Shown piece by piece: positions 1 to 64,000 of a stretch of 64,000 nt of DNA. The stretch's first letter is position 1. The number at the start of each line of letters is the position of its first letter. The translations under genes and the position numbers were made by a program. The DNA is taken from contig JABMPJ010000161.1 in the NCBI GenBank assembly GCA_013203785.1, forward strand, positions 10,449 to 74,448, in the 5' to 3' direction. The DNA comes from Lentisphaerota bacterium (GTDB taxonomy: Bacteria; Verrucomicrobiota; Kiritimatiellia; UBA8416; JABMPJ01). The notes beneath the pieces are model-generated. The model was given only the letters and a program-made list of their open reading frames with translations. It did not search any database and had not been told where the DNA came from.

Positions 1-364
1 GCATGAGCGGGGCGACCGAGACATCGAAGGCACCGCCACTCATTTCAGCGTAGTGGATGGAGAGTCGAAGCATATCTCGCGTGGTGGTCGAGAGGGCCAC
101 CGGCTCACCTCCCGCCGCATCGTTGAGCTGAGAAATCTCACTAGCGTCGACATACGTACTGAGCCGCTGATTAAGGTCTTCAAAGACCTCTTTTGTCTGC
201 CGGACACAGGCCGCCAACTCCTCGGCACGACCGGCGCCCACACTGACAGAGGCAAAGGTGCCCATGGTGCTCCAGTGCTCAGAGAGAGGCGGGGAAGCGC
301 GACGACAGGAGAGGGAGAGGACGCAGAGGAGCACAATGGCCACTGAGCATCGAACATCGACCAT
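1..364 (-). CDS. apbE: ApbE-family FAD:protein FMN transferase, 5' part only; gene runs off the left window edge
   Basis: Not in the ORF track (no in-window stop). Minus strand from ATG at 364 (alternative ATG at 445, directly after the upstream TAG) reads MVDVRCSVAIVLLCVLSLSC (signal/lipoprotein-like) ...HWSTMGTFASVSVGAGRAEELAACVRQTKEVFEDLNQRLSTYVDASEISQLNDAAGGEPVALSTTTRDMLRLSIHYAEMSGGAFDVSVAPLM. The MGT..., S.ISqLN and GAFDvsvaPL blocks are the hallmark ApbE motifs. Same frame as the upstream ORF, separated by one stop. Confidence 0.55.
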   Translation of the reverse strand, partial: MVDVRCSVAIVLLCVLSLSCRRASPPLSEHWSTMGTFASVSVGAGRAEELAACVRQTKEVFEDLNQRLSTYVDASEISQLNDAAGGEPVALSTTTRDMLRLSIHYAEMSGGAFDVSVAPLM

Positions 365-445
365 CGAACGCCCAACATTGAAGTGGACCCGGAGAGACCG
401 TGAATCGATAGAGCGCCCCCTTTTCAATGTTCGATGTTCCTCCAT

Positions 446-1540
446 CTACGCTCCCGGTCTTGGGCCATACGCAGCGATGAACGCCTCATATCCGTCAGCC
501 GTTTGCGGCGTGGGATACGCTCCATGGAGGCGGTCGAAACAGTTGCGCGAGCGACGTGAGTCGCCCCGTGCATGGAGCATGAGGGTGGCACCGACGAGAA
601 AATTGGCATACGACTCCCTCACCCCAACACCCTCGTAGCGTGAGAGGGCATCTTCGTAGGCGCGCATCACGCCGGGCAAGAGGCGCGCGTCGGCCAGCAT
701 CGTGATGGTATCCCCGGGGCCCCAGGTGAGACGGCCCTTGACAAAGAGTTCAGCCATGGACTGGTAGATCATCCGACTGCACGGCAGATAGCCGTCGCTT
801 CCCGCGACCTGCAAACCGCGGTAAGCCCAGTAAACCGCATGCGACTGTGGCACGCGCCAGTCCAGCGGCCCATAGAGCGCATCGACCACCTGCATCCGGG
901 CGGGATCGAGCCCAAGGGCCTGGTGCAGCGCGAGGGTGCGGGCGGGGTCGCGGCTCAGCTCATCGTAGTCGGGCCGCCCGTTTCGTCCCAGCTGGTCTGC
1001 AACCAGATGGGCCCACTGAATCTTGTAGTACGCATGCAGCCGGTCCGACTCCCCACCCAGCTTGTGCTGAAAGAGCCAACCCAGCTCTTGGTAGATGCGC
1101 GGGTCGGAGGGGTTGTAACGCACGCCCTCGTCGCGCAACAGGTGAAGCCCCTGCTGAACCCAGCGCCAGCGATCTTCGGGCAGCGGCATCATGACGCTGA
1201 TGTTGTAGGCCAGATTCCAGGCGTGGAAGACCCATATGTCGGAGGTGTGCGGCTCCAGCTTAGTGATCCAGTCGGCCAACTGGACGAGCTCAAGAAAGCG
1301 CCCCTCGTCCTGAAGGTAGGAGGCGCGCAGCCAAAGCGCATCCGCGATGATACCGCGGAATCCACCCAAGACGACCGTCGTGAAGACCACCACCGGTGGC
1401 GCGCCGCTGAGCCCCTCCTGATCGGATACGGACGGCATACGCGCCTTGAGGAGCGGTTTGTGAAAGACCCCTGCTAAGACCAGCAGCGCAACGCCTGCGG
1501 ACAGAATCACCACCTCAGATCTATTCCCGTCTCTGCTCAT
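446..1540 (-). CDS. hypothetical membrane-anchored protein (N-terminal TM helix, large soluble domain)
   Basis: ORF 446..1651. Preferred start is internal M at 1540 (MSRDGNRSEVVILSAGVALLVLAGVF = single TM anchor). No family recognised. Confidence 0.45.
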   Translation of the reverse strand: MSRDGNRSEVVILSAGVALLVLAGVFHKPLLKARMPSVSDQEGLSGAPPVVVFTTVVLGGFRGIIADALWLRASYLQDEGRFLELVQLADWITKLEPHTSDIWVFHAWNLAYNISVMMPLPEDRWRWVQQGLHLLRDEGVRYNPSDPRIYQELGWLFQHKLGGESDRLHAYYKIQWAHLVADQLGRNGRPDYDELSRDPARTLALHQALGLDPARMQVVDALYGPLDWRVPQSHAVYWAYRGLQVAGSDGYLPCSRMIYQSMAELFVKGRLTWGPGDTITMLADARLLPGVMRAYEDALSRYEGVGVRESYANFLVGATLMLHARGDSRRSRNCFDRLHGAYPTPQTADGYEAFIAAYGPRPGA

Positions 1541-1577
1541 ATTGACATACAGCCTGTCCCTGACTCTTGACCACTGA

Positions 1578-2843
1578 TCACACGGGGAGCGCCCATTCGC
1601 GTCGGCGCAGCACAAGGCAGCCGGCCAGACAGAGTACACCGCCGTACCCAAGGATCAGGACGGCCGCGGCAGCCTGCACCTCGCGCCACGGGATGCGACG
1701 TCCCTCGGCGAGGCGCAGCCCCACGCGGTAGCGCAAGGTCGGTGCCATGGCCATGCGCACGGTTTCAGAGGCATGCGCCCCCACTCGCTCAATCCATGAA
1801 GGCCCCTCCTCTCCGCCGTGGTGGTGCTCGTGAGCCACGCGCTCGGGTGCGGTCGAAAACACAAAGAACTGTGCCAGGAGCGTGGCGACCACAAGCGCAA
1901 GCGACGCGAAGACCGCTACAGGAAACGTGAAGAGCGTTCCCGCCGTCACGCCCAAGGCCGCCAGTAGCGCCACGTGGCAGAATAGCAGCAACAACGCTCG
2001 CATCAGGTTAGCGCCAAAACCGCCCGTGGGAACCAGCAGCTCTACCTCGCGCTCAGGGTGAAACGTGGCCCCTGTCACTTGGCCAGCCGCATTGGGACGT
2101 TCTTCAAACAGAAGCTCGACCGGTTCGCCTCCGCGCAGCTGTGCGAGAGGGATCTTGAGCCGATTGACGCCATCCTGGTTGGCCGTGCAGTCTGACTCGA
2201 ACCAGATACGGCCATCCTCCCCCCGCAGCATCCAGTGCCCGATAACGGGGGGTTGGTCGCGCCAAGCAGACAGGAAGCGGTAGCTTAGCGTCGCCATGCC
2301 GGTGGCCCCTTCCGGTAACTCAGGGCAGGATAGACTCCAGCGGACGGGACGGTCACCAGGCGGTCCCAGGCGTCGGCCTTCCACCCACTCACGCGCCACG
2401 AGAACCTCTTCACGCACGGCGATGCCGTCTGGGGTACCGGCTACCGTACGGTGCTCTCCTATCCGCGCGGCCGCCCACATGAAGAGGCCCGCAGCGACGA
2501 GTTGCAACAGGACTACGGCGAGAATACCCATCCACTTTCCAAGCCACAGCTCAATGACGCGGACAGGCTTAACGACCACAAGGTGGATCCTACGGCTCTC
2601 AATCTCGGTCGCGAGTGAGCCGCAGGCCAGCCAGAGGGTCGCCATGCCCAGCACACTACCGACCGCACCCATGGCATAGGAGAGGAGTACCTGCAATCGG
2701 CCGGAGGCCGTGCCATCGCCCTGGATCGTTAGGGTGAATCCCACCAGCACCGTGAGCAGCAAACAGAAGAGGCTCACCACAAAGCGCGAGCGCACGGCCT
2801 GCCGAAACATCAGTCCGGCGATCCCAAAAATGCGATTATACAC
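1578..2843 (-). CDS. ABC-2 type transporter permease-like membrane protein (multi-TM with large extracytoplasmic loop)
   Basis: 421 aa. Hydrophobic N-terminal and C-terminal TM segments flank a soluble insert. It lies directly downstream of an ABC ATPase. Confidence 0.45.
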   Translation of the reverse strand: MYNRIFGIAGLMFRQAVRSRFVVSLFCLLLTVLVGFTLTIQGDGTASGRLQVLLSYAMGAVGSVLGMATLWLACGSLATEIESRRIHLVVVKPVRVIELWLGKWMGILAVVLLQLVAAGLFMWAAARIGEHRTVAGTPDGIAVREEVLVAREWVEGRRLGPPGDRPVRWSLSCPELPEGATGMATLSYRFLSAWRDQPPVIGHWMLRGEDGRIWFESDCTANQDGVNRLKIPLAQLRGGEPVELLFEERPNAAGQVTGATFHPEREVELLVPTGGFGANLMRALLLLFCHVALLAALGVTAGTLFTFPVAVFASLALVVATLLAQFFVFSTAPERVAHEHHHGGEEGPSWIERVGAHASETVRMAMAPTLRYRVGLRLAEGRRIPWREVQAAAAVLILGYGGVLCLAGCLVLRRREWALPV

Positions 2844-2857
2844 CGCTCATCCCCCGC

Positions 2858-3778
2858 TTACTTCTCAAGAAAGGCCGCCATCCTCGGCGTCGCCGCCTCG
2901 GGCGCGGCGCTGGCGCCGTTGGTTGCCTCCCTGACCACACGCACGAAGAATTCCTCCAGATTCATGGAGGGCCGCGACAGCTCTGCTTCGCAGTCGCAGG
3001 TCTCTCGAATCGTCTGCAACAGCCGCCGGGTGGTAGCCGCATCGAGGACGGGGAGATCGAGGGTCATACGGTCGGGAGTTGCCAGAAGATCGCGCAGGTT
3101 ACCGGCCGCGCGCGGCTTACCGTTGTACATAATCACAACCCGGTCGCAGATATGCTCCACATCGGCTAGAAGGTGCGAGGTCAGCAGAATGGTCGTGCCT
3201 TGGTCCGCCAGGGCGCGCAGCATCTCCTTGACCTGACGGCAGCCCATCGGATCGAGACCCGAGGTCGGCTCATCCAGAATCAACAGCTCCGGAGCATTGA
3301 GCAGGGCCTGCGCCAGGCCGAGACGGCGGGCCATACCCTTTGAAAATTCGCCTACGGCGCGATCGGCCGCCGCCGTCAGCCCCGTCATTTCAAGGAGCTG
3401 ATCGGTACGGGCCCGCCGCTCCCTGGCGGAAAGATCGAAAAGCCGACCATAGAAGAGGAGGGTCTCGCGAGGGGTCAGGTAACGGTAGAGATGGGAAACC
3501 TCGGGCAGGTAGCCGATCCGCCGGTGAACAGCCACATCACCGGGACGCCCCTCCATCAACCGGATGCTACCCTCGGTGGGATGCAACAGCCCAAGCAGCA
3601 ACTTGATCGTGGTGCTCTTGCCGGATCCATTGGGACCGAGCAATCCAAAGATCTCGCCCCGTCGCACCGAGAGATTGAGTCCGTCCACGGCGCGCACTTT
3701 GGGTCGCCGCCAGAAGTCGCAGAAGACCTTCGTCAGCTGAACCACTTCCAGTATCGTGCTATTTGCTTTCTCTTGCAT
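2858..3778 (-). CDS. ABC transporter ATP-binding protein
   Basis: Walker A GPNGSGKST, signature and Walker B LILDEPTSGLDP, Q-loop and H-loop present. 306 aa. Confidence 0.88.
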   Translation of the reverse strand: MQEKANSTILEVVQLTKVFCDFWRRPKVRAVDGLNLSVRRGEIFGLLGPNGSGKSTTIKLLLGLLHPTEGSIRLMEGRPGDVAVHRRIGYLPEVSHLYRYLTPRETLLFYGRLFDLSARERRARTDQLLEMTGLTAAADRAVGEFSKGMARRLGLAQALLNAPELLILDEPTSGLDPMGCRQVKEMLRALADQGTTILLTSHLLADVEHICDRVVIMYNGKPRAAGNLRDLLATPDRMTLDLPVLDAATTRRLLQTIRETCDCEAELSRPSMNLEEFFVRVVREATNGASAAPEAATPRMAAFLEK

Positions 3779-3783
3779 AACGT

Positions 3784-4767
3784 CTACACATCCTTCTGTC
3801 GAAACAGGACTGTACCGAGACAGAGCAGCGCACTCGCATAGACCAGGGCATAGAGGGCCGCCAATCCCATGTAGCCGCCGGTGATAGATCCACCCGCATT
3901 AAGCTGATCACACACCCAGAAATGCTGCCAATTGGGTACCGCCGAATAGAGCAGACCGGCCCAGAGCGACTCGGTGGCGTGGAGGCCAAAGAGGTAGTCA
4001 CTCATCATACCCAATGCGAACACCGCGCTACAGCTCGCCAGCGTGGGGACCATTCCCACGACGGTGGAGAGTGTCATGGCCAGGGAGGACATCACCACCA
4101 AGCCCAGCGTGATTAGAACGGAAACCGGTACGAGGCGCCAATCGAGCCTCGTCGCAAAAGGAGCCCACTGACCGGTCCGATCAAAACAGGACGCCAGTAC
4201 AACGCACAGAAGCAGGCCGCCCAGAAGCGCCGTCGTGGTGACCGAGCCAAAGGGGCGCTGCCGCTTGTAGTTCACGACAGCACCCACCACGCATGCCGCG
4301 ACCATGACGGCAATCAGGAGGGCACCGGTCTGGCCATCGGTCACAAAGCCCGCTACACCGTCACGGTTAACAAAACGCTCGGCCACCCGTTCGGCGAGCA
4401 GCGTCGTGAGTCCGGCACAGAGGGAAAAGACCCCGACCACACCGACCACACCAACGAATTTGGAGAGAAAGAAGCAGTCGCGACTGACCGGCTTACTGAG
4501 TACGACCAGCGCTGTACCGCTCTCGAGCTCGCGTGACAGCGCGGTGGTTGCGGCATAGCCCGCGACAAAGACACCGAAGACCGCGTGCAGCGCAAAGGCG
4601 CTGTCCCGGACCAGTTTTCCATCTTCGCCGAAGCGATGCAGGATCAGGAACGGAAGCAGCGCCGTTAACGTGCTAGAGACCAGAATCAGGAGTAGACAGA
4701 CGGGCTGTCGCAGGGCTTCCAACGCTGTGAGCCCTGCCAACGCGACCGCCTGTCTCAAGCGGAACAT
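3784..4767 (-). CDS. ABC-2 type transporter permease
   Basis: 327 aa polytopic membrane protein immediately upstream of the ABC ATPase. Its start overlaps the pnp stop by 1 nt. Confidence 0.55.
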   Translation of the reverse strand: MFRLRQAVALAGLTALEALRQPVCLLLILVSSTLTALLPFLILHRFGEDGKLVRDSAFALHAVFGVFVAGYAATTALSRELESGTALVVLSKPVSRDCFFLSKFVGVVGVVGVFSLCAGLTTLLAERVAERFVNRDGVAGFVTDGQTGALLIAVMVAACVVGAVVNYKRQRPFGSVTTTALLGGLLLCVVLASCFDRTGQWAPFATRLDWRLVPVSVLITLGLVVMSSLAMTLSTVVGMVPTLASCSAVFALGMMSDYLFGLHATESLWAGLLYSAVPNWQHFWVCDQLNAGGSITGGYMGLAALYALVYASALLCLGTVLFRQKDV

Positions 4768-6878
4768 CAGCCCTCGCTCGCGACCTGTTCGTCCTTATCG
4801 CGCATGGCCTCTTTGCGGCTGAGTTTGATGCGGCCGCGGTCGTCAACACCGACGCACTTAACCCACATCTGATCACCCACCTTGCAGATATCCTCGACGC
4901 TACCAACGCGGAAGTCGGCCAGCTCGCTGATATGCACCAGACCATCCATCCCGGGAAAGATTTCGACGAAGGCACCGAATTCTTTCACGCCCGATACGCG
5001 GCCGTCGTAGATGGTCCCAACCTCAGCTTCGGCCGTAACCATCTCCACTTCGCGAACCGCTTGCTTCAGGGCTTCGGCGTTGGTGGCGAAGATGCTGACG
5101 GTGCCGTCCTCTTCGATATCGATCTGGGCTCCGGTCAGCTCGGTGATACGGCGAATATTCTTGCCCCCCGGGCCGATCAGCTCGCCAATCTTATCAACCG
5201 GAATGGTGACCTGCGAGATGCGCGGCGCGTGCTCACTCATCTCTTCACGGGGAGCCGAAATGACCCCCTCCATGAACTCGATCAGCTCGATGCGGGTCTT
5301 GCGAGCCAGTGCGAAGGCACCTTCGACGAGGTCCCAGCGCAAGCCGGGAATCTTCATATCAACCTGAAACCCGGTGATACCATCACGGGTACCGGCCACT
5401 TTGAAGTCCATGTCACCACAGTGATCCTCTGAGCCGATGATATCGGTCACCAGCTCGGCCCTATCGCCATCGGAGAAGAGACCAATCGAGATGCCCGCTA
5501 CGGGCCGCTTGATGGGCACGCCGGCATCCATCAGGGTCAGCGTACCGACACAGACGCTCGCCATTGAGGAGGAGCCGTTCGAGCCCATGATGTCGGACAC
5601 CAGACGGACCGTGTAGGGGTAATCATCCGGAAGCACATGCGCAAGTGAGCGCTCCGTCAGTGCCCCGTGGCCGATCTCGCGCCGACCGGTGAATCCCAGA
5701 CGTCCGGCTTCGCCAACGCTGTAGGGCGGGAAGTTGTAGTGCACCATGAAGCTCTTCGAAGCGATGCCGCCGGTGATCGCGTCGGTGCGCTGAATGTCGG
5801 ACTTGGTGCCCAGTGTCAGACTGCCCAATGCCTGCGTCTCGCCGCGGGAGAAGAGAGCCGAACCGTGCGTACGGGGCAGGACCGATACTTCTGCTTCGAG
5901 TGAACGGAGCTGATCGAAGCCGCGGCCATCCATGCGCTTGCCCTCGTTGAGGGCGAGGTCACGCACCGTCTCAATCTCGAAATCGTCGAATGTGGCGCGA
6001 TACTCCTCGGTCGTCATCTCCGGGAACTTCGCGAGCATGCCGGCTTCGAGGTCGGTCTTAACCGCGCTGACTTTGTCCTGGCGATCAAGCTTATCGGCGA
6101 TGCCAAGGGCCTCGGTCATGGCGGTGCGGCCCAGTTCACGCATGGCGACCAGCATGGGGGTCTCGGTTTCGGCGACCTCGATCACCTTCTCGGGCAGTCC
6201 GAGCTTGCTGCGTAGTTCGATCTGGGCAGCAATGATCTTCTCACAGGCGACCTGACCAAATCTCATGGCCGCGACAAGATCGGCTTCGCTGGCTTCTTTG
6301 CAGTCACCCTCAATCATCATGGGCAGCTCTTGCTTGCCGCAGTAGACGAGGTCTATATCACTCTTGGCGCGCTCCTCGTGGGTCGGATTGATGATGAACT
6401 CACCATCCACGCGACCAACGCGTACCCCAGCGATCGGGCCCATGAACGGAATGTCGGAGAGCGTCAGCGAAGCGCTCGATGCAACAATGCTGAGCATATC
6501 GGAATCATTCACCCCGTCTGCGGAGAGCAGCATGTTGTTGATCTGTACATCGTTGTGATAGCCCTTGGGAAAGAGAGGGCGAATCGGGCGGTCGGTTATA
6601 CGTGAGGTCAGAATCTCTTTCTCGGCCGGACGCGTCTCGCGCTTGAAGAAACCACCGGGAAAGCGGCCAGCGGCATAGAATTTCTCACGGTACTCGACCT
6701 GAAGAGGGAAGTAGTCGATACCTTCGCGCGGCTTGCTGCTGCACGTGACGGCAGAAAACAGGATTGTGTCGGCTAGGCGAACGGTGACGGCACCGGCGGC
6801 CTGATGGGCCATACGGCCGGTTTCGATGGTCAGGGTCTTACCTCCGATATCGACGGAGACGGACTGGATGTTACTCAT
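4767..6878 (-). CDS. pnp: polynucleotide phosphorylase / polyadenylase
   Basis: 703 aa. Starts [31 protein letters not shown]. Two RNase PH domains, then KH ([12 protein letters not shown]) and S1 C-terminal domains. Confidence 0.96.
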
Positions 6879-6893
6879 GACTTCCTTTCTGGC

Positions 6894-6910
6894 GCGGCCT
6901 TTCGGGCCGC
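6894..6910 (-). promoter_or_regulatory. stem-loop GCGGCC-CGAAA-GGCCGC in the pnp 5' leader, 16 nt upstream of ATG
   Basis: Perfect 6-bp GC stem seen directly. By analogy with the RNase III-processed hairpin that autoregulates pnp in enterobacteria (analogy only). Confidence 0.3.
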
Positions 6911-7016
6911 TTTTCCTCTTTGACGTTCAGGCGTATGTGAGAGAAACCTCATGCGTGCTGGCCGGTCGTCGGTAAGCCCCCGCCCGAGCGAGGTGCAGGA
7001 GTGCGGTAGTGAGAAA

Positions 7017-7280
7017 CTACCGGCGGATACCCAGCTCCTTAATGAGCGACTGGTATCGGTCACTATCCTGAGATTTCAGATAATCCAGCAACCGCCTACG
7101 CTGACTGACCATTTTGATCAGTCCGTAGCGGGAGCTGTGATCCTTCTTGTGCGTCTTCAGGTGCTCGGTGAGCAACGAGATTTTGCTGGTCAAGATCGCG
7201 ATCTGAACGTCTGAAGAACCGGTATCACCTTCGTGACGCTGGAACTTCTCTTGGATAGCGGCTTTGTCGATTTGGCTCAT
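7017..7280 (-). CDS. rpsO: 30S ribosomal protein S15
   Basis: 87 aa. Starts [54 protein letters not shown]. Confidence 0.96.
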
Positions 7281-7336
7281 ACGCCGAACTTCTTCCTCTT
7301 CTCTTTTCTTTACTTCTTTTTCTCTATCGGGGTCGG

Positions 7337-7366
7337 ACTATAGTACGCGCCGACGTTGAGTGTAAA
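7337..7366 (-). promoter_or_regulatory. putative sigma70-type promoter for rpsO (TTTACA - 18 nt - TATAGT)
   Basis: Read on minus strand. -35 is RC of 7361-7366, -10 is RC of 7337-7342, about 50 nt upstream of the rpsO ATG. Confidence 0.3.
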
Positions 7367-7404
7367 GGTATTCTTTGCCATTTTTTCGGGGTCGCGAGAC
7401 GCGA

Positions 7405-8334
7405 TCAGCGCTGCGGCATGACGACCGCTTCAATGTCCTTGGCAATCTGTCTCTTGAGGGCCTCGATGCTGCCGAAGCGGCGCTCGCCGCGCAGCCGCTT
7501 CACGAGGTCCACCTCGATATCCTTTCCGTACAGGTTGGCACTCAACCCAGGCACATGCAGCTCCAGTTCACGCTGTTTGTCGGGGTTGTCGTTGAAGGTG
7601 GAGCGGTGACCATAGTAGAGCGCGGCCGGGTAGCGAGTGCGTCCAATCGTGGCCTCCACCACGTAGATGCCGGGCGGGGGTAAGACCTCGTTGTGGGGAT
7701 CGAGATTGGCGGTTGGAAAGCCCAGTTGACGGCCAATACCGTGACCGCGCTTGACCGTGCCCAGGATGCTGAAGCGCCGCCCCAGCAGCACGGCGGCACC
7801 ATCCAGATCGCCAGCTGCAACGGCCGCACGCACGCGCGTACTGGAGACGGGCTCCCCTCCACGCAGCACAGGCGTGGTGGCCGACACGCTAAAATCAAGC
7901 TCGCGACCAAGCTGCCGCAGCAGGGCCACATCCCCACGGCCGTTCTTACCAAAGTGCCAGTTGCACCCCACGTGCATATCGGCCAGGCGAGGAATCGAAC
8001 GTTTCAGCTGTCTGACAAAATCCTCCGGGGGAGTCGCGGCAAATCGACGCGTGAAGGAGAGCAGCAGGCACCCCTCCACGCCGAGACGACGCAACAGTTC
8101 AAGGCGATGGGGTGTGGAGGTGAGCAGACGTGGAGCCTTGTGGTGGCCCAGAACGCGCATGGGATGCTGGTCAAAAGTCAGAACCCAGACCTTGCCGCCC
8201 AGTTTTTCGGCGGCCGCCCGACTACGCTCAATGACTTTAAGGTGGCCGAGATGGAGTCCGTCAAAGAAACCGGCCGCCAGCACGATCGGGCTCCGCTTGT
8301 GGCGCAGGGCATCCATATGAGAGACAGTGATCAT
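7405..8334 (-). CDS. ribF: bifunctional riboflavin kinase / FAD synthetase
   Basis: 309 aa. N-terminal adenylyltransferase (AAGFFDGLHLGH) and C-terminal riboflavin kinase domain. Confidence 0.9.
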   Translation of the reverse strand: MITVSHMDALRHKRSPIVLAAGFFDGLHLGHLKVIERSRAAAEKLGGKVWVLTFDQHPMRVLGHHKAPRLLTSTPHRLELLRRLGVEGCLLLSFTRRFAATPPEDFVRQLKRSIPRLADMHVGCNWHFGKNGRGDVALLRQLGRELDFSVSATTPVLRGGEPVSSTRVRAAVAAGDLDGAAVLLGRRFSILGTVKRGHGIGRQLGFPTANLDPHNEVLPPPGIYVVEATIGRTRYPAALYYGHRSTFNDNPDKQRELELHVPGLSANLYGKDIEVDLVKRLRGERRFGSIEALKRQIAKDIEAVVMPQR

Positions 8335-8336
8335 AG

Positions 8337-9116
8337 TCAGCTATTGGACGTGGCGGCGACGAAACGAGCGAGCGGCAGGACGACCTTTTTGAGGGCGTCT
8401 TCGTCCATCTCCATGACGGCGTCGAATGGCCTAGCATCTTCCAGCTTCAACGGCCCCGATCCGGTTCGCCGCAAGGCCGAGAGATGAGCCCCGCATTCCA
8501 GGTCAGCCCCGACATCAGCACAGAGCGTACGGACATAGGTGCCCTTTGTACAATCGACATGAAAGCTAATCTGAGGCAACGCGCACTCTGTGATATCGAA
8601 GCGGTAGACATGGATGAAGCGAGCCTTGCGCTCAATGGTCTCACCTTGGCGCGCCGACTTGTAGAGCGGCACACCCTTGATTTTGACGGCGGAGACCATG
8701 GGCGGGGTCTGCATCATATCGCCCACATAGCGCTGCATGGCCTCAGCGGCCCGCTCGCAGGTCACGCCGCGCCACTCCCGCTCACGCGTCACCTCGCCAT
8801 CGGCATCCTGGGAATTGGTCTCGATGCCCAGAGTCATGGTGCCGTCATAGGCCTTGTCGCCGCTCATAAAGACGCTCGAAAGCTTGGTCCCCTTGCCCAA
8901 CAGGATGACCAGTAGACCGGTGGCCTGCGGATCAAGTGTGCCACCATGCCCGACCTTCCCGATATTGAAGTGCTTGCGAATGGCGGCCACGATGTCGTGA
9001 GAGGTGGGCCCGGCCGGCTTGTCCACCAGCAGGACGCCATCCAGGGAAGAGGCCTCACGTGGCGGGGCAGGACTCCTGTAGCGTGGGTCGGGACCTTTGG
9101 GCTTGGGTATGCTCAT
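8337..9116 (-). CDS. truB: tRNA pseudouridine(55) synthase
   Basis: LLVDKPAGPTSHDIV...GHGGTLDPQATGLLVILLGKGTKL, with catalytic Asp motif. Confidence 0.92.
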   Translation of the reverse strand: MSIPKPKGPDPRYRSPAPPREASSLDGVLLVDKPAGPTSHDIVAAIRKHFNIGKVGHGGTLDPQATGLLVILLGKGTKLSSVFMSGDKAYDGTMTLGIETNSQDADGEVTREREWRGVTCERAAEAMQRYVGDMMQTPPMVSAVKIKGVPLYKSARQGETIERKARFIHVYRFDITECALPQISFHVDCTKGTYVRTLCADVGADLECGAHLSALRRTGSGPLKLEDARPFDAVMEMDEDALKKVVLPLARFVAATSNS

Positions 9117-9529
9117 ACGGGGGGCTCCTCATCCGCGTCCTCGATGACCTTGTAGGGGTCGTAGGGCGGAATAGTGTGTTCATCTTCCATCGATTGGAGA
9201 AGTCCGAGCACATGGTCGCCCTGCTCCACCGACGTATCCAGATGGAAATCGAGGCGCGGCGTGAACTTCAGCTTCACGTTGTGGTTGATCCACTGCTGTA
9301 TCTCCACGCGATGGTTGCGGATTTCACGCAGGATAGTGCCGCGCTCATGTTCGTGACCCAGGATGGAGATCATCACACGCGCATAGCGCAGGTTGCGACT
9401 GGTCGTGACATGCGTCACGGTCAGGGCGGCCATATCCACGCGCCCCTCGGGCGGCAGGATTTTGTAGAATGCGGCCGCGATCTCACGCTTGAGTAGTTCG
9501 TTCACCCGCGTAATACGATCAATACTCAT
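9113..9529 (-). CDS. rbfA: ribosome-binding factor A
   Basis: 138 aa. RVNELLKREIAAAFYK...VTHVTTSRNLRYARVMISI, KH-like RbfA fold. Overlaps the truB start by 4 nt. Confidence 0.9.
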   Translation of the reverse strand: MSIDRITRVNELLKREIAAAFYKILPPEGRVDMAALTVTHVTTSRNLRYARVMISILGHEHERGTILREIRNHRVEIQQWINHNVKLKFTPRLDFHLDTSVEQGDHVLGLLQSMEDEHTIPPYDPYKVIEDADEEPPV

Positions 9530-11716
9530 CTACAGTGTCTGGGCGATCTCGGAAAGCTCGTAGAACTCCAGGAGATCACCCTCGTCGTAGTCCATGCTCT
9601 TGTCCAGGCGGAGACCACATTCCTGTGCCTCGCGTACCTCGGCGACCTCGTCTTGGAAATGCTTGAGCGATTCGATGCGGCCTTCGCACAGGACCTCTTC
9701 GCCCCGCTTGACACGTGCGCGAAAACTCGGACGGATGTTGCCCTTAACCACGAGGCAGCCCGCCACCTTATTGCGGCGCCCCACCATAAAGACCTTGCGC
9801 ACCTCGGCCACACCCCGGACATCCTCATGGATCAGCGGTTTCAAGAGACCGGTCATCCCGTCACGCACCTCGTCGATCAGCTCATAAATCACCTGGTGCA
9901 GGCGAATTTCAACACCTTCGTGCTTGGCCACGGCGTCGATTCCGGATTCCTTACCCACATGAAAAGCCAACACAATCGCGTTGGAGGCGCTGGCCAGCAT
10001 AACATCGTTTTCAGTCACGTTGCCTGTGCCGCTCAAAATAATGTTGAGGATCACCTTGTCGCTCTGAATGTCTTCGAGCGAGGTCGCAATGGCCTCAACC
10101 GAGCCCTGCGTATCGGCCTTGAGCACAACCTTCAGCTCCATCTTCTCACCCTCTTCAATCTGTTTGAAAAGGGAGTCGAGGGAGGTCTTGACCGGCGCAT
10201 AGAGGTTCTCCTGACGCACCTTCGTCGCCTCGGCCGTCGCGAGCGAGCGGGCCGCCTTCTCGTTGGCATAGACCATGAAGCGGTCACCGGCACCCGGCAC
10301 ACCGGGCAGACCGAGCAATTTGACCGGAGTGGAGGGACCCGCCGACTTTATCTTGGCACCGTGGTCATTGATCAGAGCGCGGACCTTGCCAGAGTACGAA
10401 CCGCACAAAATGACATCGCCAATGCTCAGGGTACCCCGCTTAACCAGCACGGTCGCGGTCGGGCCCATGCCGGGCTCAAGCTGGGCCTCAATCACGAACC
10501 CCTCGGCGCGGCGGGAGGGGTTGGCCTTGAGCTCAAGGACCTCAGCCTGTAGCAGAATCATTTCGAGAAGATGGTCAATGCCATCGCCCGTCTCAGCGCT
10601 AACGGGACAGCAGATCACCTCGCCGCCCCAATCTTCCGGGGCCAATCCTTCAGTCTGCAGCTGCTGCATGACACGCTGCACATCCGCAGTCGGCATGTCG
10701 ATTTTATTGATAGCCACCATCATGGATACACCAGCCGCCTGGACGTGTTTGATCGCCTCGCGCGTCTGAGGCATGATGCCATCGTCGGCCGCAATAATGA
10801 TGACGGCCACATCCGTCAGGTTGGCACCTCGCGCCCGCATAGCAGTAAAAGCCGCGTGGCCGGGGGTGTCGAGGAAGGCGATCTTCTTGCCGCTCAACTC
10901 GACCGTATAGGCTCCGATGTGCTGGGTGATACCACCGGACTCACCGGCCGCCACCTTGGCGTTGCGAATTTTGTCGAGCAGCGAGGTCTTGCCGTGGTCA
11001 ACATGCCCCAGGAACGTCACAACCGGCGGACGCGGTTCCAGATCCTCGGACTGGTCCTCATCTTCGGGGCGTTCGGCCAATTTGTTGTCAATGCTGGGCC
11101 TGCGGCCGCGCTTCTCAATCTCGACCGTAAAGCCATGCTTGTCCGCGATCTTCTTGATCACCTGCACGTCGATGCTCTGGTTGATCGCGGCCAGAATGTT
11201 CATCTTCATCAGCTCAGCGATGATCACGTTCGGCTTGAGACTGATCACGTCAGCGAGGTGTTTGACGATAATGGGGCCGCGCAGACGCAGGATGTTACCA
11301 TCCACAACCTCCGCCAGCGGCAGGGCCGAGGCTCCTGAGTCCAGCTCGGGGGCAGCAACAGGAGCAGGCTTGGCGGGCTCGACGGAATCACTCTTCGCCT
11401 TGGCCTTGGCCTTGACATTCGCCTTGGGCAATGGTGCCTCGGGCACCACAATGCTGGGAGCCGGAGCCACCGCGACCGGGGCGGCAGTTTTTTTCGCCGG
11501 TTTGGCCTTCGGCTTAGCGGATGGAGACGTGGGGGCCGTCAGCTCGGGCGTGGGGGCGGGCTTGGGCGGTGGAGGGGCTTCGCCCCGCAATACAGCCAGC
11601 ATGGTGTCGTCCACAACCGCCATCTGGTTCTTGGCGACGACACCCATCTCGTGCAGCTTGAGCAGCACCTCTTTGCTGGTGACGCCGAGCTCTTTAGCTA
11701 TCAGAAAAACTTTCAT
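9530..11716 (-). CDS. infB: translation initiation factor IF-2
   Basis: 728 aa. N-terminal IF2_N ([12 protein letters not shown]), Ala/Pro/Lys-rich linker, G domain [12 protein letters not shown]...DTPGH. Confidence 0.96.
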
Positions 11717-11756
11717 AATCGTTTCCAGACGGCTTTCCCCGCCGACGCCTTCTTAC

Positions 11757-13268
11757 TCAGGCTTTCTCTTCTTTATCGTCGGACGCGGCCACTTCTTCGG
11801 CCGCCTCCGCCTCCGCAGGTGTCACGTCACCGGTAGCCTCATCCGGGATCGCGGCCTCTTCGAGTGGGGACTCTTCAACAGGCGTCGTTTCCGCTTCGGC
11901 TTCGGTTGTCGGTTCCGCTTCGGCTTCCGCCTCCACCTCGACGATCGCCTCAGGCAGGGCCTCGGCTTCCGCGTGGGCATCGACCTCAGACGCGGCCTCG
12001 GCCTCAGTGTCAGCCGCGGCACTGACAGGCTTAACCCCCATCGCGGCATCGTGGATGGTCTGGGCCACATCGAGCTCCAATCCGGTCATCTCGGCGAGCT
12101 CACTGACTTCGGCTGCCAGAATACCATCCACAGTCAGGAATCCGACGGTCACGAGGGCCTGAGCATTCACGGGCCCGATACCCTCTACCACAGCCAGGGC
12201 CTCGACGGCCTCGGCCAGCTGCTTCTCAAAGTCGGCCTCCTGCTCATCTTTCTGGATATCAACCTTCAGGCCAAGCAGTTTGGCGGTCAAGCGGACGTTC
12301 TGGCCACGCTTGCCTATGGCCAGCGAGAGCTGGTCAGCATCGGCCACGACGTGCACCAGGCCGGGATCATTCTCATCGATCGTCACCTTGGCCAATTTGG
12401 CCGGTGAGAGGGCGTTGGCCACGTACGTGCGCGTGTCATCACTCCACCGAATAATATCGATTTTCTCGCCGGAGAGTTCGCGAACGATGTTTTTGACGCG
12501 CATGCCGCGCATGCCAACGCACGCGCCGACCGGATCGACCTTCTCGTCGTGCGACAGGACCGCGATCTTGGTGCGGTAGCCCGCCTCACGAGCGATGCCC
12601 TTGATTTCCACAATGCCGTCGTTGATCTCAGAGACCTCGAGCTCAAAGAGCGTCCGCACAAAATTGGGATGACTGCGCGACAAAACCACGCCGGGCCCCG
12701 CTGATTCGCTACGCACATCCAGCACGTAGGCGCGAATGCGGTCGCCGATCTGATACTCCTCGGTGGGGACACGCTCGTTGGACGGTAGCAACGCCTCAGC
12801 GCGCCCCAAATCGATCACGATGTCGCTACGGTTGAACTGGCGCACCGACCCGCTCACGATATCACCCACACGGTCCTTATATTCTTCGTAGACGACATCC
12901 TTTTCGGCCTGCCGGATGCGCTGGATAATGGCCTGTTTGGCTGTTTGGGCGGCGATGCGACCAAAATCGCGAGGGGTCACCTCCACCTCGGTGAACTCAC
13001 CGAGCTCAGCCGCGGGATCAATCTCCAGCGCGTCGGCGAAAAGGACCTCTTCGTCCGCATGGGTCACATCTTCAACGACCAGCTTCTTGGCAAACGCCTT
13101 GATATCGTAGGTCTTGCGATCAATCTCTATACGGACATCCTTGTTTCGCGCCAAATTCTTGCGGGATGCCGACTGGAGCGCGTATTCGACCGCCTGAATA
13201 AGGATTTCGCGATCAAGACCACGCTCCTTCTCCATGTAGTTAAGAATCGCCTGCAGTTCGTTATTCAT
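11757..13268 (-). CDS. nusA: transcription termination/antitermination factor NusA (with long acidic C-terminal tail)
   Basis: 503 aa. Starts [29 protein letters not shown]1, KH1/KH2 and acidic-repeat domains. The E/A/T-rich C-terminal extension is unusual but conserved in order. Confidence 0.95.
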
Positions 13269-13340
13269 GACCTGTTTCTCTCCACCCGGGGCGGACCCCG
13301 TTCAATTGTCCAGTTTTTCGCGCCGCCCCCATATGCACAA

Positions 13341-13364
13341 AAGAGTGGGGTAAGCCCCACTCTT
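13341..13364. promoter_or_regulatory. perfect 10-bp hairpin AAGAGTGGGG-TAAG-CCCCACTCTT in the nusA leader (73 nt upstream of ATG)
   Basis: Seen directly. Its position suggests a leader attenuator or processing site. Confidence 0.3.
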
Positions 13365-13466
13365 CACCTGACCACTATGTAAAGGGCAACCGGTACTGTA
13401 TGCGCCGCCCCCGGAATCGTCAAGCCCCCATCTGGAAAGCTTTCTACGCACTACGCCTCAAGCAGG

Positions 13467-13567
13467 AGTCAGAATTCAGAAGTCAGAAGTCAGTGCCCCA
13501 TTCTTCGTGGGGTCAAAACGTCCAAGTGACTCTCATTCTGAATTCTGACTCCTGAATTCTGACTTCC
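13467..13567. repeat. compound inverted/tandem repeat: three CAGAAKT heptads, a CCCCA..TGGGG mini-hairpin and an inverted copy (TTCTGAATTCTGACTCC x2)
   Basis: GAGTCAGAATTCAGAAGTCAGAAGTCAGTG ... GTGACTCTCATTCTGAATTCTGACTCCTGAATTCTGACTTCC. A 17-nt arm is exactly complementary. It lies between the divergently arranged nusA operon and the thioredoxin-like gene. Confidence 0.5.
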
Positions 13568-13726
13568 TTGCTGGGGACACAGAAGCTTACACCATCATCT
13601 CGCGCTGCTCGCATTGACTCGCTTGGCATCGCAGACAGAGTGCTCTGGCATTTTAAGCCCGCTTCTGTCGTGACAGAGGCCGGTACGGTTGGATACTGTC
13701 AGGGCATACGAAAACTAAGGAGAGTG

Positions 13727-14311
13727 ATGATGCCCTTTACACTGCCGTTGGGAACAGAGGCGCCGGATTTCAGTCTGCCGGCCACAGATGGAAAGCGCTA
13801 CAGCCTGGCCGACTTTGCCGAGAGCGAGGTGCTGGTGATCTTCTTTACCTGCAACCATTGCCCCTATGTCATCGGCTCAGATGAGGTGACCCGGGCCACC
13901 GCCAACCGCTTTAAAGCGCAGGGCGTGGCGTTCCTCGGAATTAACTCTAATAGTATCAATACCTACGCCGAAGACAGCTTCGATCATATGGTCGCACGTA
14001 TGAAAGAGCATCACTTCCCCTGGGTATATGCCCATGACCAGTCCCAGGAAGTCGCCGTGGCCTATGGTGCCCTACGGACGCCGCACTTCTATGTCTTCGA
14101 CCGCGCACGCAAGCTGGTCTATACCGGCCGCGCCATCGACACCCCGCGCAACGGAGCGCAGGCCACAATCAACGATCTGGACAACGCGCTGGAAGACATC
14201 CTGGCCGGACGCCCGGTCCAGACCCCCTTGACCAACCCGATCGGCTGCAACGTCAAGTGGGACCGCAAGGAAGCGCACTGGATGCCTGCCGACGCCTGTG
14301 ATTTGGTGTAG
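13727..14311 (+). CDS. thioredoxin-fold protein, AhpC/TSA / TlpA-like family (CxxC: FTCNHCPYV)
   Basis: ORF 13568..14311. Preferred start is ATG 13727, preceded by AAGGAGAG RBS. Motifs include [26 protein letters not shown]. Confidence 0.7.
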
Positions 14312-14974
14312 TTACTTCCTGCGGTTTCGTTTCCTGGCCTTCGCCGCCTGCTTCCGTTTGGCCTTCGCCTTCTTGCGGCTTGCGAGGTGAGGGCCAGAGG
14401 GTACCCCGGATGACCGAAGATGGTCCCCGTCCACCACCATATCCATGATCTGTTCGTCCTCATCGAGGATATATATAGGCTTCTCGCCGTTCCATGTTCC
14501 AAAGTAGTCGGGATCCTTCTTGCCGAAATAGTCTATGCCCACCACACGGCGGAAGGTGTAGCCATGCTTCACGCCGGTGGCCACCATCTGTTCATCAACA
14601 ATGACTGTCGGGCAGGTTGTGCAGAAGAAACCGGCCGGCGCAAGCATCGCGCGAGTTGCGATATCCGTGGCATAGATGAAATTGGCCGCCCTCCGCTGCG
14701 TCGCGGACTGACAAAGGGGACAGATCGCCACGTTCCCCAGGAACTTTTTCGAGTAGCCGTGGGTGACATTTCCTTCAAAAAGCGCGAGACCATTGCGCCG
14801 GATGACCTCCTCGGCCAATGCCTTTTGTGATTCCGCCTCAAAACTGTCGAGATCAACCGTTACCATCTTCCCATTGCGAAGAATACCGGGCTCCCTGCCG
14901 ACATCGGGGGTCACCGTCTCCTTCGTTTCGTCCACGCGCCTATTCTTCTCTCTAAATCGTTGGAACAGGTTCAT
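14312..14974 (-). CDS. hypothetical protein with two CxxC pairs and a polybasic C-terminal tail (KKAKAKRKQAAKARKRNRRK)
   Basis: 220 aa. ICPLCQ and FFCTTCP suggest a zinc ribbon; the tail suggests nucleic-acid binding. No family recognised. Its stop abuts the stop of the convergent gene at 14311 with 0 nt spacer. Confidence 0.45.
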   Translation of the reverse strand: MNLFQRFREKNRRVDETKETVTPDVGREPGILRNGKMVTVDLDSFEAESQKALAEEVIRRNGLALFEGNVTHGYSKKFLGNVAICPLCQSATQRRAANFIYATDIATRAMLAPAGFFCTTCPTVIVDEQMVATGVKHGYTFRRVVGIDYFGKKDPDYFGTWNGEKPIYILDEDEQIMDMVVDGDHLRSSGVPSGPHLASRKKAKAKRKQAAKARKRNRRK

Positions 14975-14981
14975 TCTTCCC

Positions 14982-15362
14982 TCATCTTCTCAGCGCCCTC
15001 CTGTAGCGCTGCATGCCACGCCGCACCAGCCCGCACGAGAACCGCGAGGCGATGACGAGACGGCCGTCAGCGACGACCGGTCGGCAGCTGATCGGTGCAG
15101 TTGGGAGGCGACGGTACATCCCACGTGCGAGACACCAGATAACCGGATGCGGCGAACGCAGAAGTATCCGCAGACATTCCTGCTCCATCGGCAAATGGAA
15201 ACCGCTGATAACGAGAACGCCTTCGTTCCGAAACCGCTTGGCGAGGTCATAGGTTTCGAGAATCAGTTTTCCCGGGCACTTGACGGAGCAGAACCGTGCG
15301 ACCTTGGGACGATCCAAGATTCCCGCGTCTCCGATAATCTGAATGGCTGGTTTGGCTGTCAT
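14982..15362 (-). CDS. short DprA/Smf-like (SLOG superfamily) Rossmann-domain protein, possibly a truncated remnant
   Basis: 126 aa. VLVISGFHLPMEQECLRILL...PVIWCLARGMYRRLP aligns position-for-position with the DprA core VVSGLAxGIDxxAHRGAL...TIAVLGxGLDxxYP. The downstream GRLVIASRFSCG resembles GxLlSExPxG. Too short for a full DprA Rossmann domain. Confidence 0.3.
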   Translation of the reverse strand: MTAKPAIQIIGDAGILDRPKVARFCSVKCPGKLILETYDLAKRFRNEGVLVISGFHLPMEQECLRILLRSPHPVIWCLARGMYRRLPTAPISCRPVVADGRLVIASRFSCGLVRRGMQRYRRALRR

Positions 15363-15565
15363 CGCTCAGTCTCAATCACTTGGGTTATCTCGTTTTACGT
15401 AGTTCCTGTCACGACCGATGATGGCCCCATTTGCCCCTTTGTGTCACCTTTGCTGCGTGAGCCATTCGCGAGCCATTTCCATCATCACTTCTCCGTGGCA
15501 CGTTTGGCGCGTTCTTGGCACGATTCGGTCTCTTGTTGCCGGATTCGTATTCTGGTGCGTTTGGT

Positions 15566-17050
15566 TCATTTATGGTGCGTTTGAGATGCGTTTGTTTGCC
15601 CCTTATGCCCCTTCATTGCCCCTTTCGCCACTCGGTAAAAGACGCCTCTCCCTGTAGTACCGACCTTCTCTACCAGTTTCATCTCTACCAACCCGGCCAG
15701 ATCAAGGGACGCGGTTCTCTTGGCAACAGAAAATGCCCGTTGATACTCCGTATTTGTCATGCGCCCGTGTGTCTTCATCAACCCAATGGCTCGGATTTTC
15801 CGCTCATTCAGGCCCAACTCATCTATCACCGCATCAGTAAGCCAATCACGCCAAATCACTGTGACAAACCGTTCTCCCTCACCGCGGAATTCCGGTTCCG
15901 GCAGACCGGCATCGGCGCACAACTGTATCATGTCGAGTGTCCCGGTTCCGGCCCGCTCGATATAGTGCGCCAGGTAGAGGGGTTCGCAGATCAAGCGATT
16001 GCGCGGAACGGAGGGATGCGGCCCTTTCAGCATGTCTGACGTCAGATCTTCCGGCAGGCCACCCGGATTCCAGATCTCGATGCGGTTGGCGAAGACCATG
16101 ACCTGCACGCCGGACTTGGAGGCATAGTTGCGATGGGCTACGGCGTTGACGATCGCCTCGCGTACAACCCGGAAGGGTACCTCATAGCTGACATCGCTTG
16201 CAGCCGACTTGTCGCTGGGCTTGACGGAGCGGTGCAGCCGGTCCATGACGAAATCCACGGCTTTGTCCACCACGTCAAACAAGGATCCATGATAGACTTG
16301 CTGGCTGGGGATAGGCTTTGCAATGGCGGTGCCATGGAAGTGCAGACACGTCACGTCAGCCGAACGGATAAACCGCTCCGGCGCGTCATTAAAGAGCAGG
16401 ATAGCGCCCCGTGTCGGTTTGCCTTTGGCGAGCAGGTTTAGGTGGGCCAGCGCCTCTTTGCGCGAGGTGTTGGGAGCAAGTGCATAGCTTCTTTCTGCAC
16501 GAGCCTTCTCTATAAACCAACGCATCTTTTGCGTCGAAATATCTTTGAGTGTAGCGTCATGGCAGGCAACTGCATCGAAATCTTTCGCCGCCACAAACCC
16601 ATGATCCTGTAGATACTGAATCAAGCTGCCGTAGAGCAGGCGCAGCATTTCGTCCGTATTCTCAAACCGCCGTCGGACAACTTCAGCCCCCGCACGTTCG
16701 ATCAGGGCCTTCATCATTGGCTTACGAGCCTTGTCGTCGCGTCCCTTCACCAGAATCAGGCGGCGTTTGCGAAGTCGCGTCGCTTCGGCGAACTCACGCT
16801 CCGTGGGCGACTGGCCACTATCGTCCGTCCATCCGTACTCGTTTCCAAAGACGCCGACGTAGATCGCGCTGTTCTTCACTTCATCGAGGTAGACGGCATC
16901 CGCCCGCCGATCCGCAGGCGGCAAGCCCTCAAACAGAAATACCCGGAAGAACTGCCGCAACAGGTCATGCCCATGAACAAAATCGCGCATGACATACCGC
17001 TCCGCCTGAAGCTCCTTCTGCACACTGCTTATGATTAATTGATCCATCAT
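15566..17050 (-). CDS. ATP-binding protein: DUF4062-like N-terminal domain + AlbA_2 (Schlafen-like divergent AAA) + HATPase_c_4 + C-terminal winged HTH
   Basis: 494 aa. The N-terminal block (LIISSVQKELQAER...SAIYVGVFGNEYG...SPTEREF) matches my recollection of DUF4062. AlbA_2 block ~190-300. HATPase_c_4 block VVREAIVNAVAHRNYASKSGVQVMVFANRIEIWNPGGLP. The wHTH lies in the last ~70 aa. The C-terminal low-complexity tail is encoded by short tandem DNA repeats. Confidence 0.7.
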   Translation of the reverse strand: MMDQLIISSVQKELQAERYVMRDFVHGHDLLRQFFRVFLFEGLPPADRRADAVYLDEVKNSAIYVGVFGNEYGWTDDSGQSPTEREFAEATRLRKRRLILVKGRDDKARKPMMKALIERAGAEVVRRRFENTDEMLRLLYGSLIQYLQDHGFVAAKDFDAVACHDATLKDISTQKMRWFIEKARAERSYALAPNTSRKEALAHLNLLAKGKPTRGAILLFNDAPERFIRSADVTCLHFHGTAIAKPIPSQQVYHGSLFDVVDKAVDFVMDRLHRSVKPSDKSAASDVSYEVPFRVVREAIVNAVAHRNYASKSGVQVMVFANRIEIWNPGGLPEDLTSDMLKGPHPSVPRNRLICEPLYLAHYIERAGTGTLDMIQLCADAGLPEPEFRGEGERFVTVIWRDWLTDAVIDELGLNERKIRAIGLMKTHGRMTNTEYQRAFSVAKRTASLDLAGLVEMKLVEKVGTTGRGVFYRVAKGAMKGHKGQTNASQTHHK

Positions 17051-17097
17051 CTCGCCATTGCGGCCATTACGAGACCTTGAGATTGTAAGTGGGAAAT

Positions 17098-18963
17098 CTA
17101 CAGCAGATGTTCCGCCTTGTAGTCATCATTGATGCAGTACCGGGGCTTGCCTTCCATGCGATGGATGAAGCCCGCTTTTTCCATACCGTTGAAAGCGCTT
17201 CTGGCCTTGCGAAGAAAACCATCGAACTTCTTGATGTTGCCGACTGCGACATGACTCTGGAACCACAGGGCGAGGCTTACTTGTCGTGCGCTGGGATAAG
17301 GGGTCTTCGAGTATCGGTTGAATCTGTAGACGATACTCAACAGATCTTTGCTGAAATCATGAAGCTGGTCGAAGGCTGCGCCATAAGCATCCCTCAACTC
17401 GACGATATGATCTCGCTTTAGCAGGAGACGATCGGCAATGTAAACCGGATGCAACGATGTGCTGCTCTGATGCTTGGAGATCAACCCCTTGTTTTCAAGA
17501 AACGAAATCTCGTTGAAGTGGTTGTTGTCGGGCGTGAGTAGAATTGTGTAGCGCAACTGCGCGTTTGCCCATTCTGACTTGATCAGGTAGGCAAGGATAC
17601 GCTTCTGCTGTTCGTTTAACGTTCGACCTTCCAGACGGTCCTCGATGTAGCGGTCGAAAGACAGAAACAGCGCTTCCATCCGGTCGTCCAAAAGTCGACC
17701 GGTGTTGAGAAACAGCCCGATGTCCGACTCCGAGTAGAAGCGATAGTACGGCAGATCAACGAGATTCTGTAAGCACAAGTCCACCATCGTCGCCATTCCT
17801 ATGCCCTTGCCTTCCCACTTGTTGAAGACCATGAGTACCATGGCCAGCTTGGGATTTCGCGGACGTGCCTCCGGTACAATACGCCTGACAGGAACGGAGT
17901 GGTCCGGCTCTTCGATAACCAGGTGTTTTCTGAAAGCGCCCGGATTTCGGATCTCTATATGGCTTCCCGGCTTGATCGTGATCGTAACATATTTGTCGAT
18001 AGAGTAATCACGATGCGCCAAGGCGTTGTTGACGGTCTCGCGAATCAAGGCCTGTGGATACTGGGGGGTTGCCGAACCGCCTTCATCCAGGCTTACCCCC
18101 ACCGGGATGTTTCTCATGACAAATGCGTTTGCCGCTTCCATGACGGGAAGTATGTTGCCGCTGATGACCTGCTTATCCTGAACAACGACCTGCGGGGCTT
18201 CCACATAACCATGAACGCGACAGCGAAACTGTAGATGGTCTTCGGGATGCTGACCGCAGACGAGCATGCCCAACGTCGTGACCTGGCCGTCTTTAACGAA
18301 GGCCTTCCGGCTGAGAAAGGACATAGCGGAATGGACATCCGGCTTCATGGTTTCCACTTTGGTCTGGCGATTGAGCAGCTGGATATACTCGTTGAGTTGA
18401 TCGATATCCAAGTCATTTGGTGTTGCGTTGGCAACCGGCATCAGTTCACGAGCTTGCAGGACATCTTCTTTGTATTCCTCTTGGCTCGATATTTCCGCTT
18501 CCGACAGCTTGTGATCACCTGTGAGAACACGGCGATAACCAACGCCATTCAAGAAACAGAACTTCTGATCGGCTGGAAGCTCATCCACGAAAACTACCGC
18601 CACCTGACCATCCATGAACGAGCGCAATTCCGGGTTCGGAAAAAGCGATTTCAGATCAAGCTTCCGTCCCTGACGATCCGTGAAGACCGCACCGAATTCC
18701 TTCAACTTCGGTTCCGCCTCGGAGCGGTAGCCTGTGAAGATGTAGCGGCTGGTTCCGGCTGACTGCTCTTCCTTTACTCCCAGCAACAGCACTCCACCAC
18801 GCGTATTGAGAAACGCATTGACGGTCTCATGTATGCTACGCCATTCCCCGCCGGTCGCGGGAACCGGTTTGATTTCGATTCCGTCGCTCTCCAACTCTTC
18901 AAACTCGCCGCCACGAATCAGCGGCTCCAGTTTTTCCAGCAATTGGTCTATGGTCTTGCGCAT
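17098..18963 (-). CDS. ATP-binding protein with two AlbA_2 (Schlafen-like) domains + HATPase_c_4 + long C-terminal domain
   Basis: 621 aa. First AlbA_2 at residues ~1-110 (GGEWRSIHETVNAFLNTRGGVLLLGV). Second AlbA_2 ~200-290. HATPase_c_4 motif LIRETVNNALAHRDYSIDKYVTITIKPGSHIEIRNPGAF. Paralogous to the upstream gene. Confidence 0.7.
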   Translation of the reverse strand: MRKTIDQLLEKLEPLIRGGEFEELESDGIEIKPVPATGGEWRSIHETVNAFLNTRGGVLLLGVKEEQSAGTSRYIFTGYRSEAEPKLKEFGAVFTDRQGRKLDLKSLFPNPELRSFMDGQVAVVFVDELPADQKFCFLNGVGYRRVLTGDHKLSEAEISSQEEYKEDVLQARELMPVANATPNDLDIDQLNEYIQLLNRQTKVETMKPDVHSAMSFLSRKAFVKDGQVTTLGMLVCGQHPEDHLQFRCRVHGYVEAPQVVVQDKQVISGNILPVMEAANAFVMRNIPVGVSLDEGGSATPQYPQALIRETVNNALAHRDYSIDKYVTITIKPGSHIEIRNPGAFRKHLVIEEPDHSVPVRRIVPEARPRNPKLAMVLMVFNKWEGKGIGMATMVDLCLQNLVDLPYYRFYSESDIGLFLNTGRLLDDRMEALFLSFDRYIEDRLEGRTLNEQQKRILAYLIKSEWANAQLRYTILLTPDNNHFNEISFLENKGLISKHQSSTSLHPVYIADRLLLKRDHIVELRDAYGAAFDQLHDFSKDLLSIVYRFNRYSKTPYPSARQVSLALWFQSHVAVGNIKKFDGFLRKARSAFNGMEKAGFIHRMEGKPRYCINDDYKAEHLL

Positions 18964-19054
18964 TGTTCACCTCGCAATCTGTCTCTTCTTCACTCCGACC
19001 CAGCGCCCCGCCCATGCGGTATTTGATGTCGTAATTGATGATGAAATCCACGCC

Positions 19055-19519
19055 TTACCCCCGTCCCAACCGCTGCGCCTGATGCACCAAGTCCTTACAG
19101 GCATCGCCGCACTGCTGGAACTCGGCTTGCGAATTGCCACAGACGGTGTTCGCGAAACGCCCGAAAGACGGAAGTCCCTTCTCGTCGGCGTTTGTGGGAA
19201 TCCCAACCATCAGCTGATCGCGAAAATCCTGGGCGAGCTTTCGCTTGAGAGCAATGGCCGTAGCCTGGTCGATTTGCTCCCCATCTTTGGCGAGACTCAT
19301 GGAATGCCGCAGTTGGTCCTGTGGCATTTGCTGCATGCCGACGAGCAGGCGGCAGCAGTGGCCCTCGCCGCCGGACCAATTCTCGATGGATTCGTGCAGT
19401 TGTCGCCATCCACGGAGGTTGAAATACCCGACGCAGAAGTCGCCACGGTGACAAAGCCCGAGCGTCTCCTGCAGGGCCGGCAGAAGTCTCTCCTCAATGT
19501 TGTCAAAGATGCGAGGCAC
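19055..19519 (-). pseudogene. truncated N-terminal fragment of a PLD-like nuclease / SF2 helicase-type defence protein
   Basis: 154 aa ORF MPRIFDNIEERLLPALQETLGLCHRGDFCVGYFNLRGWRQL...GHCCRLLVGM. The fDN..l..l......d..vGYFnlrGw...iRllvG pattern is typical of the N-terminal PLD-like domain fused to restriction/defence helicases. It ends before any HxK motif or helicase motifs, and only ~90 nt remain before the next gene. Confidence 0.45.
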
Positions 19520-20087
19520 TGTTTCTGTCCCTTCTCTCCGGCCTTTCCCGTCTTCGTGCTACACGCTACGCCGAGGCGCGGCCGGAGCGAACCCAATAAT
19601 CTGCTTCACCCTTCGTGAATTTCCGTGGTTCGCCGACCTTGTGTACAGGCCCTGCGAGGTCGGTCTTCACTGGCACTTTCTCTATGTCGAACATCAGCTT
19701 TTCTAGAGAAAGGGTTCTAGCCCCATTCTCTATGGTAAACAAGGACGGAATGCTTGGAACGGGTTGAAATGGTGCAAACGGAAATAGAGGCGCTTGCGAA
19801 TTCCCCACAGCAATGCTACATCAAAGCGCATGAGAGAGACGACCGCCATAGCAACCATTCCTACGGAGCACAGCGATTCAGAGCTGATTCGAGCGCTCTG
19901 CACGACGGGGGCCTATCAAACCCCTGCGGCAGGCCGACGCGTCGGGTGGAGCCGCCTGGTGGGTGGCTGGGATCCGTGGGTCTACTGGCGCGTCTACCTT
20001 ATTATGCGCGCGGGCTGCCGCGCCGCCAAGGGGGGGCGTCACACGGCGGCGGTGTGGCGTAGGGAGTCCGAGGGCCTCATCCAGATC

Positions 20088-20720
20088 ATGGAGGCCGCGG
20101 GCGGTAGGTTGATAGTCTCAGGGATGTCAGAGGCACTTGCGCTGAATGAACCGGTGGTCTTTATCGCCAACCACATGGGTATGCTCGAAACCTTCTTTCT
20201 GCCCGCCATCCTGATGGCCCACGGCGATGTATCCTTTGTGGTAAAGCAGAGTCTGCTCGACTACCCGCTCTTCGGCCCCCTACTGGGCGCCACCCACCCC
20301 ATCGCGCTGACACGCCAAGATCCGCGGGGTGATCTGAAGACCGTGCTGACACGCGGATGCGAACTGCTCAAGCAGGGCCGCTCCATTGTCATCTTCCCGC
20401 AGGCCACGCGTGCCTCGGCCTTTACGCCGAGCAAGTTCAACAGCCTGGGAGCCAAGCTGGCCGCCCGCGCGGGGGTCCCGATCGTGCCCCTCGCACTCAA
20501 AACCGACTTTATGCGCGTCGGTAAGTGGGTCCGTGACTTTGGCTCGCTCGACCGCGAGTTACCCATCTACTTCCGTTGCGCCCCACCGATTATGCCCCCG
20601 ATCAACAGCCGCGATGCCCAGGCCGAGGTCGTGGCCTTTATTCGGTGCTGCCTGACCGAGTGGGGCGGACAGATTGACGACGGAGAGGTCGCGGACGAAG
20701 AAAGTGAGCCTGAATCATGA
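20088..20720 (+). CDS. 1-acyl-sn-glycerol-3-phosphate acyltransferase-like (LPLAT/PlsC family)
   Basis: ORF 19794..20720 (TTG start). Preferred ATG is ~20088 (MEAAGGRLIVSGMSEALALNEPVVFIANHMGMLETFF...). NH(x4)E/D acyltransferase motif and FPQATR/PIVPLAL blocks. Start uncertain (+/-1 nt; see summary). Confidence 0.6.
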   Translation: MEAAGGRLIVSGMSEALALNEPVVFIANHMGMLETFFLPAILMAHGDVSFVVKQSLLDYPLFGPLLGATHPIALTRQDPRGDLKTVLTRGCELLKQGRSIVIFPQATRASAFTPSKFNSLGAKLAARAGVPIVPLALKTDFMRVGKWVRDFGSLDRELPIYFRCAPPIMPPINSRDAQAEVVAFIRCCLTEWGGQIDDGEVADEESEPES

Positions 20721-21124
20721 GTGAATCCATGTTACCAGATCTTCAATCGAGCCTGCTGTGCGATGACGTGCGCCAGGAGCGCAACGGAAAGTTCATGCTG
20801 ATCGGCCTTTTTGACGGGCTCGGCGTACCCCAGTATCCGGCCGTCTTCCAGAAACTCTGTCTCGTGAATCGCTGGTGCTGCGGCAGTGGCGAATTCACCC
20901 AGTCCAGCCGCATTATAGGAACGGATGGGGTCACCGTAGTGACGCAGGGCAAGGATGTGGCCCTACGCCTGCCCAATGACATGGCCACCGCGACCAGCGT
21001 GGAGATCTTCCTCAACGTGAAGCTGGAAACACCCGGCATCTACTGGGTCGAAGTGATGCTGAACGGCAACATGCGCATCCGCTACCCCCTCCAAGCCCGT
21101 GAGGTCAAGCAGGGGCAGGGCTAA
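20717..21124 (+). CDS. hypothetical protein
   Basis: 135 aa. ATGA start/stop overlap with the upstream acyltransferase. No family recognised. Confidence 0.4.
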   Translation: MSESMLPDLQSSLLCDDVRQERNGKFMLIGLFDGLGVPQYPAVFQKLCLVNRWCCGSGEFTQSSRIIGTDGVTVVTQGKDVALRLPNDMATATSVEIFLNVKLETPGIYWVEVMLNGNMRIRYPLQAREVKQGQG

Positions 21125-22962
21125 TCCACCATCTCCATCTCAATCACATCGAGACCCGTCACCCAACGTTTGAGTGAGTTGAGGTCCAGCGTGAGCTGCG
21201 ACATGCGCTGTTGCGAGGCGGCGGAGAGGGGGATTTCATGGGCGAGCCGATCCCGCTCGAGGCTGAGGTGACGACGCCACAGCCGCAGAATAAGGTCCCG
21301 CGTGGCGTCTTCAGGTGCAAGCTCGCTCAAGCGCATGCGTGACTCGGTCATGAGCAACCGGGTCACGAAACCGTGCAATCCTTGTATACGCGCCTCCTCG
21401 TCAGCCAAAAGCTCCTGTACGGTACCCTCCCCCTTGCCCGCCCGCAGCGCGACCTCAGCCACGGCCCGGCAACGCATGTCCTGTAGAATGGCAAGGGGAA
21501 AATACTGCTCCACCAAAGCCCCTACACCGGGATGCTCCTCAATTTGCACAAGATGCTCACAGAGCTTCAGTTCGAGCTCCGGAATGGCGGCCTCGTCCTG
21601 CGACGCGCCCTCGTCCGCATCGGCCTCCGCCCCGGGCGCGGGCCGACGCTGACGGCGTTCAAGGTGCCTTAACTCATCCTGCAAGGCGGCCACGGGCAGA
21701 TTCAAATGCTGCGCCGCCGCCTGCATCAGGCGGGCCTGCTGCACCGAGTTGGGACTGCGCAGAATGGTTTGCAGCACATCCCGCGCCGCGCGCATGACGC
21801 CCACATCAGAGGAGAGGTCTTCGCGTCGCGCCAGCACAGCCACTTGGAAGTCCACGACCGAACCGGCGGCATCGAGGATAGCCTCAAAGGCCTCTCCACC
21901 CCGCTTGGCGATGAAACTGTCGGGGTCTTCCCCCTCCGGCAACGCGGCCACGCGCACACCCAACCCGGCCGAGAGGAAGATACCGGCGGTCTTAATGGCC
22001 GCCTCTTCGCCGGCATGGTCCGGATCGAACACGATCGCCACACTATCGACATAGCGCCGCAGGATGTTGGCGTGATCCTCCGTGAACGCGGTGCCCTGCG
22101 AGGCCACCGCAGTTGTGAAGCCGGCCTGATGGCAGCGGATCACATCAATCTGCCCCTCGCAAATGATCGCCTCGCGCTTGTCGACCATGGCGCGCCGTCC
22201 CTGATGGAGGGCATACAGCACACGACTCTTGCGAAAGAGCAACGTCTCCGGGCTGTTGATATACTTGGCCCCACGCGCATCGTCGCTCAGCGCGCGACCA
22301 CTAAAACCGATCACACGCCCCTGGATATCGCAGATCGGAAATATGAGACGATCACGAAAACGATCGTAGTAGCCCGCCTTCGGGTCATCCGCGTTACGCG
22401 GAATCACCAGGCCGGCCTTCTCCATCATCTCGGGCGTGAACTTGTGCTTGCGGGCCCATTGTAAGGCGCCGTCCCAGCGCTTGGGCGCATAGCCCACCCC
22501 GAAGGTCCGGATGATCTCCCCCTCCAGCTCGCGCTTCTTGAGGTAGCCGCGGGCATGCTCGGCCGCCTTCATCTGTTCGAGGCAGCGACTGAAGAACTCG
22601 GCAATCTCGGTGTGAATCTTATAGAGCGCGTCCTTGTCGGAGCGCTCTCCCGGATCGCCGTCCTCGAAATCGAGATGGATGCCCGCCCGGTCGGCCAGCA
22701 TCCGCACGGCGGTCATGAAATCAACCCCCTCATGCTCCTGAATAAAGGAGAAGACATCGCCGCCCTTCCCGCAGCCGAAGCAGTGGTAGATCTGGCGTTG
22801 GGCGTTGACGTTGAAAGAGGGCGTCTTCTCTTTGTGGAAAGGGCAGCACGCCTTAAACGTACCTCCCGCGCGCTTGAGAGTGAGGGCGGCCCCGATCACC
22901 TCGACGATATCGTTCCTGAAGCGGATCTCCTCGAGCGTACGTTTGGGTATAATCCCCGCCAT
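21121..22962 (-). CDS. dnaG: DNA primase
   Basis: 613 aa. Zinc-binding domain CCPFHKEKTPSFNVNAQRQIYHCFGCGKGGDVFSF, TOPRIM domain, C-terminal helicase-interaction region. Confidence 0.92.
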   Translation of the reverse strand: MAGIIPKRTLEEIRFRNDIVEVIGAALTLKRAGGTFKACCPFHKEKTPSFNVNAQRQIYHCFGCGKGGDVFSFIQEHEGVDFMTAVRMLADRAGIHLDFEDGDPGERSDKDALYKIHTEIAEFFSRCLEQMKAAEHARGYLKKRELEGEIIRTFGVGYAPKRWDGALQWARKHKFTPEMMEKAGLVIPRNADDPKAGYYDRFRDRLIFPICDIQGRVIGFSGRALSDDARGAKYINSPETLLFRKSRVLYALHQGRRAMVDKREAIICEGQIDVIRCHQAGFTTAVASQGTAFTEDHANILRRYVDSVAIVFDPDHAGEEAAIKTAGIFLSAGLGVRVAALPEGEDPDSFIAKRGGEAFEAILDAAGSVVDFQVAVLARREDLSSDVGVMRAARDVLQTILRSPNSVQQARLMQAAAQHLNLPVAALQDELRHLERRQRRPAPGAEADADEGASQDEAAIPELELKLCEHLVQIEEHPGVGALVEQYFPLAILQDMRCRAVAEVALRAGKGEGTVQELLADEEARIQGLHGFVTRLLMTESRMRLSELAPEDATRDLILRLWRRHLSLERDRLAHEIPLSAASQQRMSQLTLDLNSLKRWVTGLDVIEMEMVD

Positions 22963-22965
22963 GAC

Positions 22966-23571
22966 CTACCCGTCCCGCGAGAACCATTTGCGCAGCCTGC
23001 CCGCCTTGGGCTTCTCAACGTCATGCTCCAGCAGGGCTTCGACTTTCTCGCGTGAAGCCTCCACCTGTTCGTGCAGACGATCCGGTACATCCATCTCCTC
23101 AAGCTGCTCCTGCACGGCCGGCACCAGACGCATGACGAACGACCCGATCAGTGACTCCTCACCGAAGTGACGGTTGAGATAGTCGTGCGGCCAGAGATTC
23201 ATGGCCAGGAAGATAATCGCGACATAGAGCGCCCCTTTGACCAGACCGGCGACGCCGCCAGCAATCGCATCGACCCCCTCGGGGATAGCCAACTTGATCA
23301 GCTTGCTCATCACGACTGTCAGCAGCAGCGAAGCCAGCATCACAAGGAGTACCACGCCGATATAAGAGACCACCTGGGCCGTCTGCCCCTCCACGCGAGT
23401 ATGATCCGCGAGCCACCCCGCCACGCTGTCGTGATAGCGCAGGCCCAGCCAGAATGCGACAATCGCGCCCAACAGACGGGCGATCTCCTCCGATAGCCCA
23501 CGTCTACAACTCAACACTATATGCAGCAGTACAAATAGCACCGCCACGATATCCACTACGTTCAACTGCAT
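22966..23571 (-). CDS. cvpA: CvpA family membrane protein (colicin V production protein-like)
   Basis: 201 aa. MQLNVVDIVAVLFVLLHIVLSCRRGLSEEIARLLGAIVAFWLG, 4 TM, glycine-rich GGVAGLVKGALYV block. Confidence 0.7.
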   Translation of the reverse strand: MQLNVVDIVAVLFVLLHIVLSCRRGLSEEIARLLGAIVAFWLGLRYHDSVAGWLADHTRVEGQTAQVVSYIGVVLLVMLASLLLTVVMSKLIKLAIPEGVDAIAGGVAGLVKGALYVAIIFLAMNLWPHDYLNRHFGEESLIGSFVMRLVPAVQEQLEEMDVPDRLHEQVEASREKVEALLEHDVEKPKAGRLRKWFSRDG

Positions 23572-23578
23572 TACCGTC

Positions 23579-25117
23579 CTACCGCTTCGGTTGAGGGGGC
23601 GACGTGCGCTCGTTCTCTTTCAGCCAGTCGCGTGCCTGCAGCCCGAACTCACCGTCACCATCGAGACGGCGCACGTGTTCGAAATGGGTGCGTGCCAGGC
23701 CACGACTGTTCGCCTTGGCATGAATCACTGCGAGGAGATAGTGCGCCTTAACGTGGTTGGCGCTGCCGATGAGCAGCTCGTCGAGCAGCTCGGCTGCGTG
23801 GTCGTCGTCGCCTCGTTCGTGCAGCACCACGGCCAACATGAAGCGCGCATCCGACCAGTCTGGACGCAGGGCCAGCGCCTTCTCAAAGGCCTGCTGCGCT
23901 GTGGCCAGATCGCCTTCAGTCTTCGCGACCAGGCCGAGATTATGCCAGGCACCAAAAAGCGTAGGATCCTTCGCCACGGCTTGCTTATAGAGGACCAAAG
24001 CACGCGCCGACTCGTTCCGGCGGTGTGCCGCCAGCGCTTGCGTCCATAGCTCGGCACCGGTCTCAGCACTCGCGACGGTCGGGGCTTGCGAGGCGGAGGG
24101 CTTGGCCTTCACGGGGGCGGCTGGAACCGGTCCCGGTATGAGGGCGACTCGCGCATCGTCAGGATAGGCCGCTGCAAAACGCTTGTACGTGGCTGCGGCC
24201 TTGGAGCTCATCCCCAGATGGACGCCATAGACCTCCGCCAAACGCCACAGCAGGTCGGGATCTTCGCTCTTTTCGATCGCCTGTTTCAGTGTTACCAGCG
24301 CCTCCTCATACGCCTTCCGATCAATCGACGCCTTGGACAGGGCCAGTGCTTTGGCCACAGAAGCGGGGGGGGCAGTCACGGCCACGGTGGGCACCGCCAC
24401 AGGCACTGGAGTCGGCACCGCGATGGGCACAGGGGCCGCTGCGGTTGGTGCCTTCGGGGCCACACCATGCTGCGCCACAAACGCCTGCAGATCCGCTGCA
24501 CGCGTGTCATCCTGCCCAGCCTGTGCCAGGTAGCCTTCGAAATAGGCCGCCGCGCGCGCCATATCCTTGCGCCCGTCGCGCTGCACCACGCCGGCGTTGT
24601 AGAGCGCCGCCCCATAGTGCTCGTCGGCCTGTAGTGCCTGACTGAGGAACGCCTCGGCCATATCGAGGTTTCCTGCACGGTACTCCACGACACCCATGGA
24701 TGTCAGAATGCGTGGAGAGTAGCCCTCGCGCCGGTTGGCCTGGTCGAGCAGCACCCGGGCCTCGCGCCAATGGCCCGCCTTCATCTCCAGCTGTGCCGCG
24801 AGCTCGAGCGCGCGTGTGTCCGCCCGGTCCAGCGTCGCCGCCTGCGCAAAGGCCGCCAGCGCCGGGGGTGATTCGCCCGCCAAGGCATAGGCGCTCCCCA
24901 AGTTGATCCAGGCCACGCTGTTGGAGGGTACCTGTTCCACAACATGCACCAGCAACGGAATAGCGCCTGCGGCATCGCCGTGCTCAAGCAGATCGACCGC
25001 CTTAACCATCTCGACGTCATGCGGGACCGGGGACGGGACCGGGTCCGGAGCGCCGCAACCGCTCCCCAACACCCCCCACAGCACGAGCCACGACAAGGTC
25101 CTCACTGAATCTCTCAT
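23579..25117 (-). CDS. secreted/lipoprotein-like TPR-repeat protein
   Basis: 512 aa. Signal peptide MRDSVRTLSWLVLWGVLGSGC. Multiple TPR units (AWINLGSAYALAG, ALYNAGVVQRDG, AWHNLGLVAK). Pro/Ala-rich linker in the middle. Confidence 0.75.
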   Translation of the reverse strand: MRDSVRTLSWLVLWGVLGSGCGAPDPVPSPVPHDVEMVKAVDLLEHGDAAGAIPLLVHVVEQVPSNSVAWINLGSAYALAGESPPALAAFAQAATLDRADTRALELAAQLEMKAGHWREARVLLDQANRREGYSPRILTSMGVVEYRAGNLDMAEAFLSQALQADEHYGAALYNAGVVQRDGRKDMARAAAYFEGYLAQAGQDDTRAADLQAFVAQHGVAPKAPTAAAPVPIAVPTPVPVAVPTVAVTAPPASVAKALALSKASIDRKAYEEALVTLKQAIEKSEDPDLLWRLAEVYGVHLGMSSKAAATYKRFAAAYPDDARVALIPGPVPAAPVKAKPSASQAPTVASAETGAELWTQALAAHRRNESARALVLYKQAVAKDPTLFGAWHNLGLVAKTEGDLATAQQAFEKALALRPDWSDARFMLAVVLHERGDDDHAAELLDELLIGSANHVKAHYLLAVIHAKANSRGLARTHFEHVRRLDGDGEFGLQARDWLKENERTSPPQPKR

Positions 25118-25248
25118 AAAATCACGCCTTCATTACTTCGGGTTCTGCGTCCCTATATAGCAGTAGACCTCTAATCCGGCCAAGGTGAATGTGCGGTAAG
25201 AGAGAAAACGCTGGACGCCGCGATAGCAGATTGTCCATAACTTTTGCC

Positions 25249-25845
25249 ATGGAACCGACCCCTACAGGCTTGGACCCGACGCCCGCGCGCAAAAATCCAC
25301 CAGCCACGCGCAAGCAGCGCCTGCTCCTGCACATCTGCAGTGCACTCTGCCCACCCGAGGCGATCGAATGCCTGCGCGCTGACTACGAGATCACCGGCTT
25401 CTTCTCCAACTCGAACATCGCCCCGGAACCCGAGTATTGGCGACGCCTGACCGAGGCCCACCGCCTGGCTACGGAACTCGGGATACCCTTTATTATGGAC
25501 ACCTACGACCATGCCGAGTGGTTGGAAAGCGTGGCCGGACTGGAATCAGAGCCGGAAGGAGGGGCGCGCTGCGAGCGCTGCTTCGCCTTCAGCCTCTCGC
25601 ACGCCGCCGCCTATGCCGCCGCCAACGGCTTCGACAACTACACCACCACCCTCTCCATCGGCCCTGACAAGGATAGCACCACGATCTTTCGAGTGGGGCG
25701 CGAGCAGGGCCCTTTCCTTGAAGTGAACCTCAAGAAGAAGGACGGCTTCCGCCGCAGCCTCGAGTTAAGCCGCACCTATGATCTCTACCGCGAGGACTAC
25801 TGCGGCTGTGAGTTCAGCCGCTCCACTCCCGCCCCCTCGGCGTGA
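25249..25845 (+). CDS. queH: epoxyqueuosine reductase QueH (DUF208 family), variant N-terminal Cys motif
   Basis: ORF 25189..25845; preferred start ATG 25249. LLLHICSALCPPE (canonical LLLHxCCAPCS) and C-terminal YDLYREDYCGCEFS (canonical YCGC). Confidence 0.7.
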   Translation: MEPTPTGLDPTPARKNPPATRKQRLLLHICSALCPPEAIECLRADYEITGFFSNSNIAPEPEYWRRLTEAHRLATELGIPFIMDTYDHAEWLESVAGLESEPEGGARCERCFAFSLSHAAAYAAANGFDNYTTTLSIGPDKDSTTIFRVGREQGPFLEVNLKKKDGFRRSLELSRTYDLYREDYCGCEFSRSTPAPSA

Positions 25846-25917
25846 GAGCCTCTCGCTCCTGCATCCCGAAGACCGCCCTGCACATGGGATCGGGCGCATC
25901 TGCGATTTGGTGCATAG

Positions 25918-25988
25918 GTCCCAATCGTAATCGTAATCCTGCTCGTAATCATAATCGGATTACGATTACGAGCAGGATTACGATTGGG
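25918..25988. repeat. ~71-bp imperfect palindromic element built from CGTAATC heptads (copy A)
   Basis: TCCCAATCGTAATCGTAATCCTGCTCGTAATCATAATC|GGATTACGATTACGAGCAGGATTACGATTGGGA. A near-identical element is at 38486..38556. The ORF-track translations NRNRNPARN.RITITSRITI on both strands are artefacts of this repeat. Confidence 0.8.
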
Positions 25989-26081
25989 ACAGATACAACA
26001 GAACGTCAGATAGGCCCTGAAAGCAACAGCAGCCCTATTTTTGGAGTCGCTGTGATCGAGTCCCTGTGTCAGGCTAGAGAG

Positions 26082-26408
26082 ATGAAGAAGACCTTTGAGT
26101 TGATTCACCCGAAAATCAAGTACCCCAGACTTGTCGAGGCGGTCCGGCGAGATGTTAAGAAATATGTAAAGCGCGAGTGCCGCAAGACGCTCCCGGAGGG
26201 ATTTGATTTCTGGGCTTTCGACTGCAAATTTGGTCCGACCGAAGCGGATGCCAAGGTGATCCATGTGGCCGAGTTCAGCCAGTATATCACTACCGCCGAG
26301 AAGGAAGAGCTGACCTCTTTCTATATTGAGATCCTGGCGAAGCCAGCGAAACGCCAGAAGAAACAGGGAGCCGTAGCCAAGGGCGGGCAGGCAATGCCGG
26401 AGGCCTAG
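26082..26408 (+). CDS. small basic hypothetical protein (108 aa)
   Basis: ORF 25842..26408; upstream portion is repeat-derived. Real start likely ATG 26082 (MKKTFELIHPKIKYPRLVEAVRRDVKKYVKRECRKTL...). Lys/Arg-rich, slightly lower GC. Confidence 0.45.
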   Translation: MKKTFELIHPKIKYPRLVEAVRRDVKKYVKRECRKTLPEGFDFWAFDCKFGPTEADAKVIHVAEFSQYITTAEKEELTSFYIEILAKPAKRQKKQGAVAKGGQAMPEA

Positions 26409-26509
26409 CACCTAAATAAGCCAACTGATACCCTATTTAGACTTGTGTTCGTTGGGGCGCTGCGATAGAGTCTCTTTTTCATTCAAAACACCCTACGGGA
26501 GAGGTTACC

Positions 26510-27829
26510 GTGCCTGAAGAACAAGCTGTCCTGGATGCGCTAAGCCAGATCATTGATCCTGATTTTCAACGAGATATTGTCAGTCTGGGCTTTATCAAAG
26601 AGATGGTCATTCGTGAGGGGCATGTGGCCTTCTCGATCGAGCTGACCACACCGGCCTGCCCTATTAAGGATCGCTTCCGCGAGGAAGCGGAGCGGCTGGT
26701 TGGGGCTGTACCCGGCGTCACGAAGGTGAGTGTCACCATGACCGCCCGCGAGCGGCCCAAGCGGCAGCTCGAAGAGGGCAGCGGCCTGGACAAGGTGCGC
26801 ACCATCATCGCGATCAGCTCGTGCAAAGGCGGCGTCGGAAAATCGACGGTTGCCGCCATGCTGGCGCGTAACATCGCCGCGCGTGGACACAAGACCGGGC
26901 TGCTCGATACCGATATTTTCGGGCCGTCCGTTCCCACCCTCTTTAATCTACACCAAGAGGGTGTGGCCGGACAGGGCGACTACATGCTACCCGTGGAGGC
27001 GGATGGACTCAAAATCATGTCGTTCGGTTTCATGATTGGAGACAAGCCAGCCGTCATGCGTGGCCCGATGGTGTCGAATTACCTACAGCACCTGCTCCAT
27101 CACGTGGCATGGGGCGAACTGGACTACCTCGTGATTGACCTGCCACCCGGCACGGGGGATATCCAGCTGACGTTGTCGCAATCGATCCAGATTGATGCGG
27201 CCGTGATTGTGACGACACCGCATCAGCTCTCGCTGACCGATGTACGTAAAGGGATACTGATGTTCGACAAGGTTAATGTGCCGGTGATCGGCGTGATCGA
27301 GAACATGGCCTACTTTATCTGCGACGGCTGCGACAAGCGGCATGAGATTTTCGGAGGCGGTGGCGCCGGTGAGCTGGAACAGCGCTTTGGACTGAAGCAG
27401 CTGGCAGAACTACCCATTTCGACCAGCATGAGTGGCTCGCTGGCCGCTATTTCCGACTCTGCTGCGGCCCAAGAGGCTACTGACGCGGTGATCCGTGCGG
27501 TCGGAGCCCAGGCACTAGCGCGCAACGAGAAACCCGCCGTGGCCTTTGATGCGGCACAGATCACCCTGACGTGGCCGGATGGCGAAACGGTCACGGTGGC
27601 GAACCGGGCGCTGCGATTGGCGTGCGCGTGCGCGAATTGCGTGGACGAGATGTCGAGCCGCCCCACCCTCGATCCTGACACGGTGCCCATGGACATTCAT
27701 GCCAAGGAGGTCTGGACGATCGGCAACTACGCCATCGGCGTGAACTGGTCGGATGGCCACGCCACCGGGTTCTTCCCCTATCATACGTTGCGGGAGATGG
27801 TGGGCGCGCCGGCCAAAGCGCGCCGGTAG
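26510..27829 (+). CDS. apbC: Fe-S cluster carrier ATPase Mrp/ApbC/NBP35 with N-terminal DUF59 (MIP18-like) and C-terminal DUF971 domain
   Basis: 439 aa, GTG start. DUF59 block IIDPDFQRDIVSLGFIKEM. P-loop IIAISSCKGGVGKST. CxxC cluster-binding CDGCDKRH. C-terminal CACANCVDE...WSDGHATGFFPYHTLRE matches the DUF971 zinc-binding domain. Confidence 0.85.
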   Translation: MPEEQAVLDALSQIIDPDFQRDIVSLGFIKEMVIREGHVAFSIELTTPACPIKDRFREEAERLVGAVPGVTKVSVTMTARERPKRQLEEGSGLDKVRTIIAISSCKGGVGKSTVAAMLARNIAARGHKTGLLDTDIFGPSVPTLFNLHQEGVAGQGDYMLPVEADGLKIMSFGFMIGDKPAVMRGPMVSNYLQHLLHHVAWGELDYLVIDLPPGTGDIQLTLSQSIQIDAAVIVTTPHQLSLTDVRKGILMFDKVNVPVIGVIENMAYFICDGCDKRHEIFGGGGAGELEQRFGLKQLAELPISTSMSGSLAAISDSAAAQEATDAVIRAVGAQALARNEKPAVAFDAAQITLTWPDGETVTVANRALRLACACANCVDEMSSRPTLDPDTVPMDIHAKEVWTIGNYAIGVNWSDGHATGFFPYHTLREMVGAPAKARR

Positions 27830-27890
27830 GGCGCATGCTCTGGGTGCGCCGCGAATAGGTAGTGCACGCGGCCACACGCTGGGGTGATCC

Positions 27891-28535
27891 CTATTGCCCC
27901 TCTTCCCTACAGGCTTGGATCAGGGCCGTGGCGCCCTCGCTGATTTCTTCCGACGTGCGGTTGGCACGGTAGACGCAGGAGCCCACCCCTACCCCGCAAG
28001 CACCGCTGGCCAGAAACTCCCTCGCGTTGGAGGCACTGACACCGCCCACGGCAAGGACCGGAACAGGGAGAACCGCCTTAAGATCCTTGATATAGCCTGG
28101 CCCCATGCGCCCGACGGGGAAGCACTTGAGTAGATCGGCCCCAGCGGCAACAGACATAAAGGCCTCCGTGGGCGTCAGAAAGCCTGGGATCGAGATAAGG
28201 CCCCGTTCGCGGGTGCGTCGAATGACGGACGGATCACTGTTGGGTGAAATGATATAGCGGCCACCCGCCTCAGCTACGGCGTCGACCTCCTCCGGGCTCA
28301 GTACGGTTCCGGCCCCGATATGGACGCCGGATCCACTAAACTCTTTTGCCGCCCTGGCGATACTTTCCAACGGCTTCGGCGAGTTGAGCGTAACTTCGAT
28401 GAAGCGCACACCGCCGGCGGCAATGGCCTTACAGACAGACAGCGTCGTCTCCGGCGTGACCCCTCGTAGAATCACAATCACTGGGGCCAAGGCCAGGTCG
28501 GCCATGAATACGTTGCGGTACTCGGCTGTCATCAC
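27891..28535 (-). CDS. eda: KDPG / KHG aldolase (2-dehydro-3-deoxyphosphogluconate aldolase family)
   Basis: 214 aa. VIVILRGVTPE...IEVTLNSP...GAGTVLSPEEV...PGFLTPTEA motifs. Confidence 0.8.
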   Translation of the reverse strand: MMTAEYRNVFMADLALAPVIVILRGVTPETTLSVCKAIAAGGVRFIEVTLNSPKPLESIARAAKEFSGSGVHIGAGTVLSPEEVDAVAEAGGRYIISPNSDPSVIRRTRERGLISIPGFLTPTEAFMSVAAGADLLKCFPVGRMGPGYIKDLKAVLPVPVLAVGGVSASNAREFLASGACGVGVGSCVYRANRTSEEISEGATALIQACREEGQ

Positions 28536-28908
28536 TCTCCCTTCGATGCGTATGGCTCGTCAAACTGGAGCAATGCCCCAAAGCGTGCGCCATCTTGGAC
28601 AGAGCACAACCCTACAGACTCCTGACCCTTCTTGCACCACTGAAGGTTCATAATTGTTACAGGCTTGACCATCCTGAACCCGTTGAGAGACGCCTCCAAC
28701 CGCAAAAGGCGCAATTTCTAAGCTTTATGCAAATCGAGCCTCGCCAACATAGGCCTATGCGGGCCACAATGGCATGCAACCTGCATTATCTCTTTGTCAT
28801 GGCAGGAATGACGGGAACCAGTGGAAGCGGCGCTTCCCCTGATTACTCGCTGAGGCACATCATCCCCGTTGCGGCACACACTGCAACAGGCCACTTTGTG
28901 GAGAACGT

Positions 28909-29919
28909 ATGACAGAATCAGACACACCAACCGATCAGCCGCCCCCCGAGGCAGGGGCGGCGACAGAGCCCCGTCGTAAACTGATCGTAATCGATGACGA
29001 TGCGGCAATCCGGCAGATGGTGAGGCATGCCATGGTGAGGCATGGTTACGACGTCGTCGAAGCCGGGACAGCCGAAGAAGGTGAAGCGTTGCTGCATGGC
29101 GGCGACATTCCGGTCGCACTGGTGGATATCAATCTGCCCGGAATTTCGGGCATGGAACTGGTGCGACGCTTTGCTGATGATAGCCGCGTCGCGATCATTC
29201 TCTTCACGGGCGATGACATGACCTACTCGTATGACCAAGCCATACACGAAGGGGCCGCCGACTTTGTGCTGAAACCCGTGCGTATGGGTGAACTGGCCAT
29301 GCGGATCGAGCGAGCCATGGGTACCCGGCGGATGCGTATGGCTCAGGACATTCTGGTGGGCAAGCTGGAGCACATGGCCGTAACCGATGAGCTCACGGGG
29401 CTGGCCAACCGGCGTCGGATGACGGAACGACTGGCCGATGAAGTCGCGCGCGCCGACCGCTATGATCGGCCGCTGGCACTGTTGGTGATGGATATCGACC
29501 ACTTTAAGGAGATCAATGACCGCTTCGGACACGCCGCCGGCGATCAAGCGTTGAAGGCGCTGGCAGAGCTCCTGCGCGCCGATGTCAGGACGACTGACCA
29601 CGCTTACCGCTACGGAGGAGAGGAATTTGTTATTCTTCTGCCTGAGCTGCAATTTCCGGAATCGATGGCCGTAGCCGAGCGCCTTCGCAAAGACGTTGAA
29701 AACTGCCGACTGATCGACGACCCACAGCAACGGATCACCGTAAGCATCGGTATGGCGCAGTATATCAAGGGCGAGTCCCCTACGAAGTTCCTGGAGCGGG
29801 CTGACAAGGCGATGTATGAAGCCAAGCAGGCCGGGCGTAACCGCGTGCGGTCTGCCCCCCCAACTCAGGACAATTTAGGCGACACGCTCCAGCCGAGCGT
29901 TGAAGCGCCGGGGACGTAG
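28909..29919 (+). CDS. response regulator receiver - GGDEF diguanylate cyclase
   Basis: REC block KLIVIDDDAAIRQMV...ALVDINLPGISGMEL. GGDEF domain with RYGGEEF active-site motif and upstream RxxD-type region. Confidence 0.9.
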   Translation: MTESDTPTDQPPPEAGAATEPRRKLIVIDDDAAIRQMVRHAMVRHGYDVVEAGTAEEGEALLHGGDIPVALVDINLPGISGMELVRRFADDSRVAIILFTGDDMTYSYDQAIHEGAADFVLKPVRMGELAMRIERAMGTRRMRMAQDILVGKLEHMAVTDELTGLANRRRMTERLADEVARADRYDRPLALLVMDIDHFKEINDRFGHAAGDQALKALAELLRADVRTTDHAYRYGGEEFVILLPELQFPESMAVAERLRKDVENCRLIDDPQQRITVSIGMAQYIKGESPTKFLERADKAMYEAKQAGRNRVRSAPPTQDNLGDTLQPSVEAPGT

Positions 29920-30063
29920 TCGGCCTGGCACCCCGGCCATTCAGTGGGTTCAGGGGAGGATCCATATTCACGGGATCACGATCAATCCGGGCAAACCCCA
30001 GATTGCTGCAATCCTGGGGCTAGTAAGATCCTGTACGGCTGGCCGCGGCATCCGCTCGCCCGC

Positions 30064-31191
30064 CTACAACCAGCCGGTGAGCTCGGCGAGCTGGCGGCAG
30101 TAGTCGAGGTAGTTATTCCAGGATACATCATGGGGTACCCCATGGTCACATCCGGGGATGAAGCCTCCGTCACGGATGACAGGTTCAATGCGCCGCAGTT
30201 CATTCTTGAGCGCGTCGCCGCCTGCGGCGATACAGCGCTTGTCGACGCCCTGCCGAAACGCCATCTTTTTCCCGAAGCGCTGGCGGAACTCCACGATGTC
30301 ACAGTGCGCGGCCACCTCGATCGGGTCGCAGACGTTGACACCGGCTTCGATCCACAGCGGAATCAGCTCGCCAATGAAGCCGTCGCTGTCCACATCGACA
30401 ATGGGGCACCCAGCGGCCTTGACCTGACGGGTCCATCGCTTCCAGCTCGGCATACAGAACTCGCGCGCCATATCCATGGAGATCATGCTCTTGGCCTTGT
30501 AGGCCATATCTTCAGAAATCAGTATCCCATCCGGAACGACGTGCGGCAGAATACGGTCGAGCATGCGCGCGACAAAGTCGCTCCAGAACTCGGCCATCTC
30601 GGCAACGAATTCCGGGTCATCAATCATTAACATGCACAACCCCTCAAACCCGCACCATTCGCGGAGTTGCCAGAACGGCCCGGAAAACCCAATGATCAGC
30701 GGCCAGTCGCGCTCGGCCAACGGCGCACAGCGCGCCGCAAAATCATCCGGGAAACGGCCGGGAGCCTCCGTATCATAGCGCACCTTGATCGCCTCCCAAT
30801 CCTCCCGATTCTCAACCGGACACTTGATCCAGCGCCGCGTCACAAAGTCGATCCCCGTGCGTAGATACGAGACATCGTACTCGTCGGAAATCTCACAGAT
30901 ATTCCCCTTCCAGTCCTGGACGACATAGTGCCCATCCCTGTGCTCAAGGACTTTCTCCTCATACATGGGGAGGAGCCGGAAATCAGCGTCAGGATAGATA
31001 GTAGGCTGTCGTGGCTCATCGGGCTTGATGCCAAGAACGCCCATAGCGAACTCCATGGGATCGCGCCCCTCGGGCAACCCTTCGGCGTGCCATCGCTTGC
31101 GGGTGGACTCCCGACCGTGCCCTGGTTCGAAAGGGATACGATCCGGTGTACCGAATGTCACTGTCTCGATATAGCGTTCGCGCGGATTCAT
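30064..31191 (-). CDS. uroporphyrinogen decarboxylase (URO-D) family protein
   Basis: 375 aa. (beta/alpha)8 URO-D-like sequence with C-terminal GFIPGCDHGVPHDVSWNNYLDY. Function probably not heme biosynthesis given context. Confidence 0.55.
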   Translation of the reverse strand: MNPRERYIETVTFGTPDRIPFEPGHGRESTRKRWHAEGLPEGRDPMEFAMGVLGIKPDEPRQPTIYPDADFRLLPMYEEKVLEHRDGHYVVQDWKGNICEISDEYDVSYLRTGIDFVTRRWIKCPVENREDWEAIKVRYDTEAPGRFPDDFAARCAPLAERDWPLIIGFSGPFWQLREWCGFEGLCMLMIDDPEFVAEMAEFWSDFVARMLDRILPHVVPDGILISEDMAYKAKSMISMDMAREFCMPSWKRWTRQVKAAGCPIVDVDSDGFIGELIPLWIEAGVNVCDPIEVAAHCDIVEFRQRFGKKMAFRQGVDKRCIAAGGDALKNELRRIEPVIRDGGFIPGCDHGVPHDVSWNNYLDYCRQLAELTGWL

Positions 31192-31245
31192 GTTTATCCA
31201 AGCTCCTTCTCTGTCGGTTGCTCATAAGATAACCCAAGGCCCGGA

Positions 31246-31274
31246 TTGACGCGTTCAGGAATGGGACGTAGTAT
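31246..31274 (+). promoter_or_regulatory. putative sigma70-type promoter TTGACG-17-TAGTAT giving a leaderless or near-leaderless AraC-family transcript
   Basis: -35 at 31246-31251 and -10 at 31269-31274. Predicted TSS ~31281 and ATG at 31283. No Shine-Dalgarno visible. Confidence 0.4.
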
Positions 31275-31282
31275 GTTCAACT

Positions 31283-32053
31283 ATGGGCCATCCATCGATA
31301 CAGTTCCATGTGGAGTCAAAGCGGCAACCTCCCGGATATACCTTTGTTACAGAGGAGTATAATGAGCTCCAGTTGATCTATGTGACGGAGGGTCAACTCC
31401 TAATCTATGGTGAAGATTCGGACAAGACTGTGATTATGGACCCGCACAGATTTGTGCTGTTAAGGCAGGGGGGGGCCTTCAGATTGAGCTGCAAAGGAGA
31501 GGGGTACCGCGGCTTTGGCGTGTCTCTTCGGGGCGAGAAGCCGCGCGCATTTCGGGGGGCACCGGTCACCGGGCTGGCGGATGGTACGGTTCGGATGCTA
31601 GGCGGGATAATCCTAAGACACATTGCCGCGCCCGTGGCAGAGAGCCGAGAGGCATTAGCCGGGCTGGGGCAGGCTCTGGTGTGGGAGGTCCTCGCCCTGG
31701 AACGCGAGCGCGACCAGCGCCCTGGCCGGGACTGGGCCATGGCCGTACGTACGGCCTTGGAGCTTAACATAGGGACCTCGCTACCGGTGCGCGAGGCCCT
31801 GGCCTCCCTGCCATTGAGTTACCGCCAGCTTTGCCGCTGCTTCCGAGAGCGGTATGGGACCTCACCCAAGGCCTACCAGGAACTGCTGCGTGTCGATGAG
31901 GCGCGCCGCATGCTGGAGGGAACCGCACTGGACATCACATCGATTGCCACCGAACTGGGCTTCTCGAGTTCGCAACATTTCGCCTATCAGTTCCGGCGCA
32001 TGGTCGGCTGCACGCCCTCATCCTATCGCAGGGAGCCGCGCAGCATCAGTTAA
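31283..32053 (+). CDS. AraC/XylS-family transcriptional regulator (N-terminal cupin-like sensor, C-terminal dual HTH)
   Basis: 256 aa. C-terminal LSYRQLCRCFRERYGTSPKAYQELLRVDEARRML...SSQHFAYQFRRMVGCTPSSYRR. Confidence 0.82.
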   Translation: MGHPSIQFHVESKRQPPGYTFVTEEYNELQLIYVTEGQLLIYGEDSDKTVIMDPHRFVLLRQGGAFRLSCKGEGYRGFGVSLRGEKPRAFRGAPVTGLADGTVRMLGGIILRHIAAPVAESREALAGLGQALVWEVLALERERDQRPGRDWAMAVRTALELNIGTSLPVREALASLPLSYRQLCRCFRERYGTSPKAYQELLRVDEARRMLEGTALDITSIATELGFSSSQHFAYQFRRMVGCTPSSYRREPRSIS

Positions 32054-33218
32054 CGTCGGCGTTAAAATAGGCGGCGAGCTCATCAGGAACAGGAGGGCAA
32101 TCGGCGGGTTGGCCGCCGTTGCGCAGCGACTGCGTAGCCATGCATCCCGCCGCTACGCTGTTGCGTGCGGCGACGGCCGAGGTCTTGATCGATCCACCCT
32201 CGCGCACATAGCGCACGAATTCCGCCACGATCTTGGGGTCCGCTCCGCCGTGCGTTCCTGCTTCCGCTGGGATCGCAAAGGCTTCATGCCCCTCCGGGTT
32301 GTAGCTCTCACGATGATTCCATAGCTTGACGCTGCACTCGCCGGGAACGTCGCCAAAGTTCTCAAGCCGACCCTCCGATCCGATGATACAGTAGTTGCGC
32401 CAACTGTCAGGCGTGTAGTGACACTGTTGATAGGATGCCAGCACCCCGTTGTTGAGGCGCATCAGCATCATACTGAGGTCTTCCACATCGATAATGGGAT
32501 TGAGCTGCTTCTGCGAAAGCGGCGGCCAATTCTCATCGTGCCAGCTGGCATCGGCCGGCTTGGATGGGTCACGTCGATCGGTGATCTGATCGTAAAGTGA
32601 CAGAGCACCCAGCGCCGTGACCCTTTCGCTGTAACCGCCGCACAGCCAATGCAGAACATCAATGTCGTGAGCGCCTTTCTGCAGCAACAGCCCTGTTGAT
32701 TTTTCCCGCTCGGCGTGCCAATCCTTGAAATAGGCATCGCAGCCATAGCCGATAAAGTGCCGACACCAGCCCGCCTTGACCTCGCCGATGGCACCACGGT
32801 CGATCAGCTCCTTCATCTTGAGAACAAAGGACATGTGCCGCATGTTGTGCCCAAGATAGAGCTTGGCCTTCTTCTCGTATGCCACTCGGAGGATGCGGTC
32901 GCACCCCTCAATGGTGATCGCCATGGGTTTTTCAAGATAGACATGCTTGCCTGCCTCCAGTGCCGCAACAGCATGCTCTTCGTGCAGAAAATCAGGTGAC
33001 GTCACAAACACAGCCTGAATAGAGTCGAGCGCCAGAAGTTTCCGGTAGTCGTCTGTCACGAACACGTCCGGGCCGAATTTCTCTTTGAAGGTGCTCAAGG
33101 CTGCGGGCCGGGTATCCGCCCCGGCCACCAATCGAACCCCCTCGTCCGGTCGATGCGCGTTGTGGGCCAGTGCGCCTCTACCACCCGCTCCGATGACACC
33201 GATATTCAAGTCGTTCAT
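32046..33218 (-). CDS. Gfo/Idh/MocA family NAD(P)-dependent oxidoreductase
   Basis: ORF to 33305; preferred ATG at 33218 (MNDLNIGVIGAGGRGALAH...) with GGAGA-like RBS. Rossmann GxGxxG plus C-terminal GFO_IDH_MocA_C-like region. 3' end overlaps the convergent araC-type gene by 8 nt. Confidence 0.8.
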   Translation of the reverse strand: MNDLNIGVIGAGGRGALAHNAHRPDEGVRLVAGADTRPAALSTFKEKFGPDVFVTDDYRKLLALDSIQAVFVTSPDFLHEEHAVAALEAGKHVYLEKPMAITIEGCDRILRVAYEKKAKLYLGHNMRHMSFVLKMKELIDRGAIGEVKAGWCRHFIGYGCDAYFKDWHAEREKSTGLLLQKGAHDIDVLHWLCGGYSERVTALGALSLYDQITDRRDPSKPADASWHDENWPPLSQKQLNPIIDVEDLSMMLMRLNNGVLASYQQCHYTPDSWRNYCIIGSEGRLENFGDVPGECSVKLWNHRESYNPEGHEAFAIPAEAGTHGGADPKIVAEFVRYVREGGSIKTSAVAARNSVAAGCMATQSLRNGGQPADCPPVPDELAAYFNADVN

Positions 33219-33359
33219 TCTCTCTATTCTCCAATGAAATATGGTGGTGAACCGATCTGCCTCAATCCGACAATCATCGGCCATTACTGGTTGTGACACC
33301 ATCAAAAAAGAGGGATAAGGATATTCGCACCCGTCCCCCTCAGATAGAGGAGAGAGGAA

Positions 33360-33959
33360 TCAGTGGGGCGTCGGGTTGCCTCCCTTAACCGCCTCGGTGA
33401 ACCGCTCCTTCATGCGCTGTAGCGCGGCAAGGTAGGCGTCCACGTCCGCCCGACTGACAGTGCGCCCCTTTCTCGTTCCGTAGAGATCCGGCAGGATGTC
33501 CGGCAACGCGATCAGATCTTCAATCTGGAGGGCCCGGTGTGTGGCGCTCTGCACCACCCCCAGATCGTTGAGGACCACCAGCATCTTGCTGCACAGCTGC
33601 GTCGTGCAGGTAATCGGACGGCATTTCTTGATCCGGCACCCCTGTTCTCCAAGAGCCGGACAGGGACCGTTCCCCACCCCGCGCACGCGCTTTTCGCGAC
33701 GAATAGCATCGTACCACTGACGATTAATCCGCGACTGGACGGCATTGAGCGATTCCCAGTTGTCATGCACCTGGTTGTCGATCATGCAACAACACCATGC
33801 ATCGCGGCCCTCTCGCTCGCCAGCGGCCATGGCCTCCAGCGTGTCTTGGGCACACTGGCCACACAGCTCTCCAAACAAACCAAAGAATGACCACAGCGCC
33901 TTCTCGATCTCGTGAAACCATTTTAGGTAGTTGCTGTTCACGACATTCTTTGTACCCAT
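33360..33959 (-). CDS. cysteine-rich hypothetical protein, possible YkgJ/UPF0153-type Fe/Zn-chelating cluster (CGQCAQ...WCCCM)
   Basis: 199 aa with 10+ Cys, including CxxC and a CCC run. Family assignment tentative. Confidence 0.35.
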   Translation of the reverse strand: MGTKNVVNSNYLKWFHEIEKALWSFFGLFGELCGQCAQDTLEAMAAGEREGRDAWCCCMIDNQVHDNWESLNAVQSRINRQWYDAIRREKRVRGVGNGPCPALGEQGCRIKKCRPITCTTQLCSKMLVVLNDLGVVQSATHRALQIEDLIALPDILPDLYGTRKGRTVSRADVDAYLAALQRMKERFTEAVKGGNPTPH

Positions 33960-34048
33960 TACTCTGCCTATCCTTTGGCGTGGTCAATGTGGAGGAGGCT
34001 TACCCGAAGGGAAGCCGCGCCTCGGTACGGGACGCTGCTGGCTCGTTT

Positions 34049-34258
34049 CTATTTTTTCGGCGCGCGCTTCGCCAGAGCAAAAGAGAGGAGGATTCCCGCT
34101 GCAGCCCCCACCAGAAATGTGATCACCAGCAACGCGGCGCGCGGCATGGTAAAGGAGGTGAACAGAAAACGGGTCACGACTGGATCCCTGTTCTGGAACA
34201 CCACGATCAGCACGAGCAGAACCAACGCCAAGGCGGCAGAGAGTTTAAGTTTTATCAT
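34049..34258 (-). CDS. small membrane protein (LapA/DUF1049-like, two TM)
   Basis: 69 aa. MIKLKLSAALALVLLVLIVVFQNRDP...LLVITFLVGAAAGILLSFALAKR. Confidence 0.35.
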   Translation of the reverse strand: MIKLKLSAALALVLLVLIVVFQNRDPVVTRFLFTSFTMPRAALLVITFLVGAAAGILLSFALAKRAPKK

Positions 34259-34340
34259 TGGACATTCCCTTTTCTCTCAGGACCTTCCATGCAGTTCTCA
34301 GCCGGAAACCGGCGACCGATCATACCATGCGATCAAGCCA

Positions 34341-34691
34341 TCACAGTATGGCGAGCACACTCTCAGGGGGACGACCCACGGCAACACGCCCCTTGTAGGT
34401 AACGATGGGGCGTTCGATCAGTATCGGATTCGAGATCATGAGCGCCATCCATTCGCCATCGGAGCGCACGTCTGACGGGGAGAGGCCAAGCTCCGCGAAG
34501 CGGGCCTCCTTCGTCCGCATGATCTGTAGGGGGGTGACGCCCAGCCCGCGACAAATTTCAGCCAACTCGTCGGCCGAAGGCGGGGTCTCCAGGTAAAAGA
34601 CCGTCTCGAGCTCAACACCCCGCTCCTCCAGGAGCGCGAGGGTCTGACGACTCTTGCTGCAGCGGGGGTTATGAAAGATGGCGTTACGCAT
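34341..34691 (-). CDS. arsC: ArsC/Spx-family thioredoxin-fold reductase (arsenate reductase-like)
   Basis: ORF to 34709; preferred ATG at 34691 (GGAG 9 nt upstream). [38 protein letters not shown] motif. Overlaps the nfo 3' end. Confidence 0.75.
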
Positions 34692-35535
34692 TGGCCGGCT
34701 CCATTCCATGCAGGAGCTGGATCTCCTGGGGCCATATCGTCATGTCCACCGTTTCAAGGACGAGCGGCATATGGTCGAAGCGGCTGTCGCGCATGATATA
34801 CTCGAACGCCACCAAGGGGATGGAGCCCTCGCCCAAGCTGTGGTGCCGGTCCTTACGACTATCAAAGGGCGTCTTGCTGTCGTTGAGATGCATACCGCGC
34901 AAGTATTTGAACCCTACGACGTCTTCAAACTCCTGGAAGGTCTGGCGGCAGAGCTCCTCGCTGCGGAGATCGTACCCGGCCGAGAAGGCGTGACAGGTGT
35001 CGAGACAGACGCCGATGCGGGATTTGTCGTCTACCTGATCGATGATGGTGGCCAGATGCTCAAAACGGTGCCCCATATTGGAGCCTTGGCCCGCCGTATT
35101 CTCGAGCACGCAGGTAACCCCTTCGGTTACCTCCAGGGATCGGTTGATGCCTTCCGCAATCAGAGCCAGACAGGCCTCCTCCGAAATTTCGCGCAGGTGG
35201 CTACCGGGATGCATATTGAGCAGTCTGAGCCCAAGCTGCTGGCAGCGGTGCATCTCGTCGGTGAAGGCGTCCTGCGACCGCTTGCGCTTCCCCCGATCCG
35301 CATTGCCGAGGTTGATCAGGAAGCTGTCGTGCGGCAACACGTAGTCGGGCGAGAAGCCGTTTTCCTCGAGCGCCGTACGGAAGCGGATGATGTCATCCTC
35401 CGTATAGTCCGCCGCGACCCACTGACGCTGGTTTTTAGTAAACAGTGCGAAGGCGGTCGCGCCGATGGCCTTGGCGTTGACGGGGGCGTTGTAGACGCCG
35501 CCTTGGGCGGATACGTGTGCACCAACAAATTTCAT
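34684..35535 (-). CDS. nfo: endonuclease IV (deoxyribonuclease IV, AP endonuclease family 2)
   Basis: 283 aa. [13 protein letters not shown]...[10 protein letters not shown]...MHPGSH...VLENTAGQG...[13 protein letters not shown]. Confidence 0.92.
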
Positions 35536-35558
35536 GACGGCTCGCTCCTGGGATAACG

Positions 35559-36521
35559 TTATATGACGGCGGCAATATCGCGCGTGATGCGCGGTGACCG
35601 AGAGAGAGCGCCTTCAAGCAGCGAAAGCATGCAGAGCTTGCTCAACGACCGTGCGATGCCGCCGGATCGTTCGTGAAGCAGGGCCAGGGCATCGTCATCA
35701 AAGAGCGACTCAGAGCGGCCTGCGACGGAAAGGCGATAACTGACATAGTGCGCCACCTCCTCAAGCGTGAGTGGCTGCAGTTGGCACTGCAGGTACATGC
35801 GGTTGCGCAGGGAGTCGTAGCTGGGATTCTCCAGCCGCTTGGCAAAGCGGGACTCGCCAAAGAGCAGGCAGGTCACCAGCTTGCACTCCGGAATCTCAAT
35901 ATTGCTCACCGTCCGCAGGATGTGCAGGCTGTCGGAGGTGAGGAAGTGACATTCGTCGATGACGATGACGAGCCGCCGCCCCTCCTGATAGAGATCGATT
36001 ACGTGGTTGGTCAGGAGACGGACGAGATCCTGCGTGCGCACGATACCGGTCGGCAGGGCGATATTCAACTCCGAGAGAATCGTGCGCAACAACGCCGTCT
36101 TGCTCATCCCCGGGGTGACCAGGACCAACACGGCCTGATGCGTCTCCTGATCGATATTCTGGAGCAGAATCTGTGAGACGAGCGTTTTGCCCGCCCCGCT
36201 CTCGCCGGTCACCATGCCGAGTGAGACATTGTAGCGGACCGCCATGAGCATGCGTGTGATGACATCGCGATGACTCTCGATCCGGAAGAAATAGGCCGGG
36301 TTGATGCTATCGGCAAAAGGATTGTCCCGCATGCCATAGAACCCCACAAAATCGGCTTCGCGCGGTATGTCGAAGTGGACTTGTGACTGTGAGATATCTG
36401 ACTGAGGTGTGGCCTCGACGAGCGCCATAAGCGGATTATCATGCTGCCCGGCCGTGTCGGCGGCCGCATCGTCTTCATCTATCTGGGGCGCGATCAGCGC
36501 TTCAAGCGTTTGCGTATTCAT
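35559..36521 (-). CDS. ExeA/GspA-like AAA+ ATPase (AAA_22/AAA_16 type), cytoplasmic
   Basis: 320 aa. [12 protein letters not shown] Walker [12 protein letters not shown] Walker B, N-terminal [18 protein letters not shown] typical of ExeA-like proteins. No peptidoglycan-binding C-terminal domain. Confidence 0.65.
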
Positions 36522-37395
36522 TGTGAGTTCCCTCTCTTAGATTTGAGCGAAAGCGGGGGTGATGATTCAGCGTGGTCCTCAGCCCCGTAACCAGCATGCC
36601 CATCCGGCTCCAAGGCTCTGCGGCCGTCTGGCGATCCGGCTTCTTGATCAGGCAGGGGATCATCTTATCGATGCGACGGGCACTGTCTGCGCCGAGTCCG
36701 CTCAGCATCAGCGGACGGCGCGCCTGGTTGGCATCGTGCAGCGCGCGGTCCCGGTAAACCGCGCCCAGAGTATTCGGCGTGAACTTGAGAAAGCGTTCGG
36801 TGCAACCGATGATTCGACCACACACGCCAGCCACCTCGTCCTCGTTCTCAACTAGGTTAGCCAACAGATGGATGCTTCCACTCACCTTGGCTTCGCGGGC
36901 CACCTTGATGACCCCGTAAGCATCCAGGCTGGAGGCCAGGTCGGGCGTGACAACGACCACGATCTCATCGGCGATTCGAAGATACTCCATCACGACACGC
37001 GAAATGCCCGCCCCGGTATCAACCACCACAGCGTCGAAACCACCCATCAGGCGATCCAACTCCCCTGTGACCCGTGCCAAGTCCTCTGCCCCCAGGTCAG
37101 CCAGCTCGGTCAGCCCGGAGGGGCCGCAAAGCATCTGGAGCCCATTCGGGCCCTCCATGAGCGCCTCCTCGCCGGACAGACGCCCGTGCAGGACATCCAG
37201 AACCGTGTGCTTGGGGTTGATGCCAGCGAATATATGGGCGTTGGCCATGCCCATATCGGCGTCAAAAAGGAGTGTTTTCAGGCCTCGCCGGACCATGGCC
37301 AACGCGAGATTGACGGCCAGCGTGGTCTTGCCCACGCCACCTTTTCCACTGGTCACGGAAATGACGCGTGTAGTTGTTCTGGACGGCAGACTCAA
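36502..37395 (-). CDS. ParA/MinD/FlhG-family P-loop ATPase
   Basis: 297 aa. Deviant Walker A SGKGGVGKTT. DADMGMAN and VVDTGAGI motifs. Overlaps the downstream ExeA-like gene by 20 nt. Confidence 0.75.
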   Translation of the reverse strand: MSLPSRTTTRVISVTSGKGGVGKTTLAVNLALAMVRRGLKTLLFDADMGMANAHIFAGINPKHTVLDVLHGRLSGEEALMEGPNGLQMLCGPSGLTELADLGAEDLARVTGELDRLMGGFDAVVVDTGAGISRVVMEYLRIADEIVVVVTPDLASSLDAYGVIKVAREAKVSGSIHLLANLVENEDEVAGVCGRIIGCTERFLKFTPNTLGAVYRDRALHDANQARRPLMLSGLGADSARRIDKMIPCLIKKPDRQTAAEPWSRMGMLVTGLRTTLNHHPRFRSNLREGTHNEYANA

Positions 37396-37482
37396 ATGAC
37401 TTATACTCTATATTGTTCCTGAGCTTCTGGTTGACCACACTATGTGGTGGCTACCGCATGGAAGTCAAGAAATAGGTGAACC

Positions 37483-37794
37483 GTGGTTTCTCTGAAACAA
37501 CGCGATGACGCGTCCTCTGACGCGCCTGACACTGCCGACGGGGGGGGTGAGGCGCGGGTTCTGGCAGTCGAGATTAAGTTTCTGTGCCCGACCTGCGACT
37601 CAAAGCTGCGCACCGAGGTGCAGCATGCAGGCCGCGAAGTCCCGTGCTCGGTCTGTCGCAGCCTGCTGACCGTACCCTCACCCTTTGCGGGAGTGAGCTA
37701 CCCACCCCCTGGCAGCACTCGCCCCCCTGAACGCGATGAGTTGGCATCGGTGCTCACGACGGACGAGGTCGCCTTTCTTACAGGGAATATGTGA
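37483..37794 (+). CDS. zinc-ribbon protein (MJ0042-type finger; CPTC...CSVC)
   Basis: 103 aa, GTG start. FLCPTCDSKLRTEVQHAGREVPCSVCRSLLTVP. Start site uncertain. Confidence 0.45.
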   Translation: MVSLKQRDDASSDAPDTADGGGEARVLAVEIKFLCPTCDSKLRTEVQHAGREVPCSVCRSLLTVPSPFAGVSYPPPGSTRPPERDELASVLTTDEVAFLTGNM

Positions 37795-38357
37795 TGTCGG
37801 GTGTAAGCGGAACGACCAAGATGGATTGCCCGGCATGCGGCGTAACGATCACCGTGCCTATGGGCCCCAGCAACCGCACGTTCCAATGCCCGCGCTGCCT
37901 GAATGTCGTTGATCCCGTTGAGGCACCACCAGTTACGGAGGCACCAGCGGTAGTGGTGCCACCCCCACGCCAGGTTGAGCTCGCCCTCCCCGCACCGCCC
38001 CCGCAGGCTGCGGCCCCGCTGAAGCTCTCACCTCCCCCCCCAAAGCTGGAACCATTGCGGGAGACCCAGGCACTCGGGCAGGATCAGGGGCGGGAGCTGG
38101 ATAAAGCGCTGCGCGAACTCTCGCTGGAACGGGACAGCCTTCTGCGCCAAGTGGAAGACGCTCAAACAACCATCCGAGAGTTTACGCCCATTATCCAGCG
38201 CGTGGGTGAGTTGGAGTCCCGTATCTGGGAGCTGGGCACCACCTACCTCAAATGCCTGCAGCATCTCGGCGAGCTCGAAGCCGAAAACGAACGCCTCAGA
38301 CGCGCCCGCGCGCCCAAAGTCGATGCCCTCCCGGTGCGCTCGCGCGCGACGGCCTGA
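37791..38357 (+). CDS. zinc-ribbon - Pro-rich linker - coiled-coil protein
   Basis: 188 aa. MDCPACGVTITVP...FQCPRCLNVV zinc ribbon. PPVTEAPAVVVPPPR...PPPPK linker. C-terminal heptad-rich ELDKALRELSLERDSLLRQVEDAQTT...LEAENERLRR. ATGTGATG overlap with the upstream gene. Confidence 0.5.
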   Translation: MMSGVSGTTKMDCPACGVTITVPMGPSNRTFQCPRCLNVVDPVEAPPVTEAPAVVVPPPRQVELALPAPPPQAAAPLKLSPPPPKLEPLRETQALGQDQGRELDKALRELSLERDSLLRQVEDAQTTIREFTPIIQRVGELESRIWELGTTYLKCLQHLGELEAENERLRRARAPKVDALPVRSRATA

Positions 38358-38485
38358 GGGTCGCCGCATCCCGATTCCGTGACTCCATCTCCCTCTACAG
38401 CCCACAGCCTGGTCGTCTGCCATGGCCGAAGCTTAGGGAGTATCTGTGAGTTGTCATGGACCAGTGGATTCGAAGACATCACCGT

Positions 38486-38556
38486 TCTTCGTAATCGTAA
38501 TCTTGCTCGTAATCGTAATCCGAGTACGATTGCGGGCAGGATTACGATTACGGAAA
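38486..38556. repeat. ~71-bp palindromic CGTAATC-heptad element (copy B)
   Basis: TTCTTCGTAATCGTAATCTTGCTCGTAATCGTAATCCG|AGTACGATTGCGGGCAGGATTACGATTACGGAAAA. Arm mismatches are T/C transitions, which would still pair as G-U in RNA. About 85% identical to copy A. Confidence 0.8.
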
Positions 38557-38806
38557 ATACCAGTACAACAAACCGGAGAAGTGCCGTGCAGACTCCTCAT
38601 CCCCCAATTCCGCTTGAGCTTCATCTCGCTTCTGTGATAGGCCTGTCCGGTCGGTGAAGATCGACACTGTCTCCGAGCCATCCCCCCCTAAGGCTAGAGT
38701 GCTACGGGTTGATAGGCCGGTATAGGGCGTGGGCGGAAACGACCACGCCTCCCGGGGGGTGGCATACAATAGGTGTGCCATACCACCCATTGGAAAGGAG
38801 ACGGCA

Positions 38807-40021
38807 ATGATGACACCACTTGAGGCGTGGCAGAGCATTGGTCTGCACACGCAGCCGCTACCTGCAACCCATCGATCCCTCGCGTCGGCCACGGGATATG
38901 TCCTGTCCGAAGCGGTGGTCGCAGATCGCGACGTACCACCCGTCAACCGCGCCGCCATGGACGGCTACGCCGTGCGGGCCGAGGACCTCGCGTCCTGCCC
39001 TGCCACACTCACCCTTATAGGCGAAGTGGCCGCCGGATCCGATGCCACTCCCCTCGTCAGTCAGGGCGAATGCGTGGCGATCTACACCGGTGCCAATGTC
39101 CCCCCAGGTGCCGATAGCGTGATCATGGTTGAAGAGACGGAAGCGGCGGGCACAACGATCCGCTTTCTCAAACCGCCCCGCTCCGGGCAGCATATCTTCC
39201 GCCAGGGCGAGAATGCCCAGCGGGGCGAGATCCTATTGGAAGCCGGGGTCGTTCTGGGCGCAGCAGAAGTCGGCGTATGCGCCGCGGTGGGTGTGGATCG
39301 CCCCTCTGTTTTCGGACGGCCGCGCGTGGCGATTCTCTCTACCGGGGCCGAACTGTTGGATGCCAGCGAGGAGGTCGAAGCCCACCAGCTGCGTAACTCG
39401 AACGGGCCCATGCTCGTAGCAGGCCTAACGGCTGCCGGATTCGAGGTGACCCACTGCCGCGCCGTGGATGACGATGAGGAGCGGATCGTTCAAGGCATAC
39501 GCGATCTGCTCTCGACATGCGACTGCCTCATTCTGACCGGAGGTGTTTCCGTCGGCAAGTATGACCTGGTCCCACAGGCCATTCAACAGGCCGGGGGCAC
39601 GGTACATTTCCACGGCGTCGCGATCAAACCGGGAAAGCCCCAACTCTTTGCGACCACCGACGCGGGCAAGATCCTTTATGGTCTGCCCGGCAACCCGCTC
39701 AGCTCGATGGTCGGTTTACAGGAGTTTATTCTGCCCGCCCTGCGCCGCATGGCCGGCACCCCGGTCGAGCGCTGCCGGCCAATGCTGAAGGTCCACCTCG
39801 GAGCAGACATCGGCGGCAAGACCGGCCGACTGCGCCACAACATGGTCTCACTGGTGTCGGACGAGACGTGGGGCATGGTGGCTATGCCGGTCACCCACAG
39901 CGGCTCGGCCGATCTGATTGCCGGGGCCCGCGCCGATGGCACCGTCATCATACCGGCAGACGTCGCCAGTATACCGGCTGGCAAGATGGTGCATTTTTGT
40001 CCGTGGAGAACGATCGGATGA
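38807..40021 (+). CDS. moeA: molybdopterin molybdenumtransferase MoeA
   Basis: ORF from 38729; preferred ATG 38807 after AAAGGAG RBS. MoeA N-terminal, MoCF-binding GGVSVGKYD and C-terminal domains. Confidence 0.9.
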   Translation: MMTPLEAWQSIGLHTQPLPATHRSLASATGYVLSEAVVADRDVPPVNRAAMDGYAVRAEDLASCPATLTLIGEVAAGSDATPLVSQGECVAIYTGANVPPGADSVIMVEETEAAGTTIRFLKPPRSGQHIFRQGENAQRGEILLEAGVVLGAAEVGVCAAVGVDRPSVFGRPRVAILSTGAELLDASEEVEAHQLRNSNGPMLVAGLTAAGFEVTHCRAVDDDEERIVQGIRDLLSTCDCLILTGGVSVGKYDLVPQAIQQAGGTVHFHGVAIKPGKPQLFATTDAGKILYGLPGNPLSSMVGLQEFILPALRRMAGTPVERCRPMLKVHLGADIGGKTGRLRHNMVSLVSDETWGMVAMPVTHSGSADLIAGARADGTVIIPADVASIPAGKMVHFCPWRTIG

Positions 40022-40992
40022 TCGCACCCGCCCCAGATCGCACGCTCTCGCTGCGAGTGTCGGTCACCGACCGCTGTCAGCTACGCTGCACCTATTGCAT
40101 GCCGGAGGAGGGCGTCGATCCCTGCGCCCATGCCGACATTCTGCGGTACGAAGAGATCGCCACGCTGGTGGCCATGCTGAAGGATGAGTTCAGTCTGGGC
40201 AAGGTCCGCATCACCGGCGGCGACCCTCTCGTGCGACCCAACATCGAGACGCTGGTCGGTATGTTGAGTCGTATGGATATTCCGGAGCTGGCCCTAACCA
40301 CCAACGGACAGGCCCTGGCCGACAAGGTTGATCCGTTGCGCGATGCCGGACTGCACCGCGTCAATATCAGCCTCGACAGTTTGGATCCCGACACCTTCCG
40401 CACGCTGACACGGGGGGGGGATGTCACACGCACCCTCGCGGGCATCCGCGCCGCCGTGCGGGGAGGATTGACCCCCGTAAAGCTCAACATGGTGGTGATG
40501 CGTGGCGTCAACGACCACGAAGTTCAGGCGATGCTCTCCTTCGCACTCAATGAGGGCTGCGAACTGCGTTTTCTGGAACTGATGCCAGCCGGGTTGGACG
40601 GGGACGAATTCGAGCAGCGCTACATCTCATGCTCCGACATCTGCAAGGCGCTCAAGACGGAATTCAAGGTGGAGCCCCTGCCCCTCAGATCCGGCGAGAC
40701 CAGTCAGATGCACGAGGTCGAATCGCCTGCCAAGGTCCGCGGCCAGTTCGGCATCATCACCCCCACCAGCCACCCCTTCTGCACAGGCTGTCGGCGACTG
40801 CGTCTCACGGCTGACGGGCACCTGATCGGATGCCTGGCCCGACAAGACCGCATCTTCATCCGACCATTCCTGGATACCTCAACTGATGCCAAACGCCAGG
40901 AACTCTTCAGGGCCGTAAAAGAAGCCATGGGCCACAAACGCTCGGATGCCGTCTTCGAAACGCAACCGTCCATGGCAAGGATCGGCGGATGA
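40018..40992 (+). CDS. moaA: GTP 3',8-cyclase MoaA (radical SAM)
   Basis: ATGA overlap with moeA stop. LRVSVTDRCQLRCTYCMPEEG (CxxxCxxC) and C-terminal CTGCRRLRLTADG auxiliary-cluster motif. Confidence 0.9.
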   Translation: MIAPAPDRTLSLRVSVTDRCQLRCTYCMPEEGVDPCAHADILRYEEIATLVAMLKDEFSLGKVRITGGDPLVRPNIETLVGMLSRMDIPELALTTNGQALADKVDPLRDAGLHRVNISLDSLDPDTFRTLTRGGDVTRTLAGIRAAVRGGLTPVKLNMVVMRGVNDHEVQAMLSFALNEGCELRFLELMPAGLDGDEFEQRYISCSDICKALKTEFKVEPLPLRSGETSQMHEVESPAKVRGQFGIITPTSHPFCTGCRRLRLTADGHLIGCLARQDRIFIRPFLDTSTDAKRQELFRAVKEAMGHKRSDAVFETQPSMARIGG

Positions 40993-42164
40993 TCGGAATC
41001 CGATTTGATCGCAACGAGCTGGCCGGTGCCTTTGGGGATATCGGCACAGATTTTCCTCTGATCACAGGGATGATCCTCGCATCGGGGATGAATCCGGCCG
41101 CAGTCCTGACCATCTTCGGCGCTCTGCAAATCGCGTCGGGCCTGCTTTACCGCATGCCGATGCCGGTACAGCCCCTCAAGGCCGTGGCCGCCCTGGCCAT
41201 TGCCGGCAATCTCGCTCCGGAGACCATCATGGGCGGCGGCCTGGCCATTGGGATCGTCATGCTGGTGCTGGTGGCTACAGGCCTGATCAACTGGTGCGCA
41301 CGGGTGATCCCCAAACCCGTCATCCGAGGGATTCAGTTTGGGCTGGGTCTGAAACTGGCCCTACTGGCCATGGGCAACTACATGCTGCGAGACGGATGGT
41401 CCGGTGCCGTGCTGGCGGCGCTTAGCTTCGGCTTCATCGTCTATTTCTTGGGGCACCGCAGGTACCCACCGGCCATTCTGGTCATCGGGCTCGGGCTGCT
41501 CTATGCGCTGCTCTTTCGTAACCCAGCCGCTGCCGGTGCCCTGACCCCCGGTTTCGTGCTGCCCACTCTGCGAGTGCCCGCCGCCCATGATATCTGGCAG
41601 GGCTTTCTGCTGCTTGCGCTCGCGCAGATCCCCCTCTCGCTGGGCAACTCGGTTCTAGCCACACAACAGATCGCGCATGATCTCTATCCCGAACGGAACA
41701 TCACGGTTCGCCGCATTGGACTCTCCTTTTCTCTCTTCAATATCGTCGCACCCTTCTTCGGTGGCATTCCGGTCTGCCACGGCTCCGGCGGTATCGCGGG
41801 CCACCACACCTTCGGCGGCAGGACGGGGGGCTCGGTCCTGCTTTACGGAGGCTTCTACCTCCTGATCGGACTCTGCTTCAGTCGAGGGTTCGGCCAGATC
41901 ATCAACTTTTTCCCCATGCCGGTCCTGGGCGTGATCCTGCTCTTCGAGGGGCTCCTCCTGATGCGTTTCATAAGTGATACGGTGACCGACCACGTGGCCT
42001 TTCCTCTGGCATTGCTGGTGGGGCTGGCGGCGGCAGGCTTGCCCTATGGTTTTTTGATCGGGCTGGTCGGGGGCACCCTCCTCGACATCCTCGCACGTCG
42101 CTTCAACCTGGGACTGTTCGCCGTTCCTACACACATCCAAACGAAGAGAGAGAAGCAACCATGA
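40989..42164 (+). CDS. MOT1-family (SulP-related) putative molybdate transporter
   Basis: 391 aa, ~10 TM. N-terminal [19 protein letters not shown] resembles the conserved SGA.GDLGT.IPI block of MOT1-type transporters. Embedded in the moa operon (ATGA overlaps both sides). Confidence 0.55.
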
Positions 42165-42655
42165 CCGAACCTAGTTTTGCACATCTATCTGAGAGCGGGC
42201 AGGCCTGTATGGTCGACGTCGGCGACAAGCCGCGCTCCGTGCGGACCGCACGCGCCGAGGCACGCATCGCAGTGGGCAAACCCATCGCAGATCGCCTGCG
42301 CGACACGGGTGCCATAGGCAAAGGCAACGTGGTGGAAACCGCCAGGATTGCCGGTATCATGGCTGCCAAGCGCACATCCAATCTGATTCCGATGTGCCAT
42401 CCCCTGCTCCTGGATCATGTGGCCGTCACAGCCGACTGGGAGGGCGACGTTCTGCGTATCGAGAGTAGCGTGCGCTGCGCCGGTGTGACCGGTGTGGAGA
42501 TGGAAGCCCTGACGGCCGCATCGGTGGCGGCCTTGACGGTGTATGACATGTGTAAATCAGCCGGTAAGGGCATTGTGATAGAGTCGCTGCGACTGCTGGA
42601 GAAGACCGGCGGCAAGTCGGGCGACTGGAAGGCCTACAGCACGGAGAGTCACTGA
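42161..42655 (+). CDS. moaC: cyclic pyranopterin monophosphate synthase MoaC
   Basis: 164 aa. MVDVGDK...[23 protein letters not shown]...[21 protein letters not shown]. Confidence 0.92.
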
Positions 42656-43611
42656 TGACGGATCAACCAACAGGTAGGATTGAAGCAATCTGTCTCAGCG
42701 AGAAGAAGGGCGAGCGCAAGAAACCCGTCGAACGGGCACGGCTCCTGACCCAGCAGGGATTTGAGGGCGATGCGCATGCGGGTGACTGGCACCGTCAGGT
42801 CAGTCTGCTGGCCGCGAATGATATCGCGGATATGCGCGCCAAGGGACTGCCCAATCTTAAGGCCGGAGATTTTGCTGAGAACGTGATCGTCTCGGGGCTC
42901 GATCTGGGCCCCCTCGGTCTGGGCAGCCGGATCAAGATCGGCCAGGACGTCGAACTCATGATCTCTCAGCTCGGCAAGACCTGCCACGCCCACTGCGCCA
43001 TCTACCACCAGACTGGTGACTGCATTATGCCCCGCCTGGGCGTTTTTGCACGCGTCGCTGCCGGAGGCGAAATCGCCGAGGGCGACGAGGTCCAGGTCAT
43101 CCAATGCGTACCGCGCAAGGCCATGCAGATGGTGGTCCTGACGATCAGCGACCGCTGCTCGCGCGGCGAGACCGAAGATACGGCGGGCCCGGGCGTGGCG
43201 GCACTCCTGGAGTCAGAACTGGACTGCCATCTCTACCGCTTGGAGGTCATTCCCGACGAGCAGGAGCAGATCGCCGAACGGATGCGCCACTATGCCGATG
43301 GACACACGATTGATCTGGTCGTGGCCGTGGGCGGCACCGGCTTCTCGCCGCGCGACGTGACACCCGAGGCCGTGCGAGCGGTGATTGAGCGCCCCACCCC
43401 AGGGCTCGACGAGGCCATGCGCGCCGCCTCCATGGCCAAGACCCCGCACGCCATGCTCTCGCGCAGCACCTCCGGCATCCGCCAACAAACCCTCATCATC
43501 TCCACGCCCGGCTCCGAACGGGCCTCCCGCGAAAGTGTAGAGGCGATCCTACCCGGCCTGAAGCACGGCCTCCGCAAACTACGAGGCGACCCAACCGATT
43601 GCGGGCGATAA
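42655..43611 (+). CDS. MOSC domain - MogA/MoaB fusion protein
   Basis: 318 aa. N-terminal MOSC-like (ICLSEKKGERKK...GDFAENVIVSGLDL...GKTCHAHCAIY). C-terminal MogA/MoaB (MVVLTISDR...VAVGGTGFSPRDVTPEAV). Confidence 0.75.
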   Translation: MTDQPTGRIEAICLSEKKGERKKPVERARLLTQQGFEGDAHAGDWHRQVSLLAANDIADMRAKGLPNLKAGDFAENVIVSGLDLGPLGLGSRIKIGQDVELMISQLGKTCHAHCAIYHQTGDCIMPRLGVFARVAAGGEIAEGDEVQVIQCVPRKAMQMVVLTISDRCSRGETEDTAGPGVAALLESELDCHLYRLEVIPDEQEQIAERMRHYADGHTIDLVVAVGGTGFSPRDVTPEAVRAVIERPTPGLDEAMRAASMAKTPHAMLSRSTSGIRQQTLIISTPGSERASRESVEAILPGLKHGLRKLRGDPTDCGR

Positions 43612-43827
43612 TTGATTGTCAACTATTGGCTTCATGGGATCGATTCGGCCCCAGATCATCGTGTCACAGCTCGATGTCACGGCTTGTCGTAAACCGTGTC
43701 GTGATTCTGGCGCGATCCATGGCGCGAACATCTCATAACATCCTCATATTCATATGACAACGCGTATGGAAACCCTCAGCTCCAGCATTGTCTCTTCGGT
43801 GCGAAGAGAACTGGGCTGTCGCGCTTG

Positions 43828-44886
43828 TCATATGTTTGACCTCTTCTCGCCTTTGCTCAGTCGTAGCGCCACCTTGTCGAAATCCGACTCCTTGTGGTCT
43901 TCTGCGACAATACATCGACGATTGAACGTCTCGTACTCGCCCTCGGCTCGCGCAACGGCCATCTCATGGGATATTTTTCCCGCGTGCGTCAGGATGTCTC
44001 GTTCATTCAAGTTTAGAAATGCATCCAGCTTGGCACTCCAGTCCGTCATGTGCATCGGGACACGCCGCATCGCTCGCCCCTCGGCAAAAATCAGGTATTG
44101 CTCGACCAGGTTGTTCAGCGCCAGAAGTTCCTCCTCGGCCAAGTAGTTCTTTGCGATCGTGACGTCTGCCTTACGCAGCTTGTTGCCGCGCCAATTTGTC
44201 AGCCCCATGTTCTTCTTCTCGGCATCGACACGGTCGTGGATGATTTCGGCAGCCGTCATGCCGGTTATGGCCCAGTGCATCTTGTTTTGCACGGTCCTGA
44301 AGAAGTCGATGCTGATTTCCTGCGTGGGATCATAGTCGACGCTCGTGGCGTAAATATCAGTGATCTTCTGGTAGAAGCGACGTTCAGACGTCCGTATATC
44401 CTGAATTCGCCGCAGGAGCTCTTCAAAGTAGTCGAACGGCTGGTCTGGATTCTTGAGTCGCTCATCGTCCAAAAGGAATCCCTTGACCAGATACTCACCG
44501 AGCCGTTGCGTGGCCCACTGGCGGAAACGCGTAGCCACATGGGATTTCACGCGATAACCCACGGAGATGATCATATCCAGATTGTAGTAATCCAATTCCC
44601 GCTGAACATTCCTTGCCCCCTCCTGGCGAACCGTTAAGGATTTCTTAACAGTTGCCTCCGGAGCCAACTCACCCTCCTCATAGACATTCCGGATGTGCAT
44701 GCTGATGTTAGGAACCGTGGTCTGAAACAGCTCTGCCATAAGTTGCTGCGTCAGCCAGACGGTCTCGTTCTCCAGGCGCACCTCGATACGGGGTGTACCG
44801 TCCGCATCCTGGTAGACCAGCACCTCGCCGTGGGATTCGGCCTTCTCGGGGCTGACAGAATCATATTTTGCTGGCTTGTTGCTCAC
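43828..44886 (-). CDS. rhuM: RhuM-family virulence/Fic-DOC-associated protein
   Basis: 352 aa. EVLVYQDADGTPRIEVRLENETVWLTQQLMAELFQ...YYNLDMIISVGYRVKSHVATRFRQWATQRL is the canonical RhuM N-terminal block. Confidence 0.8.
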   Translation of the reverse strand: MSNKPAKYDSVSPEKAESHGEVLVYQDADGTPRIEVRLENETVWLTQQLMAELFQTTVPNISMHIRNVYEEGELAPEATVKKSLTVRQEGARNVQRELDYYNLDMIISVGYRVKSHVATRFRQWATQRLGEYLVKGFLLDDERLKNPDQPFDYFEELLRRIQDIRTSERRFYQKITDIYATSVDYDPTQEISIDFFRTVQNKMHWAITGMTAAEIIHDRVDAEKKNMGLTNWRGNKLRKADVTIAKNYLAEEELLALNNLVEQYLIFAEGRAMRRVPMHMTDWSAKLDAFLNLNERDILTHAGKISHEMAVARAEGEYETFNRRCIVAEDHKESDFDKVALRLSKGEKRSNI

Positions 44887-45320
44887 ACCTTCACCTCCAC
44901 CGTGATGCTTGCATCTAAGCCAAATGTCTGTCCCACCTTCGCGCAGGCCGTGTATGTGCCCTTCAACGGGTCCTGTACAAGCACATCGGCAGGAATGCCC
45001 AATCCGTTGTAAAGCTTGCGAATCATAGCCAAACTCAGTGGGCGTTTCCGGTTCAATACCTCTGACACCTTGCTCTTGCTTCCGATATGGGGAACAAGAT
45101 CAGCCTGCTTCAATCCCTGCTGTTCCATGCGGAACTTGAGGGCGTCAATGGGGTCTGGCATGGCAATTGGATACTGCGCAGCCTCGAACTCCTCGACGAG
45201 ATGCAGAAGCAATTCAAGCTCATCGCCCTCGGCGGTGCCAGGGCTTGCATTGAATATCGCATCGATGCGCGCCAGTGCCGCTTCGTGGTCTGCTTTCGTT
45301 CTGATGAGTCGAACATTCAT
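44883..45320 (-). CDS. HigA-family HTH (XRE-type) antitoxin-like protein, no cognate HigB detected
   Basis: 145 aa. C-terminal GLKQADLVPHIGSKSKVSEVLNRKRPLSLAMIRKLYNGLGIPADVL matches the HigA block (GLT.SDL..IGSKS.VS.VL.GKR.LTL....KLA..FGISP). 4-nt overlap with the downstream rhuM. Confidence 0.6.
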   Translation of the reverse strand: MNVRLIRTKADHEAALARIDAIFNASPGTAEGDELELLLHLVEEFEAAQYPIAMPDPIDALKFRMEQQGLKQADLVPHIGSKSKVSEVLNRKRPLSLAMIRKLYNGLGIPADVLVQDPLKGTYTACAKVGQTFGLDASITVEVKV

Positions 45321-45560
45321 TAGACAGTCTCCGCGTCAACTCGATCATATTCCCTATGTGTCCCGACGAATCGTAGGTTCACTGTAGCAAATCTATGCTC
45401 ATAATCGATATGAATCCTCGCTATGCGAGGTCTGAACCACGGTCTTTGGTTTTCATGCGGCATAGTAGATAGGGATGCGGCGGTACGACGAACACCTGAT
45501 CGGCCTCGGAATCGGCCTCGTTATCGCTATCGATATTCGACTGCGAGGCCGAAGGAGCCA

Positions 45561-45962
45561 CTAGTCCAAGAAATTCTGCAGCGTCGTTTCGCTTAGCACG
45601 CTGTCGATCCCGACTTGGGCCTGAACGAGGCAGCGGTGCAGGCGGCAATTGTGCTTATTCTGGCAGCAGCCATGCGGCCGAACACACTGGTTCAGTGTGA
45701 CGGCTCCTTGGACCGACTCCAAGACGGCCAACAGCGTGATTTCATGCGGATCACGCGCCAGACGTACCCCTCCGCTGCGCCCCTTGACTGATTCCACGAT
45801 GCCGCTCTTCACCAGGCGCTGCAGAATCTTGCGCAGGAGGGGCTCGGGTAGGGATTCCTCGGCCGCAATATGCTTGGCGCTCTCAACCGAATCAGCCTCC
45901 ACCCCGGCCAGTCTCACCAGGCAGCGGAAGGCGTAATCGGTCTCTTTACGAATAATGTCCAT
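45561..45962 (-). CDS. Rrf2-family transcriptional regulator with 3-Cys (Fe-S) motif (IscR/NsrR-like)
   Basis: 133 aa. wHTH ESLPEPLLRKILQRLVKSGIVESVKGRSGGVRLA. Cys cluster CVRPHGCCQNKHNCRLHRC. Confidence 0.85.
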   Translation of the reverse strand: MDIIRKETDYAFRCLVRLAGVEADSVESAKHIAAEESLPEPLLRKILQRLVKSGIVESVKGRSGGVRLARDPHEITLLAVLESVQGAVTLNQCVRPHGCCQNKHNCRLHRCLVQAQVGIDSVLSETTLQNFLD

Positions 45963-45992
45963 TTTGTGTTTTCCTACTTGATCGGGAAAGAG

Positions 45993-46005
45993 GACTAATT
46001 TAGTC
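45993..46005. promoter_or_regulatory. 13-bp palindrome GACTAATTTAGTC in the Rrf2 / respiratory-operon divergent promoter region
   Basis: AT-rich palindrome 30 nt upstream of the Rrf2 start. Resembles Rrf2-family (NsrR/IscR-type) operator architecture. Confidence 0.35.
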
Positions 46006-46148
46006 TTCTTTTACTTGGAATGCAAATCATCCCGAGCCGAAATCACCGTTGGACCCGTTCAGCTGAGAGAGAATAGTCGAAGCCATGGGATCTGACAACT
46101 GCCACAGCGTGGTAGAGACGAAGGCGGACAGGGAGAGACGGGATCAGA

Positions 46149-48098
46149 GTGAACCAATTCAAGCTCCGCATACCGGACCTGGATTACTGGAGGGAAAACA
46201 TTCCCTGCCAGTCCGCCTGTCCGGTTCAGACCGATGCACGCGGCTATGTCCGCGCCATCGCAGCGGGACGCTTTGAAGAGGCGTATCTGATCGCGCGGGG
46301 TCCCAATCCACTCGCCTCGATCTGTGGTCGTGTCTGTGCCGCGCCGTGCGAGATGGCCTGCCGGCGCGGGGCGATCGATGCACCCATCTCTATTCGAGCT
46401 CTCAAACGCTTTGTAACCTCCGCCCATGGGGCCGAAGCCACCCCGCCCGAAGCGCTCCTTACCTACCTGGAATCCAAATTGACCGAGCGCCAGTGCGAAG
46501 GCCGCGAAGAGCTACGCCAGTTCATGGCAAACCATCCCACCTCAGCACCCAAGGCCGATGCACCCAGCGTCGCGATTGTGGGTGCCGGTCCGGCCGGTCT
46601 AGCCTGCGCGCATGATCTGGCTCTCTTCGGGTTCCGCCCGGTGATCTACGAGCTGGAGGACCGCGCCGCCGGTATGCTTTATGTGGGCGTACCGGAATAT
46701 CGCCTGCCGCGCGACCTGATTCAGGCCGAGGTTGCCTCGATCAAGGCGATGGGCGTCGAAATCAGATGCAACGTCGCGGTGGGCCGTGATGTCACGCTGG
46801 ATGCGCTGCGCGAAGAGCATGCCGCCGTGGTGCTCTGCGTCGGGGCCAAGAAGAGCCGCGCCCTCCCCGTCCCCGGGGTAGAGGGTCCCGGCGTCCTCCC
46901 CGGCATTGATTTCCTGCGCGATGTGGCTCTGGGCCGTAGCGTCACCCTCGGCAAAACCATCGTGGTCATCGGCGGTGGCAGCGTTTCCTACGACGTCGCC
47001 CGTAGCGCCTGGAGGACCAGCGGCCCCATGGACACGGAGATGGTGGCACCCGAACAGACTGCCGCCCATATGGCGTACGAGGATGTCAGCAGCGTCGCGG
47101 CACGGCAATCGCAGGGCGAGGTCCACCTCTGCTGCCTCGAAAGTCGCGAGCAGATGCTGGCCGACCCGATGGATATTCGCGAAGGCGAGGAAGAGGGTAT
47201 CGTGCGCCACAACAGTGTGGGACCGCAGGAAGTGCTTCGCGACGGCGATGGCAAAGTGATCGGCGTCCGGTTTGCACCCGTCCTGAGCCTCTTCGACGCG
47301 GATGGCCGTTTCAGTCCGAAATTTGACATGGAGAATACGCATGTGGTGGAGTGCGATACGGTGCTCGTCGCGATCGGACAGCTCTGCGACCTGAGCTTCC
47401 TTGAAGAACGGCATGGCGTTGCACTCGATCCGCGCGGCTATCCCAAGCACAACCCCGAATCGCTAATGACCAGCGGCGACGGCATTTTTGTCTCGGGTGA
47501 CCTTCAGACCGGGCCCCGCCTGATCATCGACGCGGTTGCTTCAGGTAAGAAGGCCGCCCGTGGGGTGCTGACCTACATCACCGGCAAGACCGTCTCCTTT
47601 GGCGCCACCGAGCTGCATATCGATATTGAGGATTATCGGCGCGAACAGGGCTACGAGACCATCCCACGCGCTGAGATCGAGACCATCGCTCCGGGCCAAA
47701 GGCGCGAGATGTCCGCCGTGGTTGAGAGTGGTTACGGAGAGGCCGAAGCGTTACGCGAAGCGTCACGCTGTCTCGACTGCGGAGTCAACACGATCTTTAA
47801 CGGTGAACGCTGCGTGCTATGCGGTGGCTGTGCCGATGTTTGCCCGGAGCTCTGCCTCAAGCTCGTCTCACTGGATCATACCGATCCCAACGATGAGACA
47901 TTGCAGGCCCTCATACGGCACGTCGTGGGCGACGGCGCCCCCTCCGATGCCTCTATGATCATTAAAGATGAGACGCGCTGCATTCGGTGTGGCCTGTGCG
48001 CCGAGCGCTGTCCAGCCGACGCGATCACAATGGAACGTTTCTGCTTTACGGAGCAGACCCAGTATTCAGTAACCGTAGGAGATGCGAGTCATGGCTAA
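46149..48098 (+). CDS. GltD-like NAD(P)H-dependent FAD oxidoreductase with N-terminal Fe-S and C-terminal 2x[4Fe-4S] ferredoxin domain
   Basis: 649 aa. N-terminal Cys cluster (PCQSACPVQTDARGYV...CGRVCAAPCEMACRRG). VAIVGAGPAGLACAHDL FAD/NAD(P) Rossmann. CVLCGGCADVCPE and CIRCGLCAERCPADAI ferredoxin motifs. Confidence 0.75.
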   Translation: MNQFKLRIPDLDYWRENIPCQSACPVQTDARGYVRAIAAGRFEEAYLIARGPNPLASICGRVCAAPCEMACRRGAIDAPISIRALKRFVTSAHGAEATPPEALLTYLESKLTERQCEGREELRQFMANHPTSAPKADAPSVAIVGAGPAGLACAHDLALFGFRPVIYELEDRAAGMLYVGVPEYRLPRDLIQAEVASIKAMGVEIRCNVAVGRDVTLDALREEHAAVVLCVGAKKSRALPVPGVEGPGVLPGIDFLRDVALGRSVTLGKTIVVIGGGSVSYDVARSAWRTSGPMDTEMVAPEQTAAHMAYEDVSSVAARQSQGEVHLCCLESREQMLADPMDIREGEEEGIVRHNSVGPQEVLRDGDGKVIGVRFAPVLSLFDADGRFSPKFDMENTHVVECDTVLVAIGQLCDLSFLEERHGVALDPRGYPKHNPESLMTSGDGIFVSGDLQTGPRLIIDAVASGKKAARGVLTYITGKTVSFGATELHIDIEDYRREQGYETIPRAEIETIAPGQRREMSAVVESGYGEAEALREASRCLDCGVNTIFNGERCVLCGGCADVCPELCLKLVSLDHTDPNDETLQALIRHVVGDGAPSDASMIIKDETRCIRCGLCAERCPADAITMERFCFTEQTQYSVTVGDASHG

Positions 48099-48573
48099 GA
48101 AGAAAACAGACAAGGGCGTAGACTGTGATCGTCGGGCATTCATTACCGGCAAAGGGTGGTTGCCAGCATTTGTGGGGGCGATCGGTCTGGCCGGGCTGGG
48201 CTCGATCGTCGGACTGAAGCCGCGCGTTCTGCCGGATCCCTCGGCCCAGTTTAAGATCGGCCCACCGCAGGACTTCCCGGTCGGAACGGTCAAGGTGTTC
48301 GACGAGGAGAAGGTTACCATTTTTCACGACCATGACGGGATGTACGCGATCTCACTGGTGTGCACGCACCTGGGGTGTATTGTGAGCTACAATGACGCGG
48401 ATGCGCGGTTTGACTGTCCCTGCCACGGCTCAAAGTTTACGCTCCAGGGCAAGGTGCTTAAGGCTCCGGCACCACGCGCACTCGACTGGTTCGAAATCTC
48501 AGCGCTCCCGAGCGGGCAACTGATGGTGGATCGGGGCGTGACCGTTCCAATGGGAACGAAGGTGGTCGTATGA
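48082..48573 (+). CDS. Rieske [2Fe-2S] iron-sulfur protein (bc-complex type), Tat signal
   Basis: 163 aa. RRAFITG Tat motif with TM anchor. CTHLGC...CPCHGS boxes. Confidence 0.85.
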   Translation: MRVMAKKKTDKGVDCDRRAFITGKGWLPAFVGAIGLAGLGSIVGLKPRVLPDPSAQFKIGPPQDFPVGTVKVFDEEKVTIFHDHDGMYAISLVCTHLGCIVSYNDADARFDCPCHGSKFTLQGKVLKAPAPRALDWFEISALPSGQLMVDRGVTVPMGTKVVV

Positions 48574-50126
48574 GCGACACACCCAGGAAATCAGGATTCG
48601 GTGAGCTGCTCGCTAATCTGCGCGCACTCCCGCGGAACCTGACGGCCAGCATCAATCGCCGCAGTTCGGGTGAGAGCGCACGCGGACGATCGCAGTCGGT
48701 CTTCGGCAATGTCTTTCTACACATTCACAGCGTGCGGACCCACCGCTGGACCCTGCGCCCCCGCTTCACGATGGGCCTCGGTGTCGCCTCAGGCGTTCTC
48801 TTCCTGATGCTGGTGGTTTCTGGTGCCGTGCTGATGGTGCACTATGTCCCCTCCGTCAGCGGGGCCTATAATTCGGTCAAGAATATCCATTTTGTGGTGC
48901 CGGGCGGGCGCGTGATTCGTAACCTGCATCGCTGGGCGGCCTACGGCATGGTCGTGGCGGTCTTCCTGCACATGGTTCGGGTCTTCTACACGAACTCCTA
49001 CAAGAGTCCACGTGAGTTCAACTGGATCATCGGCGTCATTCTCTTTGTCCTGACCCTGGGACTGGCTTTCACCGGCTACTGCCTGCCTTGGGATCAGTTG
49101 GCCTATTGGGCCATCACGATCGGCGCGAATATCGCGGGCAGCCCGGCCGAGGTCACCGATGCCATCGGCATCACGGACATGATCGATATCGGCGGCTTTC
49201 AGAAACTACTCATGCTGGGCTCCAATACCCCCGGCGAGTCGGCCCTGCTGCGCTTCTACTGGGGTCACTGCGTCGTCCTTCCGCTGGCTATGGTCATGTT
49301 CCTGGCGGCCCATTTCTGGCGCATCCGCAAGGATGGCGGCCTCTCCCGTCCGGATGATATCCGCGATGAGGAGCTGATCGGTACGCCTTGTGACCCGCTC
49401 GCCGAAGAGGTCTTCAAACCCGAGACCAAGACCTATGGCCTGATGTGCCTGGTCAAGGATCGCAGCGGTAACGTCAACCGCGGACCGGAGCGCACGGTGC
49501 TGAGCTGGCCCCATGTCCTGCGCGCCGAAGTTGCCATTGCGATGATCCTGCTGGCCATCATGCTGCTCCTGGCGATCTTCATTGATGCCCCGCTCAAAGA
49601 GATGGCCAACCCCTCCGTGCCCGAAAACCCGGCCAAGGCGCCGTGGTACTTCCTGGCGATGCAGGAAGTCATCTCCTACTCCGCCTTCTCGGGCGGCATG
49701 GTCCTGCCGGGCATTACGGTTCTGATGTTGATGATGATCCCCTATCTCGATCGGCGCGAAGGCGGAACCGGTCGCTGGTTTGGCGTGCCCGGTGACCGTC
49801 GATTGGCCATCGGCAGCGCCATCGCCATGGCGGTCGCCGTTGTCTCTATGCTGACCTTCACGGTCAAGGTGGGCTGGTTGCGCGACTGGTTCCCCGACAC
49901 CAACCAGATCCTGATTACGACGGTCAACCCCGGCACCGTGCTGGCCGCCTTTACGACCCTGCTCACGCTGGGGGCACTCATGGTGACGGGCTCAACACGC
50001 AAGAGTGCGATTGTCTTCTTCACCTGCTTTCTTGTGAGCTTTGTGATTCTGACCTATTTCGCCCTCGTCCACCGTGGCCCCAACTGGGACTTCTACTGGT
50101 GGCCTTCACTATGGCCGACCCACTAG
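48570..50126 (+). CDS. cytochrome b (bc-complex, b/b6 N- and C-terminal regions fused)
   Basis: 518 aa. ATGA overlap with the Rieske stop. Heme-ligand His in NLHRWAAYGMVVAVFLHMVRVFYT and LPWDQLAYWA (PEWY-like). Multi-TM. Confidence 0.85.
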   Translation: MSDTPRKSGFGELLANLRALPRNLTASINRRSSGESARGRSQSVFGNVFLHIHSVRTHRWTLRPRFTMGLGVASGVLFLMLVVSGAVLMVHYVPSVSGAYNSVKNIHFVVPGGRVIRNLHRWAAYGMVVAVFLHMVRVFYTNSYKSPREFNWIIGVILFVLTLGLAFTGYCLPWDQLAYWAITIGANIAGSPAEVTDAIGITDMIDIGGFQKLLMLGSNTPGESALLRFYWGHCVVLPLAMVMFLAAHFWRIRKDGGLSRPDDIRDEELIGTPCDPLAEEVFKPETKTYGLMCLVKDRSGNVNRGPERTVLSWPHVLRAEVAIAMILLAIMLLLAIFIDAPLKEMANPSVPENPAKAPWYFLAMQEVISYSAFSGGMVLPGITVLMLMMIPYLDRREGGTGRWFGVPGDRRLAIGSAIAMAVAVVSMLTFTVKVGWLRDWFPDTNQILITTVNPGTVLAAFTTLLTLGALMVTGSTRKSAIVFFTCFLVSFVILTYFALVHRGPNWDFYWWPSLWPTH

Positions 50127-50142
50127 TGCAGCTAGGAAGCAT

Positions 50143-52719
50143 ATGATGAATAGTCAACGTATCAAGCAGCTGATCTTGGGTGCCAGCCTGGTCGCCATCG
50201 TCCTGATGGTGTTTGCCGCACTGCGTGAGAATGTTTTCGTGGAGTACAAGTTCCACCAACGGCGCTATCGCAAACAGCTCGTGGCCATGGCGGAAACACC
50301 AGAGCAGCTCGCCAAAGCCAAGGCCTACCCCATTCAGATGCGCCAACTCGTTCTGCCCGATCTGGGCCGGACGGACCGCTGCGTATCCTGCCACGTCGGC
50401 ATCGAGGATCCGCGCATGGCCGGGGCCCCGGCGCCCTTGGTCTACCATCCCGATGGCCTGCTCGAAACGCACGATATCCGGCAGATGGGCTGTACGGTCT
50501 GCCATGACGGACAAGGCCTCGCCACCAATCGCAAAGATGCGCATGCCAACGAGGTCAAGTTCTGGGAGTCGCTACGGCTGCACGATGATCTGACCCAGGC
50601 CAACTGCCTGCGCTGCCATTATGTCGAGAGTTTGCCCGAAGCCACGACCCTCCAGCTGGGCCGCAAGCTCTTCGCCGAGAACGGCTGCCTGGGGTGCCAT
50701 AAGAAGGATCGTGTGGGCGGCTTCCTGGGCCCTGACCTGACCACCATCGGTGACGCCTCGTTTCATATCAAGGCACCCCATGGGGAGGATCGCCAGGAGA
50801 TCATTGGCAAGTTCGACCACAATCTCAACATGGCCTATCTCTTTGAGTCCGTCAAAACCCCCAGTCTGGCCCCTGGCGACAGCATCATGCCCGATAATGA
50901 TTTCTCCGACAAAGAGGCCCATGCCTTGGCGGTCTACCTGAAGAGCTTCCAGACCCGCAAGGTTCCGGATTCCCTGCAGGACTTCGACAAGCATCTGCCT
51001 CAGCCCACCGGGCGGACCCTTTTCCTGGAATTCTGCGCGGCTTGCCACGGCAAAAATGGTGAGGGCGCCCCCCTTCCCGACCACAGCAAGCAGGGACCCT
51101 CGCTGGCCGGCAATGGGTTCCAGTCGATCGCCACGCTGGACTTTGTCAGGAAGATCGTCTTCGAATCGGGCAGCTCGCTCATGCCCAACTGGGGCAAGTC
51201 CGGCGGCCTCTCGCCCGAGCAGATTGAGTTGGTCAGTCGCTACGTCCTAACCCTGCGTGAGCCGCCGCCCGCACCGGAGCCGGATTACGTCGGGCGCGTC
51301 GATTACGGCAAGATCCGCTTCGAGAGTCGCTGCGCGGGCTGCCACGGCATCGAAGGCAACTACGAGATTGACCTAATCGGACCGACCCTCTCAAGCCCGG
51401 ACTTTCTCACCTTCGCCTCGCATGCATTTCTCACAAAGACCATTATGGATGGCCGCCCAAACACCGCCATGCCGAGCTGGAATTTCCTGCGCGACCGCGA
51501 GATTAAGGACATCGTGGCCTATCTGGCCCGTCCACGCAGCGAGCCCCCATCGCTTGCGGCGGTGCAGGCCGAAGCGCGCGAGCCCAACGCCGCCGCTCAG
51601 GGCGCACACCTCTTCCGTAGCCGTTGCGGCTCCTGCCACGGGACCGGGGCCGAAGGCGGAATCGGGCCCTCGCTCAATACATCCGAGTTCCTGGGCCTGG
51701 CGTCGGATGACTTCATTCACAAGACCGTCACGCAGGGACGACGCGGCACCGCCATGGGCGGCTGGTCGCAGTTGAGCGCACGCGAGCTGGGTAGTATCCT
51801 CGCCTTCCTGCGCAGCTTCCCTGCCGCGCCGATCCGCTCGCCCGCCGGTCAGGCCGTTGCGAGTGAGAGTAAGGGACGCATCAATTTTGAGCGGACCTGC
51901 GTCGCCTGTCATGGTGCAGGCGGCAAGGGCTTGATCGGGCCGGCCATCGGCAACCACGACTTTCTGGACGCCGTGGATGACCAGTTCCTGCGCGAGACCA
52001 TTCGTTATGGACGCATGGGTACCGCCATGCGCTCCAACCTCGAAGGCACCGCAAGCTTTGCCTCCTTCTCCGAGCACGAGATCGAAGAGATTATCGCCTA
52101 TATGCGCACCCTGCGTAACGTGCCGTTCGTGACGATCGGCCAGACCATCATGCAGGGCGACATCTCGCTCGGGCGTGAGCTGTTCGCGCGTAGCTGCGCC
52201 CAGTGCCACGGTGAGTTCGGAGGAGGAGGTTCAGGGCCTGCGGTGGGTCGCCCCGGCTTCCTGGTCACAGTGAGCGATGGCTTTATCGCGGGCACCATCG
52301 CCAATGGCCGCTCCGGCACGGAGATGCGTTCCTTTGCGCGTGGCCAAGGTGCCCTGACCGAACTCTCGGAACATGAGATTCGCTCGATCGTGACCTACTT
52401 GCGCTCCGAGGAGGACGTCGTCCATCAGACGCCCAAGCTCACACTGGGTACGCCCGCACGCGGCGCCATGCTCTACGAGGGACAGTGTGCGCAGTGCCAT
52501 GGCACCACGACCGATGAAGGTTTTGCCCCGCGCCTGCTCAACCCCAAGTTCCTGGAAGCCGCCAGCGATTCCTATCTGCAGGCCACTATGTCGCTGGGAC
52601 ACGGCACCACAATGCGCTCAATGATTCGGGGAGGCTCAGGCGTGGTCGAAATGAGCGGCCGAGATATTAACGATATCATTCAGTACCTACGGGAGACGGT
52701 GCCAACCGATTCGTTCTAG
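50143..52719 (+). CDS. membrane-anchored decaheme cytochrome c (4 N-terminal CxxCH + 6 mono-heme class-I-like domains)
   Basis: ORF from 50074; preferred ATG 50143 after AGGAAG RBS. Ten CxxCH sites: CVSCH, CTVCH, CLRCH, CLGCH, CAACH, CAGCH, CGSCH, CVACH, CAQCH x2. Conserved Met ligands (TAMPSW, TAMGGW, TAMRSN, TEMRSF, TTMRSM). N-terminal TM helix. Confidence 0.8.
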   Translation: MMNSQRIKQLILGASLVAIVLMVFAALRENVFVEYKFHQRRYRKQLVAMAETPEQLAKAKAYPIQMRQLVLPDLGRTDRCVSCHVGIEDPRMAGAPAPLVYHPDGLLETHDIRQMGCTVCHDGQGLATNRKDAHANEVKFWESLRLHDDLTQANCLRCHYVESLPEATTLQLGRKLFAENGCLGCHKKDRVGGFLGPDLTTIGDASFHIKAPHGEDRQEIIGKFDHNLNMAYLFESVKTPSLAPGDSIMPDNDFSDKEAHALAVYLKSFQTRKVPDSLQDFDKHLPQPTGRTLFLEFCAACHGKNGEGAPLPDHSKQGPSLAGNGFQSIATLDFVRKIVFESGSSLMPNWGKSGGLSPEQIELVSRYVLTLREPPPAPEPDYVGRVDYGKIRFESRCAGCHGIEGNYEIDLIGPTLSSPDFLTFASHAFLTKTIMDGRPNTAMPSWNFLRDREIKDIVAYLARPRSEPPSLAAVQAEAREPNAAAQGAHLFRSRCGSCHGTGAEGGIGPSLNTSEFLGLASDDFIHKTVTQGRRGTAMGGWSQLSARELGSILAFLRSFPAAPIRSPAGQAVASESKGRINFERTCVACHGAGGKGLIGPAIGNHDFLDAVDDQFLRETIRYGRMGTAMRSNLEGTASFASFSEHEIEEIIAYMRTLRNVPFVTIGQTIMQGDISLGRELFARSCAQCHGEFGGGGSGPAVGRPGFLVTVSDGFIAGTIANGRSGTEMRSFARGQGALTELSEHEIRSIVTYLRSEEDVVHQTPKLTLGTPARGAMLYEGQCAQCHGTTTDEGFAPRLLNPKFLEAASDSYLQATMSLGHGTTMRSMIRGGSGVVEMSGRDINDIIQYLRETVPTDSF

Positions 52720-52757
52720 AAACAATGTAGACACAAACGGAAGACAGGAGAGATACC

Positions 52758-55475
52758 ATGAAGTCAAAAGGCTATAATATATCGCGGCGTGCATTCATCG
52801 AGGGATCGGTAGCCGGATCGGCCGCCCTCGGACTGGGCGGAGTGATCTTCGCACCGGAAACACTGAAGGCGGAAATTGGCAACACGGCACGCGTGAAGAC
52901 CTGTCTGGCCCAATGCCCTTACTGCGGTGTGGGCTGTGGATCGGTGATCAAGTACGAAGCCGACTCGGGTCGTATCCTGGGGGTCGTACCCGATAAACAG
53001 CATCCCACCAACAAGGGAATTCAGTGCATCAAGGGGCTTAACGCTGATGAGCCGGTCTATATCGACCGACTCACCAAAGTGCTCGTCCGCAAGGACAGGA
53101 GCGACCCGATCAGTGGGCATGTCTCCAAGACCAAGGGCAGCTTCAACGATAGTGATTTTGAGGAGATGTCCTACGAAGATGCCGAGCATCTCGTGGCCGA
53201 CAAGATCGCGGAGATTTATAAGAAGTGGGGGGGCAACTCCATCGGGCTCTATGGCTCCGGCCAGCTCACGGTTGAGACCCAGTGGATCGAGAACAAGATG
53301 CTCAAGGGCATGCTAGGCTCCAACTCGATCGAGGCCAACGCACGTACCTGCATGACGTCGGCCGTAACGGCCTACTTTGCCACCCTCGGTTCGGATACGC
53401 CGCCGCTCTGTTACGACGATATTGAAGAAGCCGACATGATCAGCTTCTGGGGACATAACCCGCGCGCCGCCCACACCATCGTCTTCTGGCGCGTGGCCGA
53501 TCATAAACTGAAGAAGGGTATTCCGACCCTGGTCGTTGATCCGCGCCGCACTGGTTCCGTGCAGGCCCTGGAGTCGATCAATCCCGAGAACTCCTATCAC
53601 TTCCCCACCATCAACGGCGACATCTCCTGCCTCAACGCGATCGGCCACTGCCTCGTGACGGAACATCAGGACGTGATCGATTATGACTTTCTGAAAGCCA
53701 ACGTCGTGGGATGGGAAGACTACATCAAGATGGTGACGGAAGACTACGCCCCGGAGGCCGTCTTCGACCGCACCGGTGTGGACCCGGCGCACATCCACAA
53801 AGTGGCGGACGAATGGGCCGACGCAAGCCGCAAGGGTAAGCGGCGTGGGCGCGGTGGCGTGCTCACCATGTGGGGCATTGGCTACAACCAGCACATCCAC
53901 GGACAGCACAACGTTATCTCGATCATCAACCTGCACGCCCTCACGGGTGATCTGGGACGCCCCGGCTGCGGACCGTTCTCGATGACCGGACAGCCTAACG
54001 CAATGGGCGAACGCTTCACGGGCGGCCTGACCGACCGACTCCCCTTCAATCAGGGGCTCAAGGGACCGGGCGGCTTGAACATGAAGGGGATCGAACAGAT
54101 CGCCAAGGCCTGGAACTGCCCGCCGGAGCGCCTGATCGAGGCGGCAGGCCACAAGAACCCAGGCATGATGGTCGGTCAGTTCGAACGCGCCCTGATGGAC
54201 CAGGCCACGCTGGACCGCAATGGACTGGACCCCATGAAGGCCATGTTCTACTGCTACACAACCCATATTCATCAGCCCGACGTGAACAACCTTGTTCGTC
54301 CGGCGCTTGAGAAGATGTTCGTCGTGGTGCAAGACATCTATCGTCATGCACCCAACCTGCTCTACGGGGACATCATCTTCCCCGCCCTCACGTGGGGCGA
54401 ATGGCAGGGCGGCACCTACATCTCATCCGAACGCCGCTTCAATGTCGTCGATGGCGTCGGAAAAGGCGCACCCGGCTTTGAGAAGTGCCTGCCAGACATG
54501 GACCTGGCGATCGACAAAGGCAAAGCGATTGCCAAGGCCATCGGCATGTCGGAGGCCGAAGTGAAGAAGATGTGGCCCTACACCAAGAAGAAGTTTCATC
54601 CCAATGGCCCCGAGTTGTACGACCCCGAGGAGGTCTTTGAGGAGATCGTTCGCGGCAGCAAGGGCGCTGACTGTGATCTGACCGGCATGCTTGAAGTGCG
54701 AGAGCGCGATGGCATCGGCCTTTATGATCAAATCCGCCGCCTGCGCGGCGTGCAGTGGCCCGCGCCGACCTATGCCCATGCCAAGCAGGGCGGCGTTTCG
54801 CGGCGCTACATGGGACAGGAGGGCTGGGACGACAAGCCCTACGGCAACTTCCGCACGCCGGACGGCAAGCTCCACATGAAGAGCTGCAAACAGGATTACA
54901 CGGACAAGGATGCCGTCATCGCCGATCTACGCAAGATGGGAACCGATCCCAACTACTTCGCTTCCGATCATAAGGACGTGCTGATCAAGGCACGTGATAT
55001 GGCGCTTCCGCCCGAATGGCCGGACGAGGACTTCCGTGGGCGCCGTTGGGATGCGGTCCCGAAAGACAAGTACCCGCTCTGGCTGGGCCTCGGAATCGTG
55101 TACGAGCACTTCCACACGGCCAAGACCATTCGCGGGGCCACCACACGCCGCCTCGTGCCCGAACAGTATGTCGAAATCCATCCTGAAGACGCCAAGGATC
55201 TGGGTGTGAACGATGGCGATATGGTGCGCATCATCACGCGGCGGGGCAGTTACGAGGGCCGCGTATCGATTGGCGGACTCCACTCCAAAGTGCGGCCAGC
55301 CCGTAACGAGGTACCACGTGGCTATGTCTTCAGCCCCTGGAATCTCTCGGTGGCCGACTCGGCCGATCCGAAGAAGAACAAGTGGATGGTCAATGCCTCG
55401 AGCCACCGTGCCTATGACCCCGTGTCCGGGCAGGTCGACTTCAAGAAGCTCGCCGCACGGATTGAACGCGTCTAG
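52758..55475 (+). CDS. napA: periplasmic nitrate reductase catalytic subunit NapA-like (molybdopterin oxidoreductase, Tat signal)
   Basis: 905 aa. RRAFIEGSVAGSAALG Tat signal. CLAQCPYCGVGCG 4Fe-4S motif. Long blocks similar to NapA (NARTCMTSAV...CYDDIEEADM; NQHIHGQHNVISIINLHALTGDLGRPGCGPFSMTGQPNAMG; C-terminal LWLGLGIVYEHFHT...HPEDAKDLGVNDGDMV). Confidence 0.75.
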   Translation: MKSKGYNISRRAFIEGSVAGSAALGLGGVIFAPETLKAEIGNTARVKTCLAQCPYCGVGCGSVIKYEADSGRILGVVPDKQHPTNKGIQCIKGLNADEPVYIDRLTKVLVRKDRSDPISGHVSKTKGSFNDSDFEEMSYEDAEHLVADKIAEIYKKWGGNSIGLYGSGQLTVETQWIENKMLKGMLGSNSIEANARTCMTSAVTAYFATLGSDTPPLCYDDIEEADMISFWGHNPRAAHTIVFWRVADHKLKKGIPTLVVDPRRTGSVQALESINPENSYHFPTINGDISCLNAIGHCLVTEHQDVIDYDFLKANVVGWEDYIKMVTEDYAPEAVFDRTGVDPAHIHKVADEWADASRKGKRRGRGGVLTMWGIGYNQHIHGQHNVISIINLHALTGDLGRPGCGPFSMTGQPNAMGERFTGGLTDRLPFNQGLKGPGGLNMKGIEQIAKAWNCPPERLIEAAGHKNPGMMVGQFERALMDQATLDRNGLDPMKAMFYCYTTHIHQPDVNNLVRPALEKMFVVVQDIYRHAPNLLYGDIIFPALTWGEWQGGTYISSERRFNVVDGVGKGAPGFEKCLPDMDLAIDKGKAIAKAIGMSEAEVKKMWPYTKKKFHPNGPELYDPEEVFEEIVRGSKGADCDLTGMLEVRERDGIGLYDQIRRLRGVQWPAPTYAHAKQGGVSRRYMGQEGWDDKPYGNFRTPDGKLHMKSCKQDYTDKDAVIADLRKMGTDPNYFASDHKDVLIKARDMALPPEWPDEDFRGRRWDAVPKDKYPLWLGLGIVYEHFHTAKTIRGATTRRLVPEQYVEIHPEDAKDLGVNDGDMVRIITRRGSYEGRVSIGGLHSKVRPARNEVPRGYVFSPWNLSVADSADPKKNKWMVNASSHRAYDPVSGQVDFKKLAARIERV

Positions 55476-55495
55476 AAAAAGTGTAAGATGCTCAC

Positions 55496-56101
55496 ATGAA
55501 GCCGATGACCAGGCGACGCCTGCTTGAGGTATTGCTTTCTGCGGCTACGGTCACGGCCATCTCCGGATGGCTGGTGCGTAGTCGCAGAAGCATGCTGGCC
55601 CATGCCACCAAATGGCGTGATGCGGTCATCCGCCCGCCCGCCGCGCTTCCCGAGGCCGAATTCCTCTCGCGCTGCATCGGCTGCGGACAGTGCGCTGACG
55701 TCTGCCCCAACGGCTGCATTCAGTTCGATCGCACCACCGGCGGGATCGGCGCCCCCTACCTCCGCCTGCGCGAGAAGGCCTGTATCCTCTGCATGCGCTG
55801 TACACAGGCCTGCCCCACCGGCGCGCTGCAAGCCGTTCCCTCTGATAGTGGTGAGGATATTCAGGCCCACGTCCGTATGGGTACCGCGATCGTGGATGAG
55901 AACATCTGCAACTCTTATAACGGCTACGCCTGCGGTGCCTGTGTACAGGCCTGCCCGTTCAAAGGCACAGCGCTCAAAGCCCTGACGTGGGAGCGACCCG
56001 TGGTGGATCCCGACTACTGTGTCGGCTGCGGTCTGTGCGAGAAGGCCTGTATCGTCTACCCGCAAGCCATTCGCGTGAAGCCCCAATCGGTCATCGCATG
56101 A
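55496..56101 (+). CDS. napG: NapG/MauM-like periplasmic ferredoxin (Tat signal, 4x[4Fe-4S])
   Basis: TRRRLL Tat motif. Four Cys clusters (CIGCGQCADVCP, CILCMRCTQACP, CGACVQACP, CVGCGLCEKAC). Confidence 0.75.
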   Translation: MKPMTRRRLLEVLLSAATVTAISGWLVRSRRSMLAHATKWRDAVIRPPAALPEAEFLSRCIGCGQCADVCPNGCIQFDRTTGGIGAPYLRLREKACILCMRCTQACPTGALQAVPSDSGEDIQAHVRMGTAIVDENICNSYNGYACGACVQACPFKGTALKALTWERPVVDPDYCVGCGLCEKACIVYPQAIRVKPQSVIA

Positions 56102-57024
56102 AAGCTCTACCCAAAATAGCGTGGTGGCGGCATGCGGTCCGGTTGGCCGTCCTGCTGGGGCTCTTGGCGATTGCCGGGACCAGCCTGCACCGCCGCTACA
56201 AATCACAGTACGGCGGCCAGTTCGAGATCGATAAGCATGCCGGGCTGCGTTTGGTGGATCGTATGATGGGTAGCTCACCCCATATGGACCGGCGTCCGGT
56301 GCAGGTGTCGGGCGGACTGTGGAGCTTCAAGGCCGGACCGCTGCGCGCCAGCGACCCGCTTGCGGTTCTGAGCGGCGTCCTCACCTCACGCACCCTCACC
56401 GTCACCCTCCTCCTCTCGCTCCTCATTCCGCTGGTCGGTATCCTCTGGGGCGGACGCCTCTACTGTAGCTGGGTCTGTCCGATGGGACTGCTTGGTGAGA
56501 TCGTACGAGGTATCCGACGACGACTGGACCGGATCGGGGTTCGTTTCTTCAACCTGCCCATCTCGGGCCTCCCGAAATATATCCTGCTGGTTGTGGGAGC
56601 AGGCACCTGTCTCATCTTCAGCATCCCCTTCTTCTACGGCTTCTACCCTCCGCGCATTCTCTCCGATGCCCTGGCAGACTCATGGTCCGGAACCCTCATG
56701 ACCGGCGAGCTGCTCTTCATCGGCCTGCTTCTGCTATGTGAGTTGGTGTTGTGTGAGCGCCTCTGGTGCAAGTGCCTCTGTCCTGGTGGCGCACTGCTCG
56801 CCTGGATGGGCAACCTGCGCCAACTGCGGGTGCGACATGACCCGGATGCCTGCACAGCCTGTGGGGCCTGCGACCAAGCCTGTCCCTACGATCTCACCCC
56901 ATCACGCCGCACCCTCGGCGGCGAGTGCGACAACTGCGGCCTCTGTATCGAGGTCTGTAACGACAGTGCACTCGAGTTTCACATTGGATCCATCCAGAAG
57001 ACAGAGAGGACCGTCCAACCGTGA
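56098..57024 (+). CDS. napH: NapH/MauN-like membrane-bound ferredoxin (quinol dehydrogenase subunit)
   Basis: ORF from 55987; preferred ATG 56098 (ATGA overlap with napG stop). TM helices plus CSWVCPMG, CKCLCPGG, CTACGACDQACP, CDNCGLCIEVC motifs. Confidence 0.75.
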   Translation: MKALPKIAWWRHAVRLAVLLGLLAIAGTSLHRRYKSQYGGQFEIDKHAGLRLVDRMMGSSPHMDRRPVQVSGGLWSFKAGPLRASDPLAVLSGVLTSRTLTVTLLLSLLIPLVGILWGGRLYCSWVCPMGLLGEIVRGIRRRLDRIGVRFFNLPISGLPKYILLVVGAGTCLIFSIPFFYGFYPPRILSDALADSWSGTLMTGELLFIGLLLLCELVLCERLWCKCLCPGGALLAWMGNLRQLRVRHDPDACTACGACDQACPYDLTPSRRTLGGECDNCGLCIEVCNDSALEFHIGSIQKTERTVQP

Positions 57025-57575
57025 ACCCACCTCATCTCCTACGCATCCTCTTCACCATCGCCGCCGCCGTACTGATCGCCACGGCCGCCCCAGCCCACCA
57101 CATCCGTGGCATCCCTCACTACAGCTACCAGGATAACTACCCTCAAGCGCCCCTGTTTGAAGAGTTTCGGGATGTCGGGCCTTGGACCCTGCAGTTCACC
57201 TTCTGGCCCATCCCCGCACAGAAAGCCCTCGATCTAGCCCTCTATGTAAAGCACGCCACCACCGGCAAGCCCTATGATGGCGCCGTAACCTTCCGGGTCT
57301 ATCAGCACGGCGAAGACCTCACCGACGCCAACCACCCCTTCGCCGCCACAGCCAATCCACGCCACATCCACAAAGTCGGCTGGGTCTACGAAGAGGATGG
57401 CATCTACTACGCCGAGATCACTGTCGGCGAAGGCGACCAGACCGTCACCGAAACCTTCCGCTTCCAAGTCGGTCAGGTGAAACCCAACTACATCGTCCTC
57501 GGCAGCATCGCCCTCGCCATCCTGGCCCTCATCACCACCGTCGCCATCATCAAGCGCAGACAGACCGACGTGTAA
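57021..57575 (+). CDS. hypothetical periplasmic protein with signal peptide and C-terminal TM anchor
   Basis: 184 aa, GTG start overlapping the napH stop. MNPPHLLRILFTIAAAVLIATAAPAHH signal. C-terminal IVLGSIALAILALITTVAII TM. No heme motif. Confidence 0.5.
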   Translation: MNPPHLLRILFTIAAAVLIATAAPAHHIRGIPHYSYQDNYPQAPLFEEFRDVGPWTLQFTFWPIPAQKALDLALYVKHATTGKPYDGAVTFRVYQHGEDLTDANHPFAATANPRHIHKVGWVYEEDGIYYAEITVGEGDQTVTETFRFQVGQVKPNYIVLGSIALAILALITTVAIIKRRQTDV

Positions 57576-57612
57576 CGACAATTATGTTGATTATTGTCAA
57601 CAAAGTCGTTAC
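57572..57612. promoter_or_regulatory. 41-bp nested palindrome GTAACGACAATTATGTTGATTATTGTCAACAAAGTCGTTAC upstream of fic
   Basis: Outer arms GTAACGAC/GTCGTTAC, inner arms GACAAT.A/T.ATTGTC. AT-rich. Overlaps the stop of the upstream gene, 27 nt before the Fic start. Confidence 0.5.
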
Positions 57613-57638
57613 AAGAAGGGTATTCAGTGCTGTGAGAG

Positions 57639-58628
57639 GTGACAATGCCAGGCAAACCATACCAGTCCAAACTGGCCCCGCATGAGGCCGAGATCTTCGA
57701 ACTGCGGGACAAGGGCGTTACATACCGAGCCATTGCGGAGCAGCTCAGTCTACGCCATGCCCTGAATGTCACCCACAATGCCGTCTTCTCGTTCCTGAAG
57801 ACCCGGGGCCCCACCCGCGGTGGTGGCCGGTTGTTCTACGAGGGATTCTCCCCAGATATCCGCGAGCAACTCCTCAAGCGAATCACGGCCGAGTGGACGC
57901 ACGACTCAACGGCGATTGAAGGCAATACACTTACGCTCGGCGAAACCATAAAGGTATTGGAGCTTGGCCTGACCGTCAGCGGCAAGCCACTGAAGGATCA
58001 CCAGGAGGTCTATGGTCATGCCCACGCCATTGACCTGATCTATGCCATGATTGCCCGAGCTGAGATTAGCGAAGACGATCTTTGCGATCTGCACCGTTCG
58101 ATCATGCATCAGGCTCCAGTCGATGCCATGAACCCCATCGGGGCCTGGAAGCGGGACTACAATGGAACCACGGGGGCCAGAGATGGGAAAAGCATCTACA
58201 TGGAATACGCAGAACCGGCGGCTATTCCCCGACTCATGAAACGCTGGCTCGGGGATTTCAACGGTACTGAAAAGTGTACGGGGCGGCCGGAGCAAGCCAT
58301 TGCAGCATATGTTCGTGCACACATGATTTTTGTCCGTATCCATCCCTTCTTCGATGGCAACGGCCGCATGGCACGTCTACTCGCCAACATCCCCGTTCTA
58401 CGTGGCGGCTTCCCGCCCGTGGTGGTTCCCGCAGAGCGTCGGTCCGACTACATCGGATTGCTGTGGGAGTATCAGAATGACGCCGGCACGATTCGCCCCG
58501 GCTCACGCCTCATGCCTCCGCACCCCGCCATCAGACAGATGGAAAAACTGCTCAAGAACGAATGGACCAAAACCGTCTCGCTCGTAGAGGAAGCCCTTAG
58601 GCGGCAGGCGGCAAGAAGCCACAAGTAG
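57639..58628 (+). CDS. fic: Fic-family protein (class II-like, N-terminal inhibitory [ST]xxxE[GN] motif) with N-terminal HTH-like region
   Basis: 329 aa. HPFFDGNGRMARLL Fic motif. STAIEGN inhibitory-helix motif. N-terminal AEIFELRDKGVTYRAIAEQLSL. Confidence 0.85.
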   Translation: MTMPGKPYQSKLAPHEAEIFELRDKGVTYRAIAEQLSLRHALNVTHNAVFSFLKTRGPTRGGGRLFYEGFSPDIREQLLKRITAEWTHDSTAIEGNTLTLGETIKVLELGLTVSGKPLKDHQEVYGHAHAIDLIYAMIARAEISEDDLCDLHRSIMHQAPVDAMNPIGAWKRDYNGTTGARDGKSIYMEYAEPAAIPRLMKRWLGDFNGTEKCTGRPEQAIAAYVRAHMIFVRIHPFFDGNGRMARLLANIPVLRGGFPPVVVPAERRSDYIGLLWEYQNDAGTIRPGSRLMPPHPAIRQMEKLLKNEWTKTVSLVEEALRRQAARSHK

Positions 58629-58770
58629 CGGGGATGTTCTACTCATGCCTCTCACTATTTACGGATCCACGAAGCTCTCGTGGACAAGGGACACCGGCTA
58701 TTTGTGGTGCGAGATCAGAGCTGAGTCCTCAGTGGCTGCGACAGGACGCAGCTAACCATGGACGTCTTTG

Positions 58771-59058
58771 TTATGCCGCCGCCAGTCTCTTGACGTGCAA
58801 CGCTTTGGGACTTTGTTCGGCCACCCAGAGATCGTATTGCACCTGCTGGTGCAGCCAGCTCTCCGGGGTTGTGTCGAACGCCTTTCCCAAACGCATGGCC
58901 ATTTCGGGACTGATCCCGGAGCGACCATTCAGAATGGCCGACAGGGTCTTCCTCGCAACGCCGAGCGCCTCGGCTGCGTCGGTTACGGAAAGCCCCAAAG
59001 GTTCCAGGCACAACTCTCGCAGGACCTCTCCAGGATGGGGGGGATTGTGCATTCTCAT
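58771..59058 (-). CDS. higA: HigA antitoxin (XRE-type HTH)
   Basis: 95 aa. [61 protein letters not shown]. Confidence 0.88.
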
Positions 59059-59070
59059 ATCTCTTCTCTC

Positions 59071-59349
59071 CTAATGATAGTCCTCGTAGTCAACATCGAT
59101 CACATCCGCACCATCGAACACGAATGTGATACTCCAATTGCCGCTGACCGAGACCGCCCATGTTCCCTTGCGCTTCCCCTTGAGCGGGTGCAATCTCAGT
59201 CCCGGCAAATCCATGTCCCGTGGAGACATGGAAGCATGTAGGCGACCAAGGATTAGCCTGATTCGCTTCTCATGCTTGGCTTGGATACCGGCCTTTGTGC
59301 CTTTCGTGAAATACCGCTCTAGCCCACGATGGCAAAATCCATTGATCAT
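59071..59349 (-). CDS. higB: HigB toxin (RelE/ParE superfamily, plasmid maintenance system killer)
   Basis: 92 aa. MINGFCHRGLERYFTKG...RLILGRLHASMSPRDMDLPGLRLHPLKGKRKGTWAVSVSGNWSITF. Toxin-first order, typical of higBA. Confidence 0.88.
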   Translation of the reverse strand: MINGFCHRGLERYFTKGTKAGIQAKHEKRIRLILGRLHASMSPRDMDLPGLRLHPLKGKRKGTWAVSVSGNWSITFVFDGADVIDVDYEDYH

Positions 59350-59684
59350 GATTCAACCGTAACGCGATACGTATCAGGTGGCAATCAGTTTCTTTATGAG
59401 GCATAACATTCAAGCTCTCCGGCGGCTGTAGGCCGCGCGAGAGCAGCGCTGTGTGGGGCATCTTCCGATTCGTGAGTGAAGCGTGTTTCCAGTTTCGATT
59501 CTGCTGACAAGCCTCGATCTCGAACGGTCGGCAACATGCCGACCCTCCCAAACGCCTTTAAAAAACATGTTTTGTGACGGGAGGGACGGCGTGTCGCCGT
59601 CCGCATAGGGGTTTTTCAGCAGAATCCAGTTTCTAAGTTTGACCCTGTCGCCTAATTGAGCGGTCACCGATATGGATGGCCCCT

Positions 59685-61190
59685 CTAGGCGGAACGAATT
59701 GCCGCCTCGATGCGCGTCACCTCCATATCAGACAGGAACTTGAAATGGCTGGTGCGCCTGTTGGCCGACAGGTGTCCATTGTTTTGCAGGCAGAATCGAA
59801 TGAACAGGTCGATCTGTCTGTCCGGCATGTCTACAACAGCCTGAATGGCCTGCTTGGTATGGTCGTAGTTGGCCAGGAATGCCAGTTCTTCTGCCAGTTC
59901 CGTATCGATGGTCTGTTCGATGAACCGGAATAGCGCCTCCGCTTGCGGCGTCATGTCGGTGTACTTGTACCAGATTGCCGTATCGTTCTGCACCGTCATC
60001 CGCCCCATCTCATCCAGTGAGTATTCCACAAGCATCATCAGAGGCTTGGAGAAGGCCTCCAGTGATGCGTCGTAGTCTGCTATGTTCTGCAGCATCGATG
60101 CAGATACGGGGAAAATGAAGCCAGCCGGTGTGAATCCGTGACGGGCAAGTATGTTGTGGATCAGGAAACGGTGAATACGTCCGTTCCCATCCTCGAACGG
60201 ATGCAGGAAAACGAATCCGTACGCGATGGCGGCGGCATGAATGACGGAGAACACCTCTCCTGTCTCCATCCTCTCGTGGGATGCGAGCAGCCCTTCCATA
60301 AGTTCAGTTACGTCCTGGGGTCGCGGACCGGCGAAATGGACCTTCTCCTTTTGCCAGGCTACGGTCTCGCCAACATAGTTCTGACTACCACGATAATCCG
60401 TATCTTGGAAGCGGGGGTCCACAGTACGGTTCTGTAGATCGATCAGGCGCCCCTTCTCGCAGAAATCCTCTTTTTCGGCCAAGTGGAGCAGAGAAACGAA
60501 GCGTTCCGTTCGGGTCGAGGTCGGCTTGATGTGCTCGATCTCGAAGGACGATTTCGTTTCCTTCTTGTAGAGGTAGCTCATGGCCCGTTTCAGTAATTCA
60601 GGGGGATACTTGGCAACAATATCCCGGCACCGTTCAGGAAGATTTGCTTCTTCGAAGGATCGCAATACTGCCGTACGGCGAATTGTGGGACAGAACCTGG
60701 CGTCCCCGAGCAGGTTGTCATTGATACGCTGGCGACGCACCCGACGGGGTTCGGCCATCGTGTAGTATTCGTCTGGATCGAGCAGATCGATGTATCCCCC
60801 GGTCCCAAGGTCAGCCAGGGGAAGCTCCACACCGGTGAGCATTTCGTATAGGAACCACACTCGACGGGTATATTTCCCCCTCGGCGCAGATGCGACATAC
60901 TGTTGGATTTCATCCTGAGGAGCCACCTTGAACACGCTGACAAGGATGGCCAGATTTGTCCCATCGTACTTGAGCGCAAATTGCAGATGGTCACCGAGCG
61001 TGTCCCCGGGCCAATACCGGGCTGGGTAGACTTCTTCGGTTACGCCTGCGGTCGTATCGACTCGATGTGTGTTTCCTGTGGCAACAAGAGATCGATGCCA
61101 GTTCGGTAGCACGTCTAACCCGAATTTCTCGATCAGTGCGCCGTACCCAGTCACCTTCATCCCCGTCGCATCTAAAGAGTGCTCATTCAT
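59685..61190 (-). CDS. large Fic-family protein
   Basis: 501 aa. HPFEDGNGRIHRFLIHNILARHGF Fic motif, preceded by a long N-terminal domain. Confidence 0.8.
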   Translation of the reverse strand: MNEHSLDATGMKVTGYGALIEKFGLDVLPNWHRSLVATGNTHRVDTTAGVTEEVYPARYWPGDTLGDHLQFALKYDGTNLAILVSVFKVAPQDEIQQYVASAPRGKYTRRVWFLYEMLTGVELPLADLGTGGYIDLLDPDEYYTMAEPRRVRRQRINDNLLGDARFCPTIRRTAVLRSFEEANLPERCRDIVAKYPPELLKRAMSYLYKKETKSSFEIEHIKPTSTRTERFVSLLHLAEKEDFCEKGRLIDLQNRTVDPRFQDTDYRGSQNYVGETVAWQKEKVHFAGPRPQDVTELMEGLLASHERMETGEVFSVIHAAAIAYGFVFLHPFEDGNGRIHRFLIHNILARHGFTPAGFIFPVSASMLQNIADYDASLEAFSKPLMMLVEYSLDEMGRMTVQNDTAIWYKYTDMTPQAEALFRFIEQTIDTELAEELAFLANYDHTKQAIQAVVDMPDRQIDLFIRFCLQNNGHLSANRRTSHFKFLSDMEVTRIEAAIRSA

Positions 61191-61230
61191 GAAACCTCCG
61201 TGAAAGAGAAGAACTACCCGTGAATAATAC

Positions 61231-61355
61231 GCCAGAATTGTGGCTGGTCAATAGAAACGCGCCAGACTAAGGTCATTTTTGGATGTTGTGAGAAAACAGT
61301 GCCAGAGTAGAGAACAGCATGCCAGAATATACATCCCCATGAAAGGTGCGCCAGA
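61231..61355. repeat. five direct GCCAGA hexamers spaced ~10n bp (61231, 61261, 61301, 61321, 61350) upstream of the large fic gene
   Basis: Spacings of 30/40/20/29 bp put all copies on one DNA face. Flanking context is (a/t)(c/g)GCCAGA(a/g). Confidence 0.5.
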
Positions 61356-61468
61356 GCTGCCATACTTTTTGCATGGTCCTGTTGAGAGGCCATCAGTGAG
61401 ATCTTCAGCTATTCAAGTCGGCAAGGTGAAGTCAATTACATGGCCCTCGGCAGCGTCGCCTTCGCGAT

Positions 61469-61519
61469 CCTATCCCGGTGATAACCAGCAAACACCGTTG
61501 CTGGTGACGACCAGGATAG
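61469..61519. repeat. ~51-bp imperfect palindrome with perfect CCAGCAA/TTGCTGG core
   Basis: CCTATCCCGGTGATAACCAGCAAacaccgTTGCTGGTGACGACCAGGATAG. Confidence 0.45.
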
Positions 61520-61748
61520 TAGTCACTCATGCGCCTATGAGCTAGTGCCTTGAATGTTATATGTTGATTCCGTTGAAAAACCCCCTGTTTCAGCCGCCCT
61601 CTGAGCCGCTGGGCGGGTAGTGTGGCGCGCGGCTCGTTGCCTCCTATCGGCCATGGTTTTCGGTGGTGGCCACCCTTCGGGCAACCTGGGGCGATCAGAG
61701 CTGGATTCTTTGCGACTGAACCAGCCGTGAACGGCGCAGAAGGCTCTC

Positions 61749-62279
61749 CTATGCCGCCTTCAGCTGCTTTTCGACCTCCCACCGGGACAAACGGAGCCAA
61801 CGGTTGATGTTGACGGCCGCCCCTTGAAAGTAGTTGGACAGAGTGGTCTTGGCCAGCCCTCGATATCGTGTGCGCCGACCTCCCCCGCGCGTGAACTCAC
61901 TGATGGTTCCCTCGATGGCATTGCGTCGATGCATCTTCAGCTTGAACTCATCGGTCTTCATATCACGCCGTCGTTGCTGCAAGAGGTCGTGATGCCGGCC
62001 GACCGATATATGCCGCCTTCCATCTTTACGCCTTGTGCACTGCTTCTGAAGCTCGCAGTCATCGCAGAGACCGGCCCACTCAAAGCGGTAGTAAGTGGAC
62101 GCATTGTAGCGGTCGTTGATCAGACTGATATGTTGAGACGTGACCCTTCCAGCCCTCTTCCAGCCCCCTTCCAGCCTCTCGGCCACCCAATCCGGGATGA
62201 TATCGGCCACTCTTGAGGCGGGATCGAAATGGGGGGCGATATGTGGCGGAATGCGCACCATGCCCGGCACACACGCCAT
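61749..62279 (-). pseudogene. C-terminal fragment of an IS5/IS1182-family DDE transposase (5' part missing)
   Basis: 176 aa. ...HRRNAIEGTISEFTRGGGRRTRYRGLAKTTLSNYFQGAAVNINRWL is the conserved C-terminal block of IS5-group transposases. N-terminal catalytic region is absent and vapC sits where it should be. Confidence 0.6.
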
Positions 62280-62314
62280 GCATCACGCGCTTTTGCGAGG
62301 CCGTTCGCGGCCTT

Positions 62315-62698
62315 TCAGGAATCACGTTGACGCAGTTGTTGGCTGTATTCGATGTTCATTTCCTTTGCCATGATCTGGAGCCGTTTGTCTCTCGTCCAGA
62401 GAAGACAAGAGTCAATGCAGCACGAAGCCAGGATGTGGGCATCGATCAACCCGATGCCTCGCCCCATCAGGCGGTGGCGCTCAATGAACAGAAGAATCTC
62501 ATCCTCTTCCACCTTGGTTGCATGGGGCAATGCATGAAGCAAAGCGATGATCTCCTTTCGGTTGCTCAGGTTGCCGCAAGCTAACTCGCCTAGGACGTAC
62601 GAATGAATCGTGACCTCTTCCGCTTCCAACAATGAGGAGAGATTGCCGCTTACCTTCCGGAAGTGGTCAATCCAGATCGAGGTGTCCACGAGTACCAC
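62315..62698 (-). CDS. vapC: PIN-domain ribonuclease toxin VapC
   Basis: 127 aa. MVLVDTSIWIDHFR...acidic residues D6, E, D at PIN positions. Confidence 0.85.
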   Translation of the reverse strand: MVLVDTSIWIDHFRKVSGNLSSLLEAEEVTIHSYVLGELACGNLSNRKEIIALLHALPHATKVEEDEILLFIERHRLMGRGIGLIDAHILASCCIDSCLLWTRDKRLQIMAKEMNIEYSQQLRQRDS

Positions 62699-62889
62699 TA
62701 CGCCGTCCTCCGCCGTGGAATGGGCTTGAGGTCTGGTTCAGACCCACCGAGTGCCGCAAGGCGCTGCGCGCTGTAGCGCGCCACCAGGGCCTCCAAGCCC
62801 ATCCGCACCAAAGAGGTCTTCTCTTTTACCCCGGTAAGCCGCGACGCTCGGGCGAGGATCCCGTCATCTATATTGAGTGTAGTTTTCAT
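62698..62889 (-). CDS. vapB: VapB-type antitoxin
   Basis: 63 aa. MKTTLNIDDGILARASRLTGVKEKTSLVRMGLEALVARYSAQRLAALGG. 1-nt overlap with vapC. Confidence 0.7.
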   Translation of the reverse strand: MKTTLNIDDGILARASRLTGVKEKTSLVRMGLEALVARYSAQRLAALGGSEPDLKPIPRRRTA

Positions 62890-63184
62890 ATGGCGAAGTA
62901 TGTATTAATCGTATGTATATGTCAAGAAGCATCGGAGTAGCGACGCTCGCTGCCGGATGCCCCCGCACAGATCCCGGCGTGCAGTTTTGCCGCACCGGGC
63001 TCCTCGCTTTGAACCTTCGCCACTTCCGCACCAGGCAGGCATTGCAGCAGGCCGACACCGATTCTCCGTCTACATCCCTGCCTCTGTTCACCATGCTGAT
63101 CATCCGGGCGGCACATTCACACCGCCTAGCGTATCCGCTTGTGGCCCAATTGCTGTGTAGCCATTTCGCGCCACTCTCGCTGGC

Positions 63185-64000
63185 TCACGCAGGCGGTGAT
63201 GGACGGGCGCGACGCGCCACCAGTGGCCCGGCAATGAAGATTGAGGAGTAGGTTCCTACCACGATGCCGACCAGGAGCGTGAAGGCGAAGCCGCGAATGA
63301 CGGCACCGCCTAGCGCGAGCAGGGCCACAACGACCAACAGGGTAGTCAGACTAGTGATCAGGGTTCGCATCAGAACCTGGTTGATCGAGGTGTTGACGAT
63401 CGATGGCGAGATGGTGCCGGAGCTGCTGTTTTCACGGATGCGGTCGAAGACCACAATCGTATCGTTGAGCGAGTAGCCGATCACCGTCAGGAGCGCCGCC
63501 GCCACTTTCAGATCGATCCCGCCCGAGACCCACCCGAGCTGGCCCGCCAAGAGCAGTAGCCCCAGCGTGATGATCACATCGTGAACCAACGTCACCACGG
63601 CCACCCAGCCAAACACAAGACGCATCCGGAAACGGATGACGATGTAGAGAAAGATGGCCCCCAGTGCCAGCCCCATCGCCGCCAGTGTGGCCCGCCGCAT
63701 CTCACGCGCCACCATCGGCCCCATCTGACTGGCCGACTCCACCGTGACCGCGCCCTGCGAACCCGTTTCCTCAAACGCCTCTTTCACGGCGCGCTCCATG
63801 CCCGCCAACGGGGCGCTTTCCATAACGTCGCCCCGCTCCTGGCGAGCCGTCAGAGAGAACGCTTTGAAATACTGACCGCTATCCCCATCCATCTCTACCG
63901 CGCGGCCCTGTGAGCGCAGCGTGATTGCCGCCGCTGGCATGAGCTCTTTCAGGTGTGACTGAAGCCGCTGGCGCACCGCCTCGACCGGCTGGGGCTGCGC
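63185..64000 (-). CDS. secF: protein-export membrane protein SecF (or SecDF C-terminal half), 5' end beyond window
   Basis: Conserved SecD/F block LLTVIGYSLNDTIVVFDRIREN and a 6-TM pattern. The ORF remains open to the right window edge. Confidence 0.7.
   Translation of the reverse strand, partial: AQPQPVEAVRQRLQSHLKELMPAAAITLRSQGRAVEMDGDSGQYFKAFSLTARQERGDVMESAPLAGMERAVKEAFEETGSQGAVTVESASQMGPMVAREMRRATLAAMGLALGAIFLYIVIRFRMRLVFGWVAVVTLVHDVIITLGLLLLAGQLGWVSGGIDLKVAAALLTVIGYSLNDTIVVFDRIRENSSSGTISPSIVNTSINQVLMRTLITSLTTLLVVVALLALGGAVIRGFAFTLLVGIVVGTYSSIFIAGPLVARRARPSPPA

Follow-up and report, generated by a model that had tools for sequence, protein, structure and literature searches.

ATPases of the ParA/MinD type give spatial order to chromosomes, flagella and pili as well as to division sites and organelles and, to our knowledge, every new set of partners recognised for them so far has come with a new positioning or checkpoint logic. 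In the 64,000-nt stretch of Lentisphaerota DNA analysed here (the window), a gene for such an ATPase overlaps one for an ExeA-like AAA+ ATPase, and both are oriented divergently from two overlapping genes for small zinc-ribbon proteins (ZnR1 and ZnR2). A sequence-only reading had proposed that these four genes form a positioning-scaffold module. Do they belong together, and what could they do?

Gene content and recurrence of the locus

The four open reading frames, both overlaps and the spacer of lower GC content were found as the sequence-only reading had described them (Table 1). The two minus-strand ATPase genes overlap by 20 nt and the two plus-strand zinc-ribbon genes by 4 nt (GTGA), and the GC content is 43.7% in the spacer compared with 60–64% in the four genes. 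The GTG start of ZnR1 is preceded by AGGTG at a distance of 5 nt. An alternative ATG start of ZnR2 at position 37794 would give a protein of 187 aa and a classic TGATG overlap.

Table 1. Features of the locus, with positions in the window
Feature	Position	Strand	Basis
ExeA-family AAA+ ATPase, short, soluble, 320 aa	35559..36521	-	Pfam AAA_22, TIGR03015, homologues
FlhG/FleN-like MinD-family ATPase, 297 aa	36502..37395	-	Pfam, NCBIfam, PDB sequence search
Divergent promoter spacer, 87 nt	37396..37482	unstranded	43.7% GC, sigma-70-like hexamers on both strands
Perfect palindrome ACCACA-cta-TGTGGT, candidate operator	37434..37448	unstranded	midway between the two start codons
ZnR1, 103 aa, single zinc ribbon and C-terminal motif	37483..37794	+	family alignment
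ZnR2, 188 aa, N-terminal ribbon, Pro linker, coiled coil	37791..38357	+	family alignment

Public gene calls shorten two of the four proteins: the FlhG-like ATPase begins within its P-loop (277 aa), and ZnR2 begins past its zinc ribbon, which is lost (134 aa). For the ATPase, the TTG at position 37395 is the sole start that retains strand β1 and the P-loop, and for both proteins the conservation seen in family alignments supports the longer reading frame. These shortened calls may be part of the reason why the four-gene unit has been overlooked. The sequence-only reading had not recognised it as a known unit either, and our literature search found no description of the module or its function and no paper on a pairing of an ExeA/GspA/MshM-type with a MinD/FlhG/ParA-like ATPase; a review of division in the PVC group held nothing on MinD or ParA.

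We surveyed the gene neighborhoods (±10 kb) of 64 loci, 57 of which are species-level loci with enough flanking sequence. In all 57, the ParA-like gene is the immediate upstream neighbor of the ExeA-like gene, and at least one zinc-ribbon gene is located divergently upstream in 51. The same order and orientation is repeated in 44–51 of the 57 loci and in two phyla, and beyond these genes no family is conserved in the ±10 kb around the 64 loci. The proposed four-gene unit thus recurs in dozens of species of Verrucomicrobia and Lentisphaerae, and the four neighbors are a real unit. A chance adjacency of four unrelated genes, to which we assign a negligible probability, is refuted by this recurrent arrangement together with a putative operator, the palindrome, shared in the spacer. 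The conserved core is the pair of ATPase genes; Sumerlaeota and further lineages have it too, at 37–44% identity, with unrelated flanks and no zinc-ribbon genes.

Identities of 50–65% across orders, the fixed arrangement and varying chromosomal contexts indicate vertical inheritance of the module. This bears on the idea that the locus is a mobile-element or anti-phage defence cassette, in which a pair of P-loop NTPases would act with zinc-ribbon sensors. AAA_22, STAND-like and ParA-like NTPases as well as zinc ribbons are often encountered in defence systems, and Pfam returned weak nSTAND matches. However, none of the four proteins had a meaningful match in PADLOC (best E-value 4.7e-4, P-loop regions only), viral contigs and plasmids contain no close relatives, and the genes around the locus are housekeeping genes (pnp, truB, infB, nusA, dnaG, nfo). 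We therefore reject a defence role, which these data largely refute and which we consider highly improbable.

The two ATPases

The smaller nucleotide switch has the deviant Walker A motif SGKGGVGKT and matches the Pfam families AAA_31, CbiA and ParA (2e-16 to 4e-14). It had been described as ParA/MinD/FlhG-type; the deviant Walker A motif bears this out, but a generic ParA assignment does not hold, since FleN and FlhG are the closest proteins in a PDB sequence search: FleN scores 131.6 bits (∼45% identity over residues 8–229) and FlhG 110 bits, followed by MinD (≤87 bits) and Soj (39 bits). The MinD model TIGR01968 is matched with 94.5 bits, below its cut-off of 212.9, and the partition model NF041546 (ParA_partition) with 61 bits, missing its cut-off of 180. 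The neighbors of the gene are the ExeA-like and zinc-ribbon genes; minC and minE are absent beside it, and no ParB-like neighbor was found in the window or within ±10 kb in the surveyed loci.

The ATPase of the window and FleN/FlhG share the deviant Walker A motif and a DADxGxAN switch region, and its pairing with an AAA+ ATPase recalls that of FleN with FleQ. Here, however, the partner is of the ExeA/AAA_22 type and not a sigma-54 activator, and neither flhF nor flagellar genes are present nearby. In FlhG, an N-terminal enhancer helix with the motif DQAxxLR activates FlhF (PMC12826062); the ATPase of the window has only eight residues (LSLPSRTTTRVISVTSGKGG) ahead of strand β1 and lacks this motif. 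At the other end, where FlhG/FleN carries an amphipathic helix for membrane targeting, the family shows no conservation over the last 60 residues; the C-terminal sequences WSRMGMLVTGLRTTL of the window and FADLMGALKR of Sumerlaeota could be amphipathic.

Another difference from FlhG is an N-terminal MerR_1 helix-turn-helix (HTH), which is found in relatives of the ATPase (6.2e-12 and 8.1e-6) but not in FlhG or in the window. Scored with a local HMM built on the intact HTH, every locus without zinc-ribbon genes exceeds 120 bits; the loci with these genes reach 23–91 bits, L010 (133 bits) being the sole exception. The HTH thus decays in the lineages carrying zinc-ribbon genes, and it is gone in the window. 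Many Chthoniobacterales copies have also lost it while keeping the ATPase, its AAA+ partner and the spacer palindrome. HTH-intact, HTH-decayed and HTH-less variants provide a natural series for study. An N-terminal DNA-binding HTH is also reminiscent of type Ia ParA proteins, but it is of the MerR type, absent from the window, and accompanied by neither ParB nor parS. More generally, the locus resembles ParABS, McdAB and PomXYZ in combining an ATPase of the ParA/MinD fold with adjacent genes for a small adaptor or coiled-coil scaffold. It differs from these ParA–adaptor systems in that a basic N-terminal peptide stimulating the ATPase was not identified and in that the invariant partner is a second ATPase of the AAA+ class.

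This AAA+ partner belongs to a family of more than 370 homologues with 50–65% identity, in which the catalytic residues are invariant. It matches Pfam AAA_22 (5.8e-21) and TIGR03015 (4.5e-42; 144.3 bits, not reaching the cut-off of 324.5). The AAA_22 core, with intact Walker A (GESGAGKT) and Walker B (VIDECH) motifs, is preceded by an ExeA-type N-terminal motif, FYGxxxNPFxD, corresponding to the FGLxxxPF motif common to ExeA/GspA, MshM and the XrtA-associated ATPases. Catalytic motifs are thus retained in both ATPases of the window. Over residues 58–305, the protein shares ∼30% identity with Aeromonas ExeA and XrtA-associated ATPases. Residues 1–53 form a disordered tail; MNxQ..E and D.L..L are two small islands of conservation in it. 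As claimed before, a peptidoglycan-binding domain is missing: Pfam shows only AAA-type matches and neither PG_binding nor a transmembrane (TM) segment was found. A sigma-54 interaction domain and a DNA-binding domain are likewise absent by Pfam.

A PDB sequence search with this protein returned nothing at E ≤ 0.01. Its AF2 model (pLDDT 82.7) places the predicted fold in the Orc1/Cdc6–TnsC–MuB group, the best Foldseek matches (E 7e-11 to 1e-9, TM-score 0.56–0.65); in the model, two helices lie between β2 and β3, the site of the initiator-specific motif. Identity to these proteins is 12–22%, and the protein differs from them in having neither a winged helix nor a transposase or origin context. 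The likeness is probably shared by ExeA/AAA_22 proteins in general.

Could the ExeA-like ATPase instead serve in trans an envelope machine (secretin, pilus or exopolysaccharide) that is encoded elsewhere, like ExeA/GspA or MshM, with the FlhG-like ATPase placing this machine, like TadZ or BcsQ? Canonical ExeA acts in secretin assembly, not on DNA, and genes for pseudopilin-type proteins are numerous in Verrucomicrobia and Lentisphaerae. The N-terminal motif, the AAA_22 core, the identity to Aeromonas ExeA and XrtA/PEP-CTERM ATPases and the TIGR03015 match all fit such a role. Two loci also hint at it: in L064 a canonical ExeA (TM segment and PG_binding_1, 1.5e-11) and a GspB-like gene, the only one near a pair, come after the ATPase genes, and in L075 a long TM-containing ExeA precedes them. 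Against this stand the missing TM segment and peptidoglycan-binding domain, the score for TIGR03015 of less than half its cut-off and the poor fit of the MerR-type DNA-binding domain that the partner ATPase carries in relatives. The surroundings point the same way. The earlier statement that no secretion-system genes are nearby is correct for the annotated genes of the window, among which gspB, secretin, pilus, Tad and exopolysaccharide (EPS) genes are also missing. Within ±10 kb of the 64 loci, T2SS, Tad, flagellar (flhF), gspB, secretin, pilus and exosortase/EPS genes are not conserved, so that clustering of the ATPases with T2SS or Tad loci elsewhere was not found. Unlike ExeA/GspA, the window protein has no MSHA neighbors, and its subfamily has a disordered tail of its own and an obligatory FlhG-like neighbor. 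We therefore regard a role in envelope assembly as rather unlikely. For soluble members of the ExeA family, we know of no assigned function.

The zinc-ribbon proteins and the shared spacer

Both small proteins contain the pattern CxxC-x16-CxxC. In the window, ZnR1 has one 24-residue ribbon (CPTC-x16-CSVC) followed by a Pro-rich linker, compared with two ribbons in most members of its family. A short linear motif, L[ST]x[ED]E[IVL]xFL[ST], is found at the C-terminus of 46 of the 47 family members and reads LTTDEVAFLT in ZnR1, its single occurrence in the window. It resembles the "EIDAL" peptide of FliM/FliY (LSxEEIxFL compared with LSQxEIDALL), which would add to the parallel with FlhG; about six of ten positions agree, with A replaced by F, and the resemblance could be due to chance. 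Their positions differ too, C-terminal in a zinc-ribbon protein here and N-terminal in a C-ring protein in the case of EIDAL.

For ZnR2, the Pro-rich linker and C-terminal coiled coil that had been read from its sequence were recovered (31% Pro, heptad periodicity), following an N-terminal ribbon (CPAC-x16-CPRC) whose four Cys are invariant in all 25 family members. A profile search for this family retrieved 14 proteins, its candidate stage being swamped by low-complexity words. ZnR2 proteins of the Verrucomicrobia type carry an extra α/β domain of ∼90 aa, which is lacking in the window. The AF2 model of a homologue predicts a four-strand ribbon, two long helices and this α/β domain, for which Foldseek found nothing significant (best E 0.07). 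With no HTH, one ZnR1 ribbon and no α/β domain in ZnR2, the window copy of the module is a reduced variant.

The label "MJ0042-type" given to these proteins is weakly supported. The CxxC-x16-CxxC pattern is invariant in the ZnR2 family; neither window protein matched Zn_ribbon_4/5 or TIGR02098 at E ≤ 0.01, and among the 25 ZnR2-family members PF13717 and PF13719 gave weak matches to 13 (best 1.2e-5) and nine, respectively. Pfam and NCBIfam searches with ZnR1, ZnR2 and their homologues otherwise returned only generic zinc-ribbon and coiled-coil noise. By sequence, the closest parallels are ZitP and GltJ, in which flexible Pro-rich linkers and peptide motifs likewise come after small CxxC...CxxC ribbons, and in which the ribbons are protein–protein modules of polarity switches that regulate an NTPase (PMC11135422). 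The ZnR proteins differ in their spacing (x16, compared with x19 in GltJ) and in having no TM segment, GYF or DUF3426 domain.

The two operons diverge from a spacer with sigma-70-like hexamers on both strands, which are consensus matches only. The palindrome overlaps the –10-like hexamer of the minus-strand promoter and sits inside an extended conserved block. At ≤1 mismatch it has one match in the window, compared with 0.08 expected by chance, and it occurs (0–1 mismatch) at the corresponding place in 14 Chthoniobacter-type loci, in the spacer, compared with two matches elsewhere in 1.07 Mb. An Rfam search of positions 35000–39000 found no family in the spacer. Binding of the palindrome by the MerR HTH of the ATPase itself was rejected as the only explanation: in the window this domain is gone, and loci with an intact HTH, which lack zinc-ribbon genes, have no such palindrome. 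Together with the 10-residue putative docking motif of ZnR1, this 15-bp candidate operator offers a handle on the module.

These features raise the question of whether the module is purely transcriptional. The MerR-type ATPase regulator and its AAA+ partner would then control the zinc-ribbon genes, and perhaps a regulon, with the zinc-ribbon proteins as output and not as partners. The MerR_1 HTH of relatives and the conserved palindrome overlapping a –10-like hexamer are consistent with this, and the antiactivator FleN acting on FleQ would be a precedent (PMC8528422). Yet the window and many Chthoniobacterales copies keep ATPase, AAA+ partner and palindrome without an HTH, HTH-intact loci lacking zinc-ribbon genes have no palindrome, Pfam detects neither a sigma-54 interaction domain nor one for DNA binding in the AAA+ partner, and the near-invariant ZnR1 motif points to a binding partner. 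We consider a purely transcriptional role improbable, even more so than one in envelope assembly.

A possible mode of action

For the contacts between the proteins, an association with DNA or the nucleoid and the cellular process served, we infer the following. The module may be a self-contained cytoplasmic system, encoded by two co-regulated divergent operons, in which an FlhG-type switch gates or positions an AAA+ partner via zinc-ribbon adaptors; we put this forward tentatively as the best explanation, possible though short of probable. Its core would be the two nucleotide switches, an FlhG/FleN-type MinD-family ATPase and a short soluble ExeA-family AAA+ ATPase. Binding of FleN to the AAA+ domain of FleQ is reported as established (PMC8528422). 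Likewise, the ATP-bound FlhG-like dimer could bind its AAA+ partner directly, and this contact would set the time and place of AAA+ oligomerisation or ATP turnover. For binding to FlhG, the EIDAL motif is both required and sufficient (bioRxiv 10.1101/2022.04.21.489128; PMC12826062), and the C-terminal helix motif LSxEEIxFLS of ZnR1 may dock on the FlhG-like ATPase as EIDAL of FliM/FliY does on FlhG. ZnR2 would dimerise through its coiled coil and serve as a scaffold or tether, and the spacer palindrome would allow one regulator to govern both operons. In relatives, the ATPase's own MerR HTH could tether it to DNA; given the decay of the HTH alongside zinc-ribbon genes and its loss in the window, the zinc-ribbon proteins probably took over targeting.

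A positioning-scaffold function, as originally suggested, would be in line with this mechanism and is supported indirectly by the EIDAL-like ZnR1 motif beside an FlhG-like ATPase, by the shared palindrome and by the correlation of zinc-ribbon genes with HTH decay. Several observations speak against the mechanism: a DQAxxLR helix is missing from the FlhG-like ATPase and flagellar genes from its surroundings, a fold like that of Orc/TnsC is probably family-wide while canonical ExeA serves secretin assembly, none of ten long relatives is a MinD–ExeA fusion (they have only longer tails or tandem AAA_22 domains), and the window copy keeps the palindrome without an HTH.

The module consistently joins a MinD-type switch to an ExeA-family AAA+ ATPase in at least three phyla whose cell biology is poorly studied. 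A more far-reaching and, in our view, unlikely reading takes the pair of an MerR-HTH::FlhG-like and a tail-bearing ExeA-like protein as an undescribed DNA-associated machine. A switch tethered to a site or the nucleoid would load, position or disassemble an oligomer of the Orc/TnsC fold, and zinc-ribbon adaptors, one with an EIDAL-like docking peptide, would have replaced the HTH in the Verrucomicrobia/Lentisphaerae branch. If true, recognition of EIDAL-kind peptides by FlhG-type ATPases would extend beyond flagellar assembly. This reading covers Sumerlaeota, Lentisphaerota, Verrucomicrobiota and further uncultured lineages.

Gene organization and surroundings

The sequence-only reading had described two overlapping minus-strand ATPase genes, divergent from two overlapping zinc-ribbon genes across a lower-GC spacer of 87 nt; all four open reading frames, both overlaps and the spacer were recovered as claimed. 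The genes for the ExeA-like AAA+ ATPase and the FlhG-like ATPase (the "ParA-like" protein of that reading) overlap by 20 nt and those for the two small zinc-ribbon proteins, ZnR1 and ZnR2, by 4 nt (TGATG, with the ATG at 37794 as ZnR2 start). GC content is 60-64% in the four genes compared to 43.7% in the spacer. The window belongs to a metagenome-assembled genome of the Lentisphaerae, and an NCBI protein labelled "Lentisphaerae bacterium" matches its ExeA-like protein at 100% identity.

Features of the four-gene module and its immediate neighbors
Feature	Position	Strand	Remarks
Endonuclease IV (nfo)	34684-35535	-	begins 23 nt past the ExeA-like stop codon, same strand
ExeA-like AAA+ ATPase	35559-36521	-	320 aa, AAA_22
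FlhG-like MinD/ParA-fold ATPase	36502-37395	-	297 aa
Divergent spacer	between ATPase gene and ZnR1	.	87 nt, 43.7% GC
Perfect palindrome ACCACA-cta-TGTGGT	37434-37448	.	candidate operator
ZnR1	37483-37794	+	small protein, CxxC-x16-CxxC zinc ribbon
ZnR2	37791-38357	+	small protein, CxxC-x16-CxxC zinc ribbon
Moco riboswitch RF01055	38659-38816	+	60.9 bits (gathering score 36), E 2.3e-13

The public gene call of the FlhG-like ATPase (277 aa) starts at an internal GTG and thereby loses half of the P-loop/Walker A motif. Likewise, the public ZnR2 call (134 aa) begins past the zinc ribbon, which is therefore invisible to database-driven domain searches. Conservation within the families supports the longer reading frame in both cases.

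The nfo gene may be co-transcribed with the ExeA-like gene in the window, and this neighbor is conserved in no other locus. Downstream of ZnR2, the riboswitch heads a separate operon comprising moeA-moaA and a MOT1-type molybdate transporter, so the zinc-ribbon operon consists of two genes. Because the listed moeA start (38729) lies inside the riboswitch, the true start must be further downstream. The remaining genes are housekeeping genes (pnp, truB, infB, nusA, dnaG) and a molybdoenzyme/cytochrome cluster; the flanking genes are unrelated to the module. No secretion, pilus or flagellar genes are present among the annotated window genes, in agreement with the sequence-only reading as regards secretion systems.

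Recurrence of the module and its invariant core

With a profile of the AAA+ protein, 66 loci (±10 kb) were fetched from one-genome-per-species contigs and searched with the window proteins, and all their ORFs were clustered. Adjacency was counted in the 57 loci whose upstream sequence extends to 2.6 kb or more. All 57 have a ParA-like gene immediately before the ExeA-like gene, in the same orientation. Upstream of this pair and divergent from it, one or more zinc-ribbon genes occur in 51/57 loci, and both are present in 44 by a strict pattern test. Co-occurrence in other genomes, on which the proposal of a four-gene unit depended, is thus borne out, and clustering of the ATPases with canonical T2SS/Tad loci was not seen in the loci examined. 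No other gene family within ±10 kb recurs in more than 16 loci, and a chance adjacency of the four genes is extremely improbable.

Carriers belong to the Verrucomicrobiota (Chthoniobacterales, Verrucomicrobiaceae) and Lentisphaerae. Zinc-ribbon genes are missing from six loci: four from Sumerlaeota, one from a Lentisphaerae metagenome-assembled genome (L056) and one from an uncultured Verrucomicrobiota genome of the same kind (L054). More distant AAA+ relatives, at 44% and 37% identity, still directly follow a ParA-like gene in unrelated contexts; one at 36% identity does not. Since the pair is kept in all 57 loci, six of them without zinc-ribbon genes, and in more distant relatives, the two ATPases form the invariant core, and the zinc-ribbon operon is an addition within the Verrucomicrobia/Lentisphaerae branch. 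A defence or mobile cassette is highly improbable, being ruled out by PADLOC, by viral and plasmid searches and by the vertical conservation of the module.

The two ATPases

The ExeA-like protein combines an ExeA-type N-terminal motif with an AAA_22 core and shares ~30% identity with Aeromonas ExeA and XrtA/PEP-CTERM ATPases. Canonical ExeA carries a transmembrane (TM) segment and a peptidoglycan-binding domain, whereas the window protein has neither. When 1.84 billion cluster representatives were searched exhaustively, the scores fell into three tiers: a single representative at 391 bits, ~35 short representatives (270-330 aa) at 150-290 bits, and a plateau at ~130-145 bits formed by the canonical ExeA proteins, which are long. 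This places the window protein in a distinct subfamily of short proteins. Its AF2 model (mean pLDDT 82.7) is closest to Orc1/Cdc6, ORC, TnsC and MuB (E 7e-11 to 1e-9, TM 0.56-0.65), all of which oligomerise on dsDNA; this predicted fold is probably shared by the ExeA family in general and hence a lead only. Residues 1-53 are disordered and hold two conserved islands, MNxQ..E and D.L..L, a pattern typical for docking peptides.

In two unrelated loci, a canonical long ExeA directly adjoins the pair. The L064 protein (11110-13653) contains a TM segment plus PG_binding_1, and a GspB-like gene (N-terminus MSVILEALQKAR) comes after it; the L075 protein (3071-4738) combines a TM segment with a long coiled coil. 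Such neighbors could stem from tandem duplication or indicate a functional tie to envelope ExeA. Together with ExeA family membership, they are what speaks for trans-acting envelope-assembly factors, a reading that we regard as unlikely, given that no envelope neighbor is conserved and that relatives of the partner ATPase carry a helix-turn-helix (HTH).

For the partner ATPase, the best solved-structure match is FleN (131.6 bits, ~45% identity over residues 8-229), followed by FlhG at 110 bits, compared to at most 87 bits for MinD and 39 bits for Soj. Its catalytic motifs are intact, and it falls short of both the curated MinD and ParA models. Two tests for a true FlhG were negative: the window ATPase lacks the DQAxxLR helix defined in PMC12826062 and has no flhF or flagellar neighbors.

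Relatives from Sumerlaeota, Lentisphaerae and more distant lineages bear an N-terminal MerR_1 domain (Pfam 6.2e-12, 8.1e-6), and the ATPase is ancestrally fused to this HTH. A local HMM built from the intact N-terminus scored >120 bits in all loci without zinc-ribbon genes and in one locus with them (L010), whereas the other loci with zinc-ribbon genes reached only 23-91 bits. Chthoniobacter has typically lost helix 1, and the window ATPase gave no match past the Walker A region. Judged from these scores, the DNA-binding head decays where zinc-ribbon proteins are present, which indirectly supports a functional link between the two and perhaps redundancy in targeting.

Most members of the ParA-like family (44/60, loci L003-L066) end in -AA, 34 of the 44 in -AAA; the window protein ends in ...YANA (36502-36540). 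The -AA ends resemble a C-terminal degron of the ssrA/ClpXP type, which would point to regulated turnover of the ATPase.

Zinc-ribbon proteins, spacer palindrome and proposed mechanism

ZnR1 proteins normally contain two 24-residue ribbons ~59 residues apart, of which the window protein has kept only the second, and a variable Pro/Ala linker. Their C-terminal motif L[ST]x[ED]E[IVL][AED]FL[ST] is found in 46/47 family members (LTTDEVAFLT in the window, where six reading frames hold no second copy). It is similar to the EIDAL peptide LSQxEIDALL at the N-terminus of FliM/FliY, reportedly both necessary and sufficient for binding to FlhG (bioRxiv 10.1101/2022.04.21.489128; PMC12826062), and its invariant Glu is equivalent to FliM E9. 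Because the neighboring ATPase is FlhG-like, ZnR1 may dock on it in the same fashion.

All ZnR2 members share the N-terminal ribbon, with four Cys invariant in 25/25. In the window protein, a linker of 31% Pro leads to a heptad-periodic C-terminal region. A long coiled coil follows the ribbon here and in L010 and L015; Verrucomicrobia proteins have a shorter one plus a small α/β domain without Pfam match or significant structural neighbor. In two Verrucomicrobia loci, homologs of 650-770 aa (L003:5901-8480, L005:6600-8573) carry a long extra C-terminal region beyond this domain. The label "MJ0042-type" given by the sequence-only reading holds weakly: 13/25 homologs match Zn_ribbon_4/5 (best E 1.2e-5), but neither window protein does. 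In the polarity factors ZitP and GltJ, zinc ribbons of this general type serve as protein-protein modules, and that of GltJ regulates an NTPase switch via a linker peptide (PMC11135422).

The spacer palindrome is 39 nt away from the ATPase start and 35 nt away from that of ZnR1, and it overlaps a -10-like hexamer in a promoter match on the minus strand (by consensus only). By chance, 0.08 matches with ≤1 mismatch are expected in the window. The same palindrome (0-1 mismatch) occurs in the equivalent spacer of 14 Chthoniobacter-type loci, within a conserved block of ~45 nt, and only twice outside those spacers in 1.07 Mb of locus sequence. Other loci have different palindromes at this position. 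The ATPase of the palindrome-bearing window lacks the HTH, and HTH-intact loci without zinc-ribbon genes lack this palindrome. Conservation of the element across two phyla is further evidence pointing to co-regulation of both operons; that the module is purely transcriptional seems quite unlikely.

All four proteins fall into known superfamilies, and the module is not categorically new. In the full-text literature, we found no description of the obligatory pairing of an FlhG-like ATPase with a short ExeA-like AAA+ protein, of a divergent zinc-ribbon operon with an EIDAL-like motif, or of the shared palindrome.

Our best, tentative reading is a two-ATPase switch in which ZnR1 would serve as docking adaptor and ZnR2 as coiled-coil scaffold. 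The FlhG-like dimer would gate or position the ExeA-like protein, by analogy with FleN, which acts on the AAA+ domain of FleQ (PMC8528422). Two features point to DNA or the nucleoid as the probable surface: the MerR HTH that relatives carry and the predicted fold of the AAA+ protein.

Elsewhere in the window, GC content drops to 0.51-0.58 (compared to ~0.60) at 13500-19000, a stretch with genes for a DUF4062 + HATPase_c_4 protein (15566-17050) and for a protein of 621 aa without Pfam match (17098-18963); the region may represent an acquired island or hold defence-type genes. A RhuM-family virulence-type protein (43828-44886, minus strand, Pfam 2.5e-112) lies within a GC dip (0.54), and a Fic/DOC-domain protein (59685-61190, minus strand, 2.8e-13) within another lower-GC stretch; both typify mobile or accessory DNA.

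Follow-up and report, generated by a model that had tools for sequence, protein, structure and literature searches.

The window (the whole 64-kb stretch of DNA analysed here) contains two copies of a palindromic element, indicated below as copy A and copy B. It belongs to a Lentisphaerae MAG, the name given to database entries 100% identical to its QueH and MoeA proteins. Copy B is found about 130 nt downstream of ORF 37791-38357 and about 100 nt upstream of a Moco riboswitch, located at 38659-38816 and followed by moeA. The ORF, on the + strand, encodes a hypothetical protein with a zinc-ribbon-like N-terminus and a coiled-coil tail, for which all Pfam hits are sub-threshold. The riboswitch scores 60.9 bits, is the sole match in the window to reach an Rfam gathering score, and heads a moeA-moaA-MFS_MOT1-moaC-MOSC operon. 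Copy A, located 12,564 nt upstream of copy B, lies 76 nt past queH (stop at 25845) and 94 nt ahead of a DUF6172 gene (start at 26082), both on the + strand; mrp is the next gene after the latter. A preliminary description of copy B had reported a second copy of the same architecture, some 12.5 kb away, and had placed both between same-strand (+) genes. Both statements are confirmed, and the occurrence of the two elements is far beyond chance. The coordinates of the features are collected in Table 1.

Table 1. Coordinates of copies A and B and of their parts within the window
Feature	Positions	Strand	Description
Copy B, 5' arm	38488..38517	+	TT + CGTAAT CGTAAT CTTGCT CGTAAT CGTA; units C-N-T-N-N-T; 30 paired positions in the predicted fold
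Copy B, apical loop	38518..38524	+	ATCCGAG; from the MFE structure and unit comparison
Copy B, 3' arm	38525..38554	+	TAC GATTGC GGGCAG GATTAC GATTAC GGA; units A-N-N-A-N-G; carries four Gs pairing with T
Copy B, approximate full extent	38450..38590	.	includes about 30 nt on each side resembling the copy A flanks, in either orientation; soft boundaries
Copy A, hairpin	25918..25990	.	CCCAAT CGTAAT CGTAAT CCTGCT CGTAAT CATAAT C / G GATTAC GATTAC GAGCAG GATTAC GATTGG G; 3-nt loop
Copy A, approximate full extent	25893..26020	.	palindrome continues imperfectly past the hexamer core; from the extended fold and alignment

Sequence and folding of the two copies

The palindromic sequence originally quoted was found at 38486-38556, and the hairpin of copy B corresponds to 38488-38554. 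Its arms are made of tandem hexamers and read, in register, TT-CGTAAT-CGTAAT-CTTGCT-CGTAAT-CGTAAT-C / CGAGTAC-GATTGC-GGGCAG-GATTAC-GATTAC-GG; a period of 6 is assigned by Tandem Repeats Finder to 38489-38520. The repeated unit had been taken for a heptad, CGTAATC. Successive matches to this string start 6 nt apart, the supposed heptads overlapping by one base, and the actual unit is the hexamer CGTAAT. The region of copy B is reproduced base for base by an independent JGI assembly.

When the + strand is folded, the two arms of copy B form a 30-bp stem closed by a 7-nt loop, with a z-score of -10.0 relative to shuffled sequence. Four pairs of the stem join a T of the 5' arm to a G of the 3' arm (38489/38553, 38503/38539, 38507/38535 and 38510/38532). 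The + strand can form them as wobbles; the - strand has C.A mismatches in their place and therefore folds less well: the predicted energy is -46.4 kcal/mol for the + strand and -34.9 kcal/mol for the - strand, a difference of 11.5 kcal/mol in favour of the former. A fifth difference between the arms, as read from the sequence, is a transversion beside the loop: the innermost 3' unit is GAGTAC, instead of the repeat unit GATTAC, and the loop is enlarged to 7 nt because of it. The suggestion that the arm mismatches are all wobble-compatible thus holds for copy B, read on the + strand, where the stem mismatches are the four T.G pairs and the transversion lies beside the loop.

It fails for copy A, where the sole stem mismatch (A at 25951, C at 25963) is A.C on the + strand and becomes G.U only on the - strand; the folding energies are -45.0 kcal/mol (+) vs -48.4 kcal/mol (-), and the z-score of the + strand is -10.4 relative to shuffled sequence. 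This copy has an extra hexamer, bulged, in its 5' arm. Its 28-nt arms are 96% complementary, and arms extended to 48 nt (25903-25950 and 25958-26005) are still complementary at 75%.

Copies A and B are 85% identical, and also produce an inverted match of 93 nt, with 80% identity, between 25893-25985 and 38493-38585. In a four-way alignment they share the core and also the flanks, imperfect palindromes of about 30 nt on each side, from which a length of about 130 nt is obtained for each element; the flanks are approximately 50-75% alike, and the boundaries are soft. The differences between the two copies, originally described as structure-preserving, are single-sided when read in register, and none is a compensatory double substitution from one Watson-Crick pair to another. 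With respect to copy A, the T.G pairs of copy B correspond to C-to-T changes in the 5' arm and A-to-G changes in the 3' arm (+ strand), which are distinct types of mutation. Allowing for at most one mismatch, CGTAATCGTAATC occurs 6 times in the window, always within the two copies (0.03 occurrences expected), and no further copy was found in the 64 kb by short-word blastn with A and B. A pair of CGTAATC strings at 51283/51301, considered as an extra copy, lies inside a cytochrome gene and was discarded as a chance occurrence.

No Rfam 15 family matches the hairpin; a scan of 38350-38850 at E <= 10 yielded only miRNA-precursor look-alikes, far below threshold, and an Rfam scan of 18 related loci returned nothing on the hairpins. 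A T-run directly after the hairpin is absent from both copies, on both strands (the sequence following copy B is GGAAAATACCAG, and that following copy A is GGGACAGATAC), and neither a promoter nor a terminator was called on either hairpin by a consensus scan. No Pfam hit to a Y1/HUH transposase was obtained among the window ORFs scanned, where the only transposase-like hit is a DDE_Tnp_1_6 fragment (61749-62279). Hairpins with arms of tandem repeats, made of other units, are also present in the window at 345-439 and 13463-13566; the former has its lower folding energy on the strand that carries the adjacent upstream gene (-40.1 vs -28.7 kcal/mol).

Corresponding loci in related genomes

In the genomes coding for the relatives of QueH (72-79% identity), the order dnaG-cvpA-TPR-queH is kept as in the window, and a response-regulator gene is found 36-68 nt past queH, or overlapping it. 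The hairpin after queH is absent from these loci. The synteny of the window ends at the queH stop, which places copy A at a breakpoint. The 12.5 kb from copy A to copy B were also considered as an island bounded by the two repeats. This was rejected, as synteny with the relatives is not resumed: their gene shares only 26-30% identity with the AAA_22 gene at 35559-36521.

For the relatives of MoeA (70-74% identity), the operon and its Moco riboswitch are kept, the riboswitch being present in loci L171, L172 and L174. Neither the hairpin nor a hexamer array was found anywhere in the 7-kb loci analysed (L171-L177). The spacer between the upstream stop codon and the riboswitch measures 87-126 nt in these relatives vs 301 nt in the window; the difference of 175-214 nt leaves ample room for an element of about 130 nt. 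Since the hairpins are absent from the loci of the relatives, neither is a conserved part of its own locus, within a comparison where the relatives are distant (70-79%) and the flanking genes also differ. The hairpin of copy B is probably not part of the Moco riboswitch or of the moeA leader.

Distribution, covariation and placement of the family

One genome per species was scanned with the pattern CGTAATCGTAATC-N(0-30)-GATTACGATTACG, and at least 118 genome loci match it. About 72 of the listed loci, as counted by hand from record titles, bear labels of the PVC group (Verrucomicrobiota, Planctomycetota, Lentisphaerae, Kiritimatiellia); those listed outside it include Desulfobacterales, Nitrospirales, Haliangium (Myxococcota), Riflebacteria, Sumerlaeia, Hydrogenedentes, Acidobacteriota and others. 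All together, the hexamer unit occurs in at least 10 phyla, and the isolate genome of Chthoniobacter flavus Ellin428 is among the carriers. A search for MoeA in JGI metagenomes gave a best hit of 39% identity, too low for an orthologous comparison, and two of the loci it provided (L129 and L130) carry a family member.

The family has the architecture 5'-(C-N-T-N-N-T)n / loop / (A-N-N-A-N-G)n-3', CGTAAT/ATTACG being the commonest unit pair and the loop ranging from 0 to about 30 nt. In the flanking units, C occupies position 1 in 95% of cases, while T is found at position 3 in 94% and at position 6 in 95%; these figures come from units outside the forced core, which are not constrained by the search pattern. 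Positions 2, 4 and 5 vary, as in CGTAAT, CTTAAT, CCTAAT, CATAAT, CGTGCT, CGTGAT, CGTACT and CGTTCT. A linker unit, CCTGCT or CTTGCT, recurs together with the hexamer unit and its polarity in many unrelated assemblies. Within the loci, 176 matches are in forward polarity and none in reverse, a count biased by the use of the forward pattern to fetch the loci; 7 hairpins that do not contain the exact query are all in forward polarity.

Over 20 loci of the MAG CAMBEJ01 contain the element, in both orientations, with near-identical 30-nt loops and common flanks; multiple copies are likewise seen in CAZOZF01, CAMDCX01 and JBAXWO01. Several PVC MAGs contain a larger multi-copy element, about 210 nt long and ending in CATCCCATAG/CTATGGGATG, which has the hairpin, with a conserved loop (CCTTTCCGGGGCAGTCG), as its core. 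In copies of the Desulfobacterota type the outer units are CGTGCT, and one arm includes a mini-hairpin (GCGAAGC or CCCGC-loop-GCGGG). Several family copies are found at a contig end, or within about 100 nt of it. The family-bearing genomes contain other hairpins, built from unrelated units of 7-9 nt. A group II intron is located about 110 nt from the hairpin in one locus (L079), too far to argue for the targeting of a terminator motif.

All-against-all clustering of 653 ORFs from the 118 loci revealed no recurrent neighbour gene; one cluster of ORFs overlapping the elements was discarded as a spurious translation through the repeat (LRLRLR...). No family match was found in 2.9 million viral contigs, searched in both polarities, nor by blastn in phage and plasmid records, where the low-complexity filter may mask repeats. 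A search of the searchable literature by keywords and exact strings, in DNA and RNA spelling, returned no description of these elements.

The preliminary description had argued for selection on RNA secondary structure rather than neutral repeat decay, and had proposed covariation across copies as a check. Covariation was evaluated on 117 distinct family members, at the three variable positions of the outer hexamers (three outer units). The arms do covary: 496 cells are Watson-Crick vs 381 +/- 16 with shuffled partners (maximum 435 in 1000 shuffles), and double changes of whole units are seen, from CGTAAT/ATTACG to CGTGCT/AGCACG (AA/TT to GC/GC). The arms are therefore kept complementary, and to this extent the argument stands. 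The further step, to selection on an RNA terminator or processing hairpin, is not supported. Wobble pairs are not enriched: G.U accounts for 26 of the 197 non-Watson-Crick cells (13%) in the outer hexamer nearest the core, close to the share of about 2/12 expected by chance, and strictly registered stems show 40 transition mismatches vs 107 others.

Nor is the strand related to transcription. A G.U excess of at least 2 on one strand is found in 61 of 121 elements, and where the neighbouring genes are in tandem, the G.U-rich strand corresponds to sense in 12 cases and to antisense in 9. The folding energies of the sense and antisense strands differ by about 0 at each of four flank sizes (p = 0.6-0.9), and no bias for the sense strand was observed in mismatch counts or in G.U counts of the main stem either.

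The spacers hosting an element are tandem, convergent and divergent in 40, 18 and 18 cases, vs 119, 55 and 64 for the spacers without an element in these loci (p = 0.85). Four divergent cases are supported by Pfam on both flanks, such as the one between citrate synthase and PLD in L004. In tandem contexts there is no bias toward the upstream stop, the distances being 110 nt from the stop and 83 nt from the downstream start (p = 0.74). These gene-context tests rest on crude longest-ORF calls, their main weakness. The intercistronic terminator initially proposed is not supported, given the lack of a T-run, the divergent spacers occupied at background rate, the lack of a stop bias and the absence of the hairpins from relatives; copy B is probably not a canonical terminator.

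Origin of the element and comparison with known systems

Copy B is rather likely to be a lineage-specific copy of a dispersed palindrome, REP/MITE-like and built of hexamer repeats. The element is multi-copy in other genomes, is placed with indifference to transcription, is absent from relatives and lacks terminator features. Its family is a large, phylum-spanning and apparently undescribed set of extragenic palindromic repeats with tandem-hexamer arms. The element would be dispersed DNA that entered this Lentisphaerae lineage and was accepted in tolerant spacers. It is probably mobile, or has at least been amplified in copy number; its mobility is an inference, as the analysis found neither a transposase nor a target-site duplication nor a clean empty site. 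The symmetry of the arms could be kept at the DNA level, by replication slippage of the units combined with hairpin-templated (quasipalindrome) correction, or by copies made from a master element. Template switching at quasipalindromes, together with slippage, is an established mechanism. A symmetry-keeping process of this kind would yield the same covariation; the covariation of the arms, taken alone, is no evidence of a functional RNA. Read-through from the upstream gene might produce a 30-bp RNA hairpin able to block 3' exonucleases, or to be cut by RNase III, as a side effect; such effects on RNA are described for E. coli REPs and for the Correia elements of Neisseria.

Some observations run counter to this explanation. 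Only two copies, 85% identical, are visible in the 64 kb, and the T.G pairs of copy B, all of the same polarity and derived from distinct mutation types, are the residue expected from purifying selection on a + strand hairpin, formed by RNA or by single-stranded DNA. They are the one good argument, together with the 11.5 kcal/mol gained by the + strand through the four U.G pairs, for a selected RNA element, serving the transcript of ORF 37791-38357 as a terminator that needs no U-tract, as a stabiliser of its 3' end or as a site for RNase III processing, insulating the promoter of the Moco riboswitch from read-through, and with pairing maintained on the sense strand. This explanation, taken as a whole, we regard as unlikely. 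The position of copy B, 130 nt past a + strand stop and ahead of the riboswitch, would suit it, as would the covariation of the family arms and the preference of the hairpin at 345-439 for the strand of the gene just upstream; yet copy A favours the antisense strand, the G.U-rich strand is not linked to sense in the family (12 vs 9), where wobble pairs are not enriched, the U-tract is lacking, divergent spacers are occupied at background rate with no stop-codon bias, and in relatives the conserved riboswitch has no hairpin upstream. A purely local origin, by two independent slippage or snap-back-repair palindromes or by an assembly artefact devoid of any family meaning, would agree with the presence in the window of tandem-repeat hairpins made of other units, and with the location of copy A at a synteny breakpoint. 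It is effectively refuted, and hence very improbable, as many unrelated assemblies, that of C. flavus Ellin428 among them, show this unit with its polarity and linker unit, the independent JGI assembly matches the region of copy B exactly, and A and B have flanks in common.

The near-invariance of positions 1, 3 and 6 (94-95%) across phyla, left unexplained by a structural or neutral palindrome, points to a sequence-specific reader. The hexamers, in phase and with C, T and T fixed at positions 1, 3 and 6, would then be an array recognised by a sequence-specific, possibly strand-specific protein. Candidate readers are a transposase acting on single-strand DNA hairpins, as in REP/RAYT systems, a nucleoid protein, or a multimeric protein that binds RNA and reads repeated triplets; such a reader would both maintain and explain the family. 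The variation and covariation of positions 2, 4 and 5, the polarity (176 forward and 0 reverse in the forward-biased fetch, 7 unqueried hairpins all forward), the G.T strand asymmetry of half of the elements, unrelated to transcription, and the sharing of the hexamer unit by at least 10 phyla are in line with this. We nevertheless consider it improbable: no recurrent neighbouring gene was found, the window ORFs scanned include no Y1/HUH transposase and only a DDE fragment, and the fixed positions could stem from a common ancestral unit. Moreover, a single reader cannot explain the general habit, since other hairpins of the same genomes are built from unrelated 7-9 nt units. It is conceivable, though unlikely, that features found across PVC, Desulfobacterota, Nitrospirota and Myxococcota, namely the phased hexamer, fixed polarity and G.T asymmetry, mark the substrate of a widely conserved enzyme acting on single-stranded hairpins, or of a multimeric protein reading RNA triplets. 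If a reader did exist, the family would be more than a set of inert repeats and would form a functional class by itself, revealing either a new mobilisation or maintenance system, similar to REP/RAYT, or a multimeric protein that reads RNA triplets.

Under the preferred explanation, that of a dispersed palindrome, the hairpin of copy B should be annotated neither as a conserved terminator nor as part of the Moco riboswitch, and rather as a lineage-specific repeat preceding the moeA leader. Members of the family can break MAG assemblies and mark synteny breakpoints; when transcribed, they would give rise to 30-bp double-stranded RNA. The family may also lead to the enzyme spreading such elements, and offers a cautionary case for the use of arm covariation in DNA palindromes as evidence for functional RNA.

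The elements resemble intrinsic terminators, in that a stable hairpin is located between two genes of the same strand. Intrinsic (Rho-independent) terminators have a short, G+C-rich stem followed by a U-tract, and lie downstream of genes, rarely between divergent ones. The elements differ from them in having no U-tract, an AU-rich 30-bp stem and, in relatives, a loop of up to about 30 nt; moreover, neither copy is called by a consensus scan, and the frequency of the family between divergent genes is at background. Arrays of short units are found as STRR heptanucleotide repeats in cyanobacteria and as TAACTGA repeats in Beggiatoa and Thiomargarita, in both cases as direct arrays of other unit sequences. 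These too are intergenic, made of 6-7 nt units, present in distant lineages and without known function; in the family described here, by contrast, the arrays come in facing pairs that form a hairpin, and their polarity is fixed.

REPs fall into GTAG- and CGTC-tagged super-families, of 20-40 nt, with stems of 8-13 bp and an unpaired tag, one super-family being reported from the PVC group (PMC3733652). Like REPs, BIMEs and REPINs, the elements are extragenic, multi-copy, imperfectly palindromic stem-loops, found in either orientation; an incidental stabilisation of mRNA 3' ends has been proposed for those sequences. Unlike in REPs, the stem of copy B consists of 30 bp of tandem hexamers within a core of about 70 nt, and no GTAG or CGTC tag is present, the foot being ...CCGTTCTT|CGTAAT in copy B and ...GGTCCCAAT|CGTAAT in copy A. 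In addition, no gene for a RAYT, the Y1 transposase flanked by REPs in their genomes, turned up in the Pfam scan of window ORFs, and the hexamer unit is shared across phyla, whereas REP sequences are lineage-specific.

MITEs are non-coding elements of 50-500 bp with terminal inverted repeats at their ends; hairpin-forming ones include the Correia/NEMIS elements of Neisseria, ERIC, RUP/BOX and the cyanobacterial Nezha. As in these, the element measures 100-200 nt, is as a whole one long hairpin, and in some hosts (CAMBEJ01) is present in dozens of near-identical copies per genome. Embedded terminal inverted repeats (CATCCCATAG/CTATGGGATG) are clear in one case only, the PVC sub-family of about 210 nt; given that the whole element is a palindrome, inverted ends are trivial as a MITE criterion. 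Points of difference are that neither a target-site duplication nor a parent insertion sequence was identified, on comparing two diverged copies, that the arms are microsatellite-like hexamer arrays with a variable number of units, and that the family is spread over many phyla, not one genus. Transcribed Correia copies are substrates of RNase III and, by analogy, cleavage by this enzyme is plausible for the 30-bp hairpin.

Hairpins built from other tandem units

Palindromes with arms made of short tandem units are not confined, in the window, to the CGTAAT hexamer hairpins. The hairpin lying between two divergent genes, upstream of both nusA (11757-13268, - strand) and a redoxin gene (+ strand), has 27-nt arms that are 93% complementary, separated by a 44-nt spacer carrying a small hairpin of its own. 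Its units are heptamers; it represents a second kind of tandem-repeat-armed hairpin, with a fold energy of -56 to -59 kcal/mol and a z-score of about -7. A third one is found directly downstream of an ORF on the - strand (446-1651); it reaches -40.1 kcal/mol on this strand, which is sense for the ORF, versus -28.7 kcal/mol on the + strand, and its z-scores are weak, about -2.

Many further intergenic hairpins, with arms composed of tandem units of 7 to 9 nt unrelated to CGTAAT, were found in the comparison loci from other genomes (L-numbers in the table); their units include GGAACTCA, GGTGACAA, GGGGCCGA, AGTAATTA, CCCTTTGC and CACAGAGG, in addition to others. As a general habit, these genomes build hairpins out of short tandem units, in the CGTAAT family and outside it.

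Features and their locations
Feature	Location	Remarks
Heptamer-armed hairpin	window 13463-13566	units AGTCAGA/ATTCAGA
Third tandem-repeat hairpin	window 345-439	CATCGAA x3 opposite TTCAATGTTCGATGTTC
Unrelated-unit hairpins	L007 5836; L017 2755; L036 3102, 3705; L042 4118; L047 479; L053 5167; L055 3264, 5919; L061 1551; L075 737; L081 2584, 7265; L115 1112	
Moco (molybdenum cofactor) riboswitch	window 38659-38816	leads moeA-moaA-MFS_MOT1-moaC-MOSC
Moco riboswitch in relatives	L171 1758-1918; L172 2857-3010; L174 2799-2950	
Accessory/mobile DNA signs	window 43828-45320, 57639-58628, 59685-61190, 61749-62279	
Group II intron	L079 1812-3744 (-)	Rfam D1-D4 and domain V/VI matches
Hexamer hairpin near intron	L079 3858-3904	
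Identical hexamer-hairpin pair	L071 5543-5598, 5767-5822	at contig end
Mini-hairpin copies	L001, L011, L035, L040, L053, L060, L065, L078, L080, L097 and others	
Element of about 210 nt	L007, L012, L019, L044, L049, L052, L058, L100, L101, L108, L115	e.g. L108 about 2020-2200

Genomic surroundings of the hexamer hairpins

When window 25845-26082 was compared with related Lentisphaerae/Victivallales contigs (L163, L166, L168, L169), the dnaG-cvpA-TPR-queH synteny was seen to stop exactly at the queH stop codon: in the relatives a GerE-type response regulator comes next, in the window hairpin A (the copy following queH), DUF6172 and mrp. The riboswitch and operon next to copy B are kept in relatives whose MoeA is 70-74% identical, the MFS_MOT1 transporter gene being present, among the loci examined, only in the window. 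Downstream of this operon lie a RhuM-family gene, two Fic/DOC proteins and a DDE_Tnp_1_6 transposase fragment, all signs of accessory or mobile DNA.

Elsewhere, one hexamer hairpin is located about 110 nt from the start of a group II intron. The pair in L071, 224 nt apart, also has identical left flanks; either the element was duplicated in tandem, or the assembly collapsed or broke at this repeat. Several other copies (L007, L013, L054) also sit at a contig end or no more than about 100 nt from one.

Composite forms of the hexamer hairpin

A mini-hairpin, either CAGCGAAGCGG, which includes GCGAAGC, or TCCCGC-loop-GCGGGA, breaks up one of the two arms in copies of the Desulfobacterota and 'Pseudomonadota' types and renders them asymmetric.

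Several PVC-group MAGs contain a conserved element of about 210 nt, present in multiple copies. It consists, in order, of ATCACTGTCATCCCATAGGCA, a unique stretch of about 85 nt, a hexamer hairpin whose loop is CCTTTCCGGGGCAGTCG, and GGATTTCTATGGGATGCTAATGA, its termini being the inverted repeats CATCCCATAG/CTATGGGATG; in L012, L019 and L101 hexamer arrays flank the element itself. It has no Rfam match, and may be either a MITE or a structured RNA that is as yet undescribed.
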